Shown piece by piece: positions 1 to 64,000 of a stretch of DNA of 64,000 bases. The notes under the pieces were generated by a model, which was given only the letters and a program-made list of their open reading frames with translations, had not been told where the DNA came from and did not search any database. Both the position numbers and the translations under genes were made by a program. The stretch's first letter is position 1, and every line of letters starts with the position of its first letter. The stretch covers positions 2,329 to 66,328 of the forward strand of contig JAMOBD010000006.1 in assembly GCA_039908345.1 (NCBI GenBank). The letters run 5' to 3'. This stretch comes from Magnetospirillum sp. WYHS-4 (lineage in GTDB: Bacteria; Pseudomonadota; Alphaproteobacteria; Rhodospirillales; GLO-3).

Positions 1-515
1 CCTTCGCGAGCGGCGAACAGGGTCTGGTAGTCGTTCCGGTCCCGCCCGTCCGCCCTGCCGCCCCGGATATAGGGCGGAATGGGCAGGCGGCCGTATGCCT
101 CCAGTGCCGCCACCAGATCGCCGCCTTCCCGGTCGAAGGCGAGCGTCACCTCGCCGGCTTCGCCCTTTTCCGCCACCCTGGCGGAAAAGTCCGGCGCGAA
201 CGCGACGGTATCGCCCGGCTTCAGCTTCTTGGCCGGCTTGGCGAAGGCGCGCCAGCGCCCGGGACCGTCTTGACGGTGCAAGGTCAGTTCCACCTTGGCC
301 TCGCCGCGCCGGCCGGACAGGCTGGCGGGGATGACGCGGGTGTCGTTGAGCACCAGAAGATCGCCCGGGCGCAGCAGGCCCGGCAGGTCCCGCACCCCTC
401 GGTCGGCCAAACCCGCCGCCGCCACATGCAACAGCCGCGCGGCATCCCGCGGCTGCGCGGGCCGCTGGGCGATGAATTCGCGGGGCAGATCGAAATCGAA
501 GGCGTCGACTTTCAT
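1..515 (-). CDS. queA: S-adenosylmethionine:tRNA ribosyltransferase-isomerase QueA, N-terminal part (gene runs off the window start)
   Basis: Not in the ORF track because there is no stop inside the window. My reverse-strand translation from the ATG (CAT at 513-515) reads MKVDAFDFDLPREFIAQRPAQPRDAARLLHV..., the canonical QueA N-terminus. Confidence 0.8.
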   Translation of the reverse strand, partial: MKVDAFDFDLPREFIAQRPAQPRDAARLLHVAAAGLADRGVRDLPGLLRPGDLLVLNDTRVIPASLSGRRGEAKVELTLHRQDGPGRWRAFAKPAKKLKPGDTVAFAPDFSARVAEKGEAGEVTLAFDREGGDLVAALEAYGRLPIPPYIRGGRADGRDRNDYQTLFAARE

Positions 516-562
516 GACGGCCGGGATGCTACCAGCCCCCGTCGCCCAGCCGAACTGGATTT

Positions 563-1594
563 TCAGATCGCCGGGGAACAACGTCGATACAAGTCCGGCG
601 CGTCGGCGCGCCGCAGCCGTTCCACCTGCCCTTCGCCCATCAGGAAGTGCAGGTGGGCGAGGCTTTCGCCGATGGCGAAAAAAAGCTGATGGTCATCCAG
701 GTCGCGACGGAACAGGCGGCGCAGGATATCGACGGCGGTGCGAGGTTCGGCGCAGGCTTCCAGGGTTTCGGCCAAGCGGGCGTCGTGATGGCGGGCAAGC
801 TGTTCCAGGCGCGTGGACAGGCCGCGGAAAGGCCTGTCGTGGCTGGGCAGCACCAGGGTGTCGCCGGGCAACGTCCGGAAGGATGAAAGGCTGTCCAGGA
901 ACAACCGTAGCGGATCGGCTTCCGGCTCCTGCGGCCAGACGCTGATGTTGGGGCTGATGCGCGGCAGTACCTGGTCGCCCGAGATCAGCACTCCCGCCTC
1001 CGCGCAGTACAGGGCGGCATGCTCGGGCGAATGGCCGCGGCCGACGATGACCCGCCAAGTCCGGCCGCCGACCGGGACTTCGTCGCCGTCGTTCAGACGA
1101 CGATAGGCGGCCGGAATGGGATGGACCCGCTCCGGATAGGGGTTGCCGCGCGTCTCCATCACGGCCATGGCCTTGGCATCGAACCCGGCGGCTCCGTAGA
1201 AGCGCCGGAAGTCGGGCATGCAGGCGCCATCCGTGTCGAGTGCCAGCATGCGCCCGGTGGCCCATTCGCCCAGGGTCATCCACAATTCCGTCCCGAAGCG
1301 CTGGCGCAGCCAGCCGGCGAGGCCCAAATGGTCGGGATGGAAGTGGGTGACGATCATCCGCCGGAGCGGTCGCCCGCCGAACAGGCGCCCGGCAAGTTCC
1401 CCCCACGCGGCGCGGCATTCCGACAGGTCGATGCCCGTATCCACGGCGCACCAGCCGTCGCCGTCTTCCAGCAGCCAGAGATTGATGTGATCGAGCTTGA
1501 AGGGCAGCGGCTGGCGGTGCCAGAGAATGCCCGGCGCGACCTCGGCGGTTTCGCCCAGCAACGCCGGAGCGGCGGCGATCGTCTCGATATTCAG
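563..1594 (-). CDS. MBL-fold metallo-hydrolase
   Basis: Last ~343 codons of ORF 563..2521, with the HxHxDH zinc motif (VTHFHPDHLG) and GRGHSPEH. The upstream 300 codons of that ORF are a GC-driven read-through over the neighbouring gene. There is no ATG. Start set at CTG 1594, which overlaps the upstream stop; a TTG ~30 nt downstream is also possible. Confidence 0.7.
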   Translation of the reverse strand: MNIETIAAAPALLGETAEVAPGILWHRQPLPFKLDHINLWLLEDGDGWCAVDTGIDLSECRAAWGELAGRLFGGRPLRRMIVTHFHPDHLGLAGWLRQRFGTELWMTLGEWATGRMLALDTDGACMPDFRRFYGAAGFDAKAMAVMETRGNPYPERVHPIPAAYRRLNDGDEVPVGGRTWRVIVGRGHSPEHAALYCAEAGVLISGDQVLPRISPNISVWPQEPEADPLRLFLDSLSSFRTLPGDTLVLPSHDRPFRGLSTRLEQLARHHDARLAETLEACAEPRTAVDILRRLFRRDLDDHQLFFAIGESLAHLHFLMGEGQVERLRRADAPDLYRRCSPAI

Positions 1595-2355
1595 TGGATA
1601 TCCTTCCTGACCTTTTCCTGGGTCACGATCCACTTGAGTTCTTCCTTGATGACGTCCAGGTGGCGGCTGGGTTCGGCGCGCAGGACCGCCGAGATGATGG
1701 CCAGACGCACCGCCATCGGCATGCGGGTGAAGTTCTCCAGCATCAGGAACTTGATGCTGGGGCGAATGCTTTCCGACAACAACAGCGAGACCACCAGCTT
1801 CTTGCGGATTTCGTTGCGCAGATTGCCGGCCTCGGTCAACTCGAAGAACTCGCGCACGAACTGGCGCGGCGCGATGACGCCTTCCATCAGGGCCGTGAGG
1901 TTCTGGCGCAGCGCCGTCGAATATTCGGCGCGCGCCGTCATCACCATGCGCGAGGCCTGGCGCCGCACCGCCGAGATGGCGGCGGGGTCGAAGTCGTGTT
2001 CGGTAATCAGTTCCACGCACTTGCGCACCGTCGGATGGCGGGTCGCCTCGCCCACCAGGCCGAAGACCCCGCCCAGCAGCTTCTTCCGCCCGCCCAGCGG
2101 CCCCATGCGGGCGGCGGCGGCCAGAGCCATGGGCGGTTCCGGGTCGCGAGTCGCCATCACGGCTAGCGGCAAAGGGTCGTCGAACTCCTGCAGGTCCAGG
2201 TTGCTGTTGAGCAGAAGTTCCGGGACCAGGATGCGGCTGCGATCGCCGGGCACGCAGATGGGCTCCCCGGTGCGGTATCCTTCCTTGATCTCCAAGGCGA
2301 GGCGGATACCGTCCTGGGTGATGCCCAGTTGCGAGACCAGCGAGCTTTCGCTCAT
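1591..2355 (-). CDS. hypothetical protein (no family recognised), translationally coupled between the HTH and MBL genes
   Basis: ORF 1591..2424 trimmed to MSESSLVSQLG... at 2355, whose ATG overlaps the stop of the upstream HTH gene (ATGA). Codon usage resembles its neighbours. Confidence 0.55.
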   Translation of the reverse strand: MSESSLVSQLGITQDGIRLALEIKEGYRTGEPICVPGDRSRILVPELLLNSNLDLQEFDDPLPLAVMATRDPEPPMALAAAARMGPLGGRKKLLGGVFGLVGEATRHPTVRKCVELITEHDFDPAAISAVRRQASRMVMTARAEYSTALRQNLTALMEGVIAPRQFVREFFELTEAGNLRNEIRKKLVVSLLLSESIRPSIKFLMLENFTRMPMAVRLAIISAVLRAEPSRHLDVIKEELKWIVTQEKVRKDIH

Positions 2356-2768
2356 GCCACGCCCCGCAGGGTGCCTTCGCGGCCCAGTGCCGTCCGGCGC
2401 AGGACCTGGGCGTTGGCCTGCCACCAGGACTGGAACATCTTGACGCCCTGGATGATGGCGGCGGCGGGAAGCTCGGTATTGACCTCTTCCTGCTCCTTGA
2501 GGCAGCGCCTCGCTTCCTCAAGGTGTTCGTCCAGCCAAGCGGCGGGACGGCCGGTGGCCTCGTGGGCGCGCTTGAGCTCCTCCAACTCCTCCAGCCAACT
2601 CGCCAGCAGCAGAGTCAGGAAGGCCAGGGTCGCCGCCGGCACCCGCGCCCGCCCGGTGCGCCATTTGCTGATGGTCGGCGGCGTGACCCCGATGATGGAG
2701 GCCAGCTCCTTGCCCGTCACATGAGACTCTTCGAGTCCATCGAATACCGGAAACGCCATGTCTTTCAC
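2352..2768 (-). CDS. XRE/Cro-type helix-turn-helix DNA-binding protein
   Basis: ORF 2352..2768. HTH signature VTGKELASIIGVTPPTISKWRTGRARVP followed by a helical C-terminal part. Confidence 0.65.
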   Translation of the reverse strand: MKDMAFPVFDGLEESHVTGKELASIIGVTPPTISKWRTGRARVPAATLAFLTLLLASWLEELEELKRAHEATGRPAAWLDEHLEEARRCLKEQEEVNTELPAAAIIQGVKMFQSWWQANAQVLRRTALGREGTLRGVA

Positions 2769-3009
2769 CCCCCATGGGATTCGCTCGATTCTTTACTCGT
2801 GTTAACCAAACCCGAGTCGCGGGCAAACTGTTTTTTGCGTCGATTCGTCATAGATGCCACAACATATGGGCTAAGTGCTTGAAGAGACTCTTCGATTAAC
2901 GCGGATATTTCTGCGTCTTGACAAGTCGTTTAAGCCAGGGATTCCGCTGATTAATCTTGTCAACATGAAGAATCGACGGCGAATCGCAGGCCTGTGGTAT
3001 AAGCCAGGC

Positions 3010-3894
3010 ATGCGGATCGGCATCGACCTGGGTGGCACGAAGATCGAAGGCATCGCGCTGGACGGCGCGGGGCGCGAATTGGCACGCCGACGGATCGCGA
3101 CCCCCCGGGACGACTACGCGGCCACGGTGGGGGCGGTGTGCGACCTGGTCCTCGGGGTCGAGCGGGAGGCCGGGTGCGTTCCCGGGTCGGCAAGCGTCGG
3201 GGTGGGCATTCCCGGTACTGTCTCGCCGGCCACCGGTCTGGTCAAGAACGCCAATTCCACATGGCTGATCGGCAAGCCGCTCGACCGAGACCTCGCGGCG
3301 ATCCTGGGGCGGCCGGTGCGCTTGGCCAACGATGCCAATTGCTTCGCTGTCTCGGAAGCCGCCGACGGCGCCGGCGCCGGCAAGCCGGTGGTCTTTGGCG
3401 TCATCCTGGGCACCGGGGTGGGCGGCGGGGTGGTGGTGGATGGCCGGCCGCTCGTCGGCGCCAACGCCATCGCCGGGGAATGGGGCCACAATCCCCTGCC
3501 CTGGCCGCGGGACGAGGAACGGCCCGGCCTGCCCTGCTACTGCGGGCGCAAAGGCTGCATCGAGACATTCCTGTCCGGCCCCGGCCTGGAACGCGACCAC
3601 GGCGGTGGCCTTTCGGCTGCCGGGATCGCCCGCGCCGGCGACGCGGCGGCAGAGGCGGCACTGGCCCGCTACGAAGACCGCCTGGCCCGCGCGCTGGCGA
3701 CCGTCATCAACCTCATCGATCCCGACGCCATCGTCCTGGGCGGCGGACTGTCCAACCTGGACCGCCTTTACGAGACGGTGCCCCGGCTCTGGCAGGACTG
3801 GGTGTTCTCGGATCGTGCCGACACGCCGCTGCTCAGGAACCTTCACGGGGATTCCAGCGGCGTGCGCGGTGCCGCTTGGCTCTGGCCCGCCTGA
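3010..3894 (+). CDS. ROK-family sugar kinase (fructokinase / N-acetylglucosamine kinase-like)
   Basis: ORF 2875..3894 trimmed to [14 protein letters not shown] (ATP-binding DxGGT). ROK zinc motif GEWGH...[10 protein letters not shown]. Confidence 0.8.
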
Positions 3895-4076
3895 CCGGAA
3901 AAATCTTCACTCCCGACCCGGCAAATTCTTCCCAGGCGGCAAGTTCTTCCTCCTCTCCCTTATGGTTAATATCTTGTTTATCAAGGCTTCCGGCGCTGGC
4001 ACGGGGGTTGCGCTTGCAATGGGGAGGAAACAGGCCCCCGCTGGGACGAGGGGCCCGGACAGGAAGGACCAATACC

Positions 4077-4817
4077 GTGAAGCCCGAAACGGAAATCACC
4101 CGCTCCCCGCAGTCCGGCGAACCGACCAGCCAGGGCGACCTGGTCGCCAGCGTGACCTTGCTCGCCGAAGGTGCCGCCCGGATGGCCTGGGAGGGCCTCC
4201 CCGACGCTCCCCAATTGGCGCAATTGGCCGACCGCGCCTTGGCCTCCGCTGCCGAAGCGGAAGCCCGCTTGGCCGAACAAATGAGCCGCATCGTCGAACT
4301 GGAGCGCCTGGCGCTCACGGACGAACTGACCGGCATCTTGAACCGGCGCGGCTTCCAGCGCGAACTCACCCACGCCCTGGCCGCCGCGCGGCGCTACGAC
4401 GAAAAGGGCGTGCTGGTCTACGTGGACCTGGACGGCTTCAAGCCGATCAACGACACCTACGGCCATGCCGCCGGCGACGAGGTTCTCCGCAGGGTGGCCC
4501 GCATCCTGCAAGACAACGTGCGCGACACCGACGCGGTGGGGCGCATGGGCGGCGATGAATTCGCGGTGCTGCTGGCCCGCAGTTCCTGGGAAGACGGGTT
4601 GCGGCGAGCCGAGGCCCTCGACCGGGCGCTGAACAATGCCTTCATCGGTTGGGAAGGTCGCATGATCGCCATCCGCGCCAGCCTGGGCATCCAGGTCTAC
4701 GGCAACCAGGACGAAGACCAGGCGCTCCTCGAGCGCGCCGACGAGGACATGTACAAGTCGAAGCGGCTGCGTTCCGAGATCGGCAACCGGCGGGACGCCG
4801 GCCGGGCCCGGAACTGA
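4077..4817 (+). CDS. GGDEF-domain diguanylate cyclase
   Basis: 3' part of ORF 3138..4817. GTG start at 4077 preceded by AGGAAGGA. Motifs LTGILNRRGF and RMGGDEFAVLL. Confidence 0.8.
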   Translation: MKPETEITRSPQSGEPTSQGDLVASVTLLAEGAARMAWEGLPDAPQLAQLADRALASAAEAEARLAEQMSRIVELERLALTDELTGILNRRGFQRELTHALAAARRYDEKGVLVYVDLDGFKPINDTYGHAAGDEVLRRVARILQDNVRDTDAVGRMGGDEFAVLLARSSWEDGLRRAEALDRALNNAFIGWEGRMIAIRASLGIQVYGNQDEDQALLERADEDMYKSKRLRSEIGNRRDAGRARN

Positions 4818-4842
4818 AGCTGCCCGGGCAGGGGGAGACGCC

Positions 4843-5448
4843 ATGAAGATCGATCGCAACGCCAGCTACCTGGATCTGTTCAGCAGCCACAGCCTGCGGA
4901 GCCCGGCAGCCGTCGATCCCTCCCCCGCTCCGCCGCCGGCTCCCCAGCCCGACCTTCCCCCGATCGGCAAATCGCTGGTCAAGCTGGAGGCCGAGGCGGA
5001 CACCTCGGCCGGCGGGCGTTCGGACCTTCCCGCCGTCACCACCCCACCTCCCCTGCCCATCGCCACCGGAGAGGTGGAAACCGTCCCCAGCCGGGCCGAG
5101 GAAGGGCCACTGGCGGATATCCTGCGCGGTGTCAACGTCCGCCGCATGTCGCCCCGCGAGATGGCGAACTTGAGCCAGGATCTTTACGCCGCCGGAGTCT
5201 TGAGTTGGGACGAGTATTCCATGCTGGCCTACCAGTCGGAACTGCAACCCGGCTACGACCGCACCGTGGGCGCCCTGACCGGCCAGCCAGCCCAGCCCGA
5301 CAAGCCGCGCGACTTCATTGCCCTGTGGGAGGACCGCCTAGCCTTCGAGGAACGCCACAACCCGGCCGACAGCCGCCAGATCCAGACCAGCCGCCACATC
5401 CTGACGGTGCTCAAGCAGATCGCCTCGCCCACCAACTTCGTGGTCTAA
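4843..5448 (+). CDS. hypothetical protein with a proline-rich N-terminal half
   Basis: ORF 4843..5448, 25 nt after the GGDEF gene. No recognisable family. Confidence 0.5.
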   Translation: MKIDRNASYLDLFSSHSLRSPAAVDPSPAPPPAPQPDLPPIGKSLVKLEAEADTSAGGRSDLPAVTTPPPLPIATGEVETVPSRAEEGPLADILRGVNVRRMSPREMANLSQDLYAAGVLSWDEYSMLAYQSELQPGYDRTVGALTGQPAQPDKPRDFIALWEDRLAFEERHNPADSRQIQTSRHILTVLKQIASPTNFVV

Positions 5449-5481
5449 AGTCGATTCGATCCAAACGGCAATTGCTTCAGG

Positions 5482-8400
5482 CTACCCTGCCGGCTGCATG
5501 GTGACCAGCAGGTCCTTGGCGTCGACGGCGTCGCCCGAGGCCACATGAACCCGAACCACCGTCCCGTCGCATTCGGCGCGCACGGCGGTTTCCATCTTCA
5601 TCGCTTCGACGGCCAGCAGCACGTCGCCGCGCGCCACCGTCTGGCCGACCAGGACGGCCACGCTGACCACCGTTCCGGGCATGGGCGCTCCCACTTCGCA
5701 GGGATTGCCCTCGGCCGCCTTGGGGCGGGCATGGCGGGTCGGCGTGCGCGAACGGTCGACGACCCGAACGGAACGCGGCTGGCCGTTCAATTCGAAGAAG
5801 ACGGTGGCCTCGCCCGCATCGTCGGCCGGGCTTTTGGCCAGGTAGCGGACGATCAGGGTCTTGCCGGCGTCGATATCCAGCATGATCTCCTGTTCCGGCA
5901 CCATGCCGTGGAAGAAGACCGGGGTCGGCAGGACGCTCACGTCGCCGAAAGACTTCAGGTGCTCGGCGTACTCCAGAAACACCTTGGGATACATCAGCCA
6001 GGAGGCGAGATCGTTGTCGTCGATCTGGCGGCCGACCTTGTGTTCCACCTGAGCCTTGACGGCATCCAGATCGACCGGCCTCAGCACCTCGCCGGGCCGC
6101 ACCGTCAACGGCGTCTCGCCCTTCAAGACCTTCTTCTGCAAGGCCTCGGGGAAGCCGCCCACCGGCTGGCCCATCTCGCCCTTGAAGAACGAGACCACGG
6201 ATTCCGGGAACGCGATCTCGCGCGCCGGGTCCATGACCATTTCGGGGGTCAGGCTGTTGGTCACCATCATCAGCGCCATGTCGCCCACCACCTTGGATGA
6301 CGGGGTCACCTTGACGATGTCGCCGAACATCTCGTTGACCTGGGCATAGGCGCGGGCGATGTCGGGCCAGTGCTTTTCCAGACCCAGGGAGCGGGCCTGT
6401 TCCTTCAGGTTGGTGAACTGGCCGCCCGGCATCTCGTGCAGGTAGACCTCGGAGGCGCCGGAGTACTGGTGCGCCTCGAAGGCGCCGTAGTTCTTGCGCA
6501 CTTCCTCCCAGTAGGTGGAGACGGACCGGATGGCTTCCGCCGCCAGGCCGGTATCCCGCGGATGGCCGCGCAGCGCCTCGACGATGGACCCCAGGCAGGG
6601 CTGCGAGGTGGTGCCGCTCATGGAATCCATGGCGGCGTCCACCGCGTCGCAGCCCGCTTCCACCGCCGCCAACACGCTGGCGGCGCTAAGGCCGCTGGTG
6701 TCATGGGTGTGGAAATGGATGGGGATGCCGATCTCGTCCTTCAGGGCCTTGACCAGCAGGGTGGCGGCATGGGGCTTCAGCAGGCCGGCCATGTCCTTGA
6801 TGCCCAGGATGTGGGCGCCGGCCTTTTCCAACTCCTTGGCCATGGCGACGTAGTATCCCAGGCTGTACTTGGTGCGCCTGGGGTCCTGGATGTCGCCGGT
6901 ATAGCAGATGGCGGCCTCGCAAAGCTTGCCGGTCTCGCAGACGGCGTCCATGGCGACACGCATGTTCTCGACCCAGTTGAGCGAGTCGAAGACCCGGAAC
7001 AGGTCCATGCCGGCTTCCGCCGAACGCTTGACGAAGAACTTCACCACGTTGTCGGGGTAGTTGGTGTAGCCGACGCCGTTGGCCGAACGCAGCAGCATCT
7101 GGGTCAGCAGGTTGGGCAGGCGTTCGCGCAGGTTCGCCAAACGCTCCCAGGGGTCCTCCTTGAGGAAGCGCATGGCCACGTCGAAGGTCGCGCCCCCCCA
7201 GCATTCCAGGGACAGCAGTTCCGGCAGCAGCCGCGCGTAGGCGGGCGCCACGGCCAGCATGTCGTGGCTGCGCATGCGGGTGGCGAGCAGGGACTGATGG
7301 GCGTCGCGCATGGTGGTGTCGGTGACGAAGACCCGCCGCCCGGCTTCTTCCAGCATCCACTTCGAAAAGCCTTGGGCGCCCAGTTCGTCCAGCTTCTGGC
7401 GCGTGCCGGCTTCCCAGCCTTCGGCCAGGGGGCCGGGCAGGGTGGGGGCGACGAAGGCGTCGGGGGCCTTGCGGCCCTTCACCTCGGGATTGCCGTTGAC
7501 CATCACCTCGCCGATGAAATTCAACAGGCGGGTGGCGCGGTCGCGGCGCTTGGGGATGTGGAACAGCTCCGGCGTGTCGTCGATGAAGGTGGTGATGTAG
7601 TCGCCTTCGACGAAGCGCGGATGGTTCACCACGTTTTCCAGGAAACGCAGGTTGGTCTTCACCCCGCGCACCCGGAATTCGCGGAGCGCGCGATCCATGC
7701 GGAAGACGGCATCCTGGGCGTCCTGAGCCCAGGCGGTCACCTTGACCAACAGGCTGTCGTAGGACCGGGTGATGCGCGCACCCGTGTAGGCGGTGCCGGC
7801 GTCCAGGCGGATGCCGAAGCCGGCCGGGCTGCGATAGGCGGTGATCTGGCCGTAGTCGGGGGCGAAGTCGGACTCCGGGTCCTCGGCGGTGACGCGGCAC
7901 TGCAGGGCATGTCCCATCAAGGGGATGTCCTTTTGCGCCGGCAGGCCGCTGCCGGCCTCGCCGATCTTCTTGCCTTCGGCGACCAGGATCTGGGACCGGA
8001 TCAGGTCGTAGCCGGTGACGCATTCGGAAACCGTGTGTTCCACCTGGATGCGCGGATTGACTTCGATGAAGTAGAAGGCCCCGGTGTCGGCGTCCTGCAG
8101 GAATTCCACCGTACCGGCGTTGCGATAGTCGGCGGCGCGGGCCAGCTTCAGGGCGTAGGCCGTCAACTCGTCGCGCTGGCTCGCAGTCAAATAGGGGGCG
8201 GGGGCGCGCTCCACCACCTTCTGATGGCGGCGCTGGACCGTACAGTCGCGCTCGTGGAAATGAACCACGTTGCCATGGGCGTCGCCCAGGATCTGCACTT
8301 CCACGTGGCGGGCACGGCGCACCAGCTTTTCCAGGTAGACCTCGTCGTTGCCGAAGGCCGCCTTGGCCTCGCGCCGGGCAGCCGCCACGCTGTCCAGCAG

Positions 8401-8949
8401 GGAATCCGCGCCTTCGACCACGCGCATGCCCCGCCCGCCACCGCCCCAACTCGCCTTAATCATCACCGGATAGCCGACCTTTCCGGCCACCGCCAATATC
8501 TCCTTGCCGTCGGCGGGCAGCGGATCGGTGGCCGGCATGACCGGGATACCGGCCTTGATCGCCATCTCGCGGGCCAGCACCTTGTTGCCAAGCGCCCGCA
8601 TGGTCTCGGGCGTCGGGCCAACGAAGATCAGCCCGCCGGCCGCGCAGGCCTCGGCGAAGTCGGGGTTCTCGGCCAGGAAGCCGTAGCCGGGATGGATGGC
8701 CTGGGCCTTGGCTTCGTGGGCGATGCGGATGATGTCGGGGATGTCCAGATAGGCCTCGACCGGCTTCTTGCCTTTGCCCACCATGTAGCTTTCGTCCGCC
8801 TTGTAGCGGTGCAGGGCGAAGCGGTCTTCCTGGGAATAGATGGCGACCGTCTGGATGCCCAGTTCGGTGGCGGCGCGCATGACGCGAATGGCGATCTCAC
8901 CCCGGTTGGCGACCAGGATCTTCCGGATTCCGCCCTGACGGTGCCTCAT
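5482..8949 (-). CDS. pyc: pyruvate carboxylase
   Basis: ORF 5482..9000 trimmed to MRHRQGGIRKILVANRGEIAIR. Biotin carboxylase, carboxyltransferase (HFHTHDTSG) and biotinyl (EAMKME) modules in a ~1155-aa chain. Confidence 0.95.
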   Translation of the reverse strand: MRHRQGGIRKILVANRGEIAIRVMRAATELGIQTVAIYSQEDRFALHRYKADESYMVGKGKKPVEAYLDIPDIIRIAHEAKAQAIHPGYGFLAENPDFAEACAAGGLIFVGPTPETMRALGNKVLAREMAIKAGIPVMPATDPLPADGKEILAVAGKVGYPVMIKASWGGGGRGMRVVEGADSLLDSVAAARREAKAAFGNDEVYLEKLVRRARHVEVQILGDAHGNVVHFHERDCTVQRRHQKVVERAPAPYLTASQRDELTAYALKLARAADYRNAGTVEFLQDADTGAFYFIEVNPRIQVEHTVSECVTGYDLIRSQILVAEGKKIGEAGSGLPAQKDIPLMGHALQCRVTAEDPESDFAPDYGQITAYRSPAGFGIRLDAGTAYTGARITRSYDSLLVKVTAWAQDAQDAVFRMDRALREFRVRGVKTNLRFLENVVNHPRFVEGDYITTFIDDTPELFHIPKRRDRATRLLNFIGEVMVNGNPEVKGRKAPDAFVAPTLPGPLAEGWEAGTRQKLDELGAQGFSKWMLEEAGRRVFVTDTTMRDAHQSLLATRMRSHDMLAVAPAYARLLPELLSLECWGGATFDVAMRFLKEDPWERLANLRERLPNLLTQMLLRSANGVGYTNYPDNVVKFFVKRSAEAGMDLFRVFDSLNWVENMRVAMDAVCETGKLCEAAICYTGDIQDPRRTKYSLGYYVAMAKELEKAGAHILGIKDMAGLLKPHAATLLVKALKDEIGIPIHFHTHDTSGLSAASVLAAVEAGCDAVDAAMDSMSGTTSQPCLGSIVEALRGHPRDTGLAAEAIRSVSTYWEEVRKNYGAFEAHQYSGASEVYLHEMPGGQFTNLKEQARSLGLEKHWPDIARAYAQVNEMFGDIVKVTPSSKVVGDMALMMVTNSLTPEMVMDPAREIAFPESVVSFFKGEMGQPVGGFPEALQKKVLKGETPLTVRPGEVLRPVDLDAVKAQVEHKVGRQIDDNDLASWLMYPKVFLEYAEHLKSFGDVSVLPTPVFFHGMVPEQEIMLDIDAGKTLIVRYLAKSPADDAGEATVFFELNGQPRSVRVVDRSRTPTRHARPKAAEGNPCEVGAPMPGTVVSVAVLVGQTVARGDVLLAVEAMKMETAVRAECDGTVVRVHVASGDAVDAKDLLVTMQPAG

Positions 8950-9041
8950 GACGACTCCTGCGGCCCTGCGGCCGTCCCACGGGTTGGGGCTTTTGTGCAA
9001 GTGCGAAATATGCTTCGAGATGAAGCCTCGCGCAACAGGAA

Positions 9042-10535
9042 TCAGGCGGCCGGCAGAGTAAGGAAGAAGGTACTGCCCTCCCCTTCCCGGCTTTCCACCC
9101 AGATGCGGCCCCCGTGGCGGTCGACGATGCGGCGGCAGACCGCCAGGCCGATGCCGGTGCCCGGATAGGCCGACCGGGCATGCAACCGCTGGAAGATTTG
9201 GAATATCCGGTCATAGGCGTCGGCGGGAATGCCGATACCGTTGTCGCGAATGGCAACACGCCAGAACCGGCCGTCGCGCACGGCTTCGATCCGCACCACC
9301 GGCGGCCGGTCGAGAGCCCGGTACTTCACCGCGTTGCCGATCAGGTTCTGCAGCAAGCGGACAAGCAAGGGCCCGTATCCGATCACCTCGGGCAGGGGAT
9401 CGTGCACAACCCGGGCCCCCGCCTCTTTGATGGCGACGGTAAGGTTGACCAGGGCTTCTTCCAGGGCTTCCTCCAGAGCGACCGGAACGAAGGTCACCTG
9501 GGCGCGGTCGACGCGGGAATATTCCAACAGATCGTTTATCATGGCCTGCAACCGGGTGGCGCCGTCCATCAGGTAGCCCATGAACTCCTTGCCGTCGGCG
9601 TCGAGTTGGCCGCCCAGTCGCTTTTCCAACAGGGCGGCGTAGCTGGAGATCATACGCAACGGCTCGCGCAGGTCGTGGGAGGCCACGTAGGCGAAATGCT
9701 CCAGTTCCTGGTTGGAGCGACGTAGTTCGGCGGTACGGGCCGCCACGATGGCTTCCTGTTCGGCCTTGGCGGCGGACAGCGCCAGCCAGTGGCGCCGCTG
9801 GCGCCACACGAAGAGCGCCGTCCCCAGGGAAGCGAGCAGGAACATGGCAAGATGAAGGACCATGGTTTGTTGCCGTTGGGCCTCCATGGGCTTGAGAATG
9901 GAGGCGGCGGGAATGGTGACGCTGATCCCGCCACGCACGTCGCCCACCTTGTAGCCCTGCTTGGCATGGCATTTCAGGCAAGGTTCGCGTACCGGCAAGG
10001 CGGCCATGTAGCGAAAGACCGGCGGCTGTTCGGACAGATATTCCAGGACTTCCCGTTCCCCGGCATCGAAGCGCCGCAAAGCCTGGGTTTCCCAGGAATC
10101 GGCCTGATTGGCCGGACGGATCGGGTTCAGGCTGGTGATGTGGAAGGTAACGTCCTGGCGCTTCTGCACCAGTTCGGCGATCTGGCGCGTCATGTAGGCC
10201 GGGTTCAACAGCGTGAACCGCCGTCCCAACGCCTCGAAGTCGCGATCCGGCACGTCCAGGTAAGGATTGGGCGGCGTCTCGTCGGTCGCCACAGCGTAGA
10301 CTCCGCCGTGGCGCGCGTTCCACAGGCGCGTCGTTTCGATCATGTCGAACAGCATGCGCGACCGGTTGCCCGCGGTTTCCATGGCCTGCCGCCGCAGGAT
10401 GCCGAAGTCGTGCAACAAGGAAACGCCGACCACCAAGGCCCAGGCGAGAGACGTCGCCAGGTAGATGAACAGTGGCCTCTGGACCCACCACATGGGACGG
10501 TTCACCCAAGAACTCGCCCCCCCGAAAGGGACCAT
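9042..10535 (-). CDS. sensor histidine kinase with a periplasmic CXXCH (heme-c, DUF3365/Tll0287-like) sensor domain
   Basis: ORF 9042..10700. Two hydrophobic helices flank a domain containing CLKCH. H-box FAYVASHDLREPL and ATPase motifs GTGIGLAVCRRIV. Start uncertain (ATG 10535 or 10493). Confidence 0.8.
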   Translation of the reverse strand: MVPFGGASSWVNRPMWWVQRPLFIYLATSLAWALVVGVSLLHDFGILRRQAMETAGNRSRMLFDMIETTRLWNARHGGVYAVATDETPPNPYLDVPDRDFEALGRRFTLLNPAYMTRQIAELVQKRQDVTFHITSLNPIRPANQADSWETQALRRFDAGEREVLEYLSEQPPVFRYMAALPVREPCLKCHAKQGYKVGDVRGGISVTIPAASILKPMEAQRQQTMVLHLAMFLLASLGTALFVWRQRRHWLALSAAKAEQEAIVAARTAELRRSNQELEHFAYVASHDLREPLRMISSYAALLEKRLGGQLDADGKEFMGYLMDGATRLQAMINDLLEYSRVDRAQVTFVPVALEEALEEALVNLTVAIKEAGARVVHDPLPEVIGYGPLLVRLLQNLIGNAVKYRALDRPPVVRIEAVRDGRFWRVAIRDNGIGIPADAYDRIFQIFQRLHARSAYPGTGIGLAVCRRIVDRHGGRIWVESREGEGSTFFLTLPAA

Positions 10536-10625
10536 ACCTTCACGGGACGACCCAAGCAATGGTTTGTCATTCGAACCAATCGCGATTACAATGCGGCGGG
10601 AAGAAGGAGAGAAGGAATCCGCGCG

Positions 10626-11141
10626 ATGTCCTCCTTCGATGGGGTAAGCGCCTTTACGGGCTATGTGTCCGGCACCTATATGACCGTGTCCGAATTCCAA
10701 CCGGTGCCGAGTTGGGAAGGGCAGGCTGTACCCGTTGCTTCCAAGCGCGTCATCGAGGATACCGTCACCTTGAGCGACAAGGCCCAGTCCTACCTGGAGC
10801 AGAAGGCACGTGCCGGAACGGCGGAAGGCAAAGCCACGCCCTTTCGCAATCCCGACCCGGCGAACTTGGTGGGCGCCGATATGTCGGGCAAGGATTTCTC
10901 GGGCGTCGATTTGACGCGGGCTTTCCTATATCGGGCGAACCTAGCCAATGCGGATTTCTCCAAGGCGACACTCAAGGACGCCTGGATATCCGAATCCGAT
11001 GTGGCGGGAGCCAATTTCGAGGGCGCCGACCTGCGGGGAGCGAATCTGGCCAAGACCAAGAACCTGACCCGCGACCAGCTCAAGGATGCCCTGGTCGACC
11101 TTTCCACCATCCTGCCCTTCGCCCTGCGCCTGGAACGCTGA
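10626..11141 (+). CDS. pentapeptide-repeat protein
   Basis: 3' part of ORF 9789..11141. ATG 10626 preceded by GAAGGAGAGAAGGAA. Repeats such as ADMSGKDFSGVDLTRAFLYRANLANADFSKATL. Confidence 0.75.
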   Translation: MSSFDGVSAFTGYVSGTYMTVSEFQPVPSWEGQAVPVASKRVIEDTVTLSDKAQSYLEQKARAGTAEGKATPFRNPDPANLVGADMSGKDFSGVDLTRAFLYRANLANADFSKATLKDAWISESDVAGANFEGADLRGANLAKTKNLTRDQLKDALVDLSTILPFALRLER

Positions 11142-11144
11142 AGG

Positions 11145-12248
11145 CTAATCCTCCCGCGAGGCGCCGGCCCGGCCCAGGCTATGGCGATCGATAGCGACCG
11201 CCTTGACCAGGGCATGCACCGCCATGCCTTCCTTCAGGTCCAGGTCGACCAGGGATCTGCGGGTGATGCGGGCGATCAGCGGCGCGCCGATGTCGAGCAG
11301 CACGTCCACCTGGGGCGCCTGGCTGTCCTCGATCCGTGCCACGCGGCCGGGAAAGACGTTGAGCACGCTGGTGCGCACCGGCCGCTCCATGGCGATGGTC
11401 ACGTCACGGGCCCGTATCCGCACCCTGAGGCTCCGTCCCTCTTCCAAATCCAGGCGCGCGACCCGCAGGATGTGCGGGCCGAAAGCCAGCGCGGTGAGGC
11501 CGAACTCGGCGTCGTGGGCGACCACCCGGGCGGAGATCACCGCCCCGGCCTCGTGGCGGCCGGTGACCGGATGAAGGTCGAGGCGGCACATCAATTCCTC
11601 CACTCCGCCCACCGCCGCCACCCTGCCCTCCGACAGAAGCACCAGGGTATCGGCCAAGCGGATGACCTCCTCGATGGCATGGCTGACATAAAGAATGGGG
11701 ATGCCCGCCTCGTCTCGCAGGCGCTCGACGAGCGGCAGGATTTCCGCCTTGCGCGGCGCGTCGAGGGAGGCCAGGGGTTCGTCCATCAGCAGGAGGCGCG
11801 GATGGGCCAGCACCGCCCGCCCGATGGCCACCCGTTGCGCCTCACCGCCCGACAAACGGTCCGGATGGCGCTCCAACATGGAGCCCAACCCCAGGATATC
11901 GACCACCTTGTCGAAGCCGATGCCCGGCGCTGCGGCGCGGCGGCGGGTCCCGTAGGTCAGGTTGGCCCTGACCGTAAGGTGGGGAAACAGACTGGGCTCC
12001 TGGAACACGTAGCCCACGGGCCGGCGATGGGGAGGCAGGAAGGTGGTTTCGTCCTGCCAGACATCGCCGTCCACCACCAGACGGCTCCCCGGCAGGCGCA
12101 CCAAGCCGGCCAGGCAGCGCAGTACCGTGGTCTTGCCGCTTCCCGAGGCGCCGAACAGGGCGGTGACGGCACGCACCGAAGCATCGAAGGCCACGTCGAG
12201 GGTAAAGGTTCCAAGGGTACCGGAAAGGTGAACGGAAAGGCGGCTCAT
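11145..12248 (-). CDS. modC: molybdate ABC transporter ATP-binding protein ModC
   Basis: ORF 11145..12350 trimmed to MSRLSVHL (ATGA overlap with the modB stop). Walker [10 protein letters not shown], signature LSGGEAQRV, and a C-terminal Mop/TOBE-like domain. Confidence 0.9.
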
Positions 12249-12910
12249 GGCTTCCACCGCCGCATCCGCTTCTCGGCCAGCATCATGGAGAGGATGACCA
12301 GGAAGGAGAAGACCACCATGCCGCCCGCCAGCACGTGGGCCTGGGCCCATTCCAAGGATTCGACGTGGTCGTAGATGGCGACCGACAGCACCTTGGTCTC
12401 GCCGGGGATATTGCCGCCGATCATCAGCACCACGCCGAACTCGCCCACCGTATGGGCGAAACCCAGGATGGCGCCGGTCAGAAATCCCGGCCGGGCCAAC
12501 GGCAGGGCTACGGTGACGAAGGCGTCAAGGGGCCGGGCGCCCAGGGTGGCGGCCACTTCCAAAGGCCGTTCCCCAAGGGCTTCGAAGGCGTTGCGGATCG
12601 GCTGCACCACGAAAGGCAGGGAATAGATCACCGAACCCACCACCAATCCTTCGAAAGTGAAGGGCAGAGACCGGCCACCCAGCGCCTTGATCAGGCCATC
12701 GAGGGGTCCGGCCGGTCCCAGCGCGAGCAGCAGGTAGAATCCGAGAACGGTGGGCGGCAGAACCAGCGGCAAGGCTACGACCGCCGCCGCCCCCTCCTTC
12801 CACCAGGCGCGCGAACGGGCCAGCCACCAAGCCAGCGGCGTCCCCAGAACCAGCAGGATGACCGTGGTCGCCGCTGCCAGCTTCAGGGTCAGCCAAACCG
12901 GTTCCCACAA
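12245..12910 (-). CDS. modB: molybdate ABC transporter permease ModB
   Basis: 3' part of ORF 12245..13192. TTG start at 12910 behind GGAAGGA. Permease EAA-like motif [16 protein letters not shown]. Confidence 0.85.
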
Positions 12911-12932
12911 GGCCTTGTTCCTTCCGCCCGTT

Positions 12933-13673
12933 CTATTCGGCAGCGTAGCCGAACTTGCTGACGATCGCCAAGGCCTCGGGGGTCTTGAGGAAGGCGAGCA
13001 AGGCCTTGGCCGCGGGATTGGCTGCGCCGGGCCTGAGCATGACGGCCTGCTGGACGATGGGGCGGTAAAGGTGGTCCGGGACCGGCCATCGGGACCCCGA
13101 ACCGTCCAGCACCACCTGGGCCAGGGCGACGAATCCCAGGTCGGCGGCGCCGGTGGCCACGAACTGGTGGGCCTGGGCGATGCTGTCGCCATAGACCAGT
13201 TTGGCCTCGATGCCCGGCATCAGACCCAGGTTGCCGAGTACGTCCAACGCTGCCGCCCCGTAGGGCGCGGTCTTCGGGTTGGCGATGGATAGCTTGTTGA
13301 ATCCGCCGCCGCGCAGCACCTCGCCCCTGCCATCGACCAAGCCGGGCTTGGCGCTCCACAGGACCAATTTGCCCACCGCATAGGTGAAGCGGGTTCCGGC
13401 GATGGCCAAGCCCTCCGCCTCCGCCCTGGCCGGATGTTCGGCATCGGCGGCCAGGAAGACCTCGAAGGGCGCCCCGTTCGCCAGTTGGACGTAGAACTTG
13501 CCGGTGGACCCGAAGCTGAGGCTCGCCTTGTGCCCGCTGGCACGTTCGAAGGCGATGGCGATCTCCTTCATCGGGGCGGTGAAGTTGGCGGCGACGGCCG
13601 CCTTGACCTCGGCGGCGCGGGCGGGCACGACGGCTAGGCCCAAGGCAACCGCGGACAAGAAAAGAATCTTCAC
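12933..13673 (-). CDS. modA: molybdate ABC transporter substrate-binding protein ModA
   Basis: ORF 12933..13673. Signal peptide [20 protein letters not shown]. ModA-type sequence ([21 protein letters not shown]). Confidence 0.9.
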
Positions 13674-13707
13674 GGCGATACCCTCCCGGCTGACTTATGT
13701 CCGATGG

Positions 13708-13735
13708 AACTTAAGTGTATTTGGATATAAGTCAA
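13708..13735 (-). promoter_or_regulatory. candidate modABC promoter (TTGACT-N16-TAAGTT) with an overlapping TATAT-containing possible Mo-box
   Basis: Read on the minus strand between the modE-like gene and modA. A GACTTAT...ATAAGTC inverted repeat flanks it. Confidence 0.35.
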
Positions 13736-13746
13736 GACGGGAACGA

Positions 13747-14187
13747 TCAGCCATTCTCTTCGCGCCAGTCGGAGCGCCAGCGGGCCTTGCCATGGACGCG
13801 CTCGGCCTCGCCGGACCGGTCTTCCAGGTCCGGAGCGAGAAGGTCGCCCAGAGCCGTCAGTTCGACAGCCACCAGGGCTTCGGTCTTGGCAAGGATCTCC
13901 CGATAGACGTCGACTATCCGCTGTCCGGTAGGAGTCAGACGGGCCCCCCCGCCTCTGGCACCGCCGAACTGGGTATCGGCCACCGGCAGGGCGAACGCAC
14001 GGTTCATCTCGTCGACCAGCATCCAGGCGCGGCGATAGGACATACCGGATCGCTTCGCCGCCTTGGAGATCGATCCCGTTTCCCCAATCCCTTCCAGCAA
14101 CTCGATCTTCCCCGGCCCCAGGGCGGAGAAAGAACAGAGCTTGATGCGCAACTTCACCGACCGGCCGGGTCCTTTCTTGCGGGTCAT
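13747..14187 (-). CDS. ModE N-terminal-like winged-helix (molybdenum-responsive) transcriptional regulator
   Basis: ORF 13747..14187. GSISKAAKRSGMSYRRAWMLVDEMN is typical of the ModE/LysR-type HTH. Lies directly upstream of modABC. Confidence 0.75.
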   Translation of the reverse strand: MTRKKGPGRSVKLRIKLCSFSALGPGKIELLEGIGETGSISKAAKRSGMSYRRAWMLVDEMNRAFALPVADTQFGGARGGGARLTPTGQRIVDVYREILAKTEALVAVELTALGDLLAPDLEDRSGEAERVHGKARWRSDWREENG

Positions 14188-14302
14188 CGTTCCTCGCCTA
14201 TCATCGGGGAATCATACCGTCGCAGGCCGGAGATGCAAGCCGGCAAGGGGTTGTTAACGATCTTCTGGCAGGCTGGCGGGTAACCTGAGGAAAGACCGCC
14301 CC

Positions 14303-14668
14303 ATGAAAAGCCAGATCGTCTACAAGGACCACCGCCGCAAGGACATGCGAATCCCGACGCCGGAACTGGCCCTGCTGGTCGACGGGCGGATCTGGCGCAC
14401 GTTGGACTGGAGTCTCGGCGGCTTCCTGCTGCGCCACTACCGTGGCCACCTGAAGGCCGGCGACCGCTTCGAAGTGCGAGGCATCGGGGGCATCGGCGGC
14501 GCTCTGGCCCCCGTCTTCCTGCGCGCCCGGGTCGTGCGGGTGGAACGGGGCGGCCGCTTGGCGGCCCAGTTCCTCGGACTATCCGAGGCTGGGTTCGAGA
14601 CCTTGGAAAGCCTGATGATCCACCGCGCGACGCTACACCACCAACCCGCCCATCACGCCATTCCATAG
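14303..14668 (+). CDS. PilZ-domain (c-di-GMP-binding) protein
   Basis: ORF 14303..14668. RRxxxR (RRKDMR) and DxSxxG (DWSLGG) motifs. Confidence 0.75.
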   Translation: MKSQIVYKDHRRKDMRIPTPELALLVDGRIWRTLDWSLGGFLLRHYRGHLKAGDRFEVRGIGGIGGALAPVFLRARVVRVERGGRLAAQFLGLSEAGFETLESLMIHRATLHHQPAHHAIP

Positions 14669-14680
14669 GCAGGCCGGGAA

Positions 14681-14709
14681 AGCGCCGGCTGCGACGGGAA
14701 TCCGGCGCT
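14681..14709. terminator. GC hairpin between convergent PilZ and cyclase genes (possible bidirectional terminator)
   Basis: AGCGCCGG-N13-CCGGCGCT. No clear U-tract. Confidence 0.3.
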
Positions 14710-14717
14710 GGGGTGCC

Positions 14718-16040
14718 TTAGGAAGCCGATCCGTGGTTGCAGTCGTTGGCTTTGCGGCAGCCGTCGCAAATGCGGGCCACTTCGTCGATATCGGGTGCCA
14801 GAGGACAAGGCAATTTGGTCAAGCGCCAAATCCTGACCTCCGAGTCCTCGGCGATATCCTTGCTTGCATAAGGAACCTTTTCGCCCCCGATATCGCAGGC
14901 GCGAAGGTCCTTGGCGAGTTCGTGATAGGCATTGCCCGACATCTGGATGATTCCGGCCTTGGCGGAATCGGACAGGCGGCAGGCCTCCACCACCCCGCGG
15001 CCGACGACAATGGGATTTTGCGTATGGTCGAGCCGCCAGTGGGCATCGGCGACGGAAATTCCGACGCCAGCCCCGAAGTCGGCGCGGTCATGATGGAGAA
15101 ACTCCCGCAGATCCTTCAGCAGGCACTCGACCGCCGCGATCAGGGCGCCGGCGCAGCGGACCGCCACCGTCACCGGGCTCTCCTTCTTGAGTTCCCTGAC
15201 TTCCTCGTCCAGGAAATGGACGATGATGCCGTCCCCGGTGAACTTGTCGAACACCCCAAGGTTCTGCCGGACGATGGTCGACAGGACCGTCAGCAACACA
15301 TCCATCCAGCAGGCGAAATGCTTGGGACTGTCGGCTTCCCGCATGGCGAAGGTCGATTTGCGCAGGTCGAGGGTCAGAGTGACGGTGCGGCGGCGCCCGT
15401 TCCAGGGCGGCAACAGGCGCCGTATCCCTTCCCGAGCCTTGCCGACATGGAGACTTTCGGAATCCCAATACCTGCGGGAAATCTCCGGCGCGAACCCCCG
15501 ATAGACGTTGCAGCGCTGGCGCATGGCCTCGATCAGAATCTCGGCGATGGTTACCCATTCCTGATAGTCGGTCTTGCTAAATGCTGCAGCCAAATCCAGT
15601 TCAGGAGCGCTCGTCGAAGGCAATTCATCGTATTTTGTGCCTTTCAACATAAACACCACGAATGCCTTGTCAGCGCGGCTACTCTGTGGCCACACGACAA
15701 CCATCTTGACACCGGAACCGCACGCCGAGCTTGTTATTGCCCGAATTTCATGGACATCCGTCTGCGGTACATTTTGCGAGGCGACTCGAACCGCAGCATC
15801 AAATATAGAAACAATTTTGTCCTTATATTTAATGCGAAACGCAGAGCGCAACGATATGAAGCTGTAACTCCACCATGGCAACCAAACTGAGATTCCGTCT
15901 ACATTGAAGGTTCCTAGGATGCTCCTGATGGCGCGAGACAGATTAATGTCGACATCTGTTGTGTGCCCAATCTGTCCCGTAAGCGTAGACACAATAACAG
16001 GTACGGTCTTCAGGCAATTATTTTGGTTAATGCGTGTCAT
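14718..16040 (-). CDS. class III nucleotidyl-cyclase-domain protein with an unknown ~220-aa N-terminal domain
   Basis: ORF 14718..16052 trimmed to ATG 16040 (ATGA overlap with the REC gene stop). C-terminal half has LTLDLRKSTF, FDKFTGDGIIVHF, GAGVGISVADAHW and VVGRGVVEACRLSDSAKAGIIQMS, matching the cyclase homology domain layout. Confidence 0.75.
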   Translation of the reverse strand: MTRINQNNCLKTVPVIVSTLTGQIGHTTDVDINLSRAIRSILGTFNVDGISVWLPWWSYSFISLRSAFRIKYKDKIVSIFDAAVRVASQNVPQTDVHEIRAITSSACGSGVKMVVVWPQSSRADKAFVVFMLKGTKYDELPSTSAPELDLAAAFSKTDYQEWVTIAEILIEAMRQRCNVYRGFAPEISRRYWDSESLHVGKAREGIRRLLPPWNGRRRTVTLTLDLRKSTFAMREADSPKHFACWMDVLLTVLSTIVRQNLGVFDKFTGDGIIVHFLDEEVRELKKESPVTVAVRCAGALIAAVECLLKDLREFLHHDRADFGAGVGISVADAHWRLDHTQNPIVVGRGVVEACRLSDSAKAGIIQMSGNAYHELAKDLRACDIGGEKVPYASKDIAEDSEVRIWRLTKLPCPLAPDIDEVARICDGCRKANDCNHGSAS

Positions 16041-16567
16041 ATTTTCACACAAGACACTATGAAATCTATAGAATTGGCAATTCTTGCAACAAAGCTAACG
16101 ATATTCACGGGTTTATGAAAAATATTGTCGCTTTTTATTTCTTGAACAACCACATCAGGGAGATCTTGAGGATATGCCGTCAGAAAGAAAATTTGATGCG
16201 TTGGTCGATCCTTAATTCCCTGCAAGACATTGATGCCAACCGGCTCCATGCCATTTTCTGTCTGACGGAACAGGTCCAGGATGATCAGCGCCGGCGCCCC
16301 ATCGAGCTTCTCCACCTCCATGGTAAAGTTCTCAGTCTTTTCGAGAATCCGGTAACCGATTCGAATCTTCTGGCCGTAGCGTTCGAGCGTCAGGTCGGCG
16401 CTCAGGTCATCATCGGCTTCCCGAAGGGCATCGTCGTCATCCAGCAAGGACGGATCTTCCGCACAGTAATGGTCATAAAGGGCAGCGGGGATCCAGGAGA
16501 CGACCTCCGGCTCGTCCTCGTAATGCAACACCATGACTTGGATCGGGGAAGGGGAGGTTTCGGTCAT
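16037..16567 (-). CDS. stand-alone response-regulator receiver (REC) protein with an acidic insertion
   Basis: ORF 16037..16567. VMVLHYEDEP (acidic pair), ALIILDL (phospho-acceptor Asp), IFFLTAY (Thr) and FHKP (Lys) match CheY-type REC landmarks. ATGA overlaps on both sides. Confidence 0.7.
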   Translation of the reverse strand: MTETSPSPIQVMVLHYEDEPEVVSWIPAALYDHYCAEDPSLLDDDDALREADDDLSADLTLERYGQKIRIGYRILEKTENFTMEVEKLDGAPALIILDLFRQTENGMEPVGINVLQGIKDRPTHQIFFLTAYPQDLPDVVVQEIKSDNIFHKPVNIVSFVARIANSIDFIVSCVKI

Positions 16568-18855
16568 AGGTATCTCGGCGCCTTGGGAAGGAAGATGGTG
16601 AAGACGGTCAACGCACCGTCGGTTCCGGTACGGCCACGCAGGGTCGACTGGATCTCGATCCGGGCCTGGGAATCGTGGGCTTGCAGGATCTTCCGGGCGA
16701 CCGCCACCCCCAATCCCGTTCCCGGACGCCGGGCGTCGGGATTGGCGGCATGGAGGCGCCGAAAGGGTTCGAAAATGGCCTCCCGCTGCTCTTCCGGGAT
16801 GTGATCGCCCACGTTGGACACGGCAATGGCCCAGCCGCCGGCCCGATACGGCTTGACGTCGATCTGTACGATCTGATCCCGATAGGAATACTTGACCGCG
16901 TTTTCGATGATGTTGAACAGCAGGATGTAGACGAGATCGCGATCCATCTTGCCGGTTCGCGAAGGCTTGGGCAGCATATGACCATTGACGATGATGTCGA
17001 GCCCCCGCCGCTCCGCCTCCGGCCGCAGGCAGAGGGTGACCTCGGCAATCAGGTCGAGGATGTCGCAGTCGATCACCTTCAGCGACTCCGGCGCGATGCG
17101 GTCCAGGATGAAGCGGGATTCGTCGACCAGGATGCGCGTCTTCTCGGCGAACAGGCGGGCCCGCGCCAGGCTTTTATGGAACCGGGCACTATCGACCAGG
17201 CGCCGGAAAGCCAGCGAGGGGTCCCGGTCCTTGAAATTCCGCCACCTAGTGTTGGCCACGGTCATATGGCCGATCATTCCCTGCAGCCCCGAGCGGACAT
17301 TGTGGCGAATTTGAATCAGGTCCTCGACCTTGCTTTTCATGTGGTGCTTGTCGGACAGGAAGCGGGCGACTTCCCGGCAGAGGTAGCGGACGATGTCCCG
17401 CTTGTACCCCGGCAGCCAGGGGTCCATGATGCCGACCGCCATGACCGCCTTCCGATTGTCGATATCGAAAAGCTTCTGAATCAGAACGGCCTGGCCGTTC
17501 GGCAGATTCGCCACCCCGTCGGGCCAATGGACGGTGCGGCGCAGGTCGTCTTCCAGGGTCTGGAACCGAGCGTCGCTCAGCGTGACCTGCCCGTCCGCAT
17601 CCACGATGGCGCTGAACTGGGTTTCCGGAATGGTTTCCGCCAACAGGTCGAAGGCCACCCTGGGCTCGAAGTTGTCGGAAGTCCCGATTTCCGCCAGTCG
17701 CCGCGCAATGCCCTGCAGCGCCCCTTGCAGGGTCGCCACGGGAACGATGTTCGACAAGGCTTCGGCGATCTTCTCCACCATTTTCTGATCGGTCTCGCTG
17801 AAGGCCGTGTAGACGCGGCTGAGGGGATTCTTCTTGAACGCCTGAATCAGGCAGATCACGCCCTTTTCCGACTTGTCCGGCTCCAGCCCCACCGCATCCA
17901 CCAGGACCGGCACACACATCCAGGACAGGCGATGTCCGGGGCGCAGTACACTCTGGAATCCGGAGGGCGTGGGCCCGAACAGGGTCTCCATCTCGGCGAC
18001 GTCCAACCGATCCCGCACCCGCACCGATTTCCTGTTCTGCCAAACCTGGCGGAGAAACGGGTTGTTTTCGATGGGGGGAACCCGAAGCTTGGGCGGATGT
18101 GGCGCCGAATACGCGACAACCCCGGACGCCTGGGAGATGTGGGGATAGGATATCGTGCAAAGCGCAGCCCGCGTATCGCGCCGCACGATGGCGGCCGCCG
18201 CTTTCAGCGTCGCATCGATGTCGCCGCGACCGCCTTCCAGGGAGTTCAGTTCCGAAAGCGCGTTCCAGATGCGATGGTTGCGGCTGTTCTCGATCTTGCC
18301 GGCGATGGCCGTGACCAGGGCGCGGCAGGCCTCCGGCAGGCTCTCGCTACGGTGGGGCATGACGATCTGGATCACCCCCAGCGGCTTCCCCGCCTTTTCG
18401 GGATCGTGGCTTTCCAGCGGCAGGAATTCTTCGGCAAGGGCCGTAACATCGGCGCCCTTCCCCGCCAACCATCCCCCGATAACCGCGTTGCCCCGGAAGG
18501 ACAACCGGCCATGAAGCTTGTCCATGTCCGCGGCGTCGGCATCTCCTAGGCACAGGTGGCATCCTTCCAGCCCGCGAGCCACGACCCCGATGGACGCGCC
18601 GCCCTTGTCCAATTCCTTGGCGTAGACCTGATCCAGGCGGATTTCCGGCCCGGAAGCGCCGCTGTCGAACAGCCACTGGAAAAGAAACACCCGAGGCGTT
18701 TCCAGGAGATCGGCCATGAATCTCAGGAGTTCAAGGCGTTCCTCGGTCAACGAGACGCTGGAAAACGGCTGGCTGATCAGTGAAACCAACTTATCGAGGT
18801 TAAGCGTCGCACCGCCGCTTTTTCTCGGGGACAATGAAAACATCCCACACCCCAT
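16564..18855 (-). CDS. soluble sensor histidine kinase with a long GAF-like N-terminal region
   Basis: ORF 16564..18855. No hydrophobic TM segment seen. H-box IQIRHNVRSGL, N-box FNIIENAVKYS, G-boxes SNVGDHI and GTGLGVAVARKI. Start could also be ATG 18843. Confidence 0.8.
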   Translation of the reverse strand: MGCGMFSLSPRKSGGATLNLDKLVSLISQPFSSVSLTEERLELLRFMADLLETPRVFLFQWLFDSGASGPEIRLDQVYAKELDKGGASIGVVARGLEGCHLCLGDADAADMDKLHGRLSFRGNAVIGGWLAGKGADVTALAEEFLPLESHDPEKAGKPLGVIQIVMPHRSESLPEACRALVTAIAGKIENSRNHRIWNALSELNSLEGGRGDIDATLKAAAAIVRRDTRAALCTISYPHISQASGVVAYSAPHPPKLRVPPIENNPFLRQVWQNRKSVRVRDRLDVAEMETLFGPTPSGFQSVLRPGHRLSWMCVPVLVDAVGLEPDKSEKGVICLIQAFKKNPLSRVYTAFSETDQKMVEKIAEALSNIVPVATLQGALQGIARRLAEIGTSDNFEPRVAFDLLAETIPETQFSAIVDADGQVTLSDARFQTLEDDLRRTVHWPDGVANLPNGQAVLIQKLFDIDNRKAVMAVGIMDPWLPGYKRDIVRYLCREVARFLSDKHHMKSKVEDLIQIRHNVRSGLQGMIGHMTVANTRWRNFKDRDPSLAFRRLVDSARFHKSLARARLFAEKTRILVDESRFILDRIAPESLKVIDCDILDLIAEVTLCLRPEAERRGLDIIVNGHMLPKPSRTGKMDRDLVYILLFNIIENAVKYSYRDQIVQIDVKPYRAGGWAIAVSNVGDHIPEEQREAIFEPFRRLHAANPDARRPGTGLGVAVARKILQAHDSQARIEIQSTLRGRTGTDGALTVFTIFLPKAPRYL

Positions 18856-19056
18856 GCCGCATGCCGCACCACTATTGACTATAACAATTTCGCAATAAAA
18901 TTCCAGAGGTTAGTTCATGTGCGATTTTACGCCCTTTTGGCTTGCATTCGCAGCCAAGGAAAGGAGGCCGGGCGACAGGCCGACGCGCGCGCTTCAGACA
19001 CGAATAGGGGAGGAGCACCGGCCCCTCCCCTTCGCAAAGCAGGTCCGAAGACCCTA

Positions 19057-20241
19057 TTACTTCTTCAGCCCGGCGTAGTAGGCCTGCAGGACCTTGACCA
19101 CTTCGGGGCGGCTGAATTCGGGCGGGATGTCCTCGCCCTTGGACAGCATCTCGCGCTGCTTGGTGCCGGAGATGTTGACCTGGTCTTCCTTGCCGTGCGG
19201 GCAGGTCTTGGCGGTGGCCATGCCGTAGCACTTCTTGCAATAGAACGTGATGTCGATCTTCAGCGGCTTGGTGTCCATGGCGCCCGGCCACAGGGTGTCG
19301 AAGATGTGCTGGGCATCGAACGGGCCATAGTAGTCGCCGACGCCGGCATGGTCGCGCCCGACGATCAGGTGCGAACAGCCGAAGTTCTGGCGGATCACCG
19401 CGTGGATCAGGGCCTCGCGCGGGCCGGCGTAGCGCATCTCGATCGGATAGCCGGCCTGGATCACCGTGCCCTTGACGAAGTAGTTGTCGATCATCGTCTG
19501 GATGGCGACGGTACGGGTCTCGGCCGGAATATCGCCTTCCTTCAGCTTGCCCAGCACCTGGTGGATGAACACGCCGTCGGTGACTTCGACCGCGATCTTC
19601 GCCAGGTGCTCGTGGGAACGGTGCATCGGGTTGCGGGTCTGGAAGGCGGCCACGGTGGACCAGCCCTTTTCCGCGAACATGGCGCGGCTTTCGGCCGGGC
19701 GGAAGTAGAGCCCCTTGTACTTGGTGGGATACTCGCCTTCGGACAGCGCCATCACGCGCCCGCCCAGGTTGACGGCCTTCTGACCCATGACCTTCTGCAC
19801 GCCGGGGTGCGCCATGTCGGCGGTGCGGAAGACGTGCTCGCACTCGAACTTCTTGTCGGCGTCCGAAAGCTCGTACTTCTCGGTCACCGTCATGACGCCC
19901 ATGATCTCGCCGTTTTCCTCGTCGACCAGGGCGACTTCCTCGCCGTCGCCGATGGAATCGGCCAGGGCCTTGTCCGCCGAAAGCGTGATGGGGATCGGCC
20001 AGAACAGGCCACCCGCCATCTTCATGTCGGCGCAAACGCCCTTCCAGTCGGCCTTGCCCATGAAGCCGTCGAGCGGCGTGTAGGCGCCCATGGCGAACAT
20101 GATGACGTCGGATGTCTCGCGGCTGGTCATCGGAACCTTCTTCAGGTTCTGAGCCCGCTTGATTTCCTCGGCGCGCTGGACTTCCGGATAAATGAGAGGC
20201 TTCAACTCACCGCCGCCGTGCGGCGCAACCAGCTTGGACAT
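19057..20241 (-). CDS. sat: sulfate adenylyltransferase (ATP sulfurylase)
   Basis: ORF 19057..20241. Motifs [11 protein letters not shown] and GRDHAGVG. Confidence 0.9.
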
Positions 20242-20401
20242 GATGTCTCCCCTAGCGAATTGGTAGCGTCTGAATTCCCAAACTTGACCCGCCCGCCACC
20301 GCGATTCGCGGCCTCCTCCGGCGGTCGGCAGGACGGTTTTACCAGAACCCTCCGCCCCCGACCACCGTTAAATTACCAATTGCTAATAAACAGGAAGACG
20401 G

Positions 20402-21682
20402 TCAGACGCACTTGCGGATATAGGGCTTGTTGATCTCCCAGAGTTCGTCCAGCAGGGCGGCGGCGGCGGTGGTGGAATTGATGACGGGATCGACCAGCAA
20501 GGCCTGGAGCGCCAAGTCCTTGTCGGCATGCACGGCGGCCTCGACGGCCAATTGCTGTACGCTGGCCTGCTGCAGGAGCAGCTTGGCGATGGGATCGGGC
20601 AAAGGGCCAAGGGAGACCGGATGAACACCGCCCGCGTCGACCACGACCGGCACCTCGACGGCCAAGTCGGCGGGCAGGTTGGGGATGGCGCCCTGGTTGT
20701 AGACGATGGCCGATTCGACGACCCGGTGCCGGTTGTTGAGGATACCCTCGATCACGTGGACGCCCCGTTCTCCCGACGAGGTCAGCCAGTCGCCCGGCAG
20801 GGGCTCGTCGCGGTCCAGCACGCCATCGAGGGCCTTCTTCAGGCTGGCGCGGTTGCCTTCGTCCCAGGTGAAGTCGTAGCCGTGCTCGCCCCCCTCCCAG
20901 CCGAAGGCCACGTACTCGCCCATGTGGTCGTCGCTGCAGGTCGGCCAGTGGCCGAAGGCCTTGAGCAGTCGGCGCGACAGAGGCATGTGCTTGGGATCGT
21001 GGGATTTCTCCTTCTCGCGCAGCAGGGGATAGAGATCCTCGCCGGTCGCCTTGTCGCGCAGTTGCAGCACCCACTGGAAATGGTTCAGCCCGGCCGCCCA
21101 GACGTCCAGGCTGAAGAAGTCGCGCCCCAGCACGTAGGCGATGTCGCCGGTGGACATGAAGATGCCGTGGCAGAGCCCGATGGTCTTGACCTTGGTGTAT
21201 TTGTTGAGGGCCAGAACGATGCGGCTTTCCGGGTTGGAGAAGTTGATGAACTGGGCGTCGGGGCAGAGTTCCTCGATGTCGCGGGCGAAGTCGAAGACCA
21301 AAGGCAGGGTGCGCAGGGTGAAGAACAGTCCGCCCGGCCCGCCGTTCTCGCCCAGGGTATGGCGGATGCCGTGCTTCTTGGGGATGGCGAAGTCCTGCTT
21401 CCACAGCCGGTTGCGGTCGATGGCCACCGAACTCATCACGAACCCGGCCCCGTCCAGGGCGGCGCGGCGGTCGGCGGTCTTTTCGATCTTCATCCCGGTG
21501 CCGGAGCGAGCGTTCATGATCTCCGCCAGCCGGGTCATGCGATCCAGGGCTTCCGGATTGCTGTCGACCAGGGTCAACGTGCTGCCGGCCAGGTCCCTGC
21601 ACAGGAACAGGTCGCGGAACATGCTGAGCCCGAAGGACATGCTGCCGGCGCCGATGAAGACGATCTTGGTGGTGTTGGCCAT
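20402..21682 (-). CDS. glycoside hydrolase family 4 (NAD/Mn-dependent alpha-glucosidase/galactosidase-like)
   Basis: ORF 20402..21727 trimmed to [18 protein letters not shown] (Rossmann N-terminus). GLCHG motif. Confidence 0.8.
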
Positions 21683-21696
21683 GGTTCGCCTCGCGG

Positions 21697-21724
21697 ACTG
21701 GAAGGGGAAAAGTCCCCTTCCAGT
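21697..21724 (-). promoter_or_regulatory. perfect 12-bp stem / 4-nt loop hairpin in the 5' leader of the GH4 gene
   Basis: ACTGGAAGGGGA-aaag-TCCCCTTCCAGT, 15 nt upstream of ATG 21682. Confidence 0.4.
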
Positions 21725-21893
21725 CATCTCCTATTTCGTATCGCCATTTCAAGGGCGAGCTTCGCCGGGGCAGGGCGAACCCGATTACCCTGGACGGGAG
21801 ATGGGGTTGTCTTTATATTAGAAATCCGGGATATAAAAGGGAATGCGCATCGCCTACGGGAACGGGCGCGGCCGGAGAGGCGGGGAGTCGCGA

Positions 21894-22292
21894 ATGTACA
21901 GAAGAGTCAACAACAGCCGCTATGTGGTCTTTGGCATCGGCGGCATCGTCCTGGTGATGAGCGTCTTCACCTGGGTGATGTACGGCATGGCCCAGCGCGT
22001 GGTCACCATGACCGAGGTGATGCTGCAAATGGGCAACAACGTGCAGATCATGACCGACGTCCAGAAGCAGATGGCCGCGGACATCAACGGCATGAATGTC
22101 TCGATGATCCACATCGACGAGAAGATGGGCCGCATGGACGCCTCGATAAAGCGCATGACCCAGGACGTCACCGTGATGGCGGCGAACACCAGCAACATCA
22201 CCGCCAACATGGCCCGCATGTCCTGGGACCTGGGGCGGACCACCCATATGTTCTCCTCGCCGATGAACTACATGATGGGCATGGTGCCGTAG
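21894..22292 (+). CDS. small methionine-rich membrane-anchored protein (unknown function)
   Basis: ORF 21843..22292 trimmed to MYRRV (ATG 21894 behind GGGGAG). One hydrophobic helix (VVFGIGGIVLVMSVFTWVMYGM), then a Met-rich helical region. Confidence 0.55.
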   Translation: MYRRVNNSRYVVFGIGGIVLVMSVFTWVMYGMAQRVVTMTEVMLQMGNNVQIMTDVQKQMAADINGMNVSMIHIDEKMGRMDASIKRMTQDVTVMAANTSNITANMARMSWDLGRTTHMFSSPMNYMMGMVP

Positions 22293-22296
22293 TCCG

Positions 22297-23421
22297 CTAC
22301 GGCATCAGCATCTCCGTCGCCTCGACATAGTCGCCCATCAGCCCCAGCCCTTCGGCTACCGGGCGACAGGTTAGCTTTCCCCGCGCCACGTTGAGTCCGG
22401 CCGCCAGGTGCCGGTCTTCCTTCAGCGCCCGCCGCCAGCCCTTGCCCGCCAAGGCGAGAACGAAGGGCAGGGTGGCGTTGTTGAGCGCGTAGGACGAGGT
22501 GTGGGGCACCGCGCCCGGCATGTTGGTCACGCAGTAGTGCACCACGCCTTCTTCCAGGTAGGTCGGATCGGCGTGGGTGGTGGGGCGCGAGGTCTCGGCG
22601 CAGCCGCCCTGGTCGATGCTGACGTCGACGAAGGCCGATCCCGGCTTCATGCGCCCCATCAGGGCGCGCGGGATCAGCTTCGGCGCCTCGGCCCCCGGCA
22701 CCAGCACGGCGCCGATGACCAGATCGGCGTCGACGACGTAGGATTCCACCGTCTCGACGTTGGAATGCACGCACTTGAGCCGGCCCTCGAAGCGTTCCGC
22801 CAGATGGCGGAGCCGGTCGGTGTCGCGATCCAGCACCGTGACGTCGGCGCCCATGCCGACGGCGATCAGGGCGGCGTTGGCGCCCACCACGCCGCCACCC
22901 AGGATGGACACCTTGGCCGGGGCCACGCCGGGTACGCCGCCGGGAAGGATGCCTCGCCCACCCTGTTCCTTTTCCAGGCAACGGGCGCCGGCCTGGAGCG
23001 CCATGCGTCCCGCCACCTCGGACATGGGGGCCAGCAGCGGCAGGCCGCCTTTGGACGATGTCACGGTCTCGTAAGCGATGCAGACGGCGCCGCCGGCCAT
23101 CAGGTCGCTGGTCTGGGCCGGATCGGGGGCGAGATGCAGGTAGGCGAAGAGGACTTGCCCTTCCCTCAGGCGGCGCCGCTCGTGGGGCTGGGGCTCCTTG
23201 ACCTTGACGATAAGATCGGCGCGGGCGAAAACCTCCTCGGCCGTGTCGACCACCTCCGCCCCGATGGCCAGGTATTCGGCGTCCGGGTGGCCGATGCCGC
23301 CGGCGGCGCCGGCTTCGACGATCACCCGGTGGCCTGCCGCCACCGCCTCGCGCGCGCTGGCCGGCAGCAGGCCGACCCGGTACTCGTGGACCTTGATCTC
23401 CTTGGGGACGCCGATCAACAT
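22297..23421 (-). CDS. ald: alanine dehydrogenase
   Basis: ORF 22297..23421. [19 protein letters not shown]-terminus and NAD fold ILGGGVVG. Confidence 0.9.
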
Positions 23422-23484
23422 GGGGAACCTCCTGTCCCATGATTGGCCTTGACGGGCCTTCGTTCAAGGCCCTACGGAAAAGAC

Positions 23485-24780
23485 ATGAGCAGCAACAGCC
23501 TTGCCGAACACTGGATGCCCTACACGGCCAACCGCGACTTCAAGGCCGCGCCGCGCCTGTTCGTCAAGGCGGATGGCGTCTGGTACACCGACCACGCGGG
23601 CCGCCGGGTGCTCGACGGCTGTTCGGGCCTGTTCTGCGTTCCGGCCGGCCACGCCCGCCGCGAGATCGCCCAGGCCATCCACGACCAGGTGCTGGAGATC
23701 GACTACATCTCCCATTACCAGATCGGCGCGCCGCCCGCCTTCGAACTGGCCCGCCGCCTGGCCGCGCTCACGCCCGGCGATCTGAACCGGCTGTTCTTCA
23801 CCTCCTCGGGCTCGGACGCGGTGGACACGGCGCTGAAGATCGCACTCGCCTACCACCGGGCGCGGGGCGAAGGGCGGCGGCTCAAGGTGGTGGCGCGCGA
23901 GCGGGCCTTTCACGGCGCCACCCTGGCCGGTACCACCCTGGGCGGTCTGGTCAACAACCGGCGCGCCTTCGGCATCGAGATTCCCGGTGTTCTGCACATG
24001 CGCCACACCGGCCTGCCCGCCAACGCCTTTTGCCGCGGCCAACCGGAGGAAGGGGGCGACCTCGCCGACGACCTCAAGCGCTTCATCGACCACCATGGCG
24101 CGGAAACCATCGCCGCCTGCATCGTCGAGCCCATCGCCGGTTCCACCGGCGCCCTGGTGGCGCCCCGGGGCTACCTGGAACGCCTGCGGAGCCTTTGCGA
24201 CGAACACGGCATCCTGCTGATCTTCGACGAGGTCATCACCGGCTTCGGCCGAACCGGTTCCGCCTTCGCCGCCCAGGAATTCGGCGTCGTCCCCGACATC
24301 GTGACGATGGCCAAGGCGCTGACCAACGGCTGCATGCCCATGGGCGCCGTGGCAGTGCGGGAGGGCATCCACGACGCTATTGTCGATTCCGCACCGGCGG
24401 GCGCCATCGAGTTCTTCCACGGCCATACGGCTTCCGGCCACCCGGTGGCCGCCGCCGCCGCCTTGGCGACGTTGGGAATCTATGAAAATGAAGGCCTGTT
24501 CGCCCGCGCCGTCCGTCTGTCCCCGATCTTTCTGGACGCGGTTTTCGGGCTGCGGGACCTGCCGGCGGTCAAGGGATTGCGGGGCCAAGGGATGATGGCC
24601 GCCTTCGATCTGGCGCCTGGGCGGGGCGTCGGGGCCATGAAGGCCCTGTTCGACGCCGGCCTGCACGTCAAGTTCACCGGCGATACCGGCATTCTCGCCC
24701 CGCCCTTCGTCATCGACGAGGACGGCTTGGCGCGGATGGCCCACATCCTGCGGGACGTCCTGGAAAAAACCGAGGCCTGA
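23485..24780 (+). CDS. class III (omega) aminotransferase, beta-alanine/omega-amino acid:pyruvate type
   Basis: ORF 23443..24780 trimmed to MSSNSLAEHWMPYT. PLP-lysine region DIVTMAKALTNG and FDEVITGFGRTG. Confidence 0.85.
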   Translation: MSSNSLAEHWMPYTANRDFKAAPRLFVKADGVWYTDHAGRRVLDGCSGLFCVPAGHARREIAQAIHDQVLEIDYISHYQIGAPPAFELARRLAALTPGDLNRLFFTSSGSDAVDTALKIALAYHRARGEGRRLKVVARERAFHGATLAGTTLGGLVNNRRAFGIEIPGVLHMRHTGLPANAFCRGQPEEGGDLADDLKRFIDHHGAETIAACIVEPIAGSTGALVAPRGYLERLRSLCDEHGILLIFDEVITGFGRTGSAFAAQEFGVVPDIVTMAKALTNGCMPMGAVAVREGIHDAIVDSAPAGAIEFFHGHTASGHPVAAAAALATLGIYENEGLFARAVRLSPIFLDAVFGLRDLPAVKGLRGQGMMAAFDLAPGRGVGAMKALFDAGLHVKFTGDTGILAPPFVIDEDGLARMAHILRDVLEKTEA

Positions 24781-25016
24781 GCGCCTTCCCCGTGTCCGGC
24801 GTCGTCCGGACCCGCCATGTGGTTTCGCCTCCAAAAAAACCAACCGGTCGGGTTCTTTGCGTGACGTCTTGGCTGCATGTATATATCGTGTGAAAATGTT
24901 GTATACGCATACAACATATTGATTTCGTGTGCAGGTGCGAGCCTCGTTCGATTCGGTCGGTCGCGGGGGGCATGTTTTCCCTGGGAATTCTTCTGCGGCG
25001 GCGGCATTCTGGGGGC

Positions 25017-25481
25017 ATGAGTGAAACATCGGCTCCGCGCCTTGCCCAACTGGGCGCCAGGATCGACCTGCCGGCCTCGCCCGAGGCGGCGGTGCTGGAA
25101 TGCGTGCCCAATCCCCATCCCGGCGAAACCTATCTGGTGCGCTTCACGGCGCCTGAGTTCACCTCGCTCTGTCCCGTGACCGGACAACCGGATTTCGCCC
25201 ATCTGGTGCTGGACTACGTACCGGCCGGGAAGCTGGTGGAAAGCAAGTCGCTGAAGCTCTACCTGGGAAGCTTCCGCAACCACGGCGGCTTTCACGAGGA
25301 CTGCACCCTCGCCATCGCCAAGAAGGTCCGTGTGGCCGCGGGGCCGCTGTGGCTGCGCATCGGCGGCTACTGGTATCCGCGCGGCGGGATTCCCATCGAC
25401 GTGTTCTGGCAGTCGGGGCCGCCGCCCGCCGGGCTGTGGCTGCCCGACCAGGGCGTGCCGGGCTACCGGGGGCGCGGGTAA
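25017..25481 (+). CDS. queF: NADPH-dependent 7-cyano-7-deazaguanine reductase QueF (unimodular type)
   Basis: ORF 24927..25481 trimmed to MSETSAP. Motifs [13 protein letters not shown] and ESKSLKLYL. Confidence 0.9.
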
Positions 25482-25491
25482 GGGCGGGACC

Positions 25492-26232
25492 ATGTGGACC
25501 GACGCGGTCGACTTGCGGGACTTCTACGCCACCAGCCTGGGGCGGGTGGCGGGGCGGGTCATCGCCAACCAAGTGCGCCAGATATGGCCCGACGTCAAAG
25601 GGATGAACGTCCTGGGCCTGGGCTTCGCCACGCCCTTCCTCAACCCCTTCCGCAACGAGGCGGCGCGGCTGCTGGCGGCCATGCCGGCCCAGCAGGGCGT
25701 GCTGCCCTGGCCGACGGAGGGGCGCAACCTGACGACCCTTGTGGACGAAGCCGACCTGCCGTTTCCCGACCTGTCCATGGACCGGGTATTGCTCGTCCAC
25801 GGCCTGGAATGCGCCGAACCTCTGCGTCCCATGATGCGCGAGATCTGGCGGGTGCTGGCCGGCGGAGGCCGGCTATTGGTGGTGGTGCCCAACCGGCGCG
25901 GGCTCTGGGCCCGTTTCGAGCGCAGCCCATTCGGCCACGGCCGGCCCTATTCATCGGGCCAGCTTTCCCGCGCCTTGCGCGATTGCCTGTTCACCCCGGC
26001 CCAGTCCTACCCGGCATTGTTCGTCCCGCCCTTGCGCTCGCGCACGGTTCTGAGTACGGCCCGCGCATGGGAAACCCTGGGTCAGCGCTGGTTCCCGGCG
26101 TTCGGTGGGGTAGTGATGATCGAGGCCACCAAACAGATCTACGCCGGCCACCTCGCCACCCCCCTGCCCAAACGCGCCAAGGGCTACCTCCCTTTAGCGC
26201 AAAGACGCACGACACCGCAGGCGAGGGGGTAG
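25492..26232 (+). CDS. class I SAM-dependent methyltransferase
   Basis: 3' part of ORF 25330..26232 from MWTDAVDLRDFY. VLGLGFATP (motif I-like) and the DRVLLVHGLE...LAGGGRLLVVVPN pattern. Confidence 0.7.
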   Translation: MWTDAVDLRDFYATSLGRVAGRVIANQVRQIWPDVKGMNVLGLGFATPFLNPFRNEAARLLAAMPAQQGVLPWPTEGRNLTTLVDEADLPFPDLSMDRVLLVHGLECAEPLRPMMREIWRVLAGGGRLLVVVPNRRGLWARFERSPFGHGRPYSSGQLSRALRDCLFTPAQSYPALFVPPLRSRTVLSTARAWETLGQRWFPAFGGVVMIEATKQIYAGHLATPLPKRAKGYLPLAQRRTTPQARG

Positions 26233-26273
26233 GCGAGGCGATTCGTAATCAGCCGTTGATTGCTGATGACACA

Positions 26274-26279
26274 TATAAT
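26274..26279 (+). promoter_or_regulatory. candidate -10 hexamer (TATAAT) just outside the left inverted repeat
   Basis: Perfect TATAAT 55 nt upstream of ATG 26335. No well-spaced -35 found (TTGATT is only 12 nt away). Confidence 0.3.
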
Positions 26280-26313
26280 ATACCATGCGATGGAGTTTAG
26301 GGTATGTATGAAA

Positions 26314-26339
26314 GATAACTAAGAATTATCGAAGATGGA
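26314..26339. repeat. left copy of a perfect 26-bp inverted repeat (GATAACTAAGAATTATCGAAGATGGA)
   Basis: Exact reverse complement of 32005..32030. Contains the ATG (26335) of the STAND gene and an internal dyad GATAA-N7-TTATC. Confidence 0.95.
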
Positions 26340-29300
26340 AGGTCACATTTACAGTCCTCAGGACCTACTGGATATGCGGTGGGACCGTTTTGAGACGCTG
26401 GTCGTTGATACGATCCGTCAATTATACGGCCAATACCAGATTTCGACCGAGCAAACGTCGCTTAGCCATGATGGCGGCCGGGATGCAGAGTCCCATCATG
26501 TGCTGGCGATCGGACTTGGCGAAGACCTTTCTGTGAGCGTAAGAGTATTTCTCGAGGTAAAGAAAAGATCGACCGAAAATGTTGGCAAAGGTGATATTGG
26601 ATCTCATCTTATAGACGCCTTCGCCAACAAAGTAACGAAGATCATTTTCGTCACTAATAGTGATTTTTCAGAAAATTTACCTTTGTGGATTGGCGCGTTT
26701 TGCGCACCGCTTAATATTCAGTTCAGCTTGATTAATGGCGTACGCCTTATTAAACTGTTAAACAACGAGATTGGAAATCCACAGGTTCCAGATAGGACAG
26801 TCGATGATCAGATCATCGGCAAGGTAACCTTCTCGCTTTCTCCAACCGATGCGCTTCCGAGCAGCGCCAAATGCATGGTACGGCCTGATCGGCCAGTTTT
26901 TGCCATCATTGATGTCGCCATCGGTGAAGACGTGGCGCCGTTCTATGCCAAATTATCCATGAGGCTGATCGATGAGGACGCGGCCTCGATATTCGGCATA
27001 AATGACACGCAGTCACAGCCAATTCTCCTGTCTCCGGGCACACGCCGGCGCTGGGTTTTCGCCATTTGGCCTGGCCTGGCCGGACACTGGGACGGCTGTG
27101 ATTTCAACATCGACCAGGAAGGTTTCCCGAGCCCGTTACGGCTGTCGGTCATCAATTCCTTCCAGGTCTCTGAAATCGGCCTTCAGCCGATGATGGTCGG
27201 TGGTCAGAAGACCGCCTACAAGCAGATCCAATCCGCATTGAATACTTGGCGCAACACTGGTGGAAGCGCCCTTCGCATATTGCTTTCCCCCGGCGGTTTA
27301 GGCAAATCGTTTCTGATCGGATGCCTTAGGCGGGATATCCAGTCATGGGGTATCAGGACGTTGATGCTTGATGGGGAAGCCATCGAGTCGGATACGGCAC
27401 TGATAACGGCTAGCTTCACCACCTTGTTTCCGTTTGCACGCAACTCTTTCGAGCCGGGGCTGAAACCAGCCCTGCTCCGCTGGCTGGAATGCTTGGATCT
27501 GTCGCCGCAGCTACGCCGGCTCGTTGCCGATGATCTGTGTGATTCCGGCAGGTTACGGGCCGATAATTACAATCCGGCTATTCGGGCTCAATTATTGGCG
27601 GCCCTTCTCGCCGAGGCCGGAGCGGCACGGGGCCTGGTATTCATTTTCGAAGACCTTCACAAGGTTCCTCCCTCTGTTTTGTCCCTGCTGGCGGACACGC
27701 TGCGCCAACTCCGCTCGACCGGAATGGGCAACATCTTCCTTTTGCTGACATCGCGTCCGTTCTCTGACAGCGGCACCCACGATCTTGCTCGCGACTGGCT
27801 GCAGCGGCTTCAGAAAATCTCGGCGCTGGCCGAGGATGCGCTGCTGCATTTGCGCCCCCTTCAAGACGATGAAGCCCGGCAGCTTCTGCGCAGCACGGTG
27901 CCCACTCTGTCGGAGGCGCAGACTGAAAGCATTATCCAGCAAGTGGGAACATCGCCGTTCAATCTTCGAGAAGCGGTTCTTTATCTGAAGCTGTTGGGGC
28001 TTTTGGGATATGTCGGAACCGGGCAGACCCCGGTTCTTTTACGGCCGGACAAGTTAAACGCGCTGCTTGGTCATGACGGGTTGAAAACCACCACGCAGAA
28101 AAGACTGCAGGTGTTCTTTAAGAACCAACCCTCATGGCTGCAAAAGATGGTTGAGGCAGGCGCCTGTTATGGTCGTCAGTTTCCATTCCGGGAGACCGCC
28201 GCCGTCGCCCTCATGCCGGACAGCGAAGACGCACTGGACGCTTTGGATGAATGCGCTCGTTGGAGCATCGTCCTTCCGGTGCCTGGCTGCGCTGAGTTGA
28301 TCGAATTCGACCATGATCTGGTGCGCGCGGCCCTGCTGAGCGGATTGGCTCCGCACAAGCATCAAAGACTGGCCAGTGGATTGCTGGCCGAGCTGGAAGC
28401 TGACGCCGACGCTTTGCTGCTGTCGTCGCTTGCTTATCAGGCAGGCCAGGCGGAAAAGGCCTTCACCTTCGCCCGAACGGCTGCCAAGGCTGGCAGCGAA
28501 CGGGGGCGTCCTGCGGATGCATTGCGCGCCAACTACATTGCATTACTGACACTCGATCCGGCATGGGCGAGCCAGAATGAGGGGGATGACAGCTGGATTG
28601 ATCTCGCGATTCAGGTCGCAGCTCCGGCTCGCCGCGACTTCGACAATTGGCAGGCACGCGACCGTGAGGCGCTGGCAATCCTGCTGGATAATCTTCAAAG
28701 CCTGGGAAGCGTCTCGTCGGGAAGTGGACGATTGAGCGATGCCATCCTCAGCGAAGCGAGAATGGTCGCCGAACGGCTGCAAGACCATGGATGCATTGCC
28801 GCTCTCACGGCCATGCAGGGGCGAATGCTGTTCGAGCAAAATGACGTCGCCAAGGCCTTGGCTCACCATGAAGAGGCCGAGCGGATTTTCAACGAACAGG
28901 GGCTGATGCGAAATATTGAGCGTGCTGAAAATCTGATCCGATTGGCGATCTGCCTTCGACAGAACGGGCGCACGGAGGATTCCTTGAACGCCCTTGGCCA
29001 GGCAATCAGTCATCGGCCGAAAGCCGCCTGGTCACTGCTGAACAAGGTCCGCTCGAACCTGGGAGCCATTTATCTGCGATCAGACTGGACCGTCGTACGC
29101 TATCACTGGGAACGGCAGCTCCGCTCTGCCAGGGTCCACGGCCTGCTGTCGCGCCAGGCTCATGCCCTTGCCAGCCTATCCTTTATCAACCTGTTTGACG
29201 GGCGTTTAGCCGAAGGCCGCCGGCAGGCAGAGGAAAGTCTTCTGATCGCCCGCCGACACGAGATGGAAAACACCGCGCTGCGGTGTGATCTCAACCTTTC

Positions 29301-29748
29301 CGTTGCCTGGCTGATGGAGGGCAATGCCGAAGCGGCACTGCAATGCTTGGGCGAAGCGGAAGCCATTGCTTTGCGGCATAATGTCGGCCGCCGTCTCTGG
29401 CGGGTATATGCCAATCTCGCCACCACCTGGGAGATACTGGGTGATGACGCCAAGGCGGTCGCGCATGACATCCAGACACTGACCTGCCTGGATGCGACCA
29501 ATTGGGAAGCGGACAGGATTGCCCGTCATGGGCGCGAGCTTCTGCCATTGATCAATCTTGCGTCACGCACTCTGGCGAATCCAGACACTTATGGGGCTGC
29601 ATTGGCGCTGATGAATCCCGCATGCCGTGACGGGTTGCTTCTGCTGGCGCAAAACCTGGAAGATGGTCAGGCCACCGTCTTATCCCCCGTCAATCTGAAA
29701 TATCGTGTCCCGATCTATGGGCGTCACCGTTTCCTCATCACCGAATGA
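26335..29748 (+). CDS. STAND NTPase with an N-terminal Mrr/PD-(D/E)xK nuclease-like domain and C-terminal TPR-like repeats (Avs/AVAST-like)
   Basis: ORF 26335..29748. N-terminus has FETLVVDTIRQLYG, GGRD(50), LE(74)VK(76), IIFVTNSDFS and LINGVRLIKLL, which fits the Mrr_cat layout. Walker A SPGGLGKS (res ~318-325), Walker B LVFIFEDLH (~434-442), LLLTSRP. The C-terminal ~500 aa are helical repeats. Confidence 0.8.
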   Translation: MEGHIYSPQDLLDMRWDRFETLVVDTIRQLYGQYQISTEQTSLSHDGGRDAESHHVLAIGLGEDLSVSVRVFLEVKKRSTENVGKGDIGSHLIDAFANKVTKIIFVTNSDFSENLPLWIGAFCAPLNIQFSLINGVRLIKLLNNEIGNPQVPDRTVDDQIIGKVTFSLSPTDALPSSAKCMVRPDRPVFAIIDVAIGEDVAPFYAKLSMRLIDEDAASIFGINDTQSQPILLSPGTRRRWVFAIWPGLAGHWDGCDFNIDQEGFPSPLRLSVINSFQVSEIGLQPMMVGGQKTAYKQIQSALNTWRNTGGSALRILLSPGGLGKSFLIGCLRRDIQSWGIRTLMLDGEAIESDTALITASFTTLFPFARNSFEPGLKPALLRWLECLDLSPQLRRLVADDLCDSGRLRADNYNPAIRAQLLAALLAEAGAARGLVFIFEDLHKVPPSVLSLLADTLRQLRSTGMGNIFLLLTSRPFSDSGTHDLARDWLQRLQKISALAEDALLHLRPLQDDEARQLLRSTVPTLSEAQTESIIQQVGTSPFNLREAVLYLKLLGLLGYVGTGQTPVLLRPDKLNALLGHDGLKTTTQKRLQVFFKNQPSWLQKMVEAGACYGRQFPFRETAAVALMPDSEDALDALDECARWSIVLPVPGCAELIEFDHDLVRAALLSGLAPHKHQRLASGLLAELEADADALLLSSLAYQAGQAEKAFTFARTAAKAGSERGRPADALRANYIALLTLDPAWASQNEGDDSWIDLAIQVAAPARRDFDNWQARDREALAILLDNLQSLGSVSSGSGRLSDAILSEARMVAERLQDHGCIAALTAMQGRMLFEQNDVAKALAHHEEAERIFNEQGLMRNIERAENLIRLAICLRQNGRTEDSLNALGQAISHRPKAAWSLLNKVRSNLGAIYLRSDWTVVRYHWERQLRSARVHGLLSRQAHALASLSFINLFDGRLAEGRRQAEESLLIARRHEMENTALRCDLNLSVAWLMEGNAEAALQCLGEAEAIALRHNVGRRLWRVYANLATTWEILGDDAKAVAHDIQTLTCLDATNWEADRIARHGRELLPLINLASRTLANPDTYGAALALMNPACRDGLLLLAQNLEDGQATVLSPVNLKYRVPIYGRHRFLITE

Positions 29749-31465
29749 CGACTTTGCAGAAAGCCTCTTGGTAGCTGGCGAGCAGTTGCATATCCCATGA
29801 CCGGATACGCCAATCCCCGCGGGCAAACCGCCATTGAGCGTTGAACAAGGGAAAAATCGCCATCCACAGAGCGCCCAGGAACAGGTCCTCATCGCTTTTC
29901 GCCAATTCGGCCAAGCGGCAAAGCATGGCATAGGGGGATGGGGATGACTGGTGGGCATGCTGGTCGTGGAACCAATGCGCAAGATCGTGCGGCCCCGCAT
30001 AGAAACCGGCATGATCAAGATCGCAAACAGCCGGACTGCCATCAAGACGACGCATAAGATGTTCGCGTTTCATGCTGCCGTGCTGGAGACGCGGCAAGAC
30101 ACGCGACAATGGCCGACAATGGGCAAGAAAGCGCACAAGCCCCTTCGCGCGCAGGGCGAACTCGGGCGGAAACGACCACGCATCTCGCTTCAACGTTTCC
30201 TCAAGGCGGAATAATTCCACCTGCGGATGGCATTTGCGCAAGCGCAGCCGCCCCCCTTTTAAGCATTGAGCACTTAACTGTGCGGCTGCCCGGTCGAACT
30301 GCTGCACGGCTTCCTGCATATCGCTGGCCACCGACATGCCGTCCAGGGCGGACAGATAAGCCGTTGCCCCATCATCCTTCACCACGAACAGAGTCTGGAA
30401 CTGCCGGGAAGCGGCCATCATGAGTTCCTCAGCTACAGCCGGCTCGGCTTCATGATCTTCCAGCAGTTTCTCCTGGACCAGCAAACCTGCTTCCTCGTCC
30501 GCCGCGACAACACGTGGGGCAACCGGCACTGCCGTCAGAAGGCAAGCCATCTTCACCCGCTCCGGGGCGATGGGGGGGGCATCCATCTCAAGCGGGCTGG
30601 GCACCAGACAGGTCAAGGAGGGAGGGCGCTCTTGATGAATCTTGAGGAAGAATTCGCCTTTCTGCGATGAGATAAGGAAGCTGGGCGTCGGACTGGACGA
30701 GACATCTTTCCAGCTGTCGATCCGCCCTCCCAACAACCTCTCCACCAAAGGCCGGCGAGCCTCTATCAGGTTATCATTGATGGATAAGGTTGCCCCGGGA
30801 AGCGAGGGATCGCTGTTCGACGGCGCCAGAAGTTCCCCGTAAAGCCCGAGATAGCGTTCCGCCACCGCATCGAGTGAAAAACGATCCCGACTCCACAGCG
30901 CGGCGTTGTTTCCCATCCAGCGGCCCAAACGGTCGTTTCTGACAAACTGCGCCAGGGCGGCAGCAAGTCCTGGCGCATTCAGCCGATCCACCAAGTAACC
31001 GTTCACGTCATGGGCAATGATGTCCTGAAGCCCTCCCGTCCTGGTGGCGACCACGGGCGTTCCGCACATCATCGCCTCAACGGCGACCATTCCAAACTGT
31101 TCGCGCAAGGAGGGGAGACAGACGACGGTACTGCGGCTGTAGATTTCGGGCAGGGAATAACCATCGACCCGGCTCCATATCTCAAATCGGCCGGCTTCGA
31201 TGGCATGACGTATATTTTCCGTAGCACGCAGCAAGGTGTTCTCAAGATCGGCCGCCTCTTCTGCCGTTCCGCCGACAATGCGCACGCGGAATGGCGGAAG
31301 ATCCACCGATAGCAAAAGCTCCACCGCATCAATGAAAACAGCCAAGCCCTTACGGGAATCGACCAGTCGTCCGACGTATGAAATCGTCGGCACTTTCCGG
31401 GCGACGGCTAAATATCTGGGAGTCGATTCCATAGGGGATGATTGAAACTGATTGTGGTCTGACAT
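29738..31465 (-). CDS. GT4 glycosyltransferase C-terminal half fused to an APH/choline-kinase-like (protein-kinase-fold) domain; downstream fragment of a frameshifted gene
   Basis: ORF 29738..31465. YVGRLVDSRKG and SLREQFGMVAVEAMMCGTPVVATRTGG (GT1/GT4 C-domain). Then FFLKIH, LLVQEKLLE and HGSMKREHL...CDLDHAG (kinase-like, Asp of HGD replaced). Confidence 0.65.
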   Translation of the reverse strand: MSDHNQFQSSPMESTPRYLAVARKVPTISYVGRLVDSRKGLAVFIDAVELLLSVDLPPFRVRIVGGTAEEAADLENTLLRATENIRHAIEAGRFEIWSRVDGYSLPEIYSRSTVVCLPSLREQFGMVAVEAMMCGTPVVATRTGGLQDIIAHDVNGYLVDRLNAPGLAAALAQFVRNDRLGRWMGNNAALWSRDRFSLDAVAERYLGLYGELLAPSNSDPSLPGATLSINDNLIEARRPLVERLLGGRIDSWKDVSSSPTPSFLISSQKGEFFLKIHQERPPSLTCLVPSPLEMDAPPIAPERVKMACLLTAVPVAPRVVAADEEAGLLVQEKLLEDHEAEPAVAEELMMAASRQFQTLFVVKDDGATAYLSALDGMSVASDMQEAVQQFDRAAAQLSAQCLKGGRLRLRKCHPQVELFRLEETLKRDAWSFPPEFALRAKGLVRFLAHCRPLSRVLPRLQHGSMKREHLMRRLDGSPAVCDLDHAGFYAGPHDLAHWFHDQHAHQSSPSPYAMLCRLAELAKSDEDLFLGALWMAIFPLFNAQWRFARGDWRIRSWDMQLLASYQEAFCKVVIR

Positions 31466-32009
31466 CAGGATACAGCCTCTCTAACGCATCTTTCTCGTTA
31501 CGGCTCACGCATATGAGGGTGTCGGCCTCGTTGAAAACACGCCGCTCCCAAACATCCCTGACGCCATCGAAACAAGAGGCTTCCTCTCCCAGCTCGATGC
31601 GGGTCCGCCCCAGTGAAAGCAAGTGGTGGACATGGCGTCGAGCAATAACGGGGACCAGTCCGATGCCAACGGCACCAGACAGCCAGTTGCTGGTTTGAAC
31701 GATATCGAAGGTCTTCCCTGAAAGCAGACCGGCAAGCGCATCGGCAAGTTCGTCCCGCAAACTTCCCATTGAATGGTGGTCCATTTCCGTCGGGCTGCCC
31801 ACTTCCAGCCGATATAGACGGCAAAGGGGGCCTAGCTCCTGTATCCGCGGCTTACACGAGCTATTCAACCGAGTGACAATGGTCAGGTCATGGCCACGAC
31901 GCACGAATTGTCGAGATAGGTCGAAAAAGAAGGCATGTGAGCCCCCGAATCGCCCTGCGCCTGGTGGGTCGAAAGGGTCATCAGTAAGGGTAAGCAGCAA
32001 AATATCCAT
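31350..32009 (-). CDS. GT4 glycosyltransferase N-terminal half (upstream fragment of the same frameshifted gene)
   Basis: ORF 31350..32009. MDILLLTLTDDPFDPPGAGRFGGSHAFFFDLSRQFVRRGHDLTIVTR resembles MshA/SPS-type GT4 N-domains. Ends IIPYGIDSQIF, then leaves the frame that continues in ORF 29738..31465. Confidence 0.65.
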   Translation of the reverse strand: MDILLLTLTDDPFDPPGAGRFGGSHAFFFDLSRQFVRRGHDLTIVTRLNSSCKPRIQELGPLCRLYRLEVGSPTEMDHHSMGSLRDELADALAGLLSGKTFDIVQTSNWLSGAVGIGLVPVIARRHVHHLLSLGRTRIELGEEASCFDGVRDVWERRVFNEADTLICVSRNEKDALERLYPDVRPQSVSIIPYGIDSQIFSRRPESADDFIRRTTGRFP

Positions 32010-32030
32010 CTTCGATAATTCTTAGTTATC
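32005..32030. repeat. right copy of the perfect 26-bp inverted repeat
   Basis: TCCATCTTCGATAATTCTTAGTTATC is the reverse complement of 26314..26339. Contains the ATG of the GT gene (32009) and the GAT AAC TAA end of the recombinase gene. Confidence 0.95.
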
Positions 32031-32969
32031 ACTCCCCCCTCTCCTCCTCACGGCCCCCTCCATCACCTCGCGGAGGCTGGTGTCGCTGACGTGGGTGTAG
32101 ATTTCGGTGGTGGCCAGGTTGGCGTGGCCCAGGAGTTTCTGGACGAAGCGGATGTCCACTCCCGCCTCGATCAGGTGGGTGGCCGCGGTGTGGCGGAGCA
32201 TGTGGGGCGTGATGCGGCGGGTAAGGCCGGCGTCCTCGGCCGCGCGGCGCAGCAGGATGCGCACCGTCTGCGGCGTGGCGGTGGCGCCGCCGGAGGTGAG
32301 GAACAGGCGCTCGCCCAAGGGGCCCGTGGCCGGGCGTGCGGCCACATAGGCCCGCAGCAGGCGCCGGGTGGGTTCCTCCACCAGAAATGCCCGGCGCTCG
32401 CGGTTGCCCTTGCCGATGATCCGGATGGTGCCGTCCTCCAGGTCGATGTCGCTCAGATGCAGTGCCGTCAATTCCCCCACCCGCATTCCGGTCGCGTAGA
32501 GCATCTCCACGGCCAGCCAGGCGGTCAGGCGTTCGAATCCGCCGGGCGAAAGGCGGGCCGGCCGGCCGGGAGGAGGAAGGGGCAGACGCAGCGTCCGGAA
32601 CAGGGCCGCCATCTCGCCACGCGTCAGCCCGCGCGGCAGCCGGCGGGGCAGGCGGACCTGAAGGTCCAGGCGGTGGAAAGGGCTGGCCGGAATCTCGTCC
32701 TCCAACTCCAACCAGCGGTACATGGCCTTCAGGCAGGCGATACGGCGCTTGGCGCTGGCCGGCTTGAGGCCGCGCCGGTCTTGCAGATGTTCCAGATAAC
32801 CGCGCAGATGCTCGCGGTCGCAAGCCGCCAATGGCCGGTCGGGCCCCGCGTAGGCCCGGTATTCCTCCAGGTCCTGGGCGTAGGCCCGTAGCGTGTTGGC
32901 CGACAGGCCCTTGGCCACGCGGCAATGGCGCAGGAAGGCCGCGCAGGCCTCCGCCACCGTCTCTGTCAT
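32022..32969 (-). CDS. XerC/XerD-family tyrosine site-specific recombinase
   Basis: ORF 32022..32969. SAM-like N-domain plus catalytic landmarks ATGMRVGEL (R), KGNRER (K), HMLRHTAATH (HxxR) and LGHANLATTEIYTH (H, Y). Confidence 0.9.
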   Translation of the reverse strand: MTETVAEACAAFLRHCRVAKGLSANTLRAYAQDLEEYRAYAGPDRPLAACDREHLRGYLEHLQDRRGLKPASAKRRIACLKAMYRWLELEDEIPASPFHRLDLQVRLPRRLPRGLTRGEMAALFRTLRLPLPPPGRPARLSPGGFERLTAWLAVEMLYATGMRVGELTALHLSDIDLEDGTIRIIGKGNRERRAFLVEEPTRRLLRAYVAARPATGPLGERLFLTSGGATATPQTVRILLRRAAEDAGLTRRITPHMLRHTAATHLIEAGVDIRFVQKLLGHANLATTEIYTHVSDTSLREVMEGAVRRRGGSDN

Positions 32970-33138
32970 CGGTCCCCCCCCTCAAGGAGTTTTGGGAGAC
33001 GCTACACCATTCGCGGGAGGAATGTTACCTATGTGCAAGTGAATTTGCGCGGGCCTCGGCAAGAGCCACGGGCGCCCGGACCGGTGGGCGGAGGTATGGA
33101 AGGCCAGGGGGCCGGCGAGGCAACCATGGCGGCCCGCC

Positions 33139-34137
33139 TTGGCGTTTCCCGGCGGAGCCCGTGGCATGCTATGGTGGGCCATGCGCCTCCTTCTCGTTCT
33201 TGGTTTCCTGGGCCTGACCCTTCCCGCGCTCGCCGAGCCGATTGCCGTCGACGCCGAGGCGATTCCTCTCGATCCCCGCGATCCGGCGGTGACGACGGTC
33301 GGGGCGCTCCATTACCGGGGCGGCCTGGTCCTGAGGGCTCCCGGTCGGAAATTCGGCGGTCTTTCCGATTTGACGGTGAGCCTCGACGGGCGCGACCTGA
33401 CCGCCATCTCCGATGCCGGACGGCGCCTGTCGCTAGGGCTACGTTACGACGTGACCGGCCGGCTGACGGGAATCGGCGAGGCCGATCTGTCGCCCTTGCC
33501 GGGGCTCGACGGGCGGCCGTTGCGCGACGACAAAAAGGAGGGCGACGCGGAAGGGCTGGCTCCGGCGCCCGACGGCGGTTTCGTCGTTTCCTTCGAGCAT
33601 CGCCACCGGCTCTGGCACTATCCGGCCGGTTGGGAGACGCCGCGCGAATTGATTCCGCCCCGCGAACTGGCCCTGGCACCGCGCAACAGCGGCATCGAAG
33701 CCCTGGCGCGCCTGGCGGACGGCCGTCTGTTGGCCCTGACCGAAAGTTTCATGACCCAACGCGGCGTGGTCGGCTGGGTCGGCAACGAGGAAACCGGCGA
33801 CTGGGCGACCCTGACCTACGAGACCGTGGGGGCTTTCTATCCCACCGGCGCCACGGTCCTGCCCAACGGCGATGTCCTCGTACTGGAACGCCGCTATACC
33901 TTGATCGGCGGGCCGGCGGCGCGCCTGGTCCGCGTCGGCCGCACCGCCTTCCAGCCGGGGATCAGCATCAAGGGCGACGAAGTGGCACTCCTGGCCCCGC
34001 CGCTTGCGGTCGACAACATGGAAGGACTTGCCATGCGCCGGACCCCGGCGGGCGGGGTTCTGCTCTATCTGCTCTCCGACGACAATTTCCAGGGTTCGCA
34101 ACGGACCCTGCTTCTGCTTTTCGAATACCGTCCATAG
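33139..34137 (+). CDS. secreted esterase-like/phytase-like family protein
   Basis: ORF 33139..34137. Signal peptide MRLLLVLGFLGLTLPALA, plus GGLSDL, EGLA and LSDDNF motifs. True start probably ATG 33166 or 33181. Confidence 0.65.
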   Translation: MAFPGGARGMLWWAMRLLLVLGFLGLTLPALAEPIAVDAEAIPLDPRDPAVTTVGALHYRGGLVLRAPGRKFGGLSDLTVSLDGRDLTAISDAGRRLSLGLRYDVTGRLTGIGEADLSPLPGLDGRPLRDDKKEGDAEGLAPAPDGGFVVSFEHRHRLWHYPAGWETPRELIPPRELALAPRNSGIEALARLADGRLLALTESFMTQRGVVGWVGNEETGDWATLTYETVGAFYPTGATVLPNGDVLVLERRYTLIGGPAARLVRVGRTAFQPGISIKGDEVALLAPPLAVDNMEGLAMRRTPAGGVLLYLLSDDNFQGSQRTLLLLFEYRP

Positions 34138-34234
34138 TCCTGGTGCCGGATGGTCAAGACGGTACATCCCGTATATGATGACCGTCTAAAATACGCCCCC
34201 GAGGTTGCGGCACGAGGACAAGGAACGCGACGCG

Positions 34235-35035
34235 ATGACCACCGATCAATACCGGATCGCCAAGAAACCCTACTACCTGCCGGTGAGCGACGAAGTCGCC
34301 TTGTTCGAGGCGGCCTATGCCGCGCGGCTGCCGGTGATGCTCAAAGGGCCGACGGGCTGCGGCAAGTCGCGCTTCGTCGAATACATGGCATGGAAACTGA
34401 AGACGCCGCTGGTCACCGTGGCTTGCAACGAGGACATGACCGCCTCCGACCTGGTCGGGCGCTTTCTGTTGGATGCCTCGGGCACGCGATGGCAGGACGG
34501 GCCCTTGACGGTGGCCGCGCGCATCGGCGCCATCTGCTATCTGGATGAGGTGGTCGAGGCTCGCCAGGACACCACCGTGGTCATCCATCCCTTGACCGAC
34601 CATCGCCGCATGCTGCCGCTCGACAAGAAGGGCGAGGTCATCCAGGCCCACGACGACTTCCACTTGGTGATTTCCTACAACCCCGGCTACCAGAGCCTGA
34701 TGAAGGACCTCAAGCAGTCGACCAAGCAGCGCTTCGCGGCGCTCGATTTCGACTACCCGGACGCCAAGCGGGAGGCCGAGATCGTTGGCCGCGAGACCGG
34801 GCTCGACAAGGCTCTCTGCGCCAGGCTGGTCAAGATCGCCCACAACGCCCGGGCGCTCAAGGGCCACGGCCTGGACGAGGGCATCTCGACCCGCCTTCTG
34901 GTCCATGCCGGCAAGCTGATCGGGGCGGGGATCGATCCCGTCGCGGCCTGCGACATGGCCTTGGTACGCCCCCTGACCGACGACGCCGACCTGCGCGCCG
35001 TGCTTTCCAGCGCCGTGAGGATGGTCCTTGGCTGA
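34235..35035 (+). CDS. CbbQ/NirQ/NorQ-family MoxR-type AAA+ ATPase
   Basis: ORF 34205..35035 trimmed to [14 protein letters not shown]. Walker A GPTGCGKS and Walker B CYLDEV. Confidence 0.85.
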
Positions 35036-37247
35036 TCCCGCCGCCCTGCGCCCGCGCCTACGCTGCAATGTCGCCAAGATCGACGACATCTTTCCCGGCT
35101 GCCTGAAGGAGGCCGAGGGAGTCCTGTCGCCGGCCGGAATCGAGGCTTGGCTGGACGGCGCGGCCAAGGTCTGCGGCCTGGGCCGCGGTACCGAACTGGT
35201 GCTCTATTTCCTGGAAGAGATGCCGGGCGTCGTTCGCTTGACCGACGAAAGCGTCGTGGCGCGCGTCGCCGACACCGCCGAGATGCTGTCGGACGAACTT
35301 TGCGGTACGGCGATCAATCCTTTTCTCGCCACCCTGCCGGCGGTGGCCCGCCGCCTGGCCAGCGCCGCCCTGCTGGAACATTGGCTGGAGGCGGTGGCCC
35401 GGATGGCCCGCGAGGCCAAGGACGGCTTGGTACCCCTGTTCGGCCACGTGGGGCCCATGCTGGATCAACTGTCGGTGGCGGGGCTCGGCAACTGGATCGA
35501 TTACGGCATCCGCGCCTACCGCGACCAGCCCTACATGATGGGCGAGTTCTTCGGCCTGAAGACCGCCGATTCCTTGGCTGTCTTGCAGCGCGAGCGCCAT
35601 GGAACCCTGTTCGCCGACCATGCGCGGGAGATGGAACTCTGGCTCCGCGCCCTCTGGGGGCTGGAGGATGCCTTCAAGCCCTATTCCCTCGCCCTGGACG
35701 AGAAGCGCAAACCCGTTCCCCACCTGGACAAGCAGGGCTTCCACCTGCCCGACGTCTACGATCCGCTGGACGGTATAACCGGCATCGACCGCTACCGGGC
35801 GCAGGCGGCCCATCTGGCCGCGCACCGACTATGGTCGGAACCCTATCTGGGCGACAACTTCAGCGCCTTCCAGCACCTGCCCATCGAATGCTTCGAGGAT
35901 GCCCGCGTCGAGGCCCTGGCCATGCGGCGCTATCCCGGCCTGCGGCAGCTCTGGCAGGCGCTGCACCCCGCCCCGCGGGAAGGCGCCTGCCCGCCCGGCT
36001 GGTCCTGCATCCGCCACAAGCTGACGCTGCTGTCGCGCGCCATTCTCGATCCGGACCATCCCTACAGCGACCCCATGGTGCACGAGTACGCCAAGCGCTT
36101 CCACCAAGCCTTCGCCGCCGATCCCCATGACCGGTCCCTGAGCACCCGCCTGGGGGTGGAATGGCTGACCGACAACTACCAGCACGATTTCCGCAAGTCC
36201 CAGGTCTGGTTCGCCGACACCTTCGTGTCGTATCGCGACGACAACCGGTATCTCTGGCTGTTCCTGGAAGACGCCAAGAACGAAGACGAGTTCCATTCCG
36301 ACCACGGCGCCCGCGACCCCTGGGAGAAGGATGAGCGGGAACAGGACGTCCTGCCCCCCAGTCACTATCCGGAATGGGATTACCGGGCCCAGGCCTACCG
36401 TCCCGATTGGGCGACCGTTTACGAGGCCATCCAGCCGCCCGGCGCGGCCGCCGACATCGATGCCCTGCTGGAGCGCGATCAACTGGTCGCCAAGCGGCTC
36501 AGGAAGGCGGTGGACCAGTTGAAGCCCCACCAACGCACCCGCCTGCGCTACCAGAAGGAAGGCGACGAACTGGACCTGGAGATGTTGATCCGTGCCGTCA
36601 CCGATCACCGCTCGGGCGCGGAGGCCGATACCCGCATCCACGTCCGCCACGTGCCGGGCGGGCGCAGCATCGCGCTGCTGCTGCTGCTCGACCTGTCGGA
36701 ATCGGTGAAGGATACTCCGCCGGGCCTGGACCGCAGTATCCTCACCCTGGCCCAGGAGTCGGTCTCGCTGCTGGCCTGGACGGTGGAGGAACTGGGCGAC
36801 AGCTTCGCCATCGGCGGCTTCGCCTCCAACACCCGCCATGATGTGCGCTATACCCATTTCAAGGGCTTCGGCGAGGACTGGGGCCACGAGTCCAAGGCCC
36901 GCCTGGCGGCCATGCAAGCCGGGTTGTCGACCCGCATGGGGGCGGCGTTGCGCCACGCCGGGCGCTATCTGGAACGGCGGCGCGAGGAAAAGAAGATCCT
37001 GCTGGTGCTCAGCGATGGCGAACCCTCCGACGTGGACGTCGTCGACGACCGCTACCTGAAGGCCGACACCCATGCCGCGGTGGCGGAACTGAAGCGCAAG
37101 GGCGTCGATACCTATTGCATCACCCTGGACCCGCGCGCCGACGACTATGTCGGCGAGATCTTCGGCCGGGCCCGCTACACGGTCATCGACCGCCTGGACC
37201 GGCTGCCCGAAAAGCTGTCGCGCCTGTTCATGAGCCTGACTCGATAG
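35028..37247 (+). CDS. CbbO/NorD-family von Willebrand factor A protein (partner of the CbbQ-like ATPase)
   Basis: ORF 35028..37247 (TTG start overlapping the upstream stop). C-terminal VWA domain with [15 protein letters not shown]. ~739 aa, i.e. CbbO-sized. Confidence 0.8.
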
Positions 37248-37357
37248 GGGCGGTCAATGGCCTTGGATATTACGCGGATGTTGTGTATTGTTGATGCCGG
37301 GTCCGGTGCAAGGTCGGATCGTCGCAACGAAACGATATCTTTCCCGCGGGGACAGTC

Positions 37358-38626
37358 ATGGCTCGTATCGTGGTGCTCGGCGCCGGCGTCGGCGGCGTTT
37401 CGATGGCCTATGAGATGCAGGAGAAGCTGGGCAGGAACGACCGCCTGACCGTCATCTCCAACAGCGATTTCTTCCAGTTCGTCCCTTCCAACCCCTGGGT
37501 CGCCGTCAACTGGCGCACCAAGGAGGACGTGGTCGTCCCCCTGGCCCAGCCTATGGCGCGCAAGGGCATCGAGTTCGTCGCCAAGGGGGCCAGGAAGGTC
37601 CATCCCGACCGCAACCGGGTGGAACTGTCCGACGGCACCGAAGTCGACTACGACTACCTGATCGTCGCCACCGGCCCGCAACTGGCCTTCCACGAGATCG
37701 AAGGCTTCGGGCCCGAGCACCATACCCATTCCATTTGCAGCGTCGACCATGCGGTGGCCGCCGGCCAGGCCTGGGAGGACTTCTGCAAGGACCCCGGCCA
37801 TCTGGTGATCGGGGCCGTCCAGGGCGCGTCCTGCTTCGGGCCGGCCTACGAATTCGCCATGATCGTCGACACCGACCTGCGCCGCCGCAAGATCCGCAAC
37901 AAGGTACCCATCACCTTCGTCACCTCGGAACCCTACATCGGGCACCTGGGCCTGGGCGGGGTGGGCGACACCAAGGGCATGATCGAAGCCGAGCTGCGCA
38001 ACCGCCACATCAAGTGGATCTGCAACGCCAAGGTAGACAAGTTCGAGGCCGGCCGGGTGTTCGTCAGCGAGTGCGACCTGGAAGGCAAGCCGGCCAAAAC
38101 CCACGAACTGTCCCACAAGTACTGCATGATGCTGCCGGCCTTCCGTGGCATCGGCGCGGTGGCGGGGATCGAGGGGCTGGGCAACCCGCGCGACTTCATC
38201 CTGGTCGACCGGCACCAGCGCAATCCCAAGTACCGCAACGTCTTCTCGGTGGGGGTCTGCATCGCCATCCCGCCGGTGGAAGCGACACCGGTGCCGACCG
38301 GCTGTCCGAAGACCGGCTTCATGATCGAAAGCATGGTCACGGCGGCGGCGGAAAACATCCGCGAGATCCTGGACGGCAAGGAGCCGACTCACGAAGGCTC
38401 CTGGAGCGCCGCCTGCCTGGCCGACTTCGGCGACGGGGGGGCGGCCTTCGTCGCCATCCCGCAGATTCCGCCACGCAACGTCAACTGGTCGTCCAAGGGC
38501 AAGTGGGTGCACCTGGCCAAGATCGCCTTCGAGAAGTACTTCATCCGCAAGGTCCGCAAGGGCCTGGGCGAGCCGGGCTACGAAAAGCACATGATCAAGC
38601 TGATGGGCCTGCACCGCCTCAAGTAG
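37358..38626 (+). CDS. sqr: sulfide:quinone oxidoreductase
   Basis: ORF 37358..38626. FAD fold MARIVVLGAGVGG, conserved Cys regions (GASCFGPAYE, GVCIAIPP) and a C-terminal amphipathic tail. Confidence 0.85.
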   Translation: MARIVVLGAGVGGVSMAYEMQEKLGRNDRLTVISNSDFFQFVPSNPWVAVNWRTKEDVVVPLAQPMARKGIEFVAKGARKVHPDRNRVELSDGTEVDYDYLIVATGPQLAFHEIEGFGPEHHTHSICSVDHAVAAGQAWEDFCKDPGHLVIGAVQGASCFGPAYEFAMIVDTDLRRRKIRNKVPITFVTSEPYIGHLGLGGVGDTKGMIEAELRNRHIKWICNAKVDKFEAGRVFVSECDLEGKPAKTHELSHKYCMMLPAFRGIGAVAGIEGLGNPRDFILVDRHQRNPKYRNVFSVGVCIAIPPVEATPVPTGCPKTGFMIESMVTAAAENIREILDGKEPTHEGSWSAACLADFGDGGAAFVAIPQIPPRNVNWSSKGKWVHLAKIAFEKYFIRKVRKGLGEPGYEKHMIKLMGLHRLK

Positions 38627-38801
38627 GCAAGGCGGCGGCGCCCATCTTCACCTATGGTCTGTTTCGACAACGACCATTTTGGCGCATCGCGACGACGGTA
38701 AGCTCACCGTTGCGGGTGCGGCCAAGCTCGCGGATGCGCACACCCGGTAAGGGCCAAGATGAAGAGCCAAAGCCATTGTCCCGTTGGCATATGGCCTGCG
38801 A

Positions 38802-39197
38802 CTACCGCTCCGCCGACAGGATGACCATGGCATGCGCCATAGGAAATTCGTCGGTCAACGACAGATCGATGTGCGGCCGCCAGCCGGGCGGAGTCAGAGC
38901 CTCCAGGCGCGCCAGCGCTCCGCCGGACAGTTTGAGGAAGGGCTGGCCCGAAGGGTGGTTGGCGACCTCGATGTCCTTGAAGAACACGCCGTCGCGAAAG
39001 CCGGTGCCCAGAGCCTTGGCCAGGGCCTCCTTGGCGGCGAAGCGCTGGGCGTAGGCGGCGGCGGGATTGGGTTTGCGTTCGGCCCGGGCCCGCTCGCCCT
39101 CGGTGAACAGGCGTTCGACGAAGCGGTCCCCGAACTGGTCCAGCGACTTCTCGATGCGCCGGATGTCGCAAAGGTCGGTGCCGACGCCCAGGATCAT
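38802..39197 (-). CDS. acpS: holo-[acyl-carrier-protein] synthase
   Basis: ORF 38802..39368 trimmed to [16 protein letters not shown] (ATGA overlap with the pdxJ stop). Confidence 0.9.
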
Positions 39198-39934
39198 GGG
39201 GCCCCGCGCGCCTCGTCCATCAGGCGGCGCATCTCGCGGATGCTGTCCTCCAGGCCGACGAAGATGGCCTCGCCGACAAGGAAGTGGCCGATGTTGAGTT
39301 CGACGATGGACGGAATGGCCGCCACCGGTCCCACGCTGTCGTAGCCCAGGCCGTGGCCGGCGTGGCATTCCAGGCCCAGGGCCTGGGCGTGGGCGGCCGC
39401 CTTGACGATGCGTTCCAGTTCCCGCTCACGGGCCTTGCCGTGGGCCTCGCAATAGGCGCCAGTGTGGAGTTCGACCACCGGCGCGCCGATCTCGCGGGCG
39501 GCGTCGAGTTGACGAGGATCGGGCTCGACGAACAACGAGACCCGGATGCCGGCCGCCACCATCTCGCGCACGTAGCGTTCCAGGCCCTGGCGGTTGCCCG
39601 CGACTTCCAGGCCGCCCTCGGTAGTGCGTTCCTCGCGCCGTTCGGGCACCACGCAGGCGGCGTGAGGCTTGTGGCGCAGCGCCACCGCCAGCATCTCGTC
39701 GGTGGCCGCCATTTCCAGGTTGAGCGGCAGGTCGATCTCGCGGGCCAGCCGGTTGATGTCGTGGTCCGAGATGTGGCGCCGGTCCTCGCGCAGGTGCGCC
39801 GTGATGCCGTCCGCCCCCGCCCTCGCGGCCAGCAATGCCGCACGCAAGGGATCGGGATGGGCGCCGCCGCGGGCGTTGCGGATGGTCGCCACGTGGTCGA
39901 TGTTGACGCCTAGGCGCAAAGGCTCGTTCGCCAT
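39194..39934 (-). CDS. pdxJ: pyridoxine 5'-phosphate synthase
   Basis: ORF 39194..39934. [16 protein letters not shown] and HLREDRRHI motifs. Confidence 0.9.
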
Positions 39935-39942
39935 GGTCCGTC

Positions 39943-42141
39943 CTATCCCCTTGCCCTTTCGATGGCGTTGATGACCGGCGTGGCGCGGAGGGCCGCGATG
40001 ATGTCGGTCAGATGCTTGACGTCGCGCACCTCGATGTCGACCAGCAGGTCGAAGACCTCGCTGCTGCGGGTGGTGATCTTCAGGTTGGAGATGTTTCCTT
40101 CGTTCTTGGCGATCACCGTCGACAGGCTGCCCAGGCTGCCCGGTTCGTTCAGCACGCTGAGATGCACCCGGCCGACGTGGCCGCGGTCCTTGGCCGTTCC
40201 GTTGCCCTGTTCCCAGGACACGTCCAACCAGCGTTCCGGCTGTTCGGCGTAGGTCTCCAGCATTTCGCAGTCGATGGTATGGATGGTCACCCCCTTGCCC
40301 GTGGTGACGATGCCGACGATCCGATCGCCGGGCAGCGGATGGCAGCAGCCGGCGAAATGCATGGCCATGCCCGGAATCAGACCCTTGATCGGAATTCCCC
40401 CGTCGCGGCGGGCGCTACCGCCGGCGGGGTGGGGGGCGTGGCCGTGGTGCTGGGCTTCCTTCCTTTCCCGCATGCGGGCCAGCGGCACCACGTTGGCCGC
40501 CTCCCGCTTCTTCCTGATGCCGGGGAAGACCGCTTCCAGCACTTCGCGCGCCGTGTGGTGGCCGGCCCCCACGGCGGTACAGATGTCTTCGACGCCATGG
40601 GCCTTGAAGACCGTCAACGCCCCTTCCAGGGACTTGGGGGCGAATTCATAGCCTTCCTCGGCAAAGGCCTTCTGCAGGATGGCCTTGCCCAGGTGAAGGT
40701 ACTGCTCCCGCTCCGCCTGGCGGACGAAGCGGCGGATATGGGACCGCGCCTTACCCGTCACCACGAAGCGTTCCCAGTTGGGCGACGGGGTCTGGACCTT
40801 GGAAGTCAGGATGTCCACCTGATCGCCGTTCTGCAACTGGGTGCGCAATTGGACGATGGCGCCGTTGATCTTGGCGCCCACGCAGTGGTCGCCCACCTCG
40901 GAATGGACCGCGTAGGCGAAGTCGACCGGCGTCGCGCCCTGCGGCAGGGTAATCAGATCGCCCTTGGGGGTGAAGCAGAAGACCTGGTCCTGGAACATCT
41001 CCAGCTTTGTATGTTCGAGGAACTCGTCGGGGCTGGACGCGTTCTCCAGTATCTCCAGCAATTCGCGCAGCCAGCGATACTGGCGGCCGTCCACCTGCTC
41101 GCGGGCGACGCCCTGCTTGTATTGCCAGTGGGCGGCGACGCCGCGGTCGGCGACTTCGTGCATCTCGCGGGTGCGGATCTGAACCTCGATACGATGCTTC
41201 TCCGGCCCCAGCACGCTGGTATGCAGCGAGCGGTAGCCATTGGGCTTGGGGGTGGAGATGTAGTCCTTGAATCGGCTCGGTATCACCGGGTAGCGGCTAT
41301 GGATGATGCCCAGGGCCTGGTAGCAGTCGCCCAGGTCGTCCACCACGATGCGGAAGGCCATGATGTCGCAGAGCTGTTCGAAGCTGATGTTCTGGCGTTG
41401 CATCTTGCGCCAGATGGAATAGGGCGTCTTTTCGCGGCCGTTGATGGTGCATTCCAGGCCGCCGTCGGCCATCGTGCGCTTCAGTTCGGCGATGATGCGC
41501 GGAATCAACCCGCCGCCCTGTTCGCGCAGGAAATGCAGACGGGCGAGAATGGAATCGCGGGCATCGCCGTTCAGTTCGGCGAAGGCCAAGTCCTCCAGTT
41601 CGTGCTTGATCTCCTGCATGCCGATGCGCTCGGCCAAGGGCGCGTATATATCCATGGTCTCCAGCGCGATGCGGCGCCGGCTTTCCGGCTTCTGCACGAA
41701 GCCCAGGGTGCGCATGTTGTGCAGGCGGTCGGCCAGCTTGACCAGCAGCACCCGGATATCTTCCGACATGGCGAGCAAAAGCTTGCGGAAGTTTTCCGCC
41801 TGCTTGTTGTCCGACTGCAGTTCGATGCGGGTCAGCTTGGTAACGCCGTCGACCAGGCGGGCGACCTCGGCGCCGAAGTGCTTTTCGATCTCGTCGTAGG
41901 TGGCGTGGGTGTCCTCGATGACGTCGTGCAGCAGGGCCGTGACGATGGAGGCGGTATCCAGGCGGTAGTTGAGCAGGATACCCGCCACTTCGAGGGGATG
42001 GGAGAAGTAGGGATCGCCCGAGGCCCGCACCTGGGACCCATGCGCCTTCATTGCGAAGACATAGGCGCGGTTCAACAGATCCTCGTCCGCGTCCGGATCG
42101 TAGGCCTTGATGCGTTCGACGAGTTCGAACTGGCGGATCAT
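39943..42141 (-). CDS. spoT: bifunctional (p)ppGpp synthetase/hydrolase (RelA/SpoT homologue)
   Basis: ORF 39943..42189 trimmed to [16 protein letters not shown] domain ([16 protein letters not shown]), synthetase, TGS and ACT regions. Confidence 0.9.
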
Positions 42142-42224
42142 GGCGCCCCCCGTCCATCTGCGGGGGTCCGGCCCGCGCGGCCGCCGCATGACTTATCCAT
42201 GCAGGACCGGCTGGCCGTCATGGA

Positions 42225-42638
42225 CTACTCCTCGGTGTCGGCGGCCTCAGCCTCGGCACCCATGTCGCCCATGCTGTCGGCGTCCTCGCCGTCCTCGCCG
42301 TCCAGCATCTCGGCGGCCTTGGCGGCGGCGCTTTGGGCGTCGGCCATTTCCTGCTTGATCTGCTCCTGGAAGGCCTGCATGTCCATTTCCTCCTCGACCG
42401 GTTCGTCGCGCTCGACGAACTTTTGCAGGCCGCGGATGATGCCATTTTCCAGGTCCTTGAGATCGACCGTGCAATCGGCGATCTCGCGTAGCGCCACGAC
42501 CGGGTTCTTGTCGTTGTCGCGCTCGACGGTCAGCGAATTGCCGGCCGAAATGTTACGAGCCCGCTGAGCGGCGATCATCACCAACTCGAAGCGGTTCGGG
42601 ATCCTGACGACGCAATCTTCAACCGTGACTCGGGCCAT
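42225..42638 (-). CDS. rpoZ: DNA-directed RNA polymerase subunit omega
   Basis: ORF 42225..42638. [10 protein letters not shown]...[14 protein letters not shown] with the acidic alphaproteobacterial tail. Confidence 0.9.
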
Positions 42639-42746
42639 TCGAAAAACTCCAACACACCATAGACGTGGGGGCTCGGAAGGGCCGAGACTATAGGCACCCC
42701 GGCCATCTTACGCAAGATGGCATCCTGGACGGGCAGGCCCGGCGCG

Positions 42747-43457
42747 TCAAGACCCCGCCAAAGCCAGGACCGCCCCGGCCGCCTCGACGTCGGTCCGCAG
42801 GCGGACGCGGCGGGCCAGGGCTTCGAAATCGTCGCCCCAGAGCTCGGCCTGGAAGCGTTCGTCCACCAGGGCCGTTTCGAAGGCGGAGGCCGCATCGAGC
42901 CGCCCGGCCGCCAGGGCCAGGGCCACCACCAGGGAGCCGGTGGCCGCAGCGGCGCTGGCCACCGCCGCCAGTTCCAGATCGGTCAGGCCTTCGACCGCCC
43001 GGCGCAGGGCCGCCAGGGACTCGGGTGGCTGGGCGACGGCCAGGATGCCTTCGGTCACCCGCAATCGCGCTCCCAACGCCTCGGCGGCCCAATCCAGCAA
43101 CGGGTCCCAGCGGGCCGCTTGGCGGGCTGCCAGTTCGGCGGGGTGGCCGGCTCGGTGGCAGAGCAGATCGGTTTCAACCATCGCCATCAGATGGCCGATC
43201 GCCGCATCCCGTTCCACCGGGACGCGGTCCAGCGCCGTGGCGGCCAGCTGGGTGATCGGCATGGTGTGGGGCCGGAGGATTCCCGCCTGGGCCGCCCACT
43301 CGCGGGCCACAGCCGCGGCCAGGGCGGCCGTGGGCAGGTGGAGGGACCTTCCGGCCGGAGTCTTGAGACCCCGGCCGTCGAGCCGAACGACGAAGGCGTC
43401 CCCGTCGGGGGACGCCTCCGCCTGGCGATAGAAGCGCCGTCGCTTGTCCCAGGACAT
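42747..43457 (-). CDS. ATP12-family F1-ATPase assembly chaperone
   Basis: ORF 42747..43661 trimmed to MSWDKRRRFYRQAE...LDGRGLKTPAGRSLHLPT...AREWAAQ. Confidence 0.8.
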   Translation of the reverse strand: MSWDKRRRFYRQAEASPDGDAFVVRLDGRGLKTPAGRSLHLPTAALAAAVAREWAAQAGILRPHTMPITQLAATALDRVPVERDAAIGHLMAMVETDLLCHRAGHPAELAARQAARWDPLLDWAAEALGARLRVTEGILAVAQPPESLAALRRAVEGLTDLELAAVASAAAATGSLVVALALAAGRLDAASAFETALVDERFQAELWGDDFEALARRVRLRTDVEAAGAVLALAGS

Positions 43458-43462
43458 CGGAC

Positions 43463-45640
43463 CTACTTGCCGAACAGGCCCTTGACGCCCTTGGTCAGCC
43501 CTTCCAAGGGCTTGTCGGCCGCCTTGCCGCCAGGGGTGGCCGGCTTGTCGCCGCCCAGACCGGGCAGGGAACCCAGAAGCCCCTTGTCGCCGCCGCCGGC
43601 CGACTTGCTTTCCTTCGGCTTTTCGGGAGTCACCACCTTGCCGGCCAGGGCCGGGGTGCAATAGTCGGTCTCATCGACCTTGCCGCCGCCGGTCGCGGCA
43701 CCGGCCAGCTTCTGGCCGACCACCGACAGGCCGCCGGTGGCCACCGCCGCGCCCACCTGGGTCGCCGCGCCAAGGGCCGCCTTGCCGGCTTCCAGGGCGT
43801 CCGGCTTGATGTCCGGATTGGCCATGGTGCCGCCGACCAGCATGGGCACCTCGGCCAAGCTGGCGACGCTGGTCTTCTTGGCGCGCGGCTCGATGCGCAG
43901 GTTGAGCCCTTCGGTCGCCAAGTTGATATCGCCCGTGCCGACCACCGATAGGCCGCCGGTCTCGAAGACGATGGCGCGTTGCTTGGCCATGCCCTTGCCG
44001 ATGTCGAAGTTCAGCACGCCGCACTTGATGTCCTTGTCACCCTCGCTCTTGACGAAGGGCAGGATGGCCGCCACGTCGCCCGACACGATGTTGAGCGCGT
44101 TGGAAGCGATCTTGCCGCCCTGGGTGGTCACCCGGGCCTGTCCGTCCAGGCCGGCCATCAGGGCCCGCACCGACTTGCCGGTGCCGCGGACGTCGAGCGC
44201 CACGTCGAGCTTGCCGTTCTGCACCAGATCATTGCCCTGCACCTGCTTGAGCACCGCGCTGTAGTCCAGTTGCGCCACGTCCAGCTTGAGCGCCAGGGCC
44301 GGCGTCGCGGCCCCGCCGTCCAGGCTGAGGTTGCCGCCCACCTTGCCGCCGAAGGTGGTCAGGCCGAAGGGGCTGACGGTCAGCTTGCCGTTGGTCAGGG
44401 TCAGGTCGACGGCGATGTCGGTCAGGGTGTAGCCCTGGGCGACGATCTTCTTGCCCTTGAACTTGACCTTGGCGTCGGCCGCCTTCAGGCCGTCCAGGGG
44501 CAGCGGATCGTCCGGGAACACCCGGCCGCCCTTGGCCCCCGCGCCGCCGCCCTTGGCCCCCTCGCCGGCCGGCGCGGCCTTGCCGCCGTCCTTCTGCGGA
44601 GGGAGCAGTTGGTCGAGATCGAACAGGTTGGAGGCCAAGTCGGCGTCGACCGCCGGCCGAGCCCCCCCGAGGGCCACGGCAAGCTTGCCGGTCAGATCGC
44701 TGCCGCCCAGGGTGAGCTTCATGTCGCCCACCGCGTAGCCGTTCTGCGTATCGGCCAACCTGCCGGAAAAGGCCAGCGGAACCGCCGGGACCGGCCCGGC
44801 GTCCTTGAGACCGGGGGCCAGGGCGGCGGCCGCCTTGACGGTCTCGCCCAGCTTGGGCACGTCGATCTTCAGCCCCAGGTCGAGCCCTTTGCCTTCCAGC
44901 GGCCGGTCGATCTTGCCGTCCACCGCCGCCGCGACGCCCAGCAGGTCGGCCTTCAGGGTCAGCGGCATGGGCTTGCCGGCCAGCAGGTCGGGCACCGAGC
45001 CCAGCTTGCCCGCCACTTTGTAAGCCACGGCGTTCATGGTGCCGGCCAGGTTGAGCGCCAGGGGGGCGCTGGGGTTGTCGGCCTCCACGTCCAGGCTGTC
45101 CAGCCCGACGTTGAAGGTCTGGCCGCTCTTGCCGTCCTTGTAGGCGATCTTGATGTCCTTCAGGCGGACCATCTTGACCACCGGCATTTCGCCAGGTGCG
45201 CCGGCGTCCTTGGGCGCCTCGCCCGGCTTGGCCTCGCTTTTGGCGGCGGCGAATTCCCAGTTGCCCTTGCCCTGCCGGTCGGTCTCGGCCAGCAGGTCCA
45301 GGCCCTCGAGGACCAGGCGGTTGACCTGGACCTTCTTGCTCAGCAGGGGCATGAGGGCCACTTCGACATCCAGACGCTTCAGCTTGGCCATCTCGGGCCG
45401 CGAACCCCAACCCGCGTTGGAGAAGCTGACGCCTTCCACCGATAGCGACGGCGTCATCGAAACCTGGACCTTGATGTCGCCGGCGAACTTCAGGTCGCGG
45501 CCGGTAGCCGCCTTGGCCTGTTCGGCGATCGCGCCCTTGTACTGGTTGAAGTCCATGGATTTCAGGTAGGTGAAGCCGCCGACCAACGCCAGGACCACCA
45601 GCCCAATGACGCCACCTAGGATCATTCCAAGCTTTTTCAT
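43463..45640 (-). CDS. AsmA-family outer-membrane assembly protein
   Basis: ORF 43463..45640. N-terminal anchor MKKLGMILGGVIGLVVLALVGG followed by long beta-rich AsmA-like repeats. Confidence 0.8.
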   Translation of the reverse strand: MKKLGMILGGVIGLVVLALVGGFTYLKSMDFNQYKGAIAEQAKAATGRDLKFAGDIKVQVSMTPSLSVEGVSFSNAGWGSRPEMAKLKRLDVEVALMPLLSKKVQVNRLVLEGLDLLAETDRQGKGNWEFAAAKSEAKPGEAPKDAGAPGEMPVVKMVRLKDIKIAYKDGKSGQTFNVGLDSLDVEADNPSAPLALNLAGTMNAVAYKVAGKLGSVPDLLAGKPMPLTLKADLLGVAAAVDGKIDRPLEGKGLDLGLKIDVPKLGETVKAAAALAPGLKDAGPVPAVPLAFSGRLADTQNGYAVGDMKLTLGGSDLTGKLAVALGGARPAVDADLASNLFDLDQLLPPQKDGGKAAPAGEGAKGGGAGAKGGRVFPDDPLPLDGLKAADAKVKFKGKKIVAQGYTLTDIAVDLTLTNGKLTVSPFGLTTFGGKVGGNLSLDGGAATPALALKLDVAQLDYSAVLKQVQGNDLVQNGKLDVALDVRGTGKSVRALMAGLDGQARVTTQGGKIASNALNIVSGDVAAILPFVKSEGDKDIKCGVLNFDIGKGMAKQRAIVFETGGLSVVGTGDINLATEGLNLRIEPRAKKTSVASLAEVPMLVGGTMANPDIKPDALEAGKAALGAATQVGAAVATGGLSVVGQKLAGAATGGGKVDETDYCTPALAGKVVTPEKPKESKSAGGGDKGLLGSLPGLGGDKPATPGGKAADKPLEGLTKGVKGLFGK

Positions 45641-46329
45641 GATGCAGCCCCCATGACTGACAGGATGGTGGCGGGGATGTCGGGAAACGCATCGGCGATC
45701 CGATGGGCCCCCGCCGCCGTCAATTCGGAGCGCTCATGGTATCCCCAAGCGGCCCCGACCGCAAACGTTCCGGCGGCCCGGGCCATCTCCATATCGTAGG
45801 TGGTATCCCCTATGACAACAGAGCAGGTGGCCTCCACCCCCGTCTCCGCGAGCGCCTGGAGCATCATGTCGGGATGGGGCTTGCCGCGCACCCGGTCGGC
45901 GGTCTGCAAAGTGACGAAGCGGCCCTCCAGCCCGTGGGTCTTCAAGGTGTTGACCAGCCCCCGGTACGACTTGCCGGTCGCCACGCCCAGCAGCCAGCCT
46001 TCGGCGTCCAGACGAGCCAAGACATCTTCCACGCCGGGAAACAGGGGTTCGTGCACGACGTCGCGGGTCCGGAGGTCGGAAAAAGCCTCCTTGTAGCGTT
46101 CGGTAAGGATGGCGCAGGCCCCGTGGTCGCCGTCGGGCAGCAGGCGGAAGATGGCGTCGTAGAGCGGCAGCCCCACCACCCGGCGCACCGCGTGGGGCTC
46201 GGGGGCCGCGCGGCCTTCCCCCAGGAAAGCCGCATGCATGGCGGCGACGATGGAAGCCTGGCTGTCCACCAGGGTCCCGTCGCAATCGAAGACGGCAAGG
46301 CGCGGCTGACGTTCGAGGATGGTCGGCAA
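45637..46329 (-). CDS. HAD-superfamily hydrolase (phosphoglycolate phosphatase-like)
   Basis: ORF 45637..46329. DxDGTL (FDCDGTLVDS), GVATGK and GDTTYDMEMA motifs. Confidence 0.8.
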   Translation of the reverse strand: MPTILERQPRLAVFDCDGTLVDSQASIVAAMHAAFLGEGRAAPEPHAVRRVVGLPLYDAIFRLLPDGDHGACAILTERYKEAFSDLRTRDVVHEPLFPGVEDVLARLDAEGWLLGVATGKSYRGLVNTLKTHGLEGRFVTLQTADRVRGKPHPDMMLQALAETGVEATCSVVIGDTTYDMEMARAAGTFAVGAAWGYHERSELTAAGAHRIADAFPDIPATILSVMGAAS

Positions 46330-46454
46330 AAGGATGGCTCCATGTTCCCCCCTACCCTGCCCCGCCGGCCGCCGTTTGTCGACGGGAAGAATGGCCGGTT
46401 GATTCCCCCGCCCGCTTGCCGCGACAATGCCCCAGGCAGAAAGGCAGGTCCGTC

Positions 46455-47108
46455 ATGACGGCGAAACCCAGGGATATCGAGATCGTCGAGGTGGAAACAC
46501 CCTTTCGCGGCTATTTCCGCATCGACCGCTACAAGCTGCGCCACGAACTGTTCGAAGGGGGCATGAGCGGCGTCATGAGCCGCGAGGTCTTCGAACGCGG
46601 CCATGCGGCGACCATCCTTCTTTACGATCCCGACCGCGAGAAGCTGGTGTTCGTCGAACAGTTCCGCATCGGCGCCTACGCCGCCGCCCGCAACTCGCCC
46701 TGGTTCGCCGAAGATTTTTCCCCCTGGCTGATCGAGACCGTGGCCGGCATCATCGATGCCGGCGAAACGCCCGAACAGGTGGTGCGCCGCGAGGCCGGCG
46801 AGGAAGCCGACTGCCTGGTGCTGGACGTCATCCCGGTCATGCACTACCTGGTCAGCCCCGGCGGCACGACGGAATCCCTGTTCGTCTTCGTCGGACGTGT
46901 CGATTCCACCCAGGCCGGCGGCATCTTCGGTCTCCGGGAGGAACACGAAAACATCCGCGTCCTGGTGGCCGGGGTGGACGAAGCCTTCGCTTGGCTGGAC
47001 GAAGGCCGCATCGTCAATTCCATGACCCTGATCCCCCTGATGTGGTTCCGCCACCACCGGGAGTCGGTACGACGGCGTTTCTTGGAAGGCGTCACGCCGT
47101 CCGCGTGA
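46455..47108 (+). CDS. NUDIX hydrolase (ADP-ribose pyrophosphatase-like)
   Basis: ORF 46416..47108 trimmed to MTAKPRDIEIV. Nudix box GIIDAGETPEQVVRREAGEEA. Confidence 0.8.
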   Translation: MTAKPRDIEIVEVETPFRGYFRIDRYKLRHELFEGGMSGVMSREVFERGHAATILLYDPDREKLVFVEQFRIGAYAAARNSPWFAEDFSPWLIETVAGIIDAGETPEQVVRREAGEEADCLVLDVIPVMHYLVSPGGTTESLFVFVGRVDSTQAGGIFGLREEHENIRVLVAGVDEAFAWLDEGRIVNSMTLIPLMWFRHHRESVRRRFLEGVTPSA

Positions 47109-47871
47109 AGACGCCGTAGGCGATGTGGTAGGTCAGGGCCAGTTCGCCCTGGGCGTCCAGGTGGCGCAACAGGCGGCGCAGGGTGCCCGCCGGCAGGGGC
47201 CGGTAGCCGGGCGCCGGGACCTGCGCCCCGGTCTCGCGCAAGGCCTCCAGGAAGGCCAGGGCATTCGGATAGCTCCTGATTAACCGTTCTTCGGTGAATT
47301 TCAGATTGCCGTTGTCGGGCCACGCCATGGCGATGCGATCCGCACCGGGCAGGCGCGGGACGCCGCAATCGATGCCCAGGTCGGCATGGGCGCGGCGCCA
47401 TTCGACGGCGCTGTCCTCGGCCAGGGTGGAAACCGCCAGGTAGCCGCCGGCCGCCAGCCGTTCCGACAGGCGGGCCAGGCCGGCTCCCAGGTCGTCGAAC
47501 CACTGCACCGCCAGGTTGGAAACGATCAGGTCGAAGGGGCCGTCCACGTCCGGGGCCTCACCGTCCATGACGCGGAACTCCAGGCCCGGCCGCCCGGCCA
47601 GGGTCTGGCGGCACCGGTCCAGCATGCCCTCCGCGATATCAGTCACCACCCAGGAGCAGCCCGCCGGCAGATGGTCGATCAGCAGGCGGGTCAGGATGCC
47701 GGTTCCCGCCCCCACCTCAAGGACCCGGTAGTTTTCGCGCAACGGCAGCTTGATCGCCATGGCCGCCAGATGTTCGGCCGCGTGGCGTTGCAGATGGGCA
47801 GCCGCGTCGTAGGTGGCGGCGGCCTGGCCGAAGGACCGGGCGATGCGTTGCTTGCGGGCGCCTGGGATCAT
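47092..47871 (-). CDS. bioC: malonyl-[ACP] O-methyltransferase BioC
   Basis: 3' part of ORF 47092..48516 from MIPGARKQRIARSFGQAAATYDAAAHLQR. SAM motif VLEVGAGTG. ATGA overlap with the upstream hydrolase gene. Confidence 0.8.
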   Translation of the reverse strand: MIPGARKQRIARSFGQAAATYDAAAHLQRHAAEHLAAMAIKLPLRENYRVLEVGAGTGILTRLLIDHLPAGCSWVVTDIAEGMLDRCRQTLAGRPGLEFRVMDGEAPDVDGPFDLIVSNLAVQWFDDLGAGLARLSERLAAGGYLAVSTLAEDSAVEWRRAHADLGIDCGVPRLPGADRIAMAWPDNGNLKFTEERLIRSYPNALAFLEALRETGAQVPAPGYRPLPAGTLRRLLRHLDAQGELALTYHIAYGVFTRTA

Positions 47872-48485
47872 GCCCCGAGAACCTCCTTGATGACGGCGGC
47901 GCACCACTCGGGCCGGGTGCGGGGCAGCAGATGCCCGCCGGTCTCGCTCCAGCGCGCCTTGCCTTCGGGGAAGCCCAGGGCGGCCGGCGGCACCAGCGGA
48001 TCGTCGCGGGCCGCGAGGAATAACGCCGGAGCCGGGTCGTTGTCGAGAGCCCGCCGCGCATCCCGGTCCCGCAGCCAGTGCAAGCCTTCCCCGAGACGGG
48101 GGACGTCGAGACGCATCGGCCGGTCGGTGCAGCCGCAAAGGGCCAGGAAGTCCCCCACCACCCGGAAGGCATCGTCCTCCAGGCGGCGACCCATGCGCTC
48201 CAGCACCCGCGGCGCCACGGCGTCCGTGAAGCGCCCGAAGGCGTTGATGCCGACGAAGGCGTCCCAGCGGAAGGGCCGTTCGGTCAGCAGCCACAAGGCC
48301 CCCAGGGAATGGCCCATGGCCACCACCCGGCGGCCGTCCGAAGGCAGGTCCGGGACCAGCGGCGCGCCGCGGAAACCCAGGTCGATACAGTGGAATTCCG
48401 CTTCCGGAAGAGCATGAACCAGGGGCAGCCAGAAGCCGGCCCCGAAGGCCCAGCCGTGCACGGCGACGACGACGGCGTCCTTCAC
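47868..48485 (-). CDS. alpha/beta hydrolase, BioH-like pimeloyl-[ACP] methyl ester esterase
   Basis: ORF 47868..48485. Nucleophile elbow GHSLG. Sits between bioF and bioC. Confidence 0.7.
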   Translation of the reverse strand: MKDAVVVAVHGWAFGAGFWLPLVHALPEAEFHCIDLGFRGAPLVPDLPSDGRRVVAMGHSLGALWLLTERPFRWDAFVGINAFGRFTDAVAPRVLERMGRRLEDDAFRVVGDFLALCGCTDRPMRLDVPRLGEGLHWLRDRDARRALDNDPAPALFLAARDDPLVPPAALGFPEGKARWSETGGHLLPRTRPEWCAAVIKEVLGA

Positions 48486-49660
48486 GACCGGAACCCGGCC
48501 AGGCCGGGAACGGCATCGAGCAGCAGTCCCAGTTCCGCCTCCCCGTGGGCGGCGCTCATGGCCAGGCGGATACGGCTGGTACCCTGGGGCACGGTGGGCG
48601 GTCGGATGGCGATGCCCAGCACCCCCCGGTCCTCCAGGTAGCGGCTGGCCTCCAGGGCCTTTTCCGGAGACCCGATCACCGCCGGTACGATCTGGCTGTC
48701 GGAAGCCAGGGTGTCGAGTCCCGCCGCCCCGAGGGCCTGGCGCGCCCGTTCGGCGTGGGAACGCAGAAGGAAGCGTTCGGCTTCCAGGTCCGGCACCAGG
48801 TCGAGGGCGGCGTCGATGGCGCCCAGGACGGCGGGCGGCAGGGCGGTGGCGTAGATGAACCCGGCCGAGCGGTTGACCAGCCAGTCGCAGAGCTTCCGCG
48901 ACCCCGCCACGTAGGCGCCGAAGCTGCCCATGCCCTTGCTGAAGGTGCCCATGGCGATCTCCACCCGGCCCGGATACAGCCCGGACAGCCCCATCCCCTT
49001 GGGCCCCAGAACACCCGTGGCATGGGCCTCGTCCAGATAGAGCACGGCGCCATGGTGTTCGGCCAGGCCCACCAGGGCGCGCAGATCGGGCCGGTCGCCG
49101 TCCATGCTGAACACCGATTCGGTGACGATGAAGCGCACCCCCGGCTTGCCGGCATTGGCCCTGAGCAGGCTTTCCAGGTGATCCATGTCATTGTGATGGA
49201 AGCGGATTTGGCGGACCTGGGCCAGGCCGGCATGCAGGCTGGCATGGATCAGGCGGTCGGCGAAGACCAGGGGCTCGGCCCCCAGCATGTCGCGATCCAG
49301 CAGGGCGGGCAGGATCGCCGCGTTGGCCTGGTATCCGGAATTGAAGATCAGGGCCGCTTGCGTGCCCTTCAGACGGGCCAGCTTGGCCTCGACGGCGGCA
49401 TGGATTTCCAGGGTCCCGGTGACCAGGCGCGAGGCCCTGGCCCCGGCGCCCCATTCTTCGGCCCACCGGGCGGCGCGGCCGATCACCTCGGGATGGCGGG
49501 CGAGGCCCAGGTAGTCGTTGGAGGAAAAATCCACCAGCCGGCGGTCGCCGCGGACCACAATGCCGCCGGGTTGGGGCCGGCAGGGCCGGAGTTCCCGCCA
49601 GGCGCCGGCCCGGCGGATGCCAGCCAGGGCTTGTTCGAGACGGTCGTCCAACTGGCCCAT
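48482..49660 (-). CDS. bioF: 8-amino-7-oxononanoate synthase
   Basis: ORF 48482..49660. SNDYLGL, DEAHATG and the PLP-Lys region GTFSKGMG. Confidence 0.9.
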   Translation of the reverse strand: MGQLDDRLEQALAGIRRAGAWRELRPCRPQPGGIVVRGDRRLVDFSSNDYLGLARHPEVIGRAARWAEEWGAGARASRLVTGTLEIHAAVEAKLARLKGTQAALIFNSGYQANAAILPALLDRDMLGAEPLVFADRLIHASLHAGLAQVRQIRFHHNDMDHLESLLRANAGKPGVRFIVTESVFSMDGDRPDLRALVGLAEHHGAVLYLDEAHATGVLGPKGMGLSGLYPGRVEIAMGTFSKGMGSFGAYVAGSRKLCDWLVNRSAGFIYATALPPAVLGAIDAALDLVPDLEAERFLLRSHAERARQALGAAGLDTLASDSQIVPAVIGSPEKALEASRYLEDRGVLGIAIRPPTVPQGTSRIRLAMSAAHGEAELGLLLDAVPGLAGFRS

Positions 49661-49664
49661 GGGA

Positions 49665-50300
49665 TCACCCGTCCAGGCCGGGGAACAGGCCCTTGAGGCC
49701 CACCGCCATGATCTGCACCGCGACGGCGGCCAGGATCAAACCGATCAGGCGGTTCAGGATGTTGATGCCGGTGACGCCCAGGCGCTGGCCGATGGGTACC
49801 GCCAGGCGCAACGCCAGCCAGATCGCCAGGCAGACCAGGGCGATGCAGGCGATCACCATGCCCAGGTTGCCCGGCGTGGGATCGCGCTGGACCTGGATGA
49901 TGGTGGTACTGATGGCGCCCGGCCCGGCCAGCAAGGGGATGCCCAGCGGCACCACGCCGACGCCCTGCTTGAGCCCGGCCTCGGCCGCCTCTTCCGGCTT
50001 GTGACGCAGGGGGCCGACCTCGGCCTGCAGCATGGAAACGGCCATCAGCAGGAGAACGATGCCCCCCCCCACCCGGAAGGCGTCCAGGCTGGTGCCCAGC
50101 AGGAACAGCACCAGGTCGCCCGACAAGGCGGCGACCGCCAGCACGACGAAGACCGTCGATACCGTGGCCCGCGCCGTGCGGCGCTTTTCCGGGACGCTCT
50201 GGCCCTCGGTCAAGGTAAGGAAGATGGGAATGGCCGAAAAGGGATCGAGGATGGCCAGCATGGCCACTACGTACCGGCTGTAGTCGCCGAAGGTTTCCAT
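49665..50300 (-). CDS. MarC/UPF0056-family integral membrane protein
   Basis: ORF 49665..50300. Multi-TM protein with AMLAILDPFSAIPIFL and PLGIPLLAGPGAIST motifs. Confidence 0.8.
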   Translation of the reverse strand: METFGDYSRYVVAMLAILDPFSAIPIFLTLTEGQSVPEKRRTARATVSTVFVVLAVAALSGDLVLFLLGTSLDAFRVGGGIVLLLMAVSMLQAEVGPLRHKPEEAAEAGLKQGVGVVPLGIPLLAGPGAISTTIIQVQRDPTPGNLGMVIACIALVCLAIWLALRLAVPIGQRLGVTGINILNRLIGLILAAVAVQIMAVGLKGLFPGLDG

Positions 50301-50310
50301 GGCGGGCGGC

Positions 50311-50808
50311 CTATTTGGCCGCCACCTTGTCGATGACCGCGTTCAGCCCGGCCAGCAGCTTCTCGCCCAAGGGGCCGCCGTCGCCCTTGAGGTTCTGGGC
50401 GATGACCAGCTTCAGCGAATCGACGTGGACCTTGATGACGTCCACATGCTTGGGGCTCGGGTCCGGCTCCCTTTCGATAAAGCGGCAGAGACTGTTGCCG
50501 ATCACGGTCATCAGGTTGTAGCCGAAGCTGCCGCCCTGGCCCTTGATGTCATGGGCGACCTGGAAAACCCGGTCGGCGGCGGCCTTGCGTTCGGCCTCGG
50601 GAGCGGCAGCCAGGGCATCGTAGGCGGTCTGGATCTTGACCAGATCTTCCTGCACCCACTGCAAATAGCTGTCGGTCAGGTTGGCGATCACCGCCTCCGC
50701 ACGCTCCAGCGCCGCCAGATCGACGGCACCGGGTCCGCCCTCGCGGACCTTGGACTTCAAGGTGTCGGGCGGACGGATGACGCTGACTTCGTTTTCGTCG
50801 TCGGCCAT
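50311..50808 (-). CDS. Hpt (histidine phosphotransfer) domain protein
   Basis: ORF 50311..50808. Phospho-His motif AHDIKGQGGSFGY. Confidence 0.75.
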   Translation of the reverse strand: MADDENEVSVIRPPDTLKSKVREGGPGAVDLAALERAEAVIANLTDSYLQWVQEDLVKIQTAYDALAAAPEAERKAAADRVFQVAHDIKGQGGSFGYNLMTVIGNSLCRFIEREPDPSPKHVDVIKVHVDSLKLVIAQNLKGDGGPLGEKLLAGLNAVIDKVAAK

Positions 50809-50932
50809 AGAAAACGATCCCTCTCAGAGACTCCGCGTCACCCTATATGCGCCACCACCCAGACGCAAGCCGAAAGCCCCGGCCCGACATCGGCCCTTGA
50901 CCCGGCCGGCCTCGCCCCGCGACATTAGGGGC

Positions 50933-51618
50933 ATGAAACACGGCAACTCTTCCGGTTCCGGGGTCGAGGTCCGCGTCTGGGACCTGCCGACCCGCCTTTT
51001 CCATTGGGCCCTCGTGGCGCTGGTGGCCGACGCCTTCCTGAGCGCCAAGTTCGGCGACGTGACCATGACCTGGCACAAATGGAACGGTTACGCCATCCTG
51101 ACCTTGCTGGCTTTCCGCCTGATCTGGGGCATGATCGGAAGTTCCACCGCCCGTTTCGCCGATTTCGTCCGCGGGCCCCGCGCCATTGCCGCCTACCTGC
51201 GCGGGGAAATCCATCCTTACGGCCACAACCCTCTAGGCGCCCTGATGGTGCTGGCGTTGCTGGCGATGCTGGCTTTCCAGGGCACGATGGGCCTGTTCGC
51301 CACCGACGACATCCTAGTCAGCGGCCCTCTCAAGCATACGGTTTCCGCCGCCACCGCCAAGCGCTTCACCGGCCTCCACAAGATCGGCTACTGGGCGATC
51401 CTGGGCTTGGTGGCGGTCCACGTGGGGGCGGTGTTGGCCTACCTGCTGGTGCGGAAGGAAAATCTGACCCGCCCCATGATCACCGGCTACAAGAGCGCCG
51501 CAGGCCACGCGGGCGAGCCCTTCCCGACCCTGGAACCGCTATGGCGGGCCGGCCTGGCCTTGGCCCTGGCGGCGTCGATCGTCTGGGGCGGAGTGAACGG
51601 CTGGCCGCTGCTGGCCCA

Positions 51619-51622
<4 letters not shown>
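50933..51622 (+). CDS. cytochrome b561 / Ni-Fe-hydrogenase b-type cytochrome family membrane protein
   Basis: 3' part of ORF 50681..51622 from MKHGNSSG. VWDLPTRLFHWALV plus four TM helices with conserved His residues. Confidence 0.75.
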
Positions 51623-53824
<2,202 letters not shown>

Positions 53825-53825
<1 letters not shown>

Positions 53826-55234
53826 TGGACTACCGCAACCTGCATCCGTCCATCCTCCGGGCCTACGACATCCGGGGCATCGTCGGCGATACCTTTTCGG
53901 CGGCCGACACCTATGCCGTCGGCCGGGCCTTCGGCACCGTGGTGCGGGAAGGCGGCGGGCGCAGCGTGGCGGTGGGCCGCGACGGCCGCCTCAGTTCCCC
54001 GGAACTGGAAGCAGCCCTGGTAGACGGCCTCGCCAAGGCCGGCCTGAAGATCTACCGGATCGGTGTCGGGCCCTCGCCCATGCTCTATTTCGCCGACCGG
54101 CTGCTGGAAACCGACGGGGCGTTGATGATAACGGGCTCGCACAATCCGTCCCATTACAACGGCGTCAAGATGGTGCTGAAGCACAAGCCCTTCTTCGGCG
54201 AGGCCATCTTGCGCCTGGGCGCCATCGCGGCGGGCGGCGGCTACGATACCGCCCCCGGCGCCCTGGTGATCGACCGCCCCGTGATGGACGAATACATCGC
54301 CCGCCTGCTCGAAGACTGGCGCGGCCACCGCAGCCTGCGCGTGGCCTGGGACCCGGGCAACGGCGCGGCCGGCGAGGCCGTGCAGCGCTTGGTCAAGGAG
54401 TTGCCGGGCCACCACGTCCTCATCAACGAGGCCATCGACGGCACCTTCCCCGCCCATCATCCCGACCCCACGGTGGAAGCCAACCTGGCCCAATTGAAGG
54501 ACCTGGTGGCCCGCGAGTCCTGCGACCTGGGGCTCGCCTTCGACGGCGACGGCGACCGCATCGGCGTGGTGGACGGCATGGGCCGGGTGCTGTGGGGCGA
54601 CCAGCTGCTGGTGGTCCTGGCCGGCGAGGTGCTGGCGGAACGGCCGGGCGCCCCCATCATCGCCGACGTGAAGGCCAGCCGCGTCTTCGTCGACGAGATC
54701 GCCCGCTTGGGCGGCAAGCCCCTGCTGTGGAAGACCGGCCATTCCCTCATCAAGTCCAAGATGGCGGAAGACGACGTGCCCTTGGCCGGCGAGATGAGCG
54801 GCCACATCTTCTTCGCCGACCGCTGGTACGGGTTCGACGACGCGCTCTATGCCGCGCTCCGCCTGCTGTCCATCCTGGCCCGCACGGACGTCAGCCTGGC
54901 CGAGATGCGCGACGCCCTGCCCGCCCTGGTCAATACGCCGGAACTGCGCTTCGACTGCCCGGAAGACCGCAAGTTCGAAGTGGTGGAAGCGGTGCGCGCC
55001 GCCCTCGCCCGCCGGCCGGGCATCCGCATCAATTCCATCGACGGCCTGCGCGTCGACACCGAGGACGGCTGGTGGCTGGTGCGGGCCTCCAATACCCAGG
55101 CTGTGCTGGTGGCCCGTTGCGAATCGGCCACCTACGAGGGGCTGGAACGCCTGAAGGCCGATCTGCGGGAGTGCCTGGAGAATGCGGGCCTGAACCTCCC
55201 CGCCGACATGGACGGGGCCCACGCCGGAACCTGA
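53825..55234 (+). CDS. phosphomannomutase/phosphoglucomutase (AlgC/ManB type)
   Basis: 3' part of ORF 53228..55234 from MDYRNLHPSILRAYDIRG (ATG overlaps the pgm TGA). TGSHNPSHYNG and FDGDGDRIG. Confidence 0.9.
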
Positions 55235-55308
55235 GAGTGACTGGAGTCACTTCGCAGGCTGACCTTTCGGTGGCATGATGTGCGGGTCTCCAGAAGGAGT
55301 GCCTTCCG

Positions 55309-56139
55309 ATGTCCGATATCGCCCTGGGTTCTGTCCAACGGTCCATCGTCAGCCATCGCCGGGACGCCACCGAAGCGCGGCAGGCAGCGACGCAACGGCT
55401 GGCCACGGGACGCAAGGTCTCCGGAATCGCCGACGACGCGGTCCGGTTCCTGCAATCGAAGGGACTGACCGCCAGGGTCCAGGAACTTGCCAACGTCAAG
55501 GCCGACATCGGCCGCGGCATCGACACCCTGGCCGCCACCCAGGTGGGGCTGGAAGCCATCGGCAAACTGACCGACCAGTTGAAGGGTATCGCCTATGCGG
55601 CGGCCGGCAACGAGGACCAGCGGGCCGAACTGGCCAAGCAGTTCGACGTGGTGCGCCGGCAGATGGACGCCTTGGCCGGCGACGTCTCGTACCGGGGCAC
55701 CAACCTGGTCGCCAATCCCGCCGACTCCTTGCGGGTTTCCGCCAGCGACAAGCCGGGCACCGAACTGACCGTGGACGGCAAGGCCTCGGACGTGACCAGC
55801 CTGGGCGTCGGCAGCGCCGCCACCGCCTACAACGATTTCGCCGACCTGGCGAGCATCGAGGCGGCCATCGACGCCGCCGACACGGCGCGCCGGACGGTCC
55901 AGGCCAACGCTTCCGCCATGGGCGCCAACGCCGCCATCCTCCAGGTGCGGGACGCCTTCACCGAAAATCTGTCCAACGTCCTGCAGGCCGGCGCCGACAA
56001 GCTGGTGGCTTCCGATCTCGGCGAGGAAGCGGCGCGCGCCATGGCCGCCAACGTCCAGGAAGCCTTCGCCGGCAACAGCCTGCGCATGGCGGCCAATTCG
56101 GACGCGGCCATCGCCGGCCTGATGTCCGGAACGGCCTGA
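55309..56139 (+). CDS. flagellin-family protein (short alphaproteobacterial type)
   Basis: ORF 55309..56139. N-terminal RLATGRKVSGIADDAV and C-terminal MGANAAILQVRDAF...LVASDLGEEAARAMAANVQEAF match flagellin D0/D1 helices. flaF follows. Confidence 0.75.
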   Translation: MSDIALGSVQRSIVSHRRDATEARQAATQRLATGRKVSGIADDAVRFLQSKGLTARVQELANVKADIGRGIDTLAATQVGLEAIGKLTDQLKGIAYAAAGNEDQRAELAKQFDVVRRQMDALAGDVSYRGTNLVANPADSLRVSASDKPGTELTVDGKASDVTSLGVGSAATAYNDFADLASIEAAIDAADTARRTVQANASAMGANAAILQVRDAFTENLSNVLQAGADKLVASDLGEEAARAMAANVQEAFAGNSLRMAANSDAAIAGLMSGTA

Positions 56140-56142
56140 TCC

Positions 56143-56505
56143 GTGAAGCCGGGCGGCTACGGCGCCTATTCCCGCACGTCCACGGCTTCCTTAAGCGGCC
56201 GGCGCCTGGAAGGCCAGGCCTTCGCCAAGGCCGCCGCCCTGCTGGCCCAAGCCGTGGACCACCCGGCGGCTCTCGCCAAGGCCCTGCGCTTCAACAACAA
56301 CCTCTGGACCGTCGTGCAGGCGGACGTCGCAGGCCCGGACAGCCGCCTGCCCGAGCCTCTCAAGGGGCAGATCGTCGCCCTCAGCTTGTTCATGGACAAG
56401 CAGACGTTCGCACTGTTGGCGGCTGGCCACGACCGCAAGGCCTTGGAGGCCATGGCGGCGATCAATCGCTCCCTGGCGTCGGGGCTGTTGCAGAGCCAAG
56501 GGTGA
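56143..56505 (+). CDS. flaF: flagellar biosynthesis regulator FlaF
   Basis: ORF 56143..56505 (GTG start). ~120 aa, immediately after the flagellin gene. YSRTS...SGRRLEGQAF is a FlaF-like N-terminus. Confidence 0.7.
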   Translation: MKPGGYGAYSRTSTASLSGRRLEGQAFAKAAALLAQAVDHPAALAKALRFNNNLWTVVQADVAGPDSRLPEPLKGQIVALSLFMDKQTFALLAAGHDRKALEAMAAINRSLASGLLQSQG

Positions 56506-58555
56506 AGATGAATCGGCTGCCCTGGCCGGGGTCGCTCTCCACCCAAATGCGCCCGCCGTGACGTTCGACGATGCGGCGGCAGACCGCCAGGCCAACACCC
56601 GTACCTTCGAATTCGTTGGGCCCGTGGAGTCTCTGGAAGACCTTGAAGAGGCGATCGAACTGTCGGGAGTCGATGCCGATTCCATTGTCGGCAATGGTAA
56701 TTTCCCAGCCCTCCCCGTCCTTCCGTGATGTAACCGAAACTGACGGGACGACATCGGATCGTCGATATTTGATGGCGTTGCCAATGAGGTTCTGGAACAA
56801 GCGCATCAACTGGCTGCTATCGCCAAGGACGACGGGAAGGTCTTCCACATCCACGCGAGCATCGGCTTCTTGCACGGCAATGCGGAGATTGGACAGAGCC
56901 TGCGTGGCTGCCCTGTTAAGATCGACGACGCCAAAGATGTTTCCTTGGGTGTTCACCCGCGAGAACTCAAGCAAATCCCGGATCATCGCCGTCATACGCT
57001 TGCCGCTGTCGACGGCAATGGCGATCAGTTCGTCGCCCTCCCCTCCAAGCTGCGCTTTGAATCGGTGCTGCAGCAATTGGAGAAAACTCACGATATTGCG
57101 CAATGGAGCCTGGAGGTCATGGGAAATGGCATAGGAAAACTGCTCGAGGTCGGCGTTAGAACGCTGCAGGGCGGCACTTGCCTCGATGACCTTCCTTTCA
57201 TCCATCTTGCGGTTGGTGACGTCCTCCTTGACGCCAACGTAGTGGGTAATCCTGCCGTCCCGGTCCTTGATGGGAGAAATCGAGGCGAATTCCCAATAGA
57301 TATCTCCATTCTTACGCTTGTTGACCATCTCGCCGTGCCAGACTGCCCCCGCCATCAAAGTCCGCCAGAGATCGTCGTAAACTTCCGGCGCCGTTCGCCC
57401 GGACTGGAGAATGCGGGGATTTCTGCCCTGAACCTCTTCCAGGGTATATCCGGTGGCCTGGCAGAACCGGGGATTGACATATTCGATCGCACCATTCAGG
57501 TCGGTGATAACGACACTGACGGGGCTTTGTTCGATAGCCATGGATAGCTTGCGCAGCATCCCTTCCACGCGATGCCGCTCGCTGATGTCCCGGACGCTGG
57601 CGACCCGGACGGAAACACCGTCGTAAACGACGTTCCGACCGCAGACTTCCGCGGGAAAGATGCTGCCGTCCTTGCGCTGCATGTCCGCCTCGTAGGGATC
57701 TTGATTTCCGGCCACGATGTTCCGTCTGATCGTTTCCCGCGATTCCTTGGTCGGAAGATGCAGAAAGCTCTGGCCCACCAGTTCCTTCCGGTCGAAGCCG
57801 AACAAGCGGCAGAAGGACGTGTTCACGTCGAGTATCCTGGTCCCGTCGTGAATGATGATTCCCTCGGCGGTCAGTTCGGACAGGCGCTCGTAACGAGCTT
57901 GGCTTTCGCTGATCTGACGGTACAGGTCGTGGATGCGGCTGGACATCTCGTTGAAGCTGGCTGCCGTCCGCGCCAACTCGTCCCGCCCCCAAACGGGGAT
58001 TTGGTATCCGAATTTGCCGATGGCCAGATGTTTCGCGCCCTCTTCCAACCGACCCAACTGCCGGGTGAGATAGAGGCCAAGCAGGAACGAGAACAAGGCC
58101 ACCAAGATCATCTCCAGAACCGCGATGGGGGCGATTTGCTGGAGGACATCCCGCTTGGCCTCTTCCACGGACGCCAAGGATAGGGAGACTTCAACACGTC
58201 CGTATTCGACATCCGCGACCGCGATGCCCCTGGAATAGCGGCCGATCATATCGCCTGACAGGTCCGAAACGCCGCTGTCCGCCAACTGATGTCCAGCGGA
58301 ATCGATCACCCGCGCATGAACGACGCCAGGATTCCCTCGGACTTCCCTAACCACGCTGTCCAAGGTGGCCAAGTCGCTGGCCAGGACGGCATCCTTGGCA
58401 ATGCTGGCGAAGAGCGTCAGCATGGTATCGACGCGCTTGGCGATCTCCGCCTCGTGGGATTCGCGTAGATTGGCCAGGCTGCTCCCAATCAGGATGGCAA
58501 GGAGAAGGGCCTCGATCACCGCCACCCCTAGAATGGTCTTCAGGCGGAATGACAT
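56462..58555 (-). CDS. HAMP/PAS-PAS sensor histidine kinase
   Basis: ORF 56462..58594 trimmed to MSFRLKTILGV. Two TM helices, HAMP, two PAS (ITDLNGAIEYVNPRF), H-box FSYAISHDLQAPL, GTGVGLAVCRRIV. Confidence 0.85.
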   Translation of the reverse strand: MSFRLKTILGVAVIEALLLAILIGSSLANLRESHEAEIAKRVDTMLTLFASIAKDAVLASDLATLDSVVREVRGNPGVVHARVIDSAGHQLADSGVSDLSGDMIGRYSRGIAVADVEYGRVEVSLSLASVEEAKRDVLQQIAPIAVLEMILVALFSFLLGLYLTRQLGRLEEGAKHLAIGKFGYQIPVWGRDELARTAASFNEMSSRIHDLYRQISESQARYERLSELTAEGIIIHDGTRILDVNTSFCRLFGFDRKELVGQSFLHLPTKESRETIRRNIVAGNQDPYEADMQRKDGSIFPAEVCGRNVVYDGVSVRVASVRDISERHRVEGMLRKLSMAIEQSPVSVVITDLNGAIEYVNPRFCQATGYTLEEVQGRNPRILQSGRTAPEVYDDLWRTLMAGAVWHGEMVNKRKNGDIYWEFASISPIKDRDGRITHYVGVKEDVTNRKMDERKVIEASAALQRSNADLEQFSYAISHDLQAPLRNIVSFLQLLQHRFKAQLGGEGDELIAIAVDSGKRMTAMIRDLLEFSRVNTQGNIFGVVDLNRAATQALSNLRIAVQEADARVDVEDLPVVLGDSSQLMRLFQNLIGNAIKYRRSDVVPSVSVTSRKDGEGWEITIADNGIGIDSRQFDRLFKVFQRLHGPNEFEGTGVGLAVCRRIVERHGGRIWVESDPGQGSRFIFTLGSATAPTPGSD

Positions 58556-58559
58556 GCCC

Positions 58560-59411
58560 CTACTCCTGGAGAATGACGCCCAGTGCGCGGACATCGTCCC
58601 AATCGCGGTCGACCGCCGCCTCGAACCCCTTGAATGAGAGCTTGTCCAGAAGTTGACTGCCGATGGGGTCGCGGCCCATTCCCGACATCGCCTGGAACAC
58701 GACCTTCAATACCTGAGAAGGAACCCGCGGATGGGCAGCAATGGCATGGGACGTATAAGTCTCGGTTCGCCAGAGAATCCGTAGTTGGTCGCGGATCTCG
58801 GGGTCCATGCCGTCGAAGGTCCGAACGATCCCGCCCCCTGCCGGATAAAGGCCGGCCGCTACAGTCCGGTAGACCGAATCGTGGGATGAAACGAACTTGT
58901 GGAGGAACCTCACCCCTTCCTTTGTCAAAGCGGCCCGTGGCAACACACTTGCTGCGAACGCAGCCGGCGCCGGAAAAGCCAGGGTTAGTCCCGTCAGTTC
59001 CTGGACGGATTGGATGGAGGAATCCTTCCTGACCACCAGGATGCCCTGGATCATCCTGTCCTTTTCCTTGGCGAAGGCTTGGTAGCCAGGGTTGCGATGA
59101 AACACGGTGTAGTGATAGGGATTCATGTAGGCGAAGTCGAATTCGCCCTCGGCCAGCCTCTTCTCGAAAGTGGGGATGTCGGTCGCCGTCCTGAACTGGA
59201 GGGGAATCCCCGCATCCTCCCCGAGCTTCTTCAGGAAAGGAGTCCAGGCCTCAGCCAGCTTGGTGGCCGATTGCTGGGGAACAACCCCGAACGTCAAGGC
59301 TTCCGCCTGCGCGGACACGGGTGCGGCGCCGCCGGCCGCTCCCCAAAAGAACCATGCCCCCACCAGACCAAAAATAAGCGGGTGCCGGACGGATTCCCAC
59401 GCTCCTGTCAT
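58560..59411 (-). CDS. PhnD/SsuA-like periplasmic substrate-binding protein (probable sensor partner of the downstream kinase)
   Basis: ORF 58560..59411. Signal peptide, then LTFGVVPQQSATKLAEAWTPF, typical of PhnD-family binding proteins. 4-nt gap to the kinase gene. Confidence 0.75.
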   Translation of the reverse strand: MTGAWESVRHPLIFGLVGAWFFWGAAGGAAPVSAQAEALTFGVVPQQSATKLAEAWTPFLKKLGEDAGIPLQFRTATDIPTFEKRLAEGEFDFAYMNPYHYTVFHRNPGYQAFAKEKDRMIQGILVVRKDSSIQSVQELTGLTLAFPAPAAFAASVLPRAALTKEGVRFLHKFVSSHDSVYRTVAAGLYPAGGGIVRTFDGMDPEIRDQLRILWRTETYTSHAIAAHPRVPSQVLKVVFQAMSGMGRDPIGSQLLDKLSFKGFEAAVDRDWDDVRALGVILQE

Positions 59412-59552
59412 CGGCGACTCCTTGGCTCACCCCCCGGATTTCCGGGGTGTCTCCACGCCCATGAGCCATGCCCCATGGTTCTTCCATGCCTTGCCATGGT
59501 AGCAGAATTGGATTCGCAGAACCAAGGATTCTGGCATTCCGGAAGGGAGTCC

Positions 59553-60842
59553 TTACCGTTCCGCCTGGGCCAACTGATCGATGCCGGTGGCGCGGACTTC
59601 CAGGCAAGGAGTCTTGGACTTCGCCAGGACCTTGCAGGCCTTGGCCGCCTGGTCCTTGGACAGGCCCATCACGCGGGCGCGATAGACGGTCTTGCCTTTC
59701 TGCTGCACGGTCTCCACATGGGCGGTGCCGCCACCGGTGGCCCCCGCCACCTTGACCATGGCCTTGCGGGCCGCGTCCTTGGCTTGGCCGGGCAACTGGA
59801 AGGCCCCCACCTGCACGCCGAAGGCGCCCCCGCCTCCAGCCGTCGGGGCCTCGGCATCGCCATCGGACTCCGTCGGGCGGATGGCGGGACGGGAAACCTT
59901 GGCGACCTTGGATTCCCTTTCGGCCTTGGCCTTGCCACGCTTGGCCGCCTTGCGGACGGGCGCCGGATCGTAATCGCCTTCGGACGCGCTCGCGTCGACC
60001 GGGCCGTCGACCGCCGCCAAGTCGGCGATCGGCGCGCCGCTGCGGCCATCGAGGGAGTCGAATCCCTTATCGAGCAAAGCCGCCATGTGACGGTTGCGGT
60101 CGACCGGCGAGATGCCGCCGAAGACCACGCCGACGAGGCGTTGCTTGCCTCGCCGCGCCGAGGACACCAGATTGAATCCCGAGGCGCGGATATAGCCGGT
60201 CTTGATGCCGTCGGCGCCGTCGTAGGAATGGAGCAGCTTGTTGTGAGTGCGTAGCGTCTCGCCGCGGAAGTCGTACTCGGTGGCGGCGAAGTGGTGGTAA
60301 TGCTGCGGGAAGTGCCGCTGCAGCGCGAGGGCCAGCTTGGCCATGTCGCGCGCCGTGGTGAACTGCGCCTTGTGCGGCAACCCGGATGCATTGTGGAAGG
60401 TGGTCTGGGTCATGCCCAAGGCGCGTGCCTTGGCGGTCATCATCTTGGCGAACTCGGCCTCGGTGCCGCCCAACATTTCGGCGGTGATGACCGCGGCATC
60501 GTTGGCCGACTTGATGACCATGGCGGGAATGGCTTCGCGAACCAGCAGGAACTCGCCGGGTTCCAGGGCCAGCTTGGTCGGCGCCTGACCGGCGGCACGG
60601 ACCGAAACCGGCATGCGCGTGTCCAGGGCGACCTTGCCGTGTTCGAGGGCATCGAACAGCATGTATAAGGTCATCATCTTGGTCAGCGAGGCGGGATGGA
60701 CCTGGCGGTCGGGATCGACCGAATGCAGAACCTGGCCGCTGGCGGCGTCGATGACCAGCGATGCGTACTTGGCGGCCTGGGCCTCTGTCGGCAACCAGGG
60801 CAGGAAGGCAAGCGCCAGGGTCGCGGCGATGCGGCGCAACAT
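59553..60842 (-). CDS. D-alanyl-D-alanine carboxypeptidase (S11 PBP) with a C-terminal SPOR domain
   Basis: ORF 59553..61013 trimmed to MLRRIAATLALAF. SxxK (SLTK), SxN (SAN) and KTG motifs. C-terminal FGVQVGAF...YRARVMGLSKDQA is SPOR-like. Confidence 0.85.
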   Translation of the reverse strand: MLRRIAATLALAFLPWLPTEAQAAKYASLVIDAASGQVLHSVDPDRQVHPASLTKMMTLYMLFDALEHGKVALDTRMPVSVRAAGQAPTKLALEPGEFLLVREAIPAMVIKSANDAAVITAEMLGGTEAEFAKMMTAKARALGMTQTTFHNASGLPHKAQFTTARDMAKLALALQRHFPQHYHHFAATEYDFRGETLRTHNKLLHSYDGADGIKTGYIRASGFNLVSSARRGKQRLVGVVFGGISPVDRNRHMAALLDKGFDSLDGRSGAPIADLAAVDGPVDASASEGDYDPAPVRKAAKRGKAKAERESKVAKVSRPAIRPTESDGDAEAPTAGGGGAFGVQVGAFQLPGQAKDAARKAMVKVAGATGGGTAHVETVQQKGKTVYRARVMGLSKDQAAKACKVLAKSKTPCLEVRATGIDQLAQAER

Positions 60843-61094
60843 CTTGCCTCGGGCGCGGCGGGGAGCGAGGATATCCGTCGTGTCCGTCAAGCTTCCGGGT
60901 CCCTTATGGTCGATCCGGCCAATGGCGTGGAAGTCTAGGGGAGACCGGTCACGCTGTCCACGGCTTTCGGCCGCGCGGGCCGGAGAGGAAGGAGCTGGAA
61001 GGGCGCGGAGCATGGGGCCTCGCCTTGTTGCTTATTCGGGAACGACGATTCGGCTACCATGGTGGCCTCCCGTGCTGAAAAAAGGGTTAATGCG

Positions 61095-61820
61095 ATGCGC
61101 ACCGGCCTGACAAAGACCAGATGGAACAAGTGGTTGATCTTTCTCGTCGCCATCCCTGCCCTGGCGGGCTGCCAGTATACCGGCGCCGACCATCCGGTGG
61201 CCCGCAAGGCCAGTTGGCTCAGCTACCTGAGCGCCGACGACATCCGCGCCGGCTGCCGGGCGGGGGCGCCGGAGCGTTGGCGTTTGGTTTACAACGCCGT
61301 CTACCAGGAACAGGTACGAGCCTACGAAATCGAAGCCGGGGCCCCCGACGGCGGCGCACGCCTGACCGCCAAGGTCAACACCACCGCCAATCTGGCCAAC
61401 GTCGACATCGATCCGGCCCATCCGGACCCCTTCTCGCCCTGGCGGGACAAGGTGGCTCGCACCGACCTCCGTGCCCAGGATCTGGCCGCGTTCCGAACCG
61501 CCTTGAAGGACAGCGGCGTCTTCGGCCCGGCCGCGGTGGGGCTGGAATTGGATTCCGACGGCTTCTATTGGATCGTCGCCGGATGTTCGGAAGGCCGGAT
61601 GGTGTTCACCGGCTACGAGTGGCCCTCGCCCGCCTTCCTGGGGCTGCGCTTCGACAAGCCGCTGTTCGCCTGGGACTTCACCGGCGTGGCGGTGAATCCG
61701 CCGCGCAAGACCAGCAAGTTCGAGCTTTACGGCAAGACCCAACCCTCGCCAGGAGAGGATCGCGCCTTCCGGGTTCGTATCGGCGAGGGAGGCCTTTGGA
61801 GCCTGGGTTCCCGATTTTGA
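61095..61820 (+). CDS. lipoprotein of unknown function
   Basis: ORF 61059..61820 trimmed to MRTGLTKTRWNKWLIFLVAIPALAGC (lipobox LAGC). Confidence 0.6.
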   Translation: MRTGLTKTRWNKWLIFLVAIPALAGCQYTGADHPVARKASWLSYLSADDIRAGCRAGAPERWRLVYNAVYQEQVRAYEIEAGAPDGGARLTAKVNTTANLANVDIDPAHPDPFSPWRDKVARTDLRAQDLAAFRTALKDSGVFGPAAVGLELDSDGFYWIVAGCSEGRMVFTGYEWPSPAFLGLRFDKPLFAWDFTGVAVNPPRKTSKFELYGKTQPSPGEDRAFRVRIGEGGLWSLGSRF

Positions 61821-61914
61821 GTGCACTAGCGAAGCTTGAGGCCGGATTCAGCCCCTTATTTTATGAGAAATGTCGTTCAGTATCATATAATTAACTGTAG
61901 ATTTCCATCGCCAT

Positions 61915-61927
61915 TGTGCACTGCACA
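61915..61927. promoter_or_regulatory. palindrome TGTGCA-C-TGCACA upstream of the phasin promoter (candidate PhaR-type operator)
   Basis: Perfect 6-1-6 dyad read directly. Resembles the TGC-rich PhaR sites described in other alphaproteobacteria. Confidence 0.35.
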
Positions 61928-61936
61928 AAAATGGGC

Positions 61937-61965
61937 TTGACGGAGCCTGGGCGGCCGCCTATATT
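61937..61965 (+). promoter_or_regulatory. sigma70-type promoter of the phasin gene
   Basis: TTGACG (61937-61942), 17-nt spacer, TATATT (61960-61965). About 110 nt upstream of the phasin start. Confidence 0.55.
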
Positions 61966-61973
61966 CATCGTGA

Positions 61974-61988
61974 TGCTGCAGTGCAGCA
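61974..61988. promoter_or_regulatory. palindrome TGCTGCA-G-TGCAGCA just downstream of the -10 (candidate PhaR operator, contains CTGC-N3-GCAG)
   Basis: Perfect 7-1-7 dyad read directly. Positioned to occlude the transcription start. Confidence 0.4.
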
Positions 61989-62076
61989 AATGGAATCGAC
62001 GGGGCCGGGCCCCAAAGAGTCCGCCCCGTGGGCCATGCGGCCCGCAACCGGATAGCACATGCCAAGGAGCACGAAG

Positions 62077-62619
62077 ATGACCGCAAACAGCAACAAGAAG
62101 CCCGCCAATCCCCGCGAGCAGATGGAAGCCGCCGTCGAAGCCGGCAAGGAAACCCTGGAAGCCGCCGTCAAGGCCGGTACCGATGTGGCCGCCAAGAGCG
62201 TGGAAAAGGCCGTCGCCATGACCCGCGAGCAGGTCGAAGCCGCCGTCAAGGTCGGCACCGATGCCTTCAAGAGCTACGAGGACATCGTCGGCTTCGGCAA
62301 GGACAACGTGGATGCCGTGATGAAGTCGGGCACCGTCTTCGTCAAGGGCGTGCAGGACCTGCACAAGGTCATGTTCGGCCTGGCCCAGGCCTCCGTGGAA
62401 GAGAGCGTCGCCGCCACCAAGGCCCTCCTGGGCTGCAAGACCCTGCCCGAGGCGATCAAGGTCGGCAGCGACTACGCCAAGATCAACTACGAGAAGGCGA
62501 TGAACGAGTCACGCAAGCTTTCCGATCTGTCGCTGGCGGTGGCCGAGAATGCCATCTCGCCCCTCAGCGCCCGCGTGAACGTCGCCATCGAGAAGATCAC
62601 CCAGCCCATCGCTGCCTGA
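62077..62619 (+). CDS. phasin-family PHA granule-associated protein
   Basis: ORF 62059..62619. AAGGAG lies 7 nt before ATG 62077, so that start is preferred. Phasin_2-like repeated A/V/E/K helices. Confidence 0.8.
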   Translation: MTANSNKKPANPREQMEAAVEAGKETLEAAVKAGTDVAAKSVEKAVAMTREQVEAAVKVGTDAFKSYEDIVGFGKDNVDAVMKSGTVFVKGVQDLHKVMFGLAQASVEESVAATKALLGCKTLPEAIKVGSDYAKINYEKAMNESRKLSDLSLAVAENAISPLSARVNVAIEKITQPIAA

Positions 62620-62659
62620 GTCCTCCCTGTTTCCCCACAGTTCAGGCAGTAGATCCGAC

Positions 62660-62697
62660 GCCCGGCGGTTCCTCCCCCGCCGGGCGTCGCCCTTTTC
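62660..62697 (+). terminator. intrinsic terminator after the phasin gene
   Basis: GCCCGGCGG-ttcctccc-CCGCCGGGC stem-loop followed by GTCGCCCTTTTCC. Confidence 0.55.
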
Positions 62698-62759
62698 CGG
62701 GCCCCTGTCTCCACCCTTCGGGCGGAGCGATGAGCAATTCCGTCAAAGTGGGAATTGCT

Positions 62760-63452
62760 CTAGCGGGCCGACACCTGGGCGGTGAATACATAACCCACCG
62801 CATGCACCGTCTGAACGGGAAGCTCTTCCCCCGCGGTTTCCTGGACCTTGCGTCGCAGCCGGCGCATCAGCGTATCCAGGTTGCGATTGCCGAGGGAACC
62901 GTCCCCGTATTCCAGAGCACCCAGGATTTGCGAACGGGTCACCGTCCGGCCGGAGTTCCCGACCAGAAGGTCGAGCAGCGTCTTTTCCTTGGGTGTCAGG
63001 CGGATCGACGTGCCGCCGGGCGCCTTCAGCACCCAATAGACGGGATCGTAGCGCCAATTCGCGGTGCCATCGACCGTGGGGCGCCGATGGATGCGCGAGA
63101 CCATATTGTTGACCACGGCCGCCAGCTCGCGCGCCATCATCGGCTTGACGAAACAGAGGTCGGCGCCGGCCTGGTAGCCGCGGATTCGGTTCATGGGGTC
63201 TTCGCCGACAGTCAGGACGACGATGCCCATGTCGGTCGTGCTCCGGAGATGGTGGACGATTTCGTAGCCCTCCTGTTCCGGCAATTCCAGGTCGACCACG
63301 GCGACGTCGAAGGCCTTTCCGGTCAGACTGCGATAGAAACCCAGAGTGTCGCCGCTGCCGGCGGCGGCGATGCCTTCGCGGCGAAGCCCCTCGACGAGGC
63401 CGTCGCGAAGCATGGCCTCGCCTTCAACCACGATGACGCTACAGCTTTCCAT
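62760..63452 (-). CDS. OmpR/PhoB-family response regulator
   Basis: ORF 62760..63452. REC (VAVVDLELP) plus a winged-helix output domain (LTPKEKTLLDLL...VHAVGYVF). Confidence 0.85.
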   Translation of the reverse strand: MESCSVIVVEGEAMLRDGLVEGLRREGIAAAGSGDTLGFYRSLTGKAFDVAVVDLELPEQEGYEIVHHLRSTTDMGIVVLTVGEDPMNRIRGYQAGADLCFVKPMMARELAAVVNNMVSRIHRRPTVDGTANWRYDPVYWVLKAPGGTSIRLTPKEKTLLDLLVGNSGRTVTRSQILGALEYGDGSLGNRNLDTLMRRLRRKVQETAGEELPVQTVHAVGYVFTAQVSAR

Positions 63453-63629
63453 CTTCCATTCCCCCGCCGGAAGCAGCCGCGTCGGACCTTCGCCTCCGAA
63501 GGGATGCCCCCCAGAAGTTAGCCGGCCCTACCGGATAAAATCCATTTGCCCCCTTCTGGATTGTCCTCGCGCAAGGGCAAGAAACAACCGTCGGATTGGC
63601 ACAAATTGCGACACAAAGCGACCGAGGGG

Positions 63630-64000
63630 CTAGACCGCATCGCGGGCGGGGACGGGAACGTGGAGTTCGTACCGCGCCCGGCCCCCGCGCTTGGCGGCAT
63701 ATAGGGCGCCGTCGGCACGGGCCACCAGATCGTCGAAGGTGACGTCCAGTCCCTCGATGGCCTCGGCCAGTCCCAAGCTGCAGGAAATCCGCTGCCCGCC
63801 CATGCTGACCAGGCGGAGGATGTCCATCTCGGCGGCGAGGCGTTCGGCCAGCCCGGCCGCACCCGCCGCATCGGTTTCCGGCAGCAGAAGAAGGAACTCG
63901 TCTCCGCCCAGGCGGGCGGCCAGATCGGTGGTGCGAAGATTTCGGGCAATGGCATCGCCCAAGGCCCGGATGGCTTGGTCGCCGACCGCATGTCCGAAGG
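63630..64000 (-). CDS. GGDEF-domain protein, C-terminal part (gene continues beyond the window end)
   Basis: ORF 63630..63962 stays open upstream to the window edge. RLGGDEFLLLL motif and ADGALYAAKRGG. Confidence 0.75.
   Translation of the reverse strand, partial: FGHAVGDQAIRALGDAIARNLRTTDLAARLGGDEFLLLLPETDAAGAAGLAERLAAEMDILRLVSMGGQRISCSLGLAEAIEGLDVTFDDLVARADGALYAAKRGGRARYELHVPVPARDAV

What the first reader, a model, noticed from the sequence alone, without database searches (positions are those of the whole stretch)
26335..29748. Avs-like antiviral STAND protein: Mrr-type nuclease + P-loop NTPase + TPR-like sensor
The translation shows an N-terminal Mrr_cat-like PD-(D/E)xK layout (FETLVV..., GGRD50, LE74-V-K76, IIFVTNSDFS, LINGVRLIKLL). 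A STAND-type NTPase follows (GGLGKS, LVFIFEDLH, LLLTSRP), then ~500 aa of helical repeats. This tripartite effector-NTPase-sensor plan is that of the AVAST/Avs antiviral ATPases, some of which carry Mrr-like or Cap4-like nucleases. At 1137 aa it is shorter than the Avs4-type proteins I recall, and there is a ~170-aa unassigned region between nuclease and NTPase, so it may be a distinct subtype.
Basis: partly seen in the sequence, partly recalled or inferred. Interest (0 to 1): 0.7.

Follow-up and report, generated by a model that had tools for sequence, protein, structure and literature searches.

The report
Invertible cassette carrying an immune sensor
The gene is a real nuclease-ATPase-repeat "immune sensor" of a small uncharacterised family, and it lies tail-to-tail with a sugar-transferase gene inside a 5.7-kb DNA segment that a neighbouring recombinase appears to flip, a design conserved across several bacterial phyla.

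Summary
The ORF (26335-29748, 1137 aa) and its motifs are real. It has an Mrr-type nuclease domain (D50/E74/K76 invariant), an all-beta domain, a P-loop STAND NTPase and about 600 aa of helical and TPR-like repeats. The layout matches Avs proteins, but no PADLOC model or solved STAND structure matches it by sequence.

The context is the larger result. A perfect 26-nt inverted repeat (26314-26339 / 32005-32030) brackets this gene and a convergent split GT4 glycosyltransferase fused to a kinase-like domain. A Xer-like tyrosine recombinase lies just outside.

The core site, GATAA-N7-TTAT, sits 0-10 nt before both start codons in nearly every related locus. Its arms are conserved. Its spacer differs between loci but is identical within each pair, as expected for a tyrosine-recombinase crossover site.

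Orthologous recombinases lie next to either end of the cassette. Two assemblies join one flank to both ends. Three public contigs end exactly at both repeats, one carrying the Insolitispirillum peregrinum protein.

The same site and recombinase type bracket other STAND|enzyme pairs in Azospirillum, Methylobacterium and a metagenome.

Best reading: a recombinase-flipped defence cassette. That flipping toggles expression is inferred. I found no prior description.

The parts
26233..26313 (.). AT-rich (39% GC) non-coding flank just outside the left site. It is the only place where a promoter could drive the STAND gene in the assembled orientation.
   Evidence: One search gives the sequence and GC content. 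Homology with the related locus L008 starts exactly at the site, so this flank is not part of the conserved unit. The consensus scan found no sigma-70 promoter.
26314..26339 (+). Left arm of the perfect 26-nt inverted repeat. The core recombination site GATAA-CTAAGAA-TTATC is at 26314-26330. The repeat runs through the ATG of the STAND gene (26335).
   Evidence: The motif GATAA-N7-TTAT occurs in the 64-kb window only at the two sites, against 0.04 expected by chance.
26335..29748 (+). Mrr-beta-STAND-TPR protein, 1137 aa (the finding).
26368..26676 (+). Mrr_cat PD-(D/E)xK nuclease domain (residues 12-114; D50, E74, K76).
   Evidence: Pfam score is above the gathering cutoff. The catalytic residues are invariant.
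26812..27174 (+). All-beta domain of unknown function (residues ~160-280).
   Evidence: The AF2 model has 11 strands here at pLDDT ~80. No Pfam family matches.
27217..27759 (+). STAND-type P-loop NTPase (Walker A GGLGKS 320-325, Walker B EDLH 439-442, TSR 472-474).
   Evidence: AAA_16 scores 28.8 bits. The motifs are invariant.
27784..29697 (+). Helical arm plus TPR-like repeat region, the presumed sensor (residues ~484-1121).
   Evidence: AF2 pLDDT is mostly 80-95. Foldseek matches the STAND-TPR protein 6mfv and LGN-type TPRs.
29738..31465 (-). GT-C: the C-terminal (donor-binding) Rossmann half of a GT4 glycosyltransferase (nt 30821-31399) fused to a kinase-like domain (nt 29741-30793). It converges on the STAND gene and their 3' ends overlap by 11 nt. 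The true start is probably 31393.
   Evidence: Pfam; PDB profile search matches SPS, MshA and GlgA; AF2 pLDDT 88.4; Foldseek matches PimA/MshA and LicA choline kinase; alignment A2.
31350..32009 (-). GT-N: the N-terminal Rossmann half of the same GT4 enzyme as a separate 219-aa ORF that overlaps GT-C.
   Evidence: Pfam Glyco_trans_4_4 and Glyco_transf_4. The split is conserved in all loci.
32005..32030 (-). Right arm of the 26-nt inverted repeat. The core site is at 32014-32030. It contains the GT-N start codon (32009-32007) and the recombinase stop codon (32024-32022).
32022..32969 (-). Xer-like tyrosine recombinase, 315 aa. It lies outside the cassette and reads into it. Its GC content is host-like.
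   Evidence: Pfam Phage_integrase plus SAM_1. The catalytic residues R163, K187, H256, R259, H282 and Y291 are invariant. GC is 0.70 against 0.55-0.58 for the cassette genes.

Best explanation
The ORF encodes a STAND-type sensor-effector protein built from four parts: an Mrr-type nuclease, an all-beta domain, a P-loop NTPase and a TPR-like sensor. It is not a free-standing gene.

It forms one arm of a 5.7-kb two-armed cassette. The other arm is a split GT4 glycosyltransferase fused to a kinase-like domain. The two arms converge, and their 5' ends abut inverted copies of a short dif-like site (GATAA-N7-TTAT). An adjacent Xer-like tyrosine recombinase recombines these sites, so the whole cassette flips.

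The site itself supplies the ribosome-binding purine run, and in some loci the start codon. There is no room for a promoter inside the cassette, so transcription must enter from outside. Flipping therefore changes which arm is joined to the recombinase-side expression signals. In this window, as assembled, the recombinase, GT-N and GT-C form one transcription unit, and the STAND gene faces an unrelated AT-rich flank.

By analogy with Avs proteins, the expressed STAND protein would bind a trigger through its repeat domain, oligomerise with ATP and release the nuclease against DNA.

Status of each step:
- Shown: the domain content, the conserved sites and both orientations in nature.
- Inferred: that this recombinase does the flipping, that flipping changes expression, and that the protein defends against phages or other mobile DNA.
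For: Protein: Mrr_cat scores above cutoff, AAA_16 and TPR match, and all catalytic and Walker residues are invariant across 23 homologues. The helical sensor is modelled with confidence.

Conserved module: the STAND gene, GT-C, GT-N and a tyrosine recombinase occur together in Alphaproteobacteria, Acidobacteriota, Bacteroidota and several metagenomes.

Sites:
- A perfect 26-nt inverted repeat sits exactly at the two gene starts.
- The motif is found nowhere else in the 64 kb, against 0.04 expected.
- Nearly every complete related locus has the pair; in L005 one arm reads AATAA.
- The arms are conserved, while the central 7 nt differs between loci (CTAAGAA, CTAGGAA, CAGAGAA, CTAAAAA, CTAGAAA, CTGGGAA, CTTAATA, CTAGAGA, CTGTTAA, TCGGGGA). 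It is always identical within a pair.

Recombinase: the catalytic R-K-H-R-H-Y residues are intact in all ten sequences aligned.

Both orientations occur:
- Orthologous recombinases (65-69% nt identity) lie next to the STAND end in L001 but next to the GT end in L010 and L004. Their strand is exactly what simple inversion predicts.
- L011 is 100% identical to L003 over 6.4 kb, yet it joins the STAND end to the reverse complement of the right flank.
- L034 does the same over at least 43 nt, while L035 and L036 encode the identical protein with a different flank.
- Contigs L030 (5717 nt), L031 (5742 nt) and L033 (5761 nt) end exactly at the outer edge of both repeats. About 10 of 68 GT-C clusters have their longest contig at 5.72-5.81 kb.
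- L030 encodes a protein identical to WP_076400475.1 of Insolitispirillum peregrinum.

Coupling to the recombinase: its stop codon lies inside the site in 4 of 5 co-directional loci. The downstream start codon lies 0-10 nt after the site.

Generality: the same site and recombinase type bracket three other pairs.
- SIR2-NACHT | carbamoyltransferase + 2OG oxygenase in L007.
- STAND-TPR | ATP-grasp, twice, in Azospirillum argentinense Az39.
- STAND-TPR | ATP-grasp on Methylobacterium radiotolerans pMRAD01.

Defence context: neighbours include GmrSD, SIR2, patatin, TIR and LmuB_C proteins.
Against: - No read-level or experimental proof of inversion exists. The evidence is comparative and assembly-based.
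- I could not confirm that run SRR4235382 is a pure culture.
- All 5 co-directional loci are assembled with the enzyme gene next to the recombinase, so flipping may be rare or biased there.
- In Azospirillum, co-directional genes flank both ends of each cassette. Both arms might therefore be transcribed in either orientation, giving no on/off effect.
- The STAND proteins in the ATP-grasp cassettes have no effector domain. This suggests the STAND protein and the enzyme may work together and need co-expression.
- No promoter was detected.
- PADLOC does not recognise any component.
- The Mrr and NTPase cores of the model have low confidence.
- A defence function was not tested.
Confidence: 0.6

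Rival explanations
1. The STAND protein and the glycosyltransferase-kinase are one two-component system, sensor plus enzyme effector or modifier, and are always co-expressed from promoters in both flanks. Flipping happens but is neutral or only adjusts dosage.
For: STAND|enzyme pairing recurs in four cassette types. The STAND proteins of the ATP-grasp cassettes lack any effector domain. GT4 domains have been proposed as effectors of conflict systems and occur fused to STAND modules (PMC8195603). In Azospirillum, co-directional genes flank both ends of each cassette.
Against: The distal flank is not conserved between related loci, since homology begins exactly at the site. A promoter there cannot be a built-in feature. 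Convergent genes with overlapping 3' ends favour transcriptional interference. The window STAND protein already carries its own nuclease effector. Maintaining a dedicated recombinase and perfectly matched spacers across phyla argues that flipping is selected.
Confidence: 0.2
2. The inverted repeats serve mainly for mobility. The 5.7-kb unit would be an exchangeable cassette that moves between resident recombinase-plus-site platforms, or a transposon-like element with terminal inverted repeats. Phase variation is not its purpose.
For: GC drops sharply at the two sites: the cassette is at 0.55-0.58, while the recombinase and flanks are at 0.70. Cassette genes are far better conserved than the recombinase, at 75-83% against 49% amino-acid identity for L008. 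Contigs consisting of the cassette alone exist. Several cassettes can sit beside one recombinase. A 76%-identical recombinase has no cassette and only a relic half-site.
Against: Inverted sites cannot excise a circle. The recombinase lies outside the repeats. One and the same flank is found joined to both cassette ends, which inversion predicts and transposition does not. No copies were found in plasmid or viral collections. This rival is compatible with the best explanation as an additional, slower process.
Confidence: 0.12
3. One reading: this is a free-standing Avs-type antiviral gene. The repeats, recombinase and glycosyltransferase are incidental neighbours.
For: The domain plan matches Avs proteins.
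Against: The four-gene module and the site pair are conserved in nearly every complete locus examined, across phyla and down to 25% STAND identity. The chance expectation for the motif is 0.04 per window.
Confidence: 0.03
4. This is a non-immune STAND regulator of the MalT or AfsR type that controls a glycan or small-molecule pathway encoded by the partner enzymes.
For: The NTPase is of the AAA_16 type, and some homologues carry a precomputed TPR_MalT hit. The best structural match is a non-defence archaeal STAND-TPR protein. The partner enzymes resemble biosynthetic enzymes.
Against: There is no DNA-binding output domain. The N-terminal Mrr nuclease keeps invariant catalytic residues. A sister cassette carries a SIR2 effector. 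Neighbours are defence genes.
Confidence: 0.05

Closest known systems
Avs / AVAST antiviral STAND NTPases (Avs1-5, and the wider set of about 90 families reported in 2026, PMC13581612)
   Same: The order of parts is the same: an N-terminal nuclease effector, a STAND P-loop NTPase and a large C-terminal TPR-like region. Some Avs proteins carry Mrr-type effectors, and related loci here sit in defence islands.
   Different: No PADLOC Avs model and no solved Avs sequence matches. An extra all-beta domain separates the nuclease from the NTPase. At 1137 aa the protein is short. It is always paired with a convergent GT4-kinase and enclosed by recombination sites, which the 2026 survey's main text does not mention.
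Invertible coding segments driven by tyrosine recombinases: Type I R-M hsdS 'epigenetic invertons' and shufflons (PMC7672463, PMC9881135). Also, from memory, expression-site switching in Mycoplasma pulmonis (vsa/hsd) and the Bacteroides fragilis SusC/D clusters.
   Same: An adjacent tyrosine recombinase, inverted repeats at the 5' ends of alternative coding units, and fixed expression signals outside the flipped DNA. These systems produce population heterogeneity in traits that face phages.
   Different: Here two complete and unrelated genes are exchanged, an immune-type NTPase and an enzyme, and not alternative alleles of one gene. The repeat is a 17-nt core upstream of the start codons. The published systematic screen would have missed it, because it required repeats of at least 22 bp with one copy inside a CDS.
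XerC/D-dif and single-Xer systems (from memory: E. coli dif has the core ...CATAA-TGTATA-TTATG...)
   Same: The recombinase has the Xer domain layout (SAM_1 plus Phage_integrase, about 315 aa) and is annotated XerD-like in public records. Its site has the same inner half-arms, ATAA and TTAT, around a 6-8-nt spacer.
   Different: The sites occur as inverted pairs 3.3-6.4 kb apart around cargo genes. The result is inversion, not dimer resolution or integration.
Promoter invertons (fimS with FimB/FimE; Bacteroides capsule promoters)
   Same: A recombinase-driven flip gives reversible phase variation.
   Different: In those systems the promoter is flipped and the genes stay in place. Here the genes are flipped and the promoter must stay in place.
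Integron gene cassettes carrying defence systems (bioRxiv 10.1101/2024.07.02.601686, listed)
   Same: Promoter-less cargo sits next to a resident tyrosine recombinase. Arrays of several cassettes occur, the cassettes have foreign GC content, and the cargo is defence-related.
   Different: There are no attC hairpins, the sites are inverted and not direct, each cassette has two convergent arms, and the recombinase is Xer-like, not IntI-like.
GT4 glycosyltransferases as predicted effectors of conflict systems (Kaur et al. 2021, PMC8195603; Pfam PF20706)
   Same: GT-C matches PF20706 (E 2.6e-15) and is linked to a STAND NTPase.
   Different: The GT4 is split into two overlapping ORFs and fused to a kinase-like domain. 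It is not fused to the STAND protein but opposed to it inside a flippable segment. That paper's main text does not mention recombinases.

Membership tests
Avs / AVAST antiviral STAND | Tripartite plan: N-terminal effector, STAND NTPase, C-terminal repeat sensor | tested here: met
   Pfam Mrr_cat, AAA_16 and TPR; AF2 secondary structure.
Avs / AVAST antiviral STAND | Intact Walker A, Walker B and sensor-1 motifs of a STAND NTPase | tested here: met
   G321, G323, K324, S325, E439, D440, T472, S473 and R474 are invariant in alignment A1.
Avs / AVAST antiviral STAND | Match to a model of a described Avs family (Avs1-5 in PADLOC v2) | tested here: not met
   The only PADLOC hit at E <= 1 is mREase_II, E 0.015, on the Mrr region.
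Avs / AVAST antiviral STAND | Sequence or fold similarity to solved Avs structures | tested here: inconclusive
   The profile search against all PDB sequences found no STAND hit up to E 10. The Foldseek top 50 holds 6mfv and TPR proteins and no entry described as an Avs protein. The NTPase part of the model has pLDDT below 50.
Avs / AVAST antiviral STAND | Listed among the 198 defence-associated STAND clades of the 2026 survey | not testable with these tools
   The supplementary tables of PMC13581612 are not held. The accessions to look up are WP_076400475.1 and WP_321472889.1.
Avs / AVAST antiviral STAND | Recognition of a phage protein and protection from phage | not testable with these tools
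   This requires experiments.
Mrr_cat PD-(D/E)xK nucleases | Pfam PF04471 above the gathering score, with the catalytic D...(D/E)xK residues present | tested here: met
   28.8 bits against a 21-bit cutoff. D50, E74 and K76 are invariant.
Invertible segment driven by a tyrosine recombinase (inverton or shufflon) | Inverted repeats bounding the segment, beyond chance | tested here: met
   A perfect 26-nt inverted repeat. The motif has a chance expectation of 0.04 per window. The pair is conserved in nearly every complete related locus.
Invertible segment driven by a tyrosine recombinase (inverton or shufflon) | Adjacent tyrosine recombinase with intact catalytic residues | tested here: met
   for the domains. 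R163, K187, H256, R259, H282 and Y291 are invariant in alignment A3.
Invertible segment driven by a tyrosine recombinase (inverton or shufflon) | Core site with inverted arms around an asymmetric spacer that is identical in the two partner sites | tested here: met
   Ten different spacers were seen across loci, and each is identical within its pair.
Invertible segment driven by a tyrosine recombinase (inverton or shufflon) | Both orientations observed | tested here: met
   L001 against L010 and L004. Junctions in L011 and L034. Contigs that break at both repeats. This is assembly-level evidence, not read-level.
Invertible segment driven by a tyrosine recombinase (inverton or shufflon) | This recombinase catalyses the inversion, and the orientation changes expression | not testable with these tools
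   This requires experiments or read data.
Integron cassette | IntI-type integrase, attI and attC sites in direct orientation, single-gene promoter-less cassettes | tested here: not met
   The sites are inverted 17-nt dif-like cores, the recombinase is Xer-like, and each cassette holds two convergent arms.
MalT/LuxR- or AfsR-type STAND transcription regulators | A DNA-binding (HTH) output domain | tested here: not met
   Pfam and NCBIfam report no HTH family. The output domain is an Mrr nuclease.
GT4 glycosyltransferase (partner gene) | Two Rossmann halves of a GT-B fold with the donor-binding C-terminal domain | tested here: met
   GT-N matches Glyco_trans_4_4. GT-C matches Glycos_transf_1 at E 6.5e-30 and the C-terminal halves of SPS, MshA and GlgA. 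Foldseek matches PimA at 3.0 A rmsd. The two halves are separate ORFs.

The most novel reading that the evidence does not exclude
A widespread and undescribed class of 'two-faced' immune cassettes. A dedicated Xer-like recombinase flips a promoter-less segment so that either a STAND (NLR-like) sensor or a group-transfer enzyme is wired to a single expression site. The enzyme is a glycosyltransferase-kinase, a carbamoyltransferase with an oxygenase, or an ATP-grasp ligase.

A clonal population would then split into two mutually exclusive states. One possible logic is mark-and-sense, as in the Pgl system. Cells with the enzyme on would tag invading or progeny phage molecules, or their own surface. 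Cells with the sensor on would detect the tag and fire the nuclease.
Probability: 0.3. Interest if true: 0.9.

Novelty: new variant of a known kind. Interest (0 to 1): 0.8.

Why it matters
Bacterial STAND/NLR-like sensors are a major topic in immunity research, but they are usually treated as constitutively available single genes. A conserved recombinase switch around such a sensor would show that some bacteria control this costly, self-destructive receptor by DNA inversion. It would also link the sensor functionally to an enzyme arm whose role is unknown.

The switch is compact. A 17-nt site carries the crossover region, the ribosome-binding site and sometimes the start codon. It works with a single recombinase, so it could serve as a natural two-output genetic toggle.

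Three cultured strains make the idea directly testable: Insolitispirillum peregrinum, Azospirillum argentinense Az39 and Methylobacterium radiotolerans JCM 2831. The last two have complete genome or plasmid records.

The result also shows that published inverton screens, which require long repeats lying inside genes, miss this class.

Tried and rejected
- PADLOC, NCBIfam and PDB sequence searches gave no family assignment for the STAND protein beyond Mrr, AAA_16 and TPR.
- A Foldseek search of the full-length model was dominated by generic TPR proteins. The NTPase region is too poorly modelled to place its clade.
- No tRNA gene or direct-repeat att sites flank the low-GC island, so a classical integrative island is unlikely.
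- The consensus scan found no sigma-70 promoter and no informative terminator. Rfam found no RNA family in the region or in the conserved intergenic block.
- The viral-contig scan for the site gave 8 single matches and no pairs, which looks like chance.
- The plasmid collection holds no STAND homologue and only one recombinase relative, which led to pMRAD01. Further plasmid searches found no second copy of the ATP-grasp cassette and no close relative of the divergent recombinase type.
- Two recombinase relatives had no cassette. L019 has a relic half-site and L021 has none. Not every member of this recombinase family is therefore linked to a cassette.
- Five literature searches and three papers gave no description of this arrangement. 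Subscription-only literature and the supplement of the 2026 STAND survey could not be checked.
- I considered that the split GT4 was a sequencing frameshift. I rejected this because the two-ORF layout, usually with a 44-nt overlap, recurs in all loci.

Full report
OBSERVATION. The ORF 26335-29748 (+) exists and encodes 1137 aa. Pfam reports Mrr_cat at residues 12-114 (28.8 bits, cutoff 21). AAA_16 matches 295-461 (28.8 bits, just below the 32.6 cutoff), and weak TPR families match 828-896.

The word-indexed protein search found only 30 clusters. The identical protein is annotated 'restriction endonuclease', MAG Magnetospirillum sp. WYHS-4. The exhaustive profile search found 89 clusters (at 50% identity) with E < 1e-30, roughly 60 of them full length.

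In a 23-sequence alignment spanning 40-75% identity to the window protein, the nuclease triad D50/E74/K76 is invariant. So are Walker A (G321, G323, K324, S325), Walker B (E439, D440) and T472-S473-R474.

Residues 510-1137 are confidently helical. The Mrr and NTPase cores are poorly modelled.

IS IT AN AVS PROTEIN? The architecture is Avs-like. Under the broad definition used in the 2026 survey of prokaryotic STANDs, a defence effector such as Mrr fused to a STAND NTPase counts as defence-associated (PMC13581612).

Membership in a described family fails where I could test it. PADLOC v2 gives no Avs hit. A profile search of every PDB chain finds no STAND relative up to E 10. Foldseek ranks an archaeal STAND-TPR protein (6mfv) first, followed by generic TPR proteins. 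The low-confidence NTPase model makes the structural test inconclusive.

I could not check whether the family is already listed in that survey's supplementary tables.

THE CONTEXT. The gene lies in a low-GC stretch (0.55-0.58) of a genome at about 0.67-0.70 GC. The composition changes sharply at both ends.

Downstream and convergent, with an 11-nt 3' overlap, is a 575-aa ORF. Its first ~195 residues are the donor-binding half of a GT4 glycosyltransferase, matching SPS, MshA, GlgA and PimA. The remaining ~350 residues form a kinase-like fold in a confident model (pLDDT 88.4). They align with LicA choline kinase over 357 columns at E 2e-7. The usual HGD catalytic motif reads H462-G-S464 in this family.

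The N-terminal GT4 half is a separate 219-aa ORF that overlaps it. Next, on the same strand, comes a 315-aa Xer-like tyrosine recombinase with host-like GC of 0.70.

A perfect 26-nt inverted repeat, GATAACTAAGAATTATCGAAGATGGA, occupies 26314-26339 and 32005-32030. It sits exactly at the 5' ends of the STAND gene and of GT-N and includes both start codons. The recombinase stop codon (32024-32022) lies inside the right copy. The motif GATAA-N7-TTAT occurs nowhere else in the 64 kb, against 0.04 expected by chance.

CONSERVATION. Every homologue whose neighbourhood I could read has the same convergent STAND / GT-C / GT-N unit. A tyrosine recombinase lies beside it wherever the contig extends far enough. 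The loci come from:
- an acidobacterial genome (uncultured Paludibaculum, L002);
- a Pyrinomonadaceae MAG (L003);
- a Chitinophagaceae MAG (L004);
- a coral metagenome (L005);
- several soil metagenomes;
- relatives as distant as 25% identity (L017) and the divergent member P0040 (L034).

In nearly all of them, GATAA-N7-TTAT(C) lies 0-10 nt before both start codons, in inverted orientation. In L005 one arm reads AATAA. In the SIR2 cassette of L007 the called starts lie 43-90 nt away.

The arms are conserved. The central 7 nt varies between loci, with ten variants seen, but is identical in the two sites of each cassette. This is the pattern expected of a tyrosine-recombinase crossover region, where the spacers of the two partner sites must match.

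The spacer is purine-rich (AGGA, AAGA, GAGA, GGGGA) at Shine-Dalgarno distance from the start codon. In several cassettes the ATG is the end of the inner arm (TTATG). There is therefore no room for a promoter inside the cassette.

All ten recombinases aligned keep the catalytic R-K-H-R-H-Y set. They fall into two clades that match two layouts:
- (a) Co-directional, reading straight into the cassette: window, L005, L008, Azospirillum and Methylobacterium.
- (b) Divergent from the cassette: L001, L002, L004, L007 and L010.

EVIDENCE THAT THE CASSETTE FLIPS.
1. In layout (b), orthologous recombinases (65-69% nt identity) adjoin the STAND end in L001 but the GT end in L010 and L004. Cassette sequence stays collinear at 73-76% identity, and the recombinase strand is what a simple inversion predicts. 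In total, four loci have a STAND end proximal to the recombinase and three have the GT end proximal.
2. L011 is 100% identical to L003 over 6364 nt. Its contig end nevertheless joins the STAND-side site to the reverse complement of the right-hand flank instead of L003's left flank.
3. L034 shows the same at the STAND end, over at least 43 nt. Contigs L035 and L036 encode the identical protein but carry a different flank there.
4. Three public contigs consist of exactly the cassette and stop at the outer edge of the repeat at both ends: L030 (5717 nt), L031 (5742 nt) and L033 (5761 nt, a JGI rather than a Logan assembly). About 10 of the 68 GT-C clusters have their longest contig at 5.72-5.81 kb.

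Repeats of 18-26 nt are shorter than the k-mers these assemblers use (my recollection: k = 31 for Logan). A break exactly there at both ends therefore implies two alternative continuations in the reads.

L030 is 96.5% identical to the window cassette. It encodes a protein identical to WP_076400475.1 of the cultured species Insolitispirillum peregrinum. I could not verify that this run is the isolate's.

A GENERAL DEVICE. The same site and recombinase type enclose other convergent pairs:
- In L007, one recombinase is followed by a SIR2-NACHT protein (1251 aa) opposed to a carbamoyltransferase and a 2OG-Fe(II) oxygenase, with spacer CTAGAAA. Next comes the Mrr-STAND | GT cassette with spacer CTGGGAA, and then GmrSD.
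- In the Azospirillum argentinense Az39 chromosome, two cassettes each oppose a Ddl-like ATP-grasp enzyme to an 816-818-aa STAND-TPR protein. Their spacers are CTGTTAA and CTAGGAA.
- Methylobacterium radiotolerans JCM 2831 plasmid pMRAD01 has the same ATP-grasp | STAND pair (spacer TCGGGGA) next to a TIR protein.

In all of these, a STAND NTPase faces one or two group-transfer enzymes. PADLOC recognises none of the partners.

MECHANISM, AND WHAT IS INFERRED. Three things are shown: the domain content, a conserved pair of dif-like sites with matching spacers, an intact neighbouring recombinase, and both orientations in nature.

Four things are inferred:
- The neighbouring recombinase does the flipping.
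- Transcription enters from outside, so orientation decides which arm is expressed. In layout (a), the recombinase stop codon lies in the site in 4 of 5 loci and the next start codon follows within a few nt. The proximal arm is therefore almost certainly co-transcribed with the recombinase. In this window that arm is the glycosyltransferase, not the STAND gene.
- The STAND protein works like an Avs protein: trigger binding, ATP-dependent oligomerisation and nuclease release.
- The system is defensive, as suggested by GmrSD, SIR2, patatin, TIR and LmuB_C neighbours.

WEAK POINTS.
- All five layout-(a) loci are assembled with the enzyme arm proximal to the recombinase.
- In Azospirillum, co-directional genes flank both ends of each cassette.
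- The STAND proteins of the ATP-grasp cassettes lack an effector domain, which hints that sensor and enzyme may cooperate and not alternate.
- No promoter was detected.

I therefore put about 0.85 on 'recombinase-invertible cassette', about 0.65 on 'immune sensor' and about 0.45 on 'reciprocal expression toggle'.

RIVALS.
- Co-expressed two-component system with neutral or dosage-tuning inversion: 0.2.
- Cassette exchange or mobility as the main role of the repeats: 0.12. The GC break at the sites and cassette-only contigs support it. It cannot explain one flank joined to both ends, and it may coexist with flipping.
- Free-standing Avs gene: 0.03.
- Non-immune regulator: 0.05.

COMPARISON AND NOVELTY. 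The protein works like an Avs protein but is not a demonstrable member of a described Avs family. The switch works like Type I R-M hsdS invertons and like expression-site switching in Mycoplasma and Bacteroides. The site resembles the core of dif (from memory).

Several features differ from what I could find described:
- Two complete and unrelated genes are exchanged.
- One of them is an NLR-like sensor.
- The 17-nt site doubles as the translation-initiation region.
- The design recurs with different cargo across phyla.

The published systematic inversion screen required repeats of at least 22 bp with one copy inside a CDS, so it would have missed these cassettes. The main texts of the GT4-in-conflict-systems paper and of the 2026 STAND survey contain the word 'recombinase' nowhere. 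The 2026 survey's main text also has no word beginning 'invert'. Five literature searches found no description. Literature not held in the library could not be checked.

I rate the finding a new variant of known kinds, with interest 0.8.

Noticed in passing
window 31350-31465 (the GT-N / GT-C overlap); also L001, L002, L008, L030, L031, L033: The GT4 enzyme is always split into a 219-aa N-half ORF and a C-half ORF in another frame. The overlap is usually 44 nt. Unsplit relatives of about 780-800 aa exist at about 30% identity (P0368, P0370, P0418). The split could mean two subunits or a programmed +1 frameshift.
   Followed up: partly
window 29741-30793 (-), residues 225-575 of GT-C: The kinase-like domain (LicA/APH fold) has H462-G-S464-M-K466-R-E-H469 where kinases have HGD...N. 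D482 and D484 are conserved. It may be a pseudokinase or use non-canonical chemistry.
   Followed up: partly
L007 3481-15798: Two tandem cassettes share one recombinase. One pairs a SIR2-NACHT STAND with a carbamoyltransferase and a 2OG oxygenase, and the other pairs the Mrr-STAND with the GT. Their spacers differ (CTAGAAA and CTGGGAA), and GmrSD follows.
   Followed up: partly
L020 5025-14333 (Azospirillum argentinense Az39, CP007793) and L032 9903-13460 (Methylobacterium radiotolerans pMRAD01, NC_010510): Cassettes that pair a Ddl-like ATP-grasp enzyme with an effector-less STAND-TPR protein (815-818 aa) are bounded by the same type of site. Both are complete records of cultured strains. In these cassettes the ATG lies inside the inner arm of the site.
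   Followed up: partly
L019 10925-11043: A recombinase 76% identical to the window's has no cassette. Directly after its stop codon it has a relic half-site, GATAACTAG, followed by a 48-nt, 96% complementary hairpin. This could be an empty or decayed platform.
   Followed up: no
L001 ~9120-9165; also L004, L007 and L013 (alignment A4): A conserved block, GAGTTTAAT(G/A)A ... TTCAAGTAAA, lies in the intergenic region between the divergent-type recombinase gene and the cassette, whichever arm is proximal. It has no Rfam match. It could be the fixed promoter or operator, or an accessory recombinase-binding site.
   Followed up: partly
window 29725-29748; alignment A1 C-terminus: The last residues of the STAND protein (R1132, F1133, L1134, T1136, E1137) are invariant across the family. 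They lie in the stretch that overlaps the 3' end of GT-C on the other strand. The cause could be a functional tail or a dual-coding constraint.
   Followed up: no
P0036, P0044, P0050: Some family members are 1389-1442 aa long, with an extra ~220-275-aa N-terminal extension before the Mrr domain.
   Followed up: no
window 14000-18900: A second lower-GC stretch (0.55-0.60) holds a 444-aa ORF with no Pfam match and a 763-aa protein in which only a C-terminal HATPase_c domain is recognised.
   Followed up: no
window 34205-37247: A CbbQ/NorQ-type AAA_5 ATPase and a 739-aa VWA protein, both with host-like GC, lie 1.2 kb beyond the recombinase. A MoxR-type AAA_5 ATPase, DUF3150 and a CobT-like VWA protein also lie beside the recombinase in L005. 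The resemblance may be coincidental.
   Followed up: no

Follow-up and report, generated by a model that had tools for sequence, protein, structure and literature searches.

A tyrosine recombinase gene in the 64,000-nucleotide stretch of DNA analysed here (the window) ends inside one of two inverted copies of a 26-bp repeat, and a 16-bp core of that repeat recurs at the end of homologous recombinase genes in several phyla. From the comparison of these loci we consider it highly probable that the core is the recombination site of a dedicated recombinase, distinct from XerC and XerD, that inverts the 5.7-kb cassette enclosed by the two copies. We also favour, with clearly less assurance, the view that this inversion is currently active in this genome. 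A local repeat thereby becomes a defined recombination site with a predicted arm, centre and arm layout that is directly testable.

The inverted repeat, its cassette and the adjoining recombinase

The 26-mer GATAACTAAGAATTATCGAAGATGGA, on the plus strand at 26314-26339, is the exact reverse complement of positions 32005-32030 (26 of 26 bases), giving two inverted copies 5.7 kb apart. This pair was the sole perfect long inverted repeat found between 25000 and 40000; with up to three mismatches allowed the whole window holds two copies and no more, and two were never obtained in 100 shuffles of the window. Read from the outer end, both copies carry GATAA (positions 1-5), CTAAGAA (6-12) and TTATC (13-17), exactly as the first-pass annotation had described them, and positions 22-24 form the ATG of the inward gene at each end (26335 on the plus strand, 32009 on the minus strand). 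The same annotation had the repeat supplying the last 9 nt of the recombinase gene, and the codons GAT AAC TAA, at 32030-32022, do coincide with repeat positions 1-9. A 5-bp dyad with a spacer of 3-9 nt is matched by 4.8 % of shuffles of the 26-mer (p about 0.05); the dyad anatomy is marginal on its own and gains significance from the comparative data. A metagenome scan with the exact 26-mer returned no match. The coordinates of the repeat copies and of the genes around them are collected in Table 1.

Table 1. The repeat copies, the cassette genes and their immediate flanks in the window
Feature	Position	Strand	Description
AT-rich non-coding stretch	26233..26313		41 % GC; follows the methyltransferase gene and directly adjoins the distal site
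Distal repeat copy	26314..26339	+	16-bp core 26314-26329; GATAA 26314-26318, CTAAGAA 26319-26325, TTATC 26326-26330; STAND-gene ATG 26335-26337
1137-aa protein, distal end of cassette	26335..29748	+	Mrr-type nuclease, AAA_16 (STAND-type) NTPase and TPR domains
Glycosyltransferase C-terminal continuation, 575 aa, other frame	29738..31465	-	GT1 / GT4-conflict domain and about 350 uncharacterised residues
Glycosyltransferase N-terminal half, 219 aa, proximal end	31350..32009	-	GT4 N domain; ATG 12 nt past the recombinase stop
Recombinase-proximal repeat copy	32005..32030	-	16-bp core 32030-32015; recombinase stop TAA 32024-32022; proximal gene ATG 32009-32007
Xer-like tyrosine recombinase, 315 aa	32022..32969	-	Phage_integrase and SAM-like N domain; below XerC/XerD cut-offs

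The cassette has a GC content of about 57 %, compared with about 69 % in the flanks. Its two genes, for the STAND protein and the glycosyltransferase, are convergent and their 3' ends overlap by 11 nt. The glycosyltransferase is split into two halves that overlap by 116 nt, an apparent frameshift, and given this lesion the copy of the cassette in the window may be decaying. In the current orientation it is the frameshifted glycosyltransferase that lies on the recombinase side. A domain search found no transposase domain in the cassette, and the outer flanks of the repeats (...tgaaa and actcc...) have no direct repeat in common; a transposon with terminal inverted repeats was rejected on the grounds that both target-site duplication and transposase are missing. 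PADLOC matched none of the four proteins encoded by the recombinase gene and the cassette. In the only other genome of the same family, G001, the left flank is conserved and there is no recombinase at that place.

The 315-aa protein has the catalytic residues and the SAM-like N-terminal core-binding domain that define the tyrosine recombinase superfamily. It is of the two-domain type, with matches to PF00589 (5.5e-41) and PF02899 (6.8e-16), and residues R163, K187, H256, R259, H282 and Y291 are invariant in an alignment with 18 homologues. Its best solved relative is XerD (1a0p, 2.7e-36). We nevertheless rejected an identity as XerC or XerD: the protein scores 222.8 on the XerC model TIGR02224 (cut-off 335.15) and 220.3 on the XerD model TIGR02225 (cut-off 329.6), and a tree separates its family from the XerC and XerD of this genome with support of 100/99. 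A separate XerD is encoded on contig C148 (344.7 bits against the cut-off of 329.6) and a XerC-like gene on C40 (score 307 on a range shortened at the N-terminus), so the recombinase beside the cassette is an extra, dedicated paralogue. A plasmid search with this recombinase gave one distant match only.

The 16-bp core across homologous loci

To place the site in a wider context, we scanned one genome per species with an alignment of the recombinase, which yielded 80 loci whose recombinases are 33-54 % identical. In 45 of the 80 loci the 3' end of the recombinase gene carries the 16-bp core GATAACTARGAATTAT, which is part of the 26-mer, with a few mismatches at most; the count includes two loci whose contig ends inside a variant site or 1 nt after it. 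These loci belong to at least eight phyla, with examples in Pseudomonadota (alpha, beta and gamma), Myxococcota, Actinomycetota, Chloroflexota, Vulcanimicrobiota, Verrucomicrobiota, Binatota and Bacillota. One 16-bp sequence has thus stayed almost unchanged while the recombinase diverged to about 35 % identity. Within the order to which the window belongs, 8 of 401 genomes contain GATAACTARGAATTAT, either as an inverted pair or at the end of a contig, while the reversed control pattern is present in one. Almost all site-bearing recombinases fall in one well-supported subclade of the tree, and the site-less members are scattered among them in a pattern as from repeated loss. A full-text search of the literature for the site sequence, together with concept searches, found no description of the site or of the recombinase family.

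We tabulated 47 recombinase-proximal sites to obtain a conservation profile. Core positions 2-5 (ATAA), 13, 14 and 16 are invariant, positions 6, 7, 12 and 15 have one exception each, position 11 is A or G, and positions 8, 9 and 10 are the most variable (1.07, 0.73 and 1.29 bits); conservation inside the 16-mer is inflated because the sites were gathered by their likeness to the core. The edges of the profile are free of this bias, as is the identity between partner sites described below, and conservation falls to at most 0.5 bits at position -1 and 0.65 bits at +17. The axis of the dyad, in which position i pairs with 18-i, is position 9, the most variable base, and the arms read ATAACT and, on the opposite strand, ATAATT.

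The profile agrees in part with the arm, crossover and arm anatomy that had been proposed from the window alone. Two near-invariant arms do surround a variable centre in the 47 sites. The proposed arms of 5 bp did not stand: G1 is present in 42 of the 47 sites and C17 in 22 only, which places the outermost G/C pair outside the conserved dyad and leaves ATAA/TTAT. The notation that fits the site best is (G)ATAA-CTNNNRR-TTAT, or three free bases between ATAAYT arms. At the distal copy, where it ends no gene, the outer half GATAAC shows the same degree of conservation, which argues for a role at the level of DNA rather than a coding or translational one.

At the proximal site the core also ends the recombinase reading frame. 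The recombinase stop lies inside the core in 33 of the 47 sites, in three registers: a TAA at core positions 3-5 (18 sites), a TAG or TAA at positions 7-9 (11 sites, the window among them) and a TGA formed with positions 1-2 (4 sites). In the remaining sites the stop is mostly 4-23 nt upstream of the core. The tails past the catalytic domain vary in length and sequence, and several homologues 50-55 % identical to the recombinase of the window also end in ...DN; on their contigs the stop lies within GATAACTAGGAATTAT or GATAACTAAGAATTAT and an inverted copy follows 2.7-3.8 kb downstream. Given three stop registers and variable tails, the ...DN ending is one of three frame run-ins and not a conserved peptide. 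The suspicion that the 3' end of the recombinase gene had been shaped by the junction is hence supported, in the form of a family-wide design in which the core closes the gene.

Both partner sites could be read on a single contig in 23 cases (22 loci and the window). The partners are always inverted and lie 1.5-5 kb apart, with 5.7 kb for the pair of the window, and they are identical at core positions 2-16 in all 23 pairs, every variant of the centre included. Of the 23 pairs, 12 depart from the commonest core GATAACTAGGAATTAT, mostly in the centre, TGGG, TGCG, TAGT, TACTG, TGAGG and ACTCA being examples; TAAG, TAAGG and C6T are further variants common to both partners. A mismatch at position 1 is seen in a single pair. 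Beyond the core the identity between partners is short and erratic, reaching 0-16 nt inward and usually 0-7 nt outward. Conserved arms and an identical overlap region are what recombining partner sites require, and the pairs match this requirement. The arrangement expected of an inversion switch, in which a recombinase gene adjoins a segment bounded by identical inverted sites, is found in the window and recurs throughout the pairs.

The cassettes of relatives consist of two convergent reading frames that usually fill nearly the whole segment. Each gene begins 15-41 nt inward of the outermost (first) core base, and at many loci the ATG is formed by core positions 15-16 and a G at 17. The variable centre is purine-rich (AGGA, AAGA, GAGGA) and would be placed as a ribosome-binding site for starts at +19 to +22.

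Three close relatives have no cassette and keep only the left half-site: GATAACTAG(G) in L018, GATAACTGC in L049 and AACTAG in L093. L018 is a syntenic orthologue, 76 % identical, whose protein ends 7 residues sooner, at a TGA of its own that lies 5 nt ahead of the half-site; a comparison of orthologous C-termini, proposed with the first-pass annotation, therefore shows the cassette-less form ending sooner. L049 is nearly identical to L051, and L093 is sister to L079. In all three cases the similarity stops inside core positions 8-10, which places the historical junction in the variable centre, as expected of a crossover region.

Signs of inversion and competing explanations

Several observations in relatives bear on whether the cassettes flip. 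A protein of about 825 aa with an AAA_16 domain adjoins the recombinase in L052 and L084, while its partner, an ATP-grasp protein of about 350 aa, adjoins it in L075, L079 and L095; L079 and L084, whose recombinases are 67 % identical, thus have the AAA_16 gene at different cassette ends. L022 and L061 likewise differ in the orientation of a second gene pair. Assemblies also tend to break at the repeat. A contig ends inside the site or within 130 nt past it in 15 of the 45 site-bearing loci, compared with none of the 31 others (Fisher p = 2e-4), and 8 of these 15 ends are within 20 nt of the core. Of seven independent contigs that carry the protein P0014, from several samples and assemblers, six end at an identical position, 9 nt downstream of the stop codon; a metagenome scan for the P0014 junction found no contig other than one that was known before.

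Two isolates, Ralstonia sp. A12 and Burkholderia sp. WAC0059, and a Magnetovibrio MAG each have the locus divided over three contigs, one with the recombinase flank, one with the distal flank and one with the cassette (3.4-3.5 kb), the four ends overlapping only by a repeat of 18-23 bp. Such a repeat should be too short to break an assembly unless reads support both joins. A fold-back contig from a Conexibacteraceae MAG runs from the distal flank through the cassette to the same flank again, with one flank joined to both ends of the cassette. Taken together, the orientation, contig-end, split-assembly and fold-back data are indirect, mutually independent and agreeing signs that point to mixed orientations. 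They are in line with the inversion, rather than excision, that had been predicted for the window, as are the constant inversion and identity of the partners. The assembly of the window itself has one orientation, is contiguous through both repeats and includes no contig with the alternative junction.

We propose that two monomers of the adjacent recombinase, the presumed catalyst, bind the near-symmetrical arms ATAA(C/T)T and that strand exchange takes place across the asymmetric centre, parsed as the 7-bp CTAAGAA. Tyrosine recombinases cleave the two strands with a stagger of 6-8 bp, which the 7-bp parse fits, so that cleavage would be placed at the edges of this segment. As the copies are inverted, recombination would flip the 5.7-kb segment without excising it, and as the repeat is identical on both sides, the reading frame of the recombinase would be left unaltered. 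The core in addition carries stops in all three frames, a purine-rich centre resembling a ribosome-binding site and often the AT of the next ATG, which would make the cassette gene that faces the recombinase its operon partner a few bases behind (12 nt past the stop in the window). With each flip the STAND nuclease-NTPase and the glycosyltransferase would trade places, one coming to lie by the recombinase and the other by the methyltransferase.

The effect on expression is the weakest step of this model. Because the two genes converge without a gap, transcription from the stronger side may run antisense through the gene of the other side. In 20 of the 23 loci the 80 nt outside the distal site have a lower GC content than the flank farther out (0.48 versus 0.62), which fits a non-coding and possibly promoter-bearing stretch, and in the window transcription into the distal cassette end may start in the AT-rich stretch before the distal repeat. 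A scan of 25900-33300 for sigma-70 promoters found no consensus on either side of the cassette. The gene outside the distal site reads in at 12 loci, away at 5 and is ambiguous at 6, by a crude ORF/GC3 call that gives p of about 0.06 after two calls were corrected by eye. This mixed direction and the missing promoter consensus are what make the step weak.

One alternative is that the inverted sites are scars of cassette capture or swapping by double crossover between the resident locus and an arriving cassette bounded by the same inverted sites, akin to engineered recombinase-mediated cassette exchange (RMCE), and that the segment in the window is a fossil that has ceased to invert. Cassette content does differ widely between related recombinases, cassette GC is often foreign to the host (0.39 versus 0.70 in Azospirillum L054, 0.40 versus 0.62 in Methylobacterium L068, 0.57 versus 0.71 in the window), and the closest orthologue has no cassette; the frameshift in the glycosyltransferase and the contiguity of the window through both repeats would fit a fossil as well. 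We nevertheless regard this alternative as improbable, because the repeat in the window is still perfect over 26 bp and because the breaks and fold-back contigs in relatives indicate ongoing inversion. A recent transfer of cassettes across phyla was rejected for the recurrent gene families: cassette proteins are no more alike than the recombinases they accompany, and leave no sign of such an event. Exchange and inversion are moreover compatible with each other.

Inversion by the adjacent recombinase also has to be weighed against explanations in which that protein plays no part. If the sites were targets of the host XerC/XerD, as in the pdif modules of Acinetobacter, the neighbouring recombinase would be incidental. 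The inner ATAA and TTAT do resemble the inner arm ends of dif, which reads CATAA-N6-TTATG in E. coli, and the genome encodes the XerD and XerC-like proteins mentioned above. That host enzymes are responsible is nonetheless very improbable in view of a site fused to the stop of this one recombinase family in 33 of 47 cases and within 23 nt of it in nearly all others, across at least eight phyla; the centre is also of 7 bp instead of 6, the outer arm bases are not conserved, and the best dif-like sequence of the genome lies elsewhere, on C72, and is different. We give equally little credence to a repeat that involves no site-specific recombination, being a shared translation-initiation or operator sequence, or the terminal inverted repeat of a non-autonomous transposon. 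The ribosome-binding-like centre, the starts in or just after the core and a palindrome that could bind a dimeric regulator are features that such a sequence might have, but it would leave the conservation of GATAAC at a distal copy that ends no gene, the breaking of contigs at the repeat and the strict linkage of the site to one recombinase family to be accounted for.

Implications and comparison with known systems

If flipping and its coupling to expression are both real, these loci would provide compact stochastic control, on/off or either/or, of whole immune-type genes (STAND NTPases and partner enzymes), and possibly a route for swapping such cassettes. It is conceivable, although we hold this broader reading only tentatively and think it rather unlikely, that they form an undescribed platform spanning phyla, in which a near-universal 16-bp site serves as stop, ribosome-binding site and start context, and promoterless two-gene 'conflict' cassettes are flipped and also exchanged between genomes by double crossover. 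A typical cassette would then pair a STAND NTPase with a small-molecule-modifying enzyme, each flip alternating the gene that is operon-coupled to the recombinase. Such a platform would correspond, in nature, to recombinase-mediated cassette exchange and would give immune genes a second way of being shuffled, similar to that of integrons. A systematic screen for inversions required repeats of at least 22 bp with one of them inside a coding sequence (PMC9881135). Most members of the present family would be missed under this length requirement.

The closest system in logic is that of the Mycoplasma vpma, vsp and vsa loci, where the gene of a Xer-like recombinase (Xer1, Mbr or HvsR) adjoins the locus, the recombination sites are placed in the 5' leaders of entire genes and inversion determines which gene comes to stand behind the external expression signals (PMC2268961). 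Both have an adjacent Xer-like recombinase and sites just upstream of start codons. The loci described here differ in having two sites and one convergent gene pair in place of a multigene family, in encoding cytoplasmic 'conflict'-type enzymes and STAND NTPases where the Mycoplasma loci encode surface lipoproteins, and in a 16-bp core that overlaps the recombinase's own stop and is conserved across phyla.

The G segment of phage Mu and the C segment of P1 have convergent alternative genes between short inverted repeats, with an adjacent external invertase and expression from outside, and the cassettes share with them the convergent genes, the short inverted repeats and a recombinase gene outside the segment. 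The invertases Gin and Cin belong to the serine recombinases and depend on an enhancer and Fis, and inversion in Mu exchanges the C-terminal portion of a single protein; in the present loci the recombinase is of the tyrosine type and whole genes with their own start codons would be exchanged.

Sites of the dif and pdif type are 28 bp long, with a 6-bp centre between 11-bp arms, and are acted on by the host XerC/XerD; pdif modules are plasmid-borne, with inversely oriented sites. The present sites resemble them in the succession of arm, short centre and arm, in ATAA and TTAT at the inner arm ends and in delimiting discrete modules, and differ in a dedicated single recombinase fused to the site, the 7-bp centre and the absence of anything conserved beyond 16 bp. 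Classification of the repeat as a dif-type site, of which there is one per replicon with the dimensions just given, was rejected, there being two inverted copies 5.7 kb apart.

As in integrons (IntI with attI and attC), a tyrosine recombinase is fixed beside a primary site that holds variable, promoterless foreign cassettes, whose expression would come from the platform. Here the repeats are identical, double-stranded and inverted where integrons have attC hairpins, and there is one two-gene cassette and no array. An integron was rejected, with the recombinase scoring 126.1 on the integron-integrase model TIGR02249 (cut-off 265) and the cassette flanked by identical inverted repeats of 16-26 bp.

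Inversion by a tyrosine recombinase is also known from the R64 shufflon (Rci) and from fimS (FimB and FimE), where only one arm and the centre are conserved between sites. In the shufflon it is C-terminal exons of pilV that are rearranged, and the fimS segment contains a promoter, whereas in the loci described here complete convergent genes would flip and the site overlaps the recombinase stop, neither of which is true of those systems. On the reading favoured here the system is of a known kind, that of the tyrosine-recombinase inversion switches; what is new is the 16-bp core, its overlap with the stop codon in three registers, the covariation of the centre between partners, the half-sites of cassette-less relatives and the evidence from assembly breaks.

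Solo core and leftover half-site

A solo full core, GATAATTAGGAATTATC, a C6T variant, is found in genome G000. There is no recombinase gene beside it, and the ~24 nt ahead of it are similar to the window recombinase gene at its G-rich 3' tail (GCCGTGGAAGGAGAGGGGGGATGC vs GCCGTGAGGAGGAGAGGGGGGAGT). This solo core looks like what is left of a second locus. Because its centre differs from that of the window sites, recombination between this core and the window sites should not be expected.

The cassette-less syntenic orthologue (L018) carries a near-perfect palindrome, with arms of 48 nt that are 96% complementary, placed exactly at the CTAG of its leftover half-site GATAACTAG; a second CTAG follows the palindrome. 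The arrangement has the look of a short palindrome that inserted at a CTAG/TA target.

Coordinates of the features discussed
Feature	Locus or contig	Positions	Remark
Solo full core	G000 contig C119	6281-6321	L003:1477-1517
Palindrome	L018	10938-11043	106 bp; JGI 3300048839
Glycosyltransferase frame overlap	window	31350-31465	116 nt
queF and class-I methyltransferase neighbourhood	window	24927-26232	flanks distal repeat
Methyltransferase, queA, tgt, queF	L022	6240-9681	5' side of homologous recombinase
Recombinase-plus-cassette locus	L063, Hyphomicrobium contig JBAZYB010000001.1	10902-12616	
Inverted sites with identical flanks	G404 contig C12	105650-111742	L128, L133
Example cassette	L052	10914-14467	
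Example cassette	L066	3620-8600	
Example cassette	L090	10962-14896	

Repeated flanks, contig ends and a split gene

On G404 contig C12 the 28-nt outer flanks are identical at both inverted sites and the contig stops 40 nt further. This is a fold-back assembly in which a single flank has been joined to both cassette ends. The contig end at L028 (G391, contig C30) terminates 17 nt beyond the core in AGATCGGAAG, which is the start of the Illumina adapter; this is adapter contamination at a contig end coinciding with the repeat.

The Hyphomicrobium contig holds two recombinase-plus-cassette loci, L063 and L065, ~23 kb apart, whose centres differ (TGGG and TGCG). In the distal flank of L063 the final 95 nt of its recombinase gene recur in inverted orientation; either the gene end may truly have been duplicated and inverted, or the assembly may have folded back. 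In the window, the GT4 glycosyltransferase gene, now placed behind the recombinase, has its N- and C-terminal halves in separate, overlapping frames. The split is a frameshift, caused either by real decay or by an assembly error.

Cassette cargo and the queuosine neighbourhood

In the L041-L118 cassettes an AAA_16 (STAND-type) NTPase, 790-1100 aa long, is partnered with a small-molecule enzyme (ATP-grasp / D-Ala-D-Ala-ligase-like, carbamoyltransferase or GT4-conflict). Cargo of the smaller cassettes includes methyltransferase, CDP-alcohol phosphatidyltransferase, PAP2, a YbaK-like editing domain and pentapeptide-repeat proteins. A PADLOC scan covering only the window's four proteins matched none of them (0/4).

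The queF and methyltransferase neighbourhood flanking the distal repeat of the window also adjoins the homologous recombinase of L022, and this comparison hints at an old linkage between this recombinase and the queuosine gene cluster.
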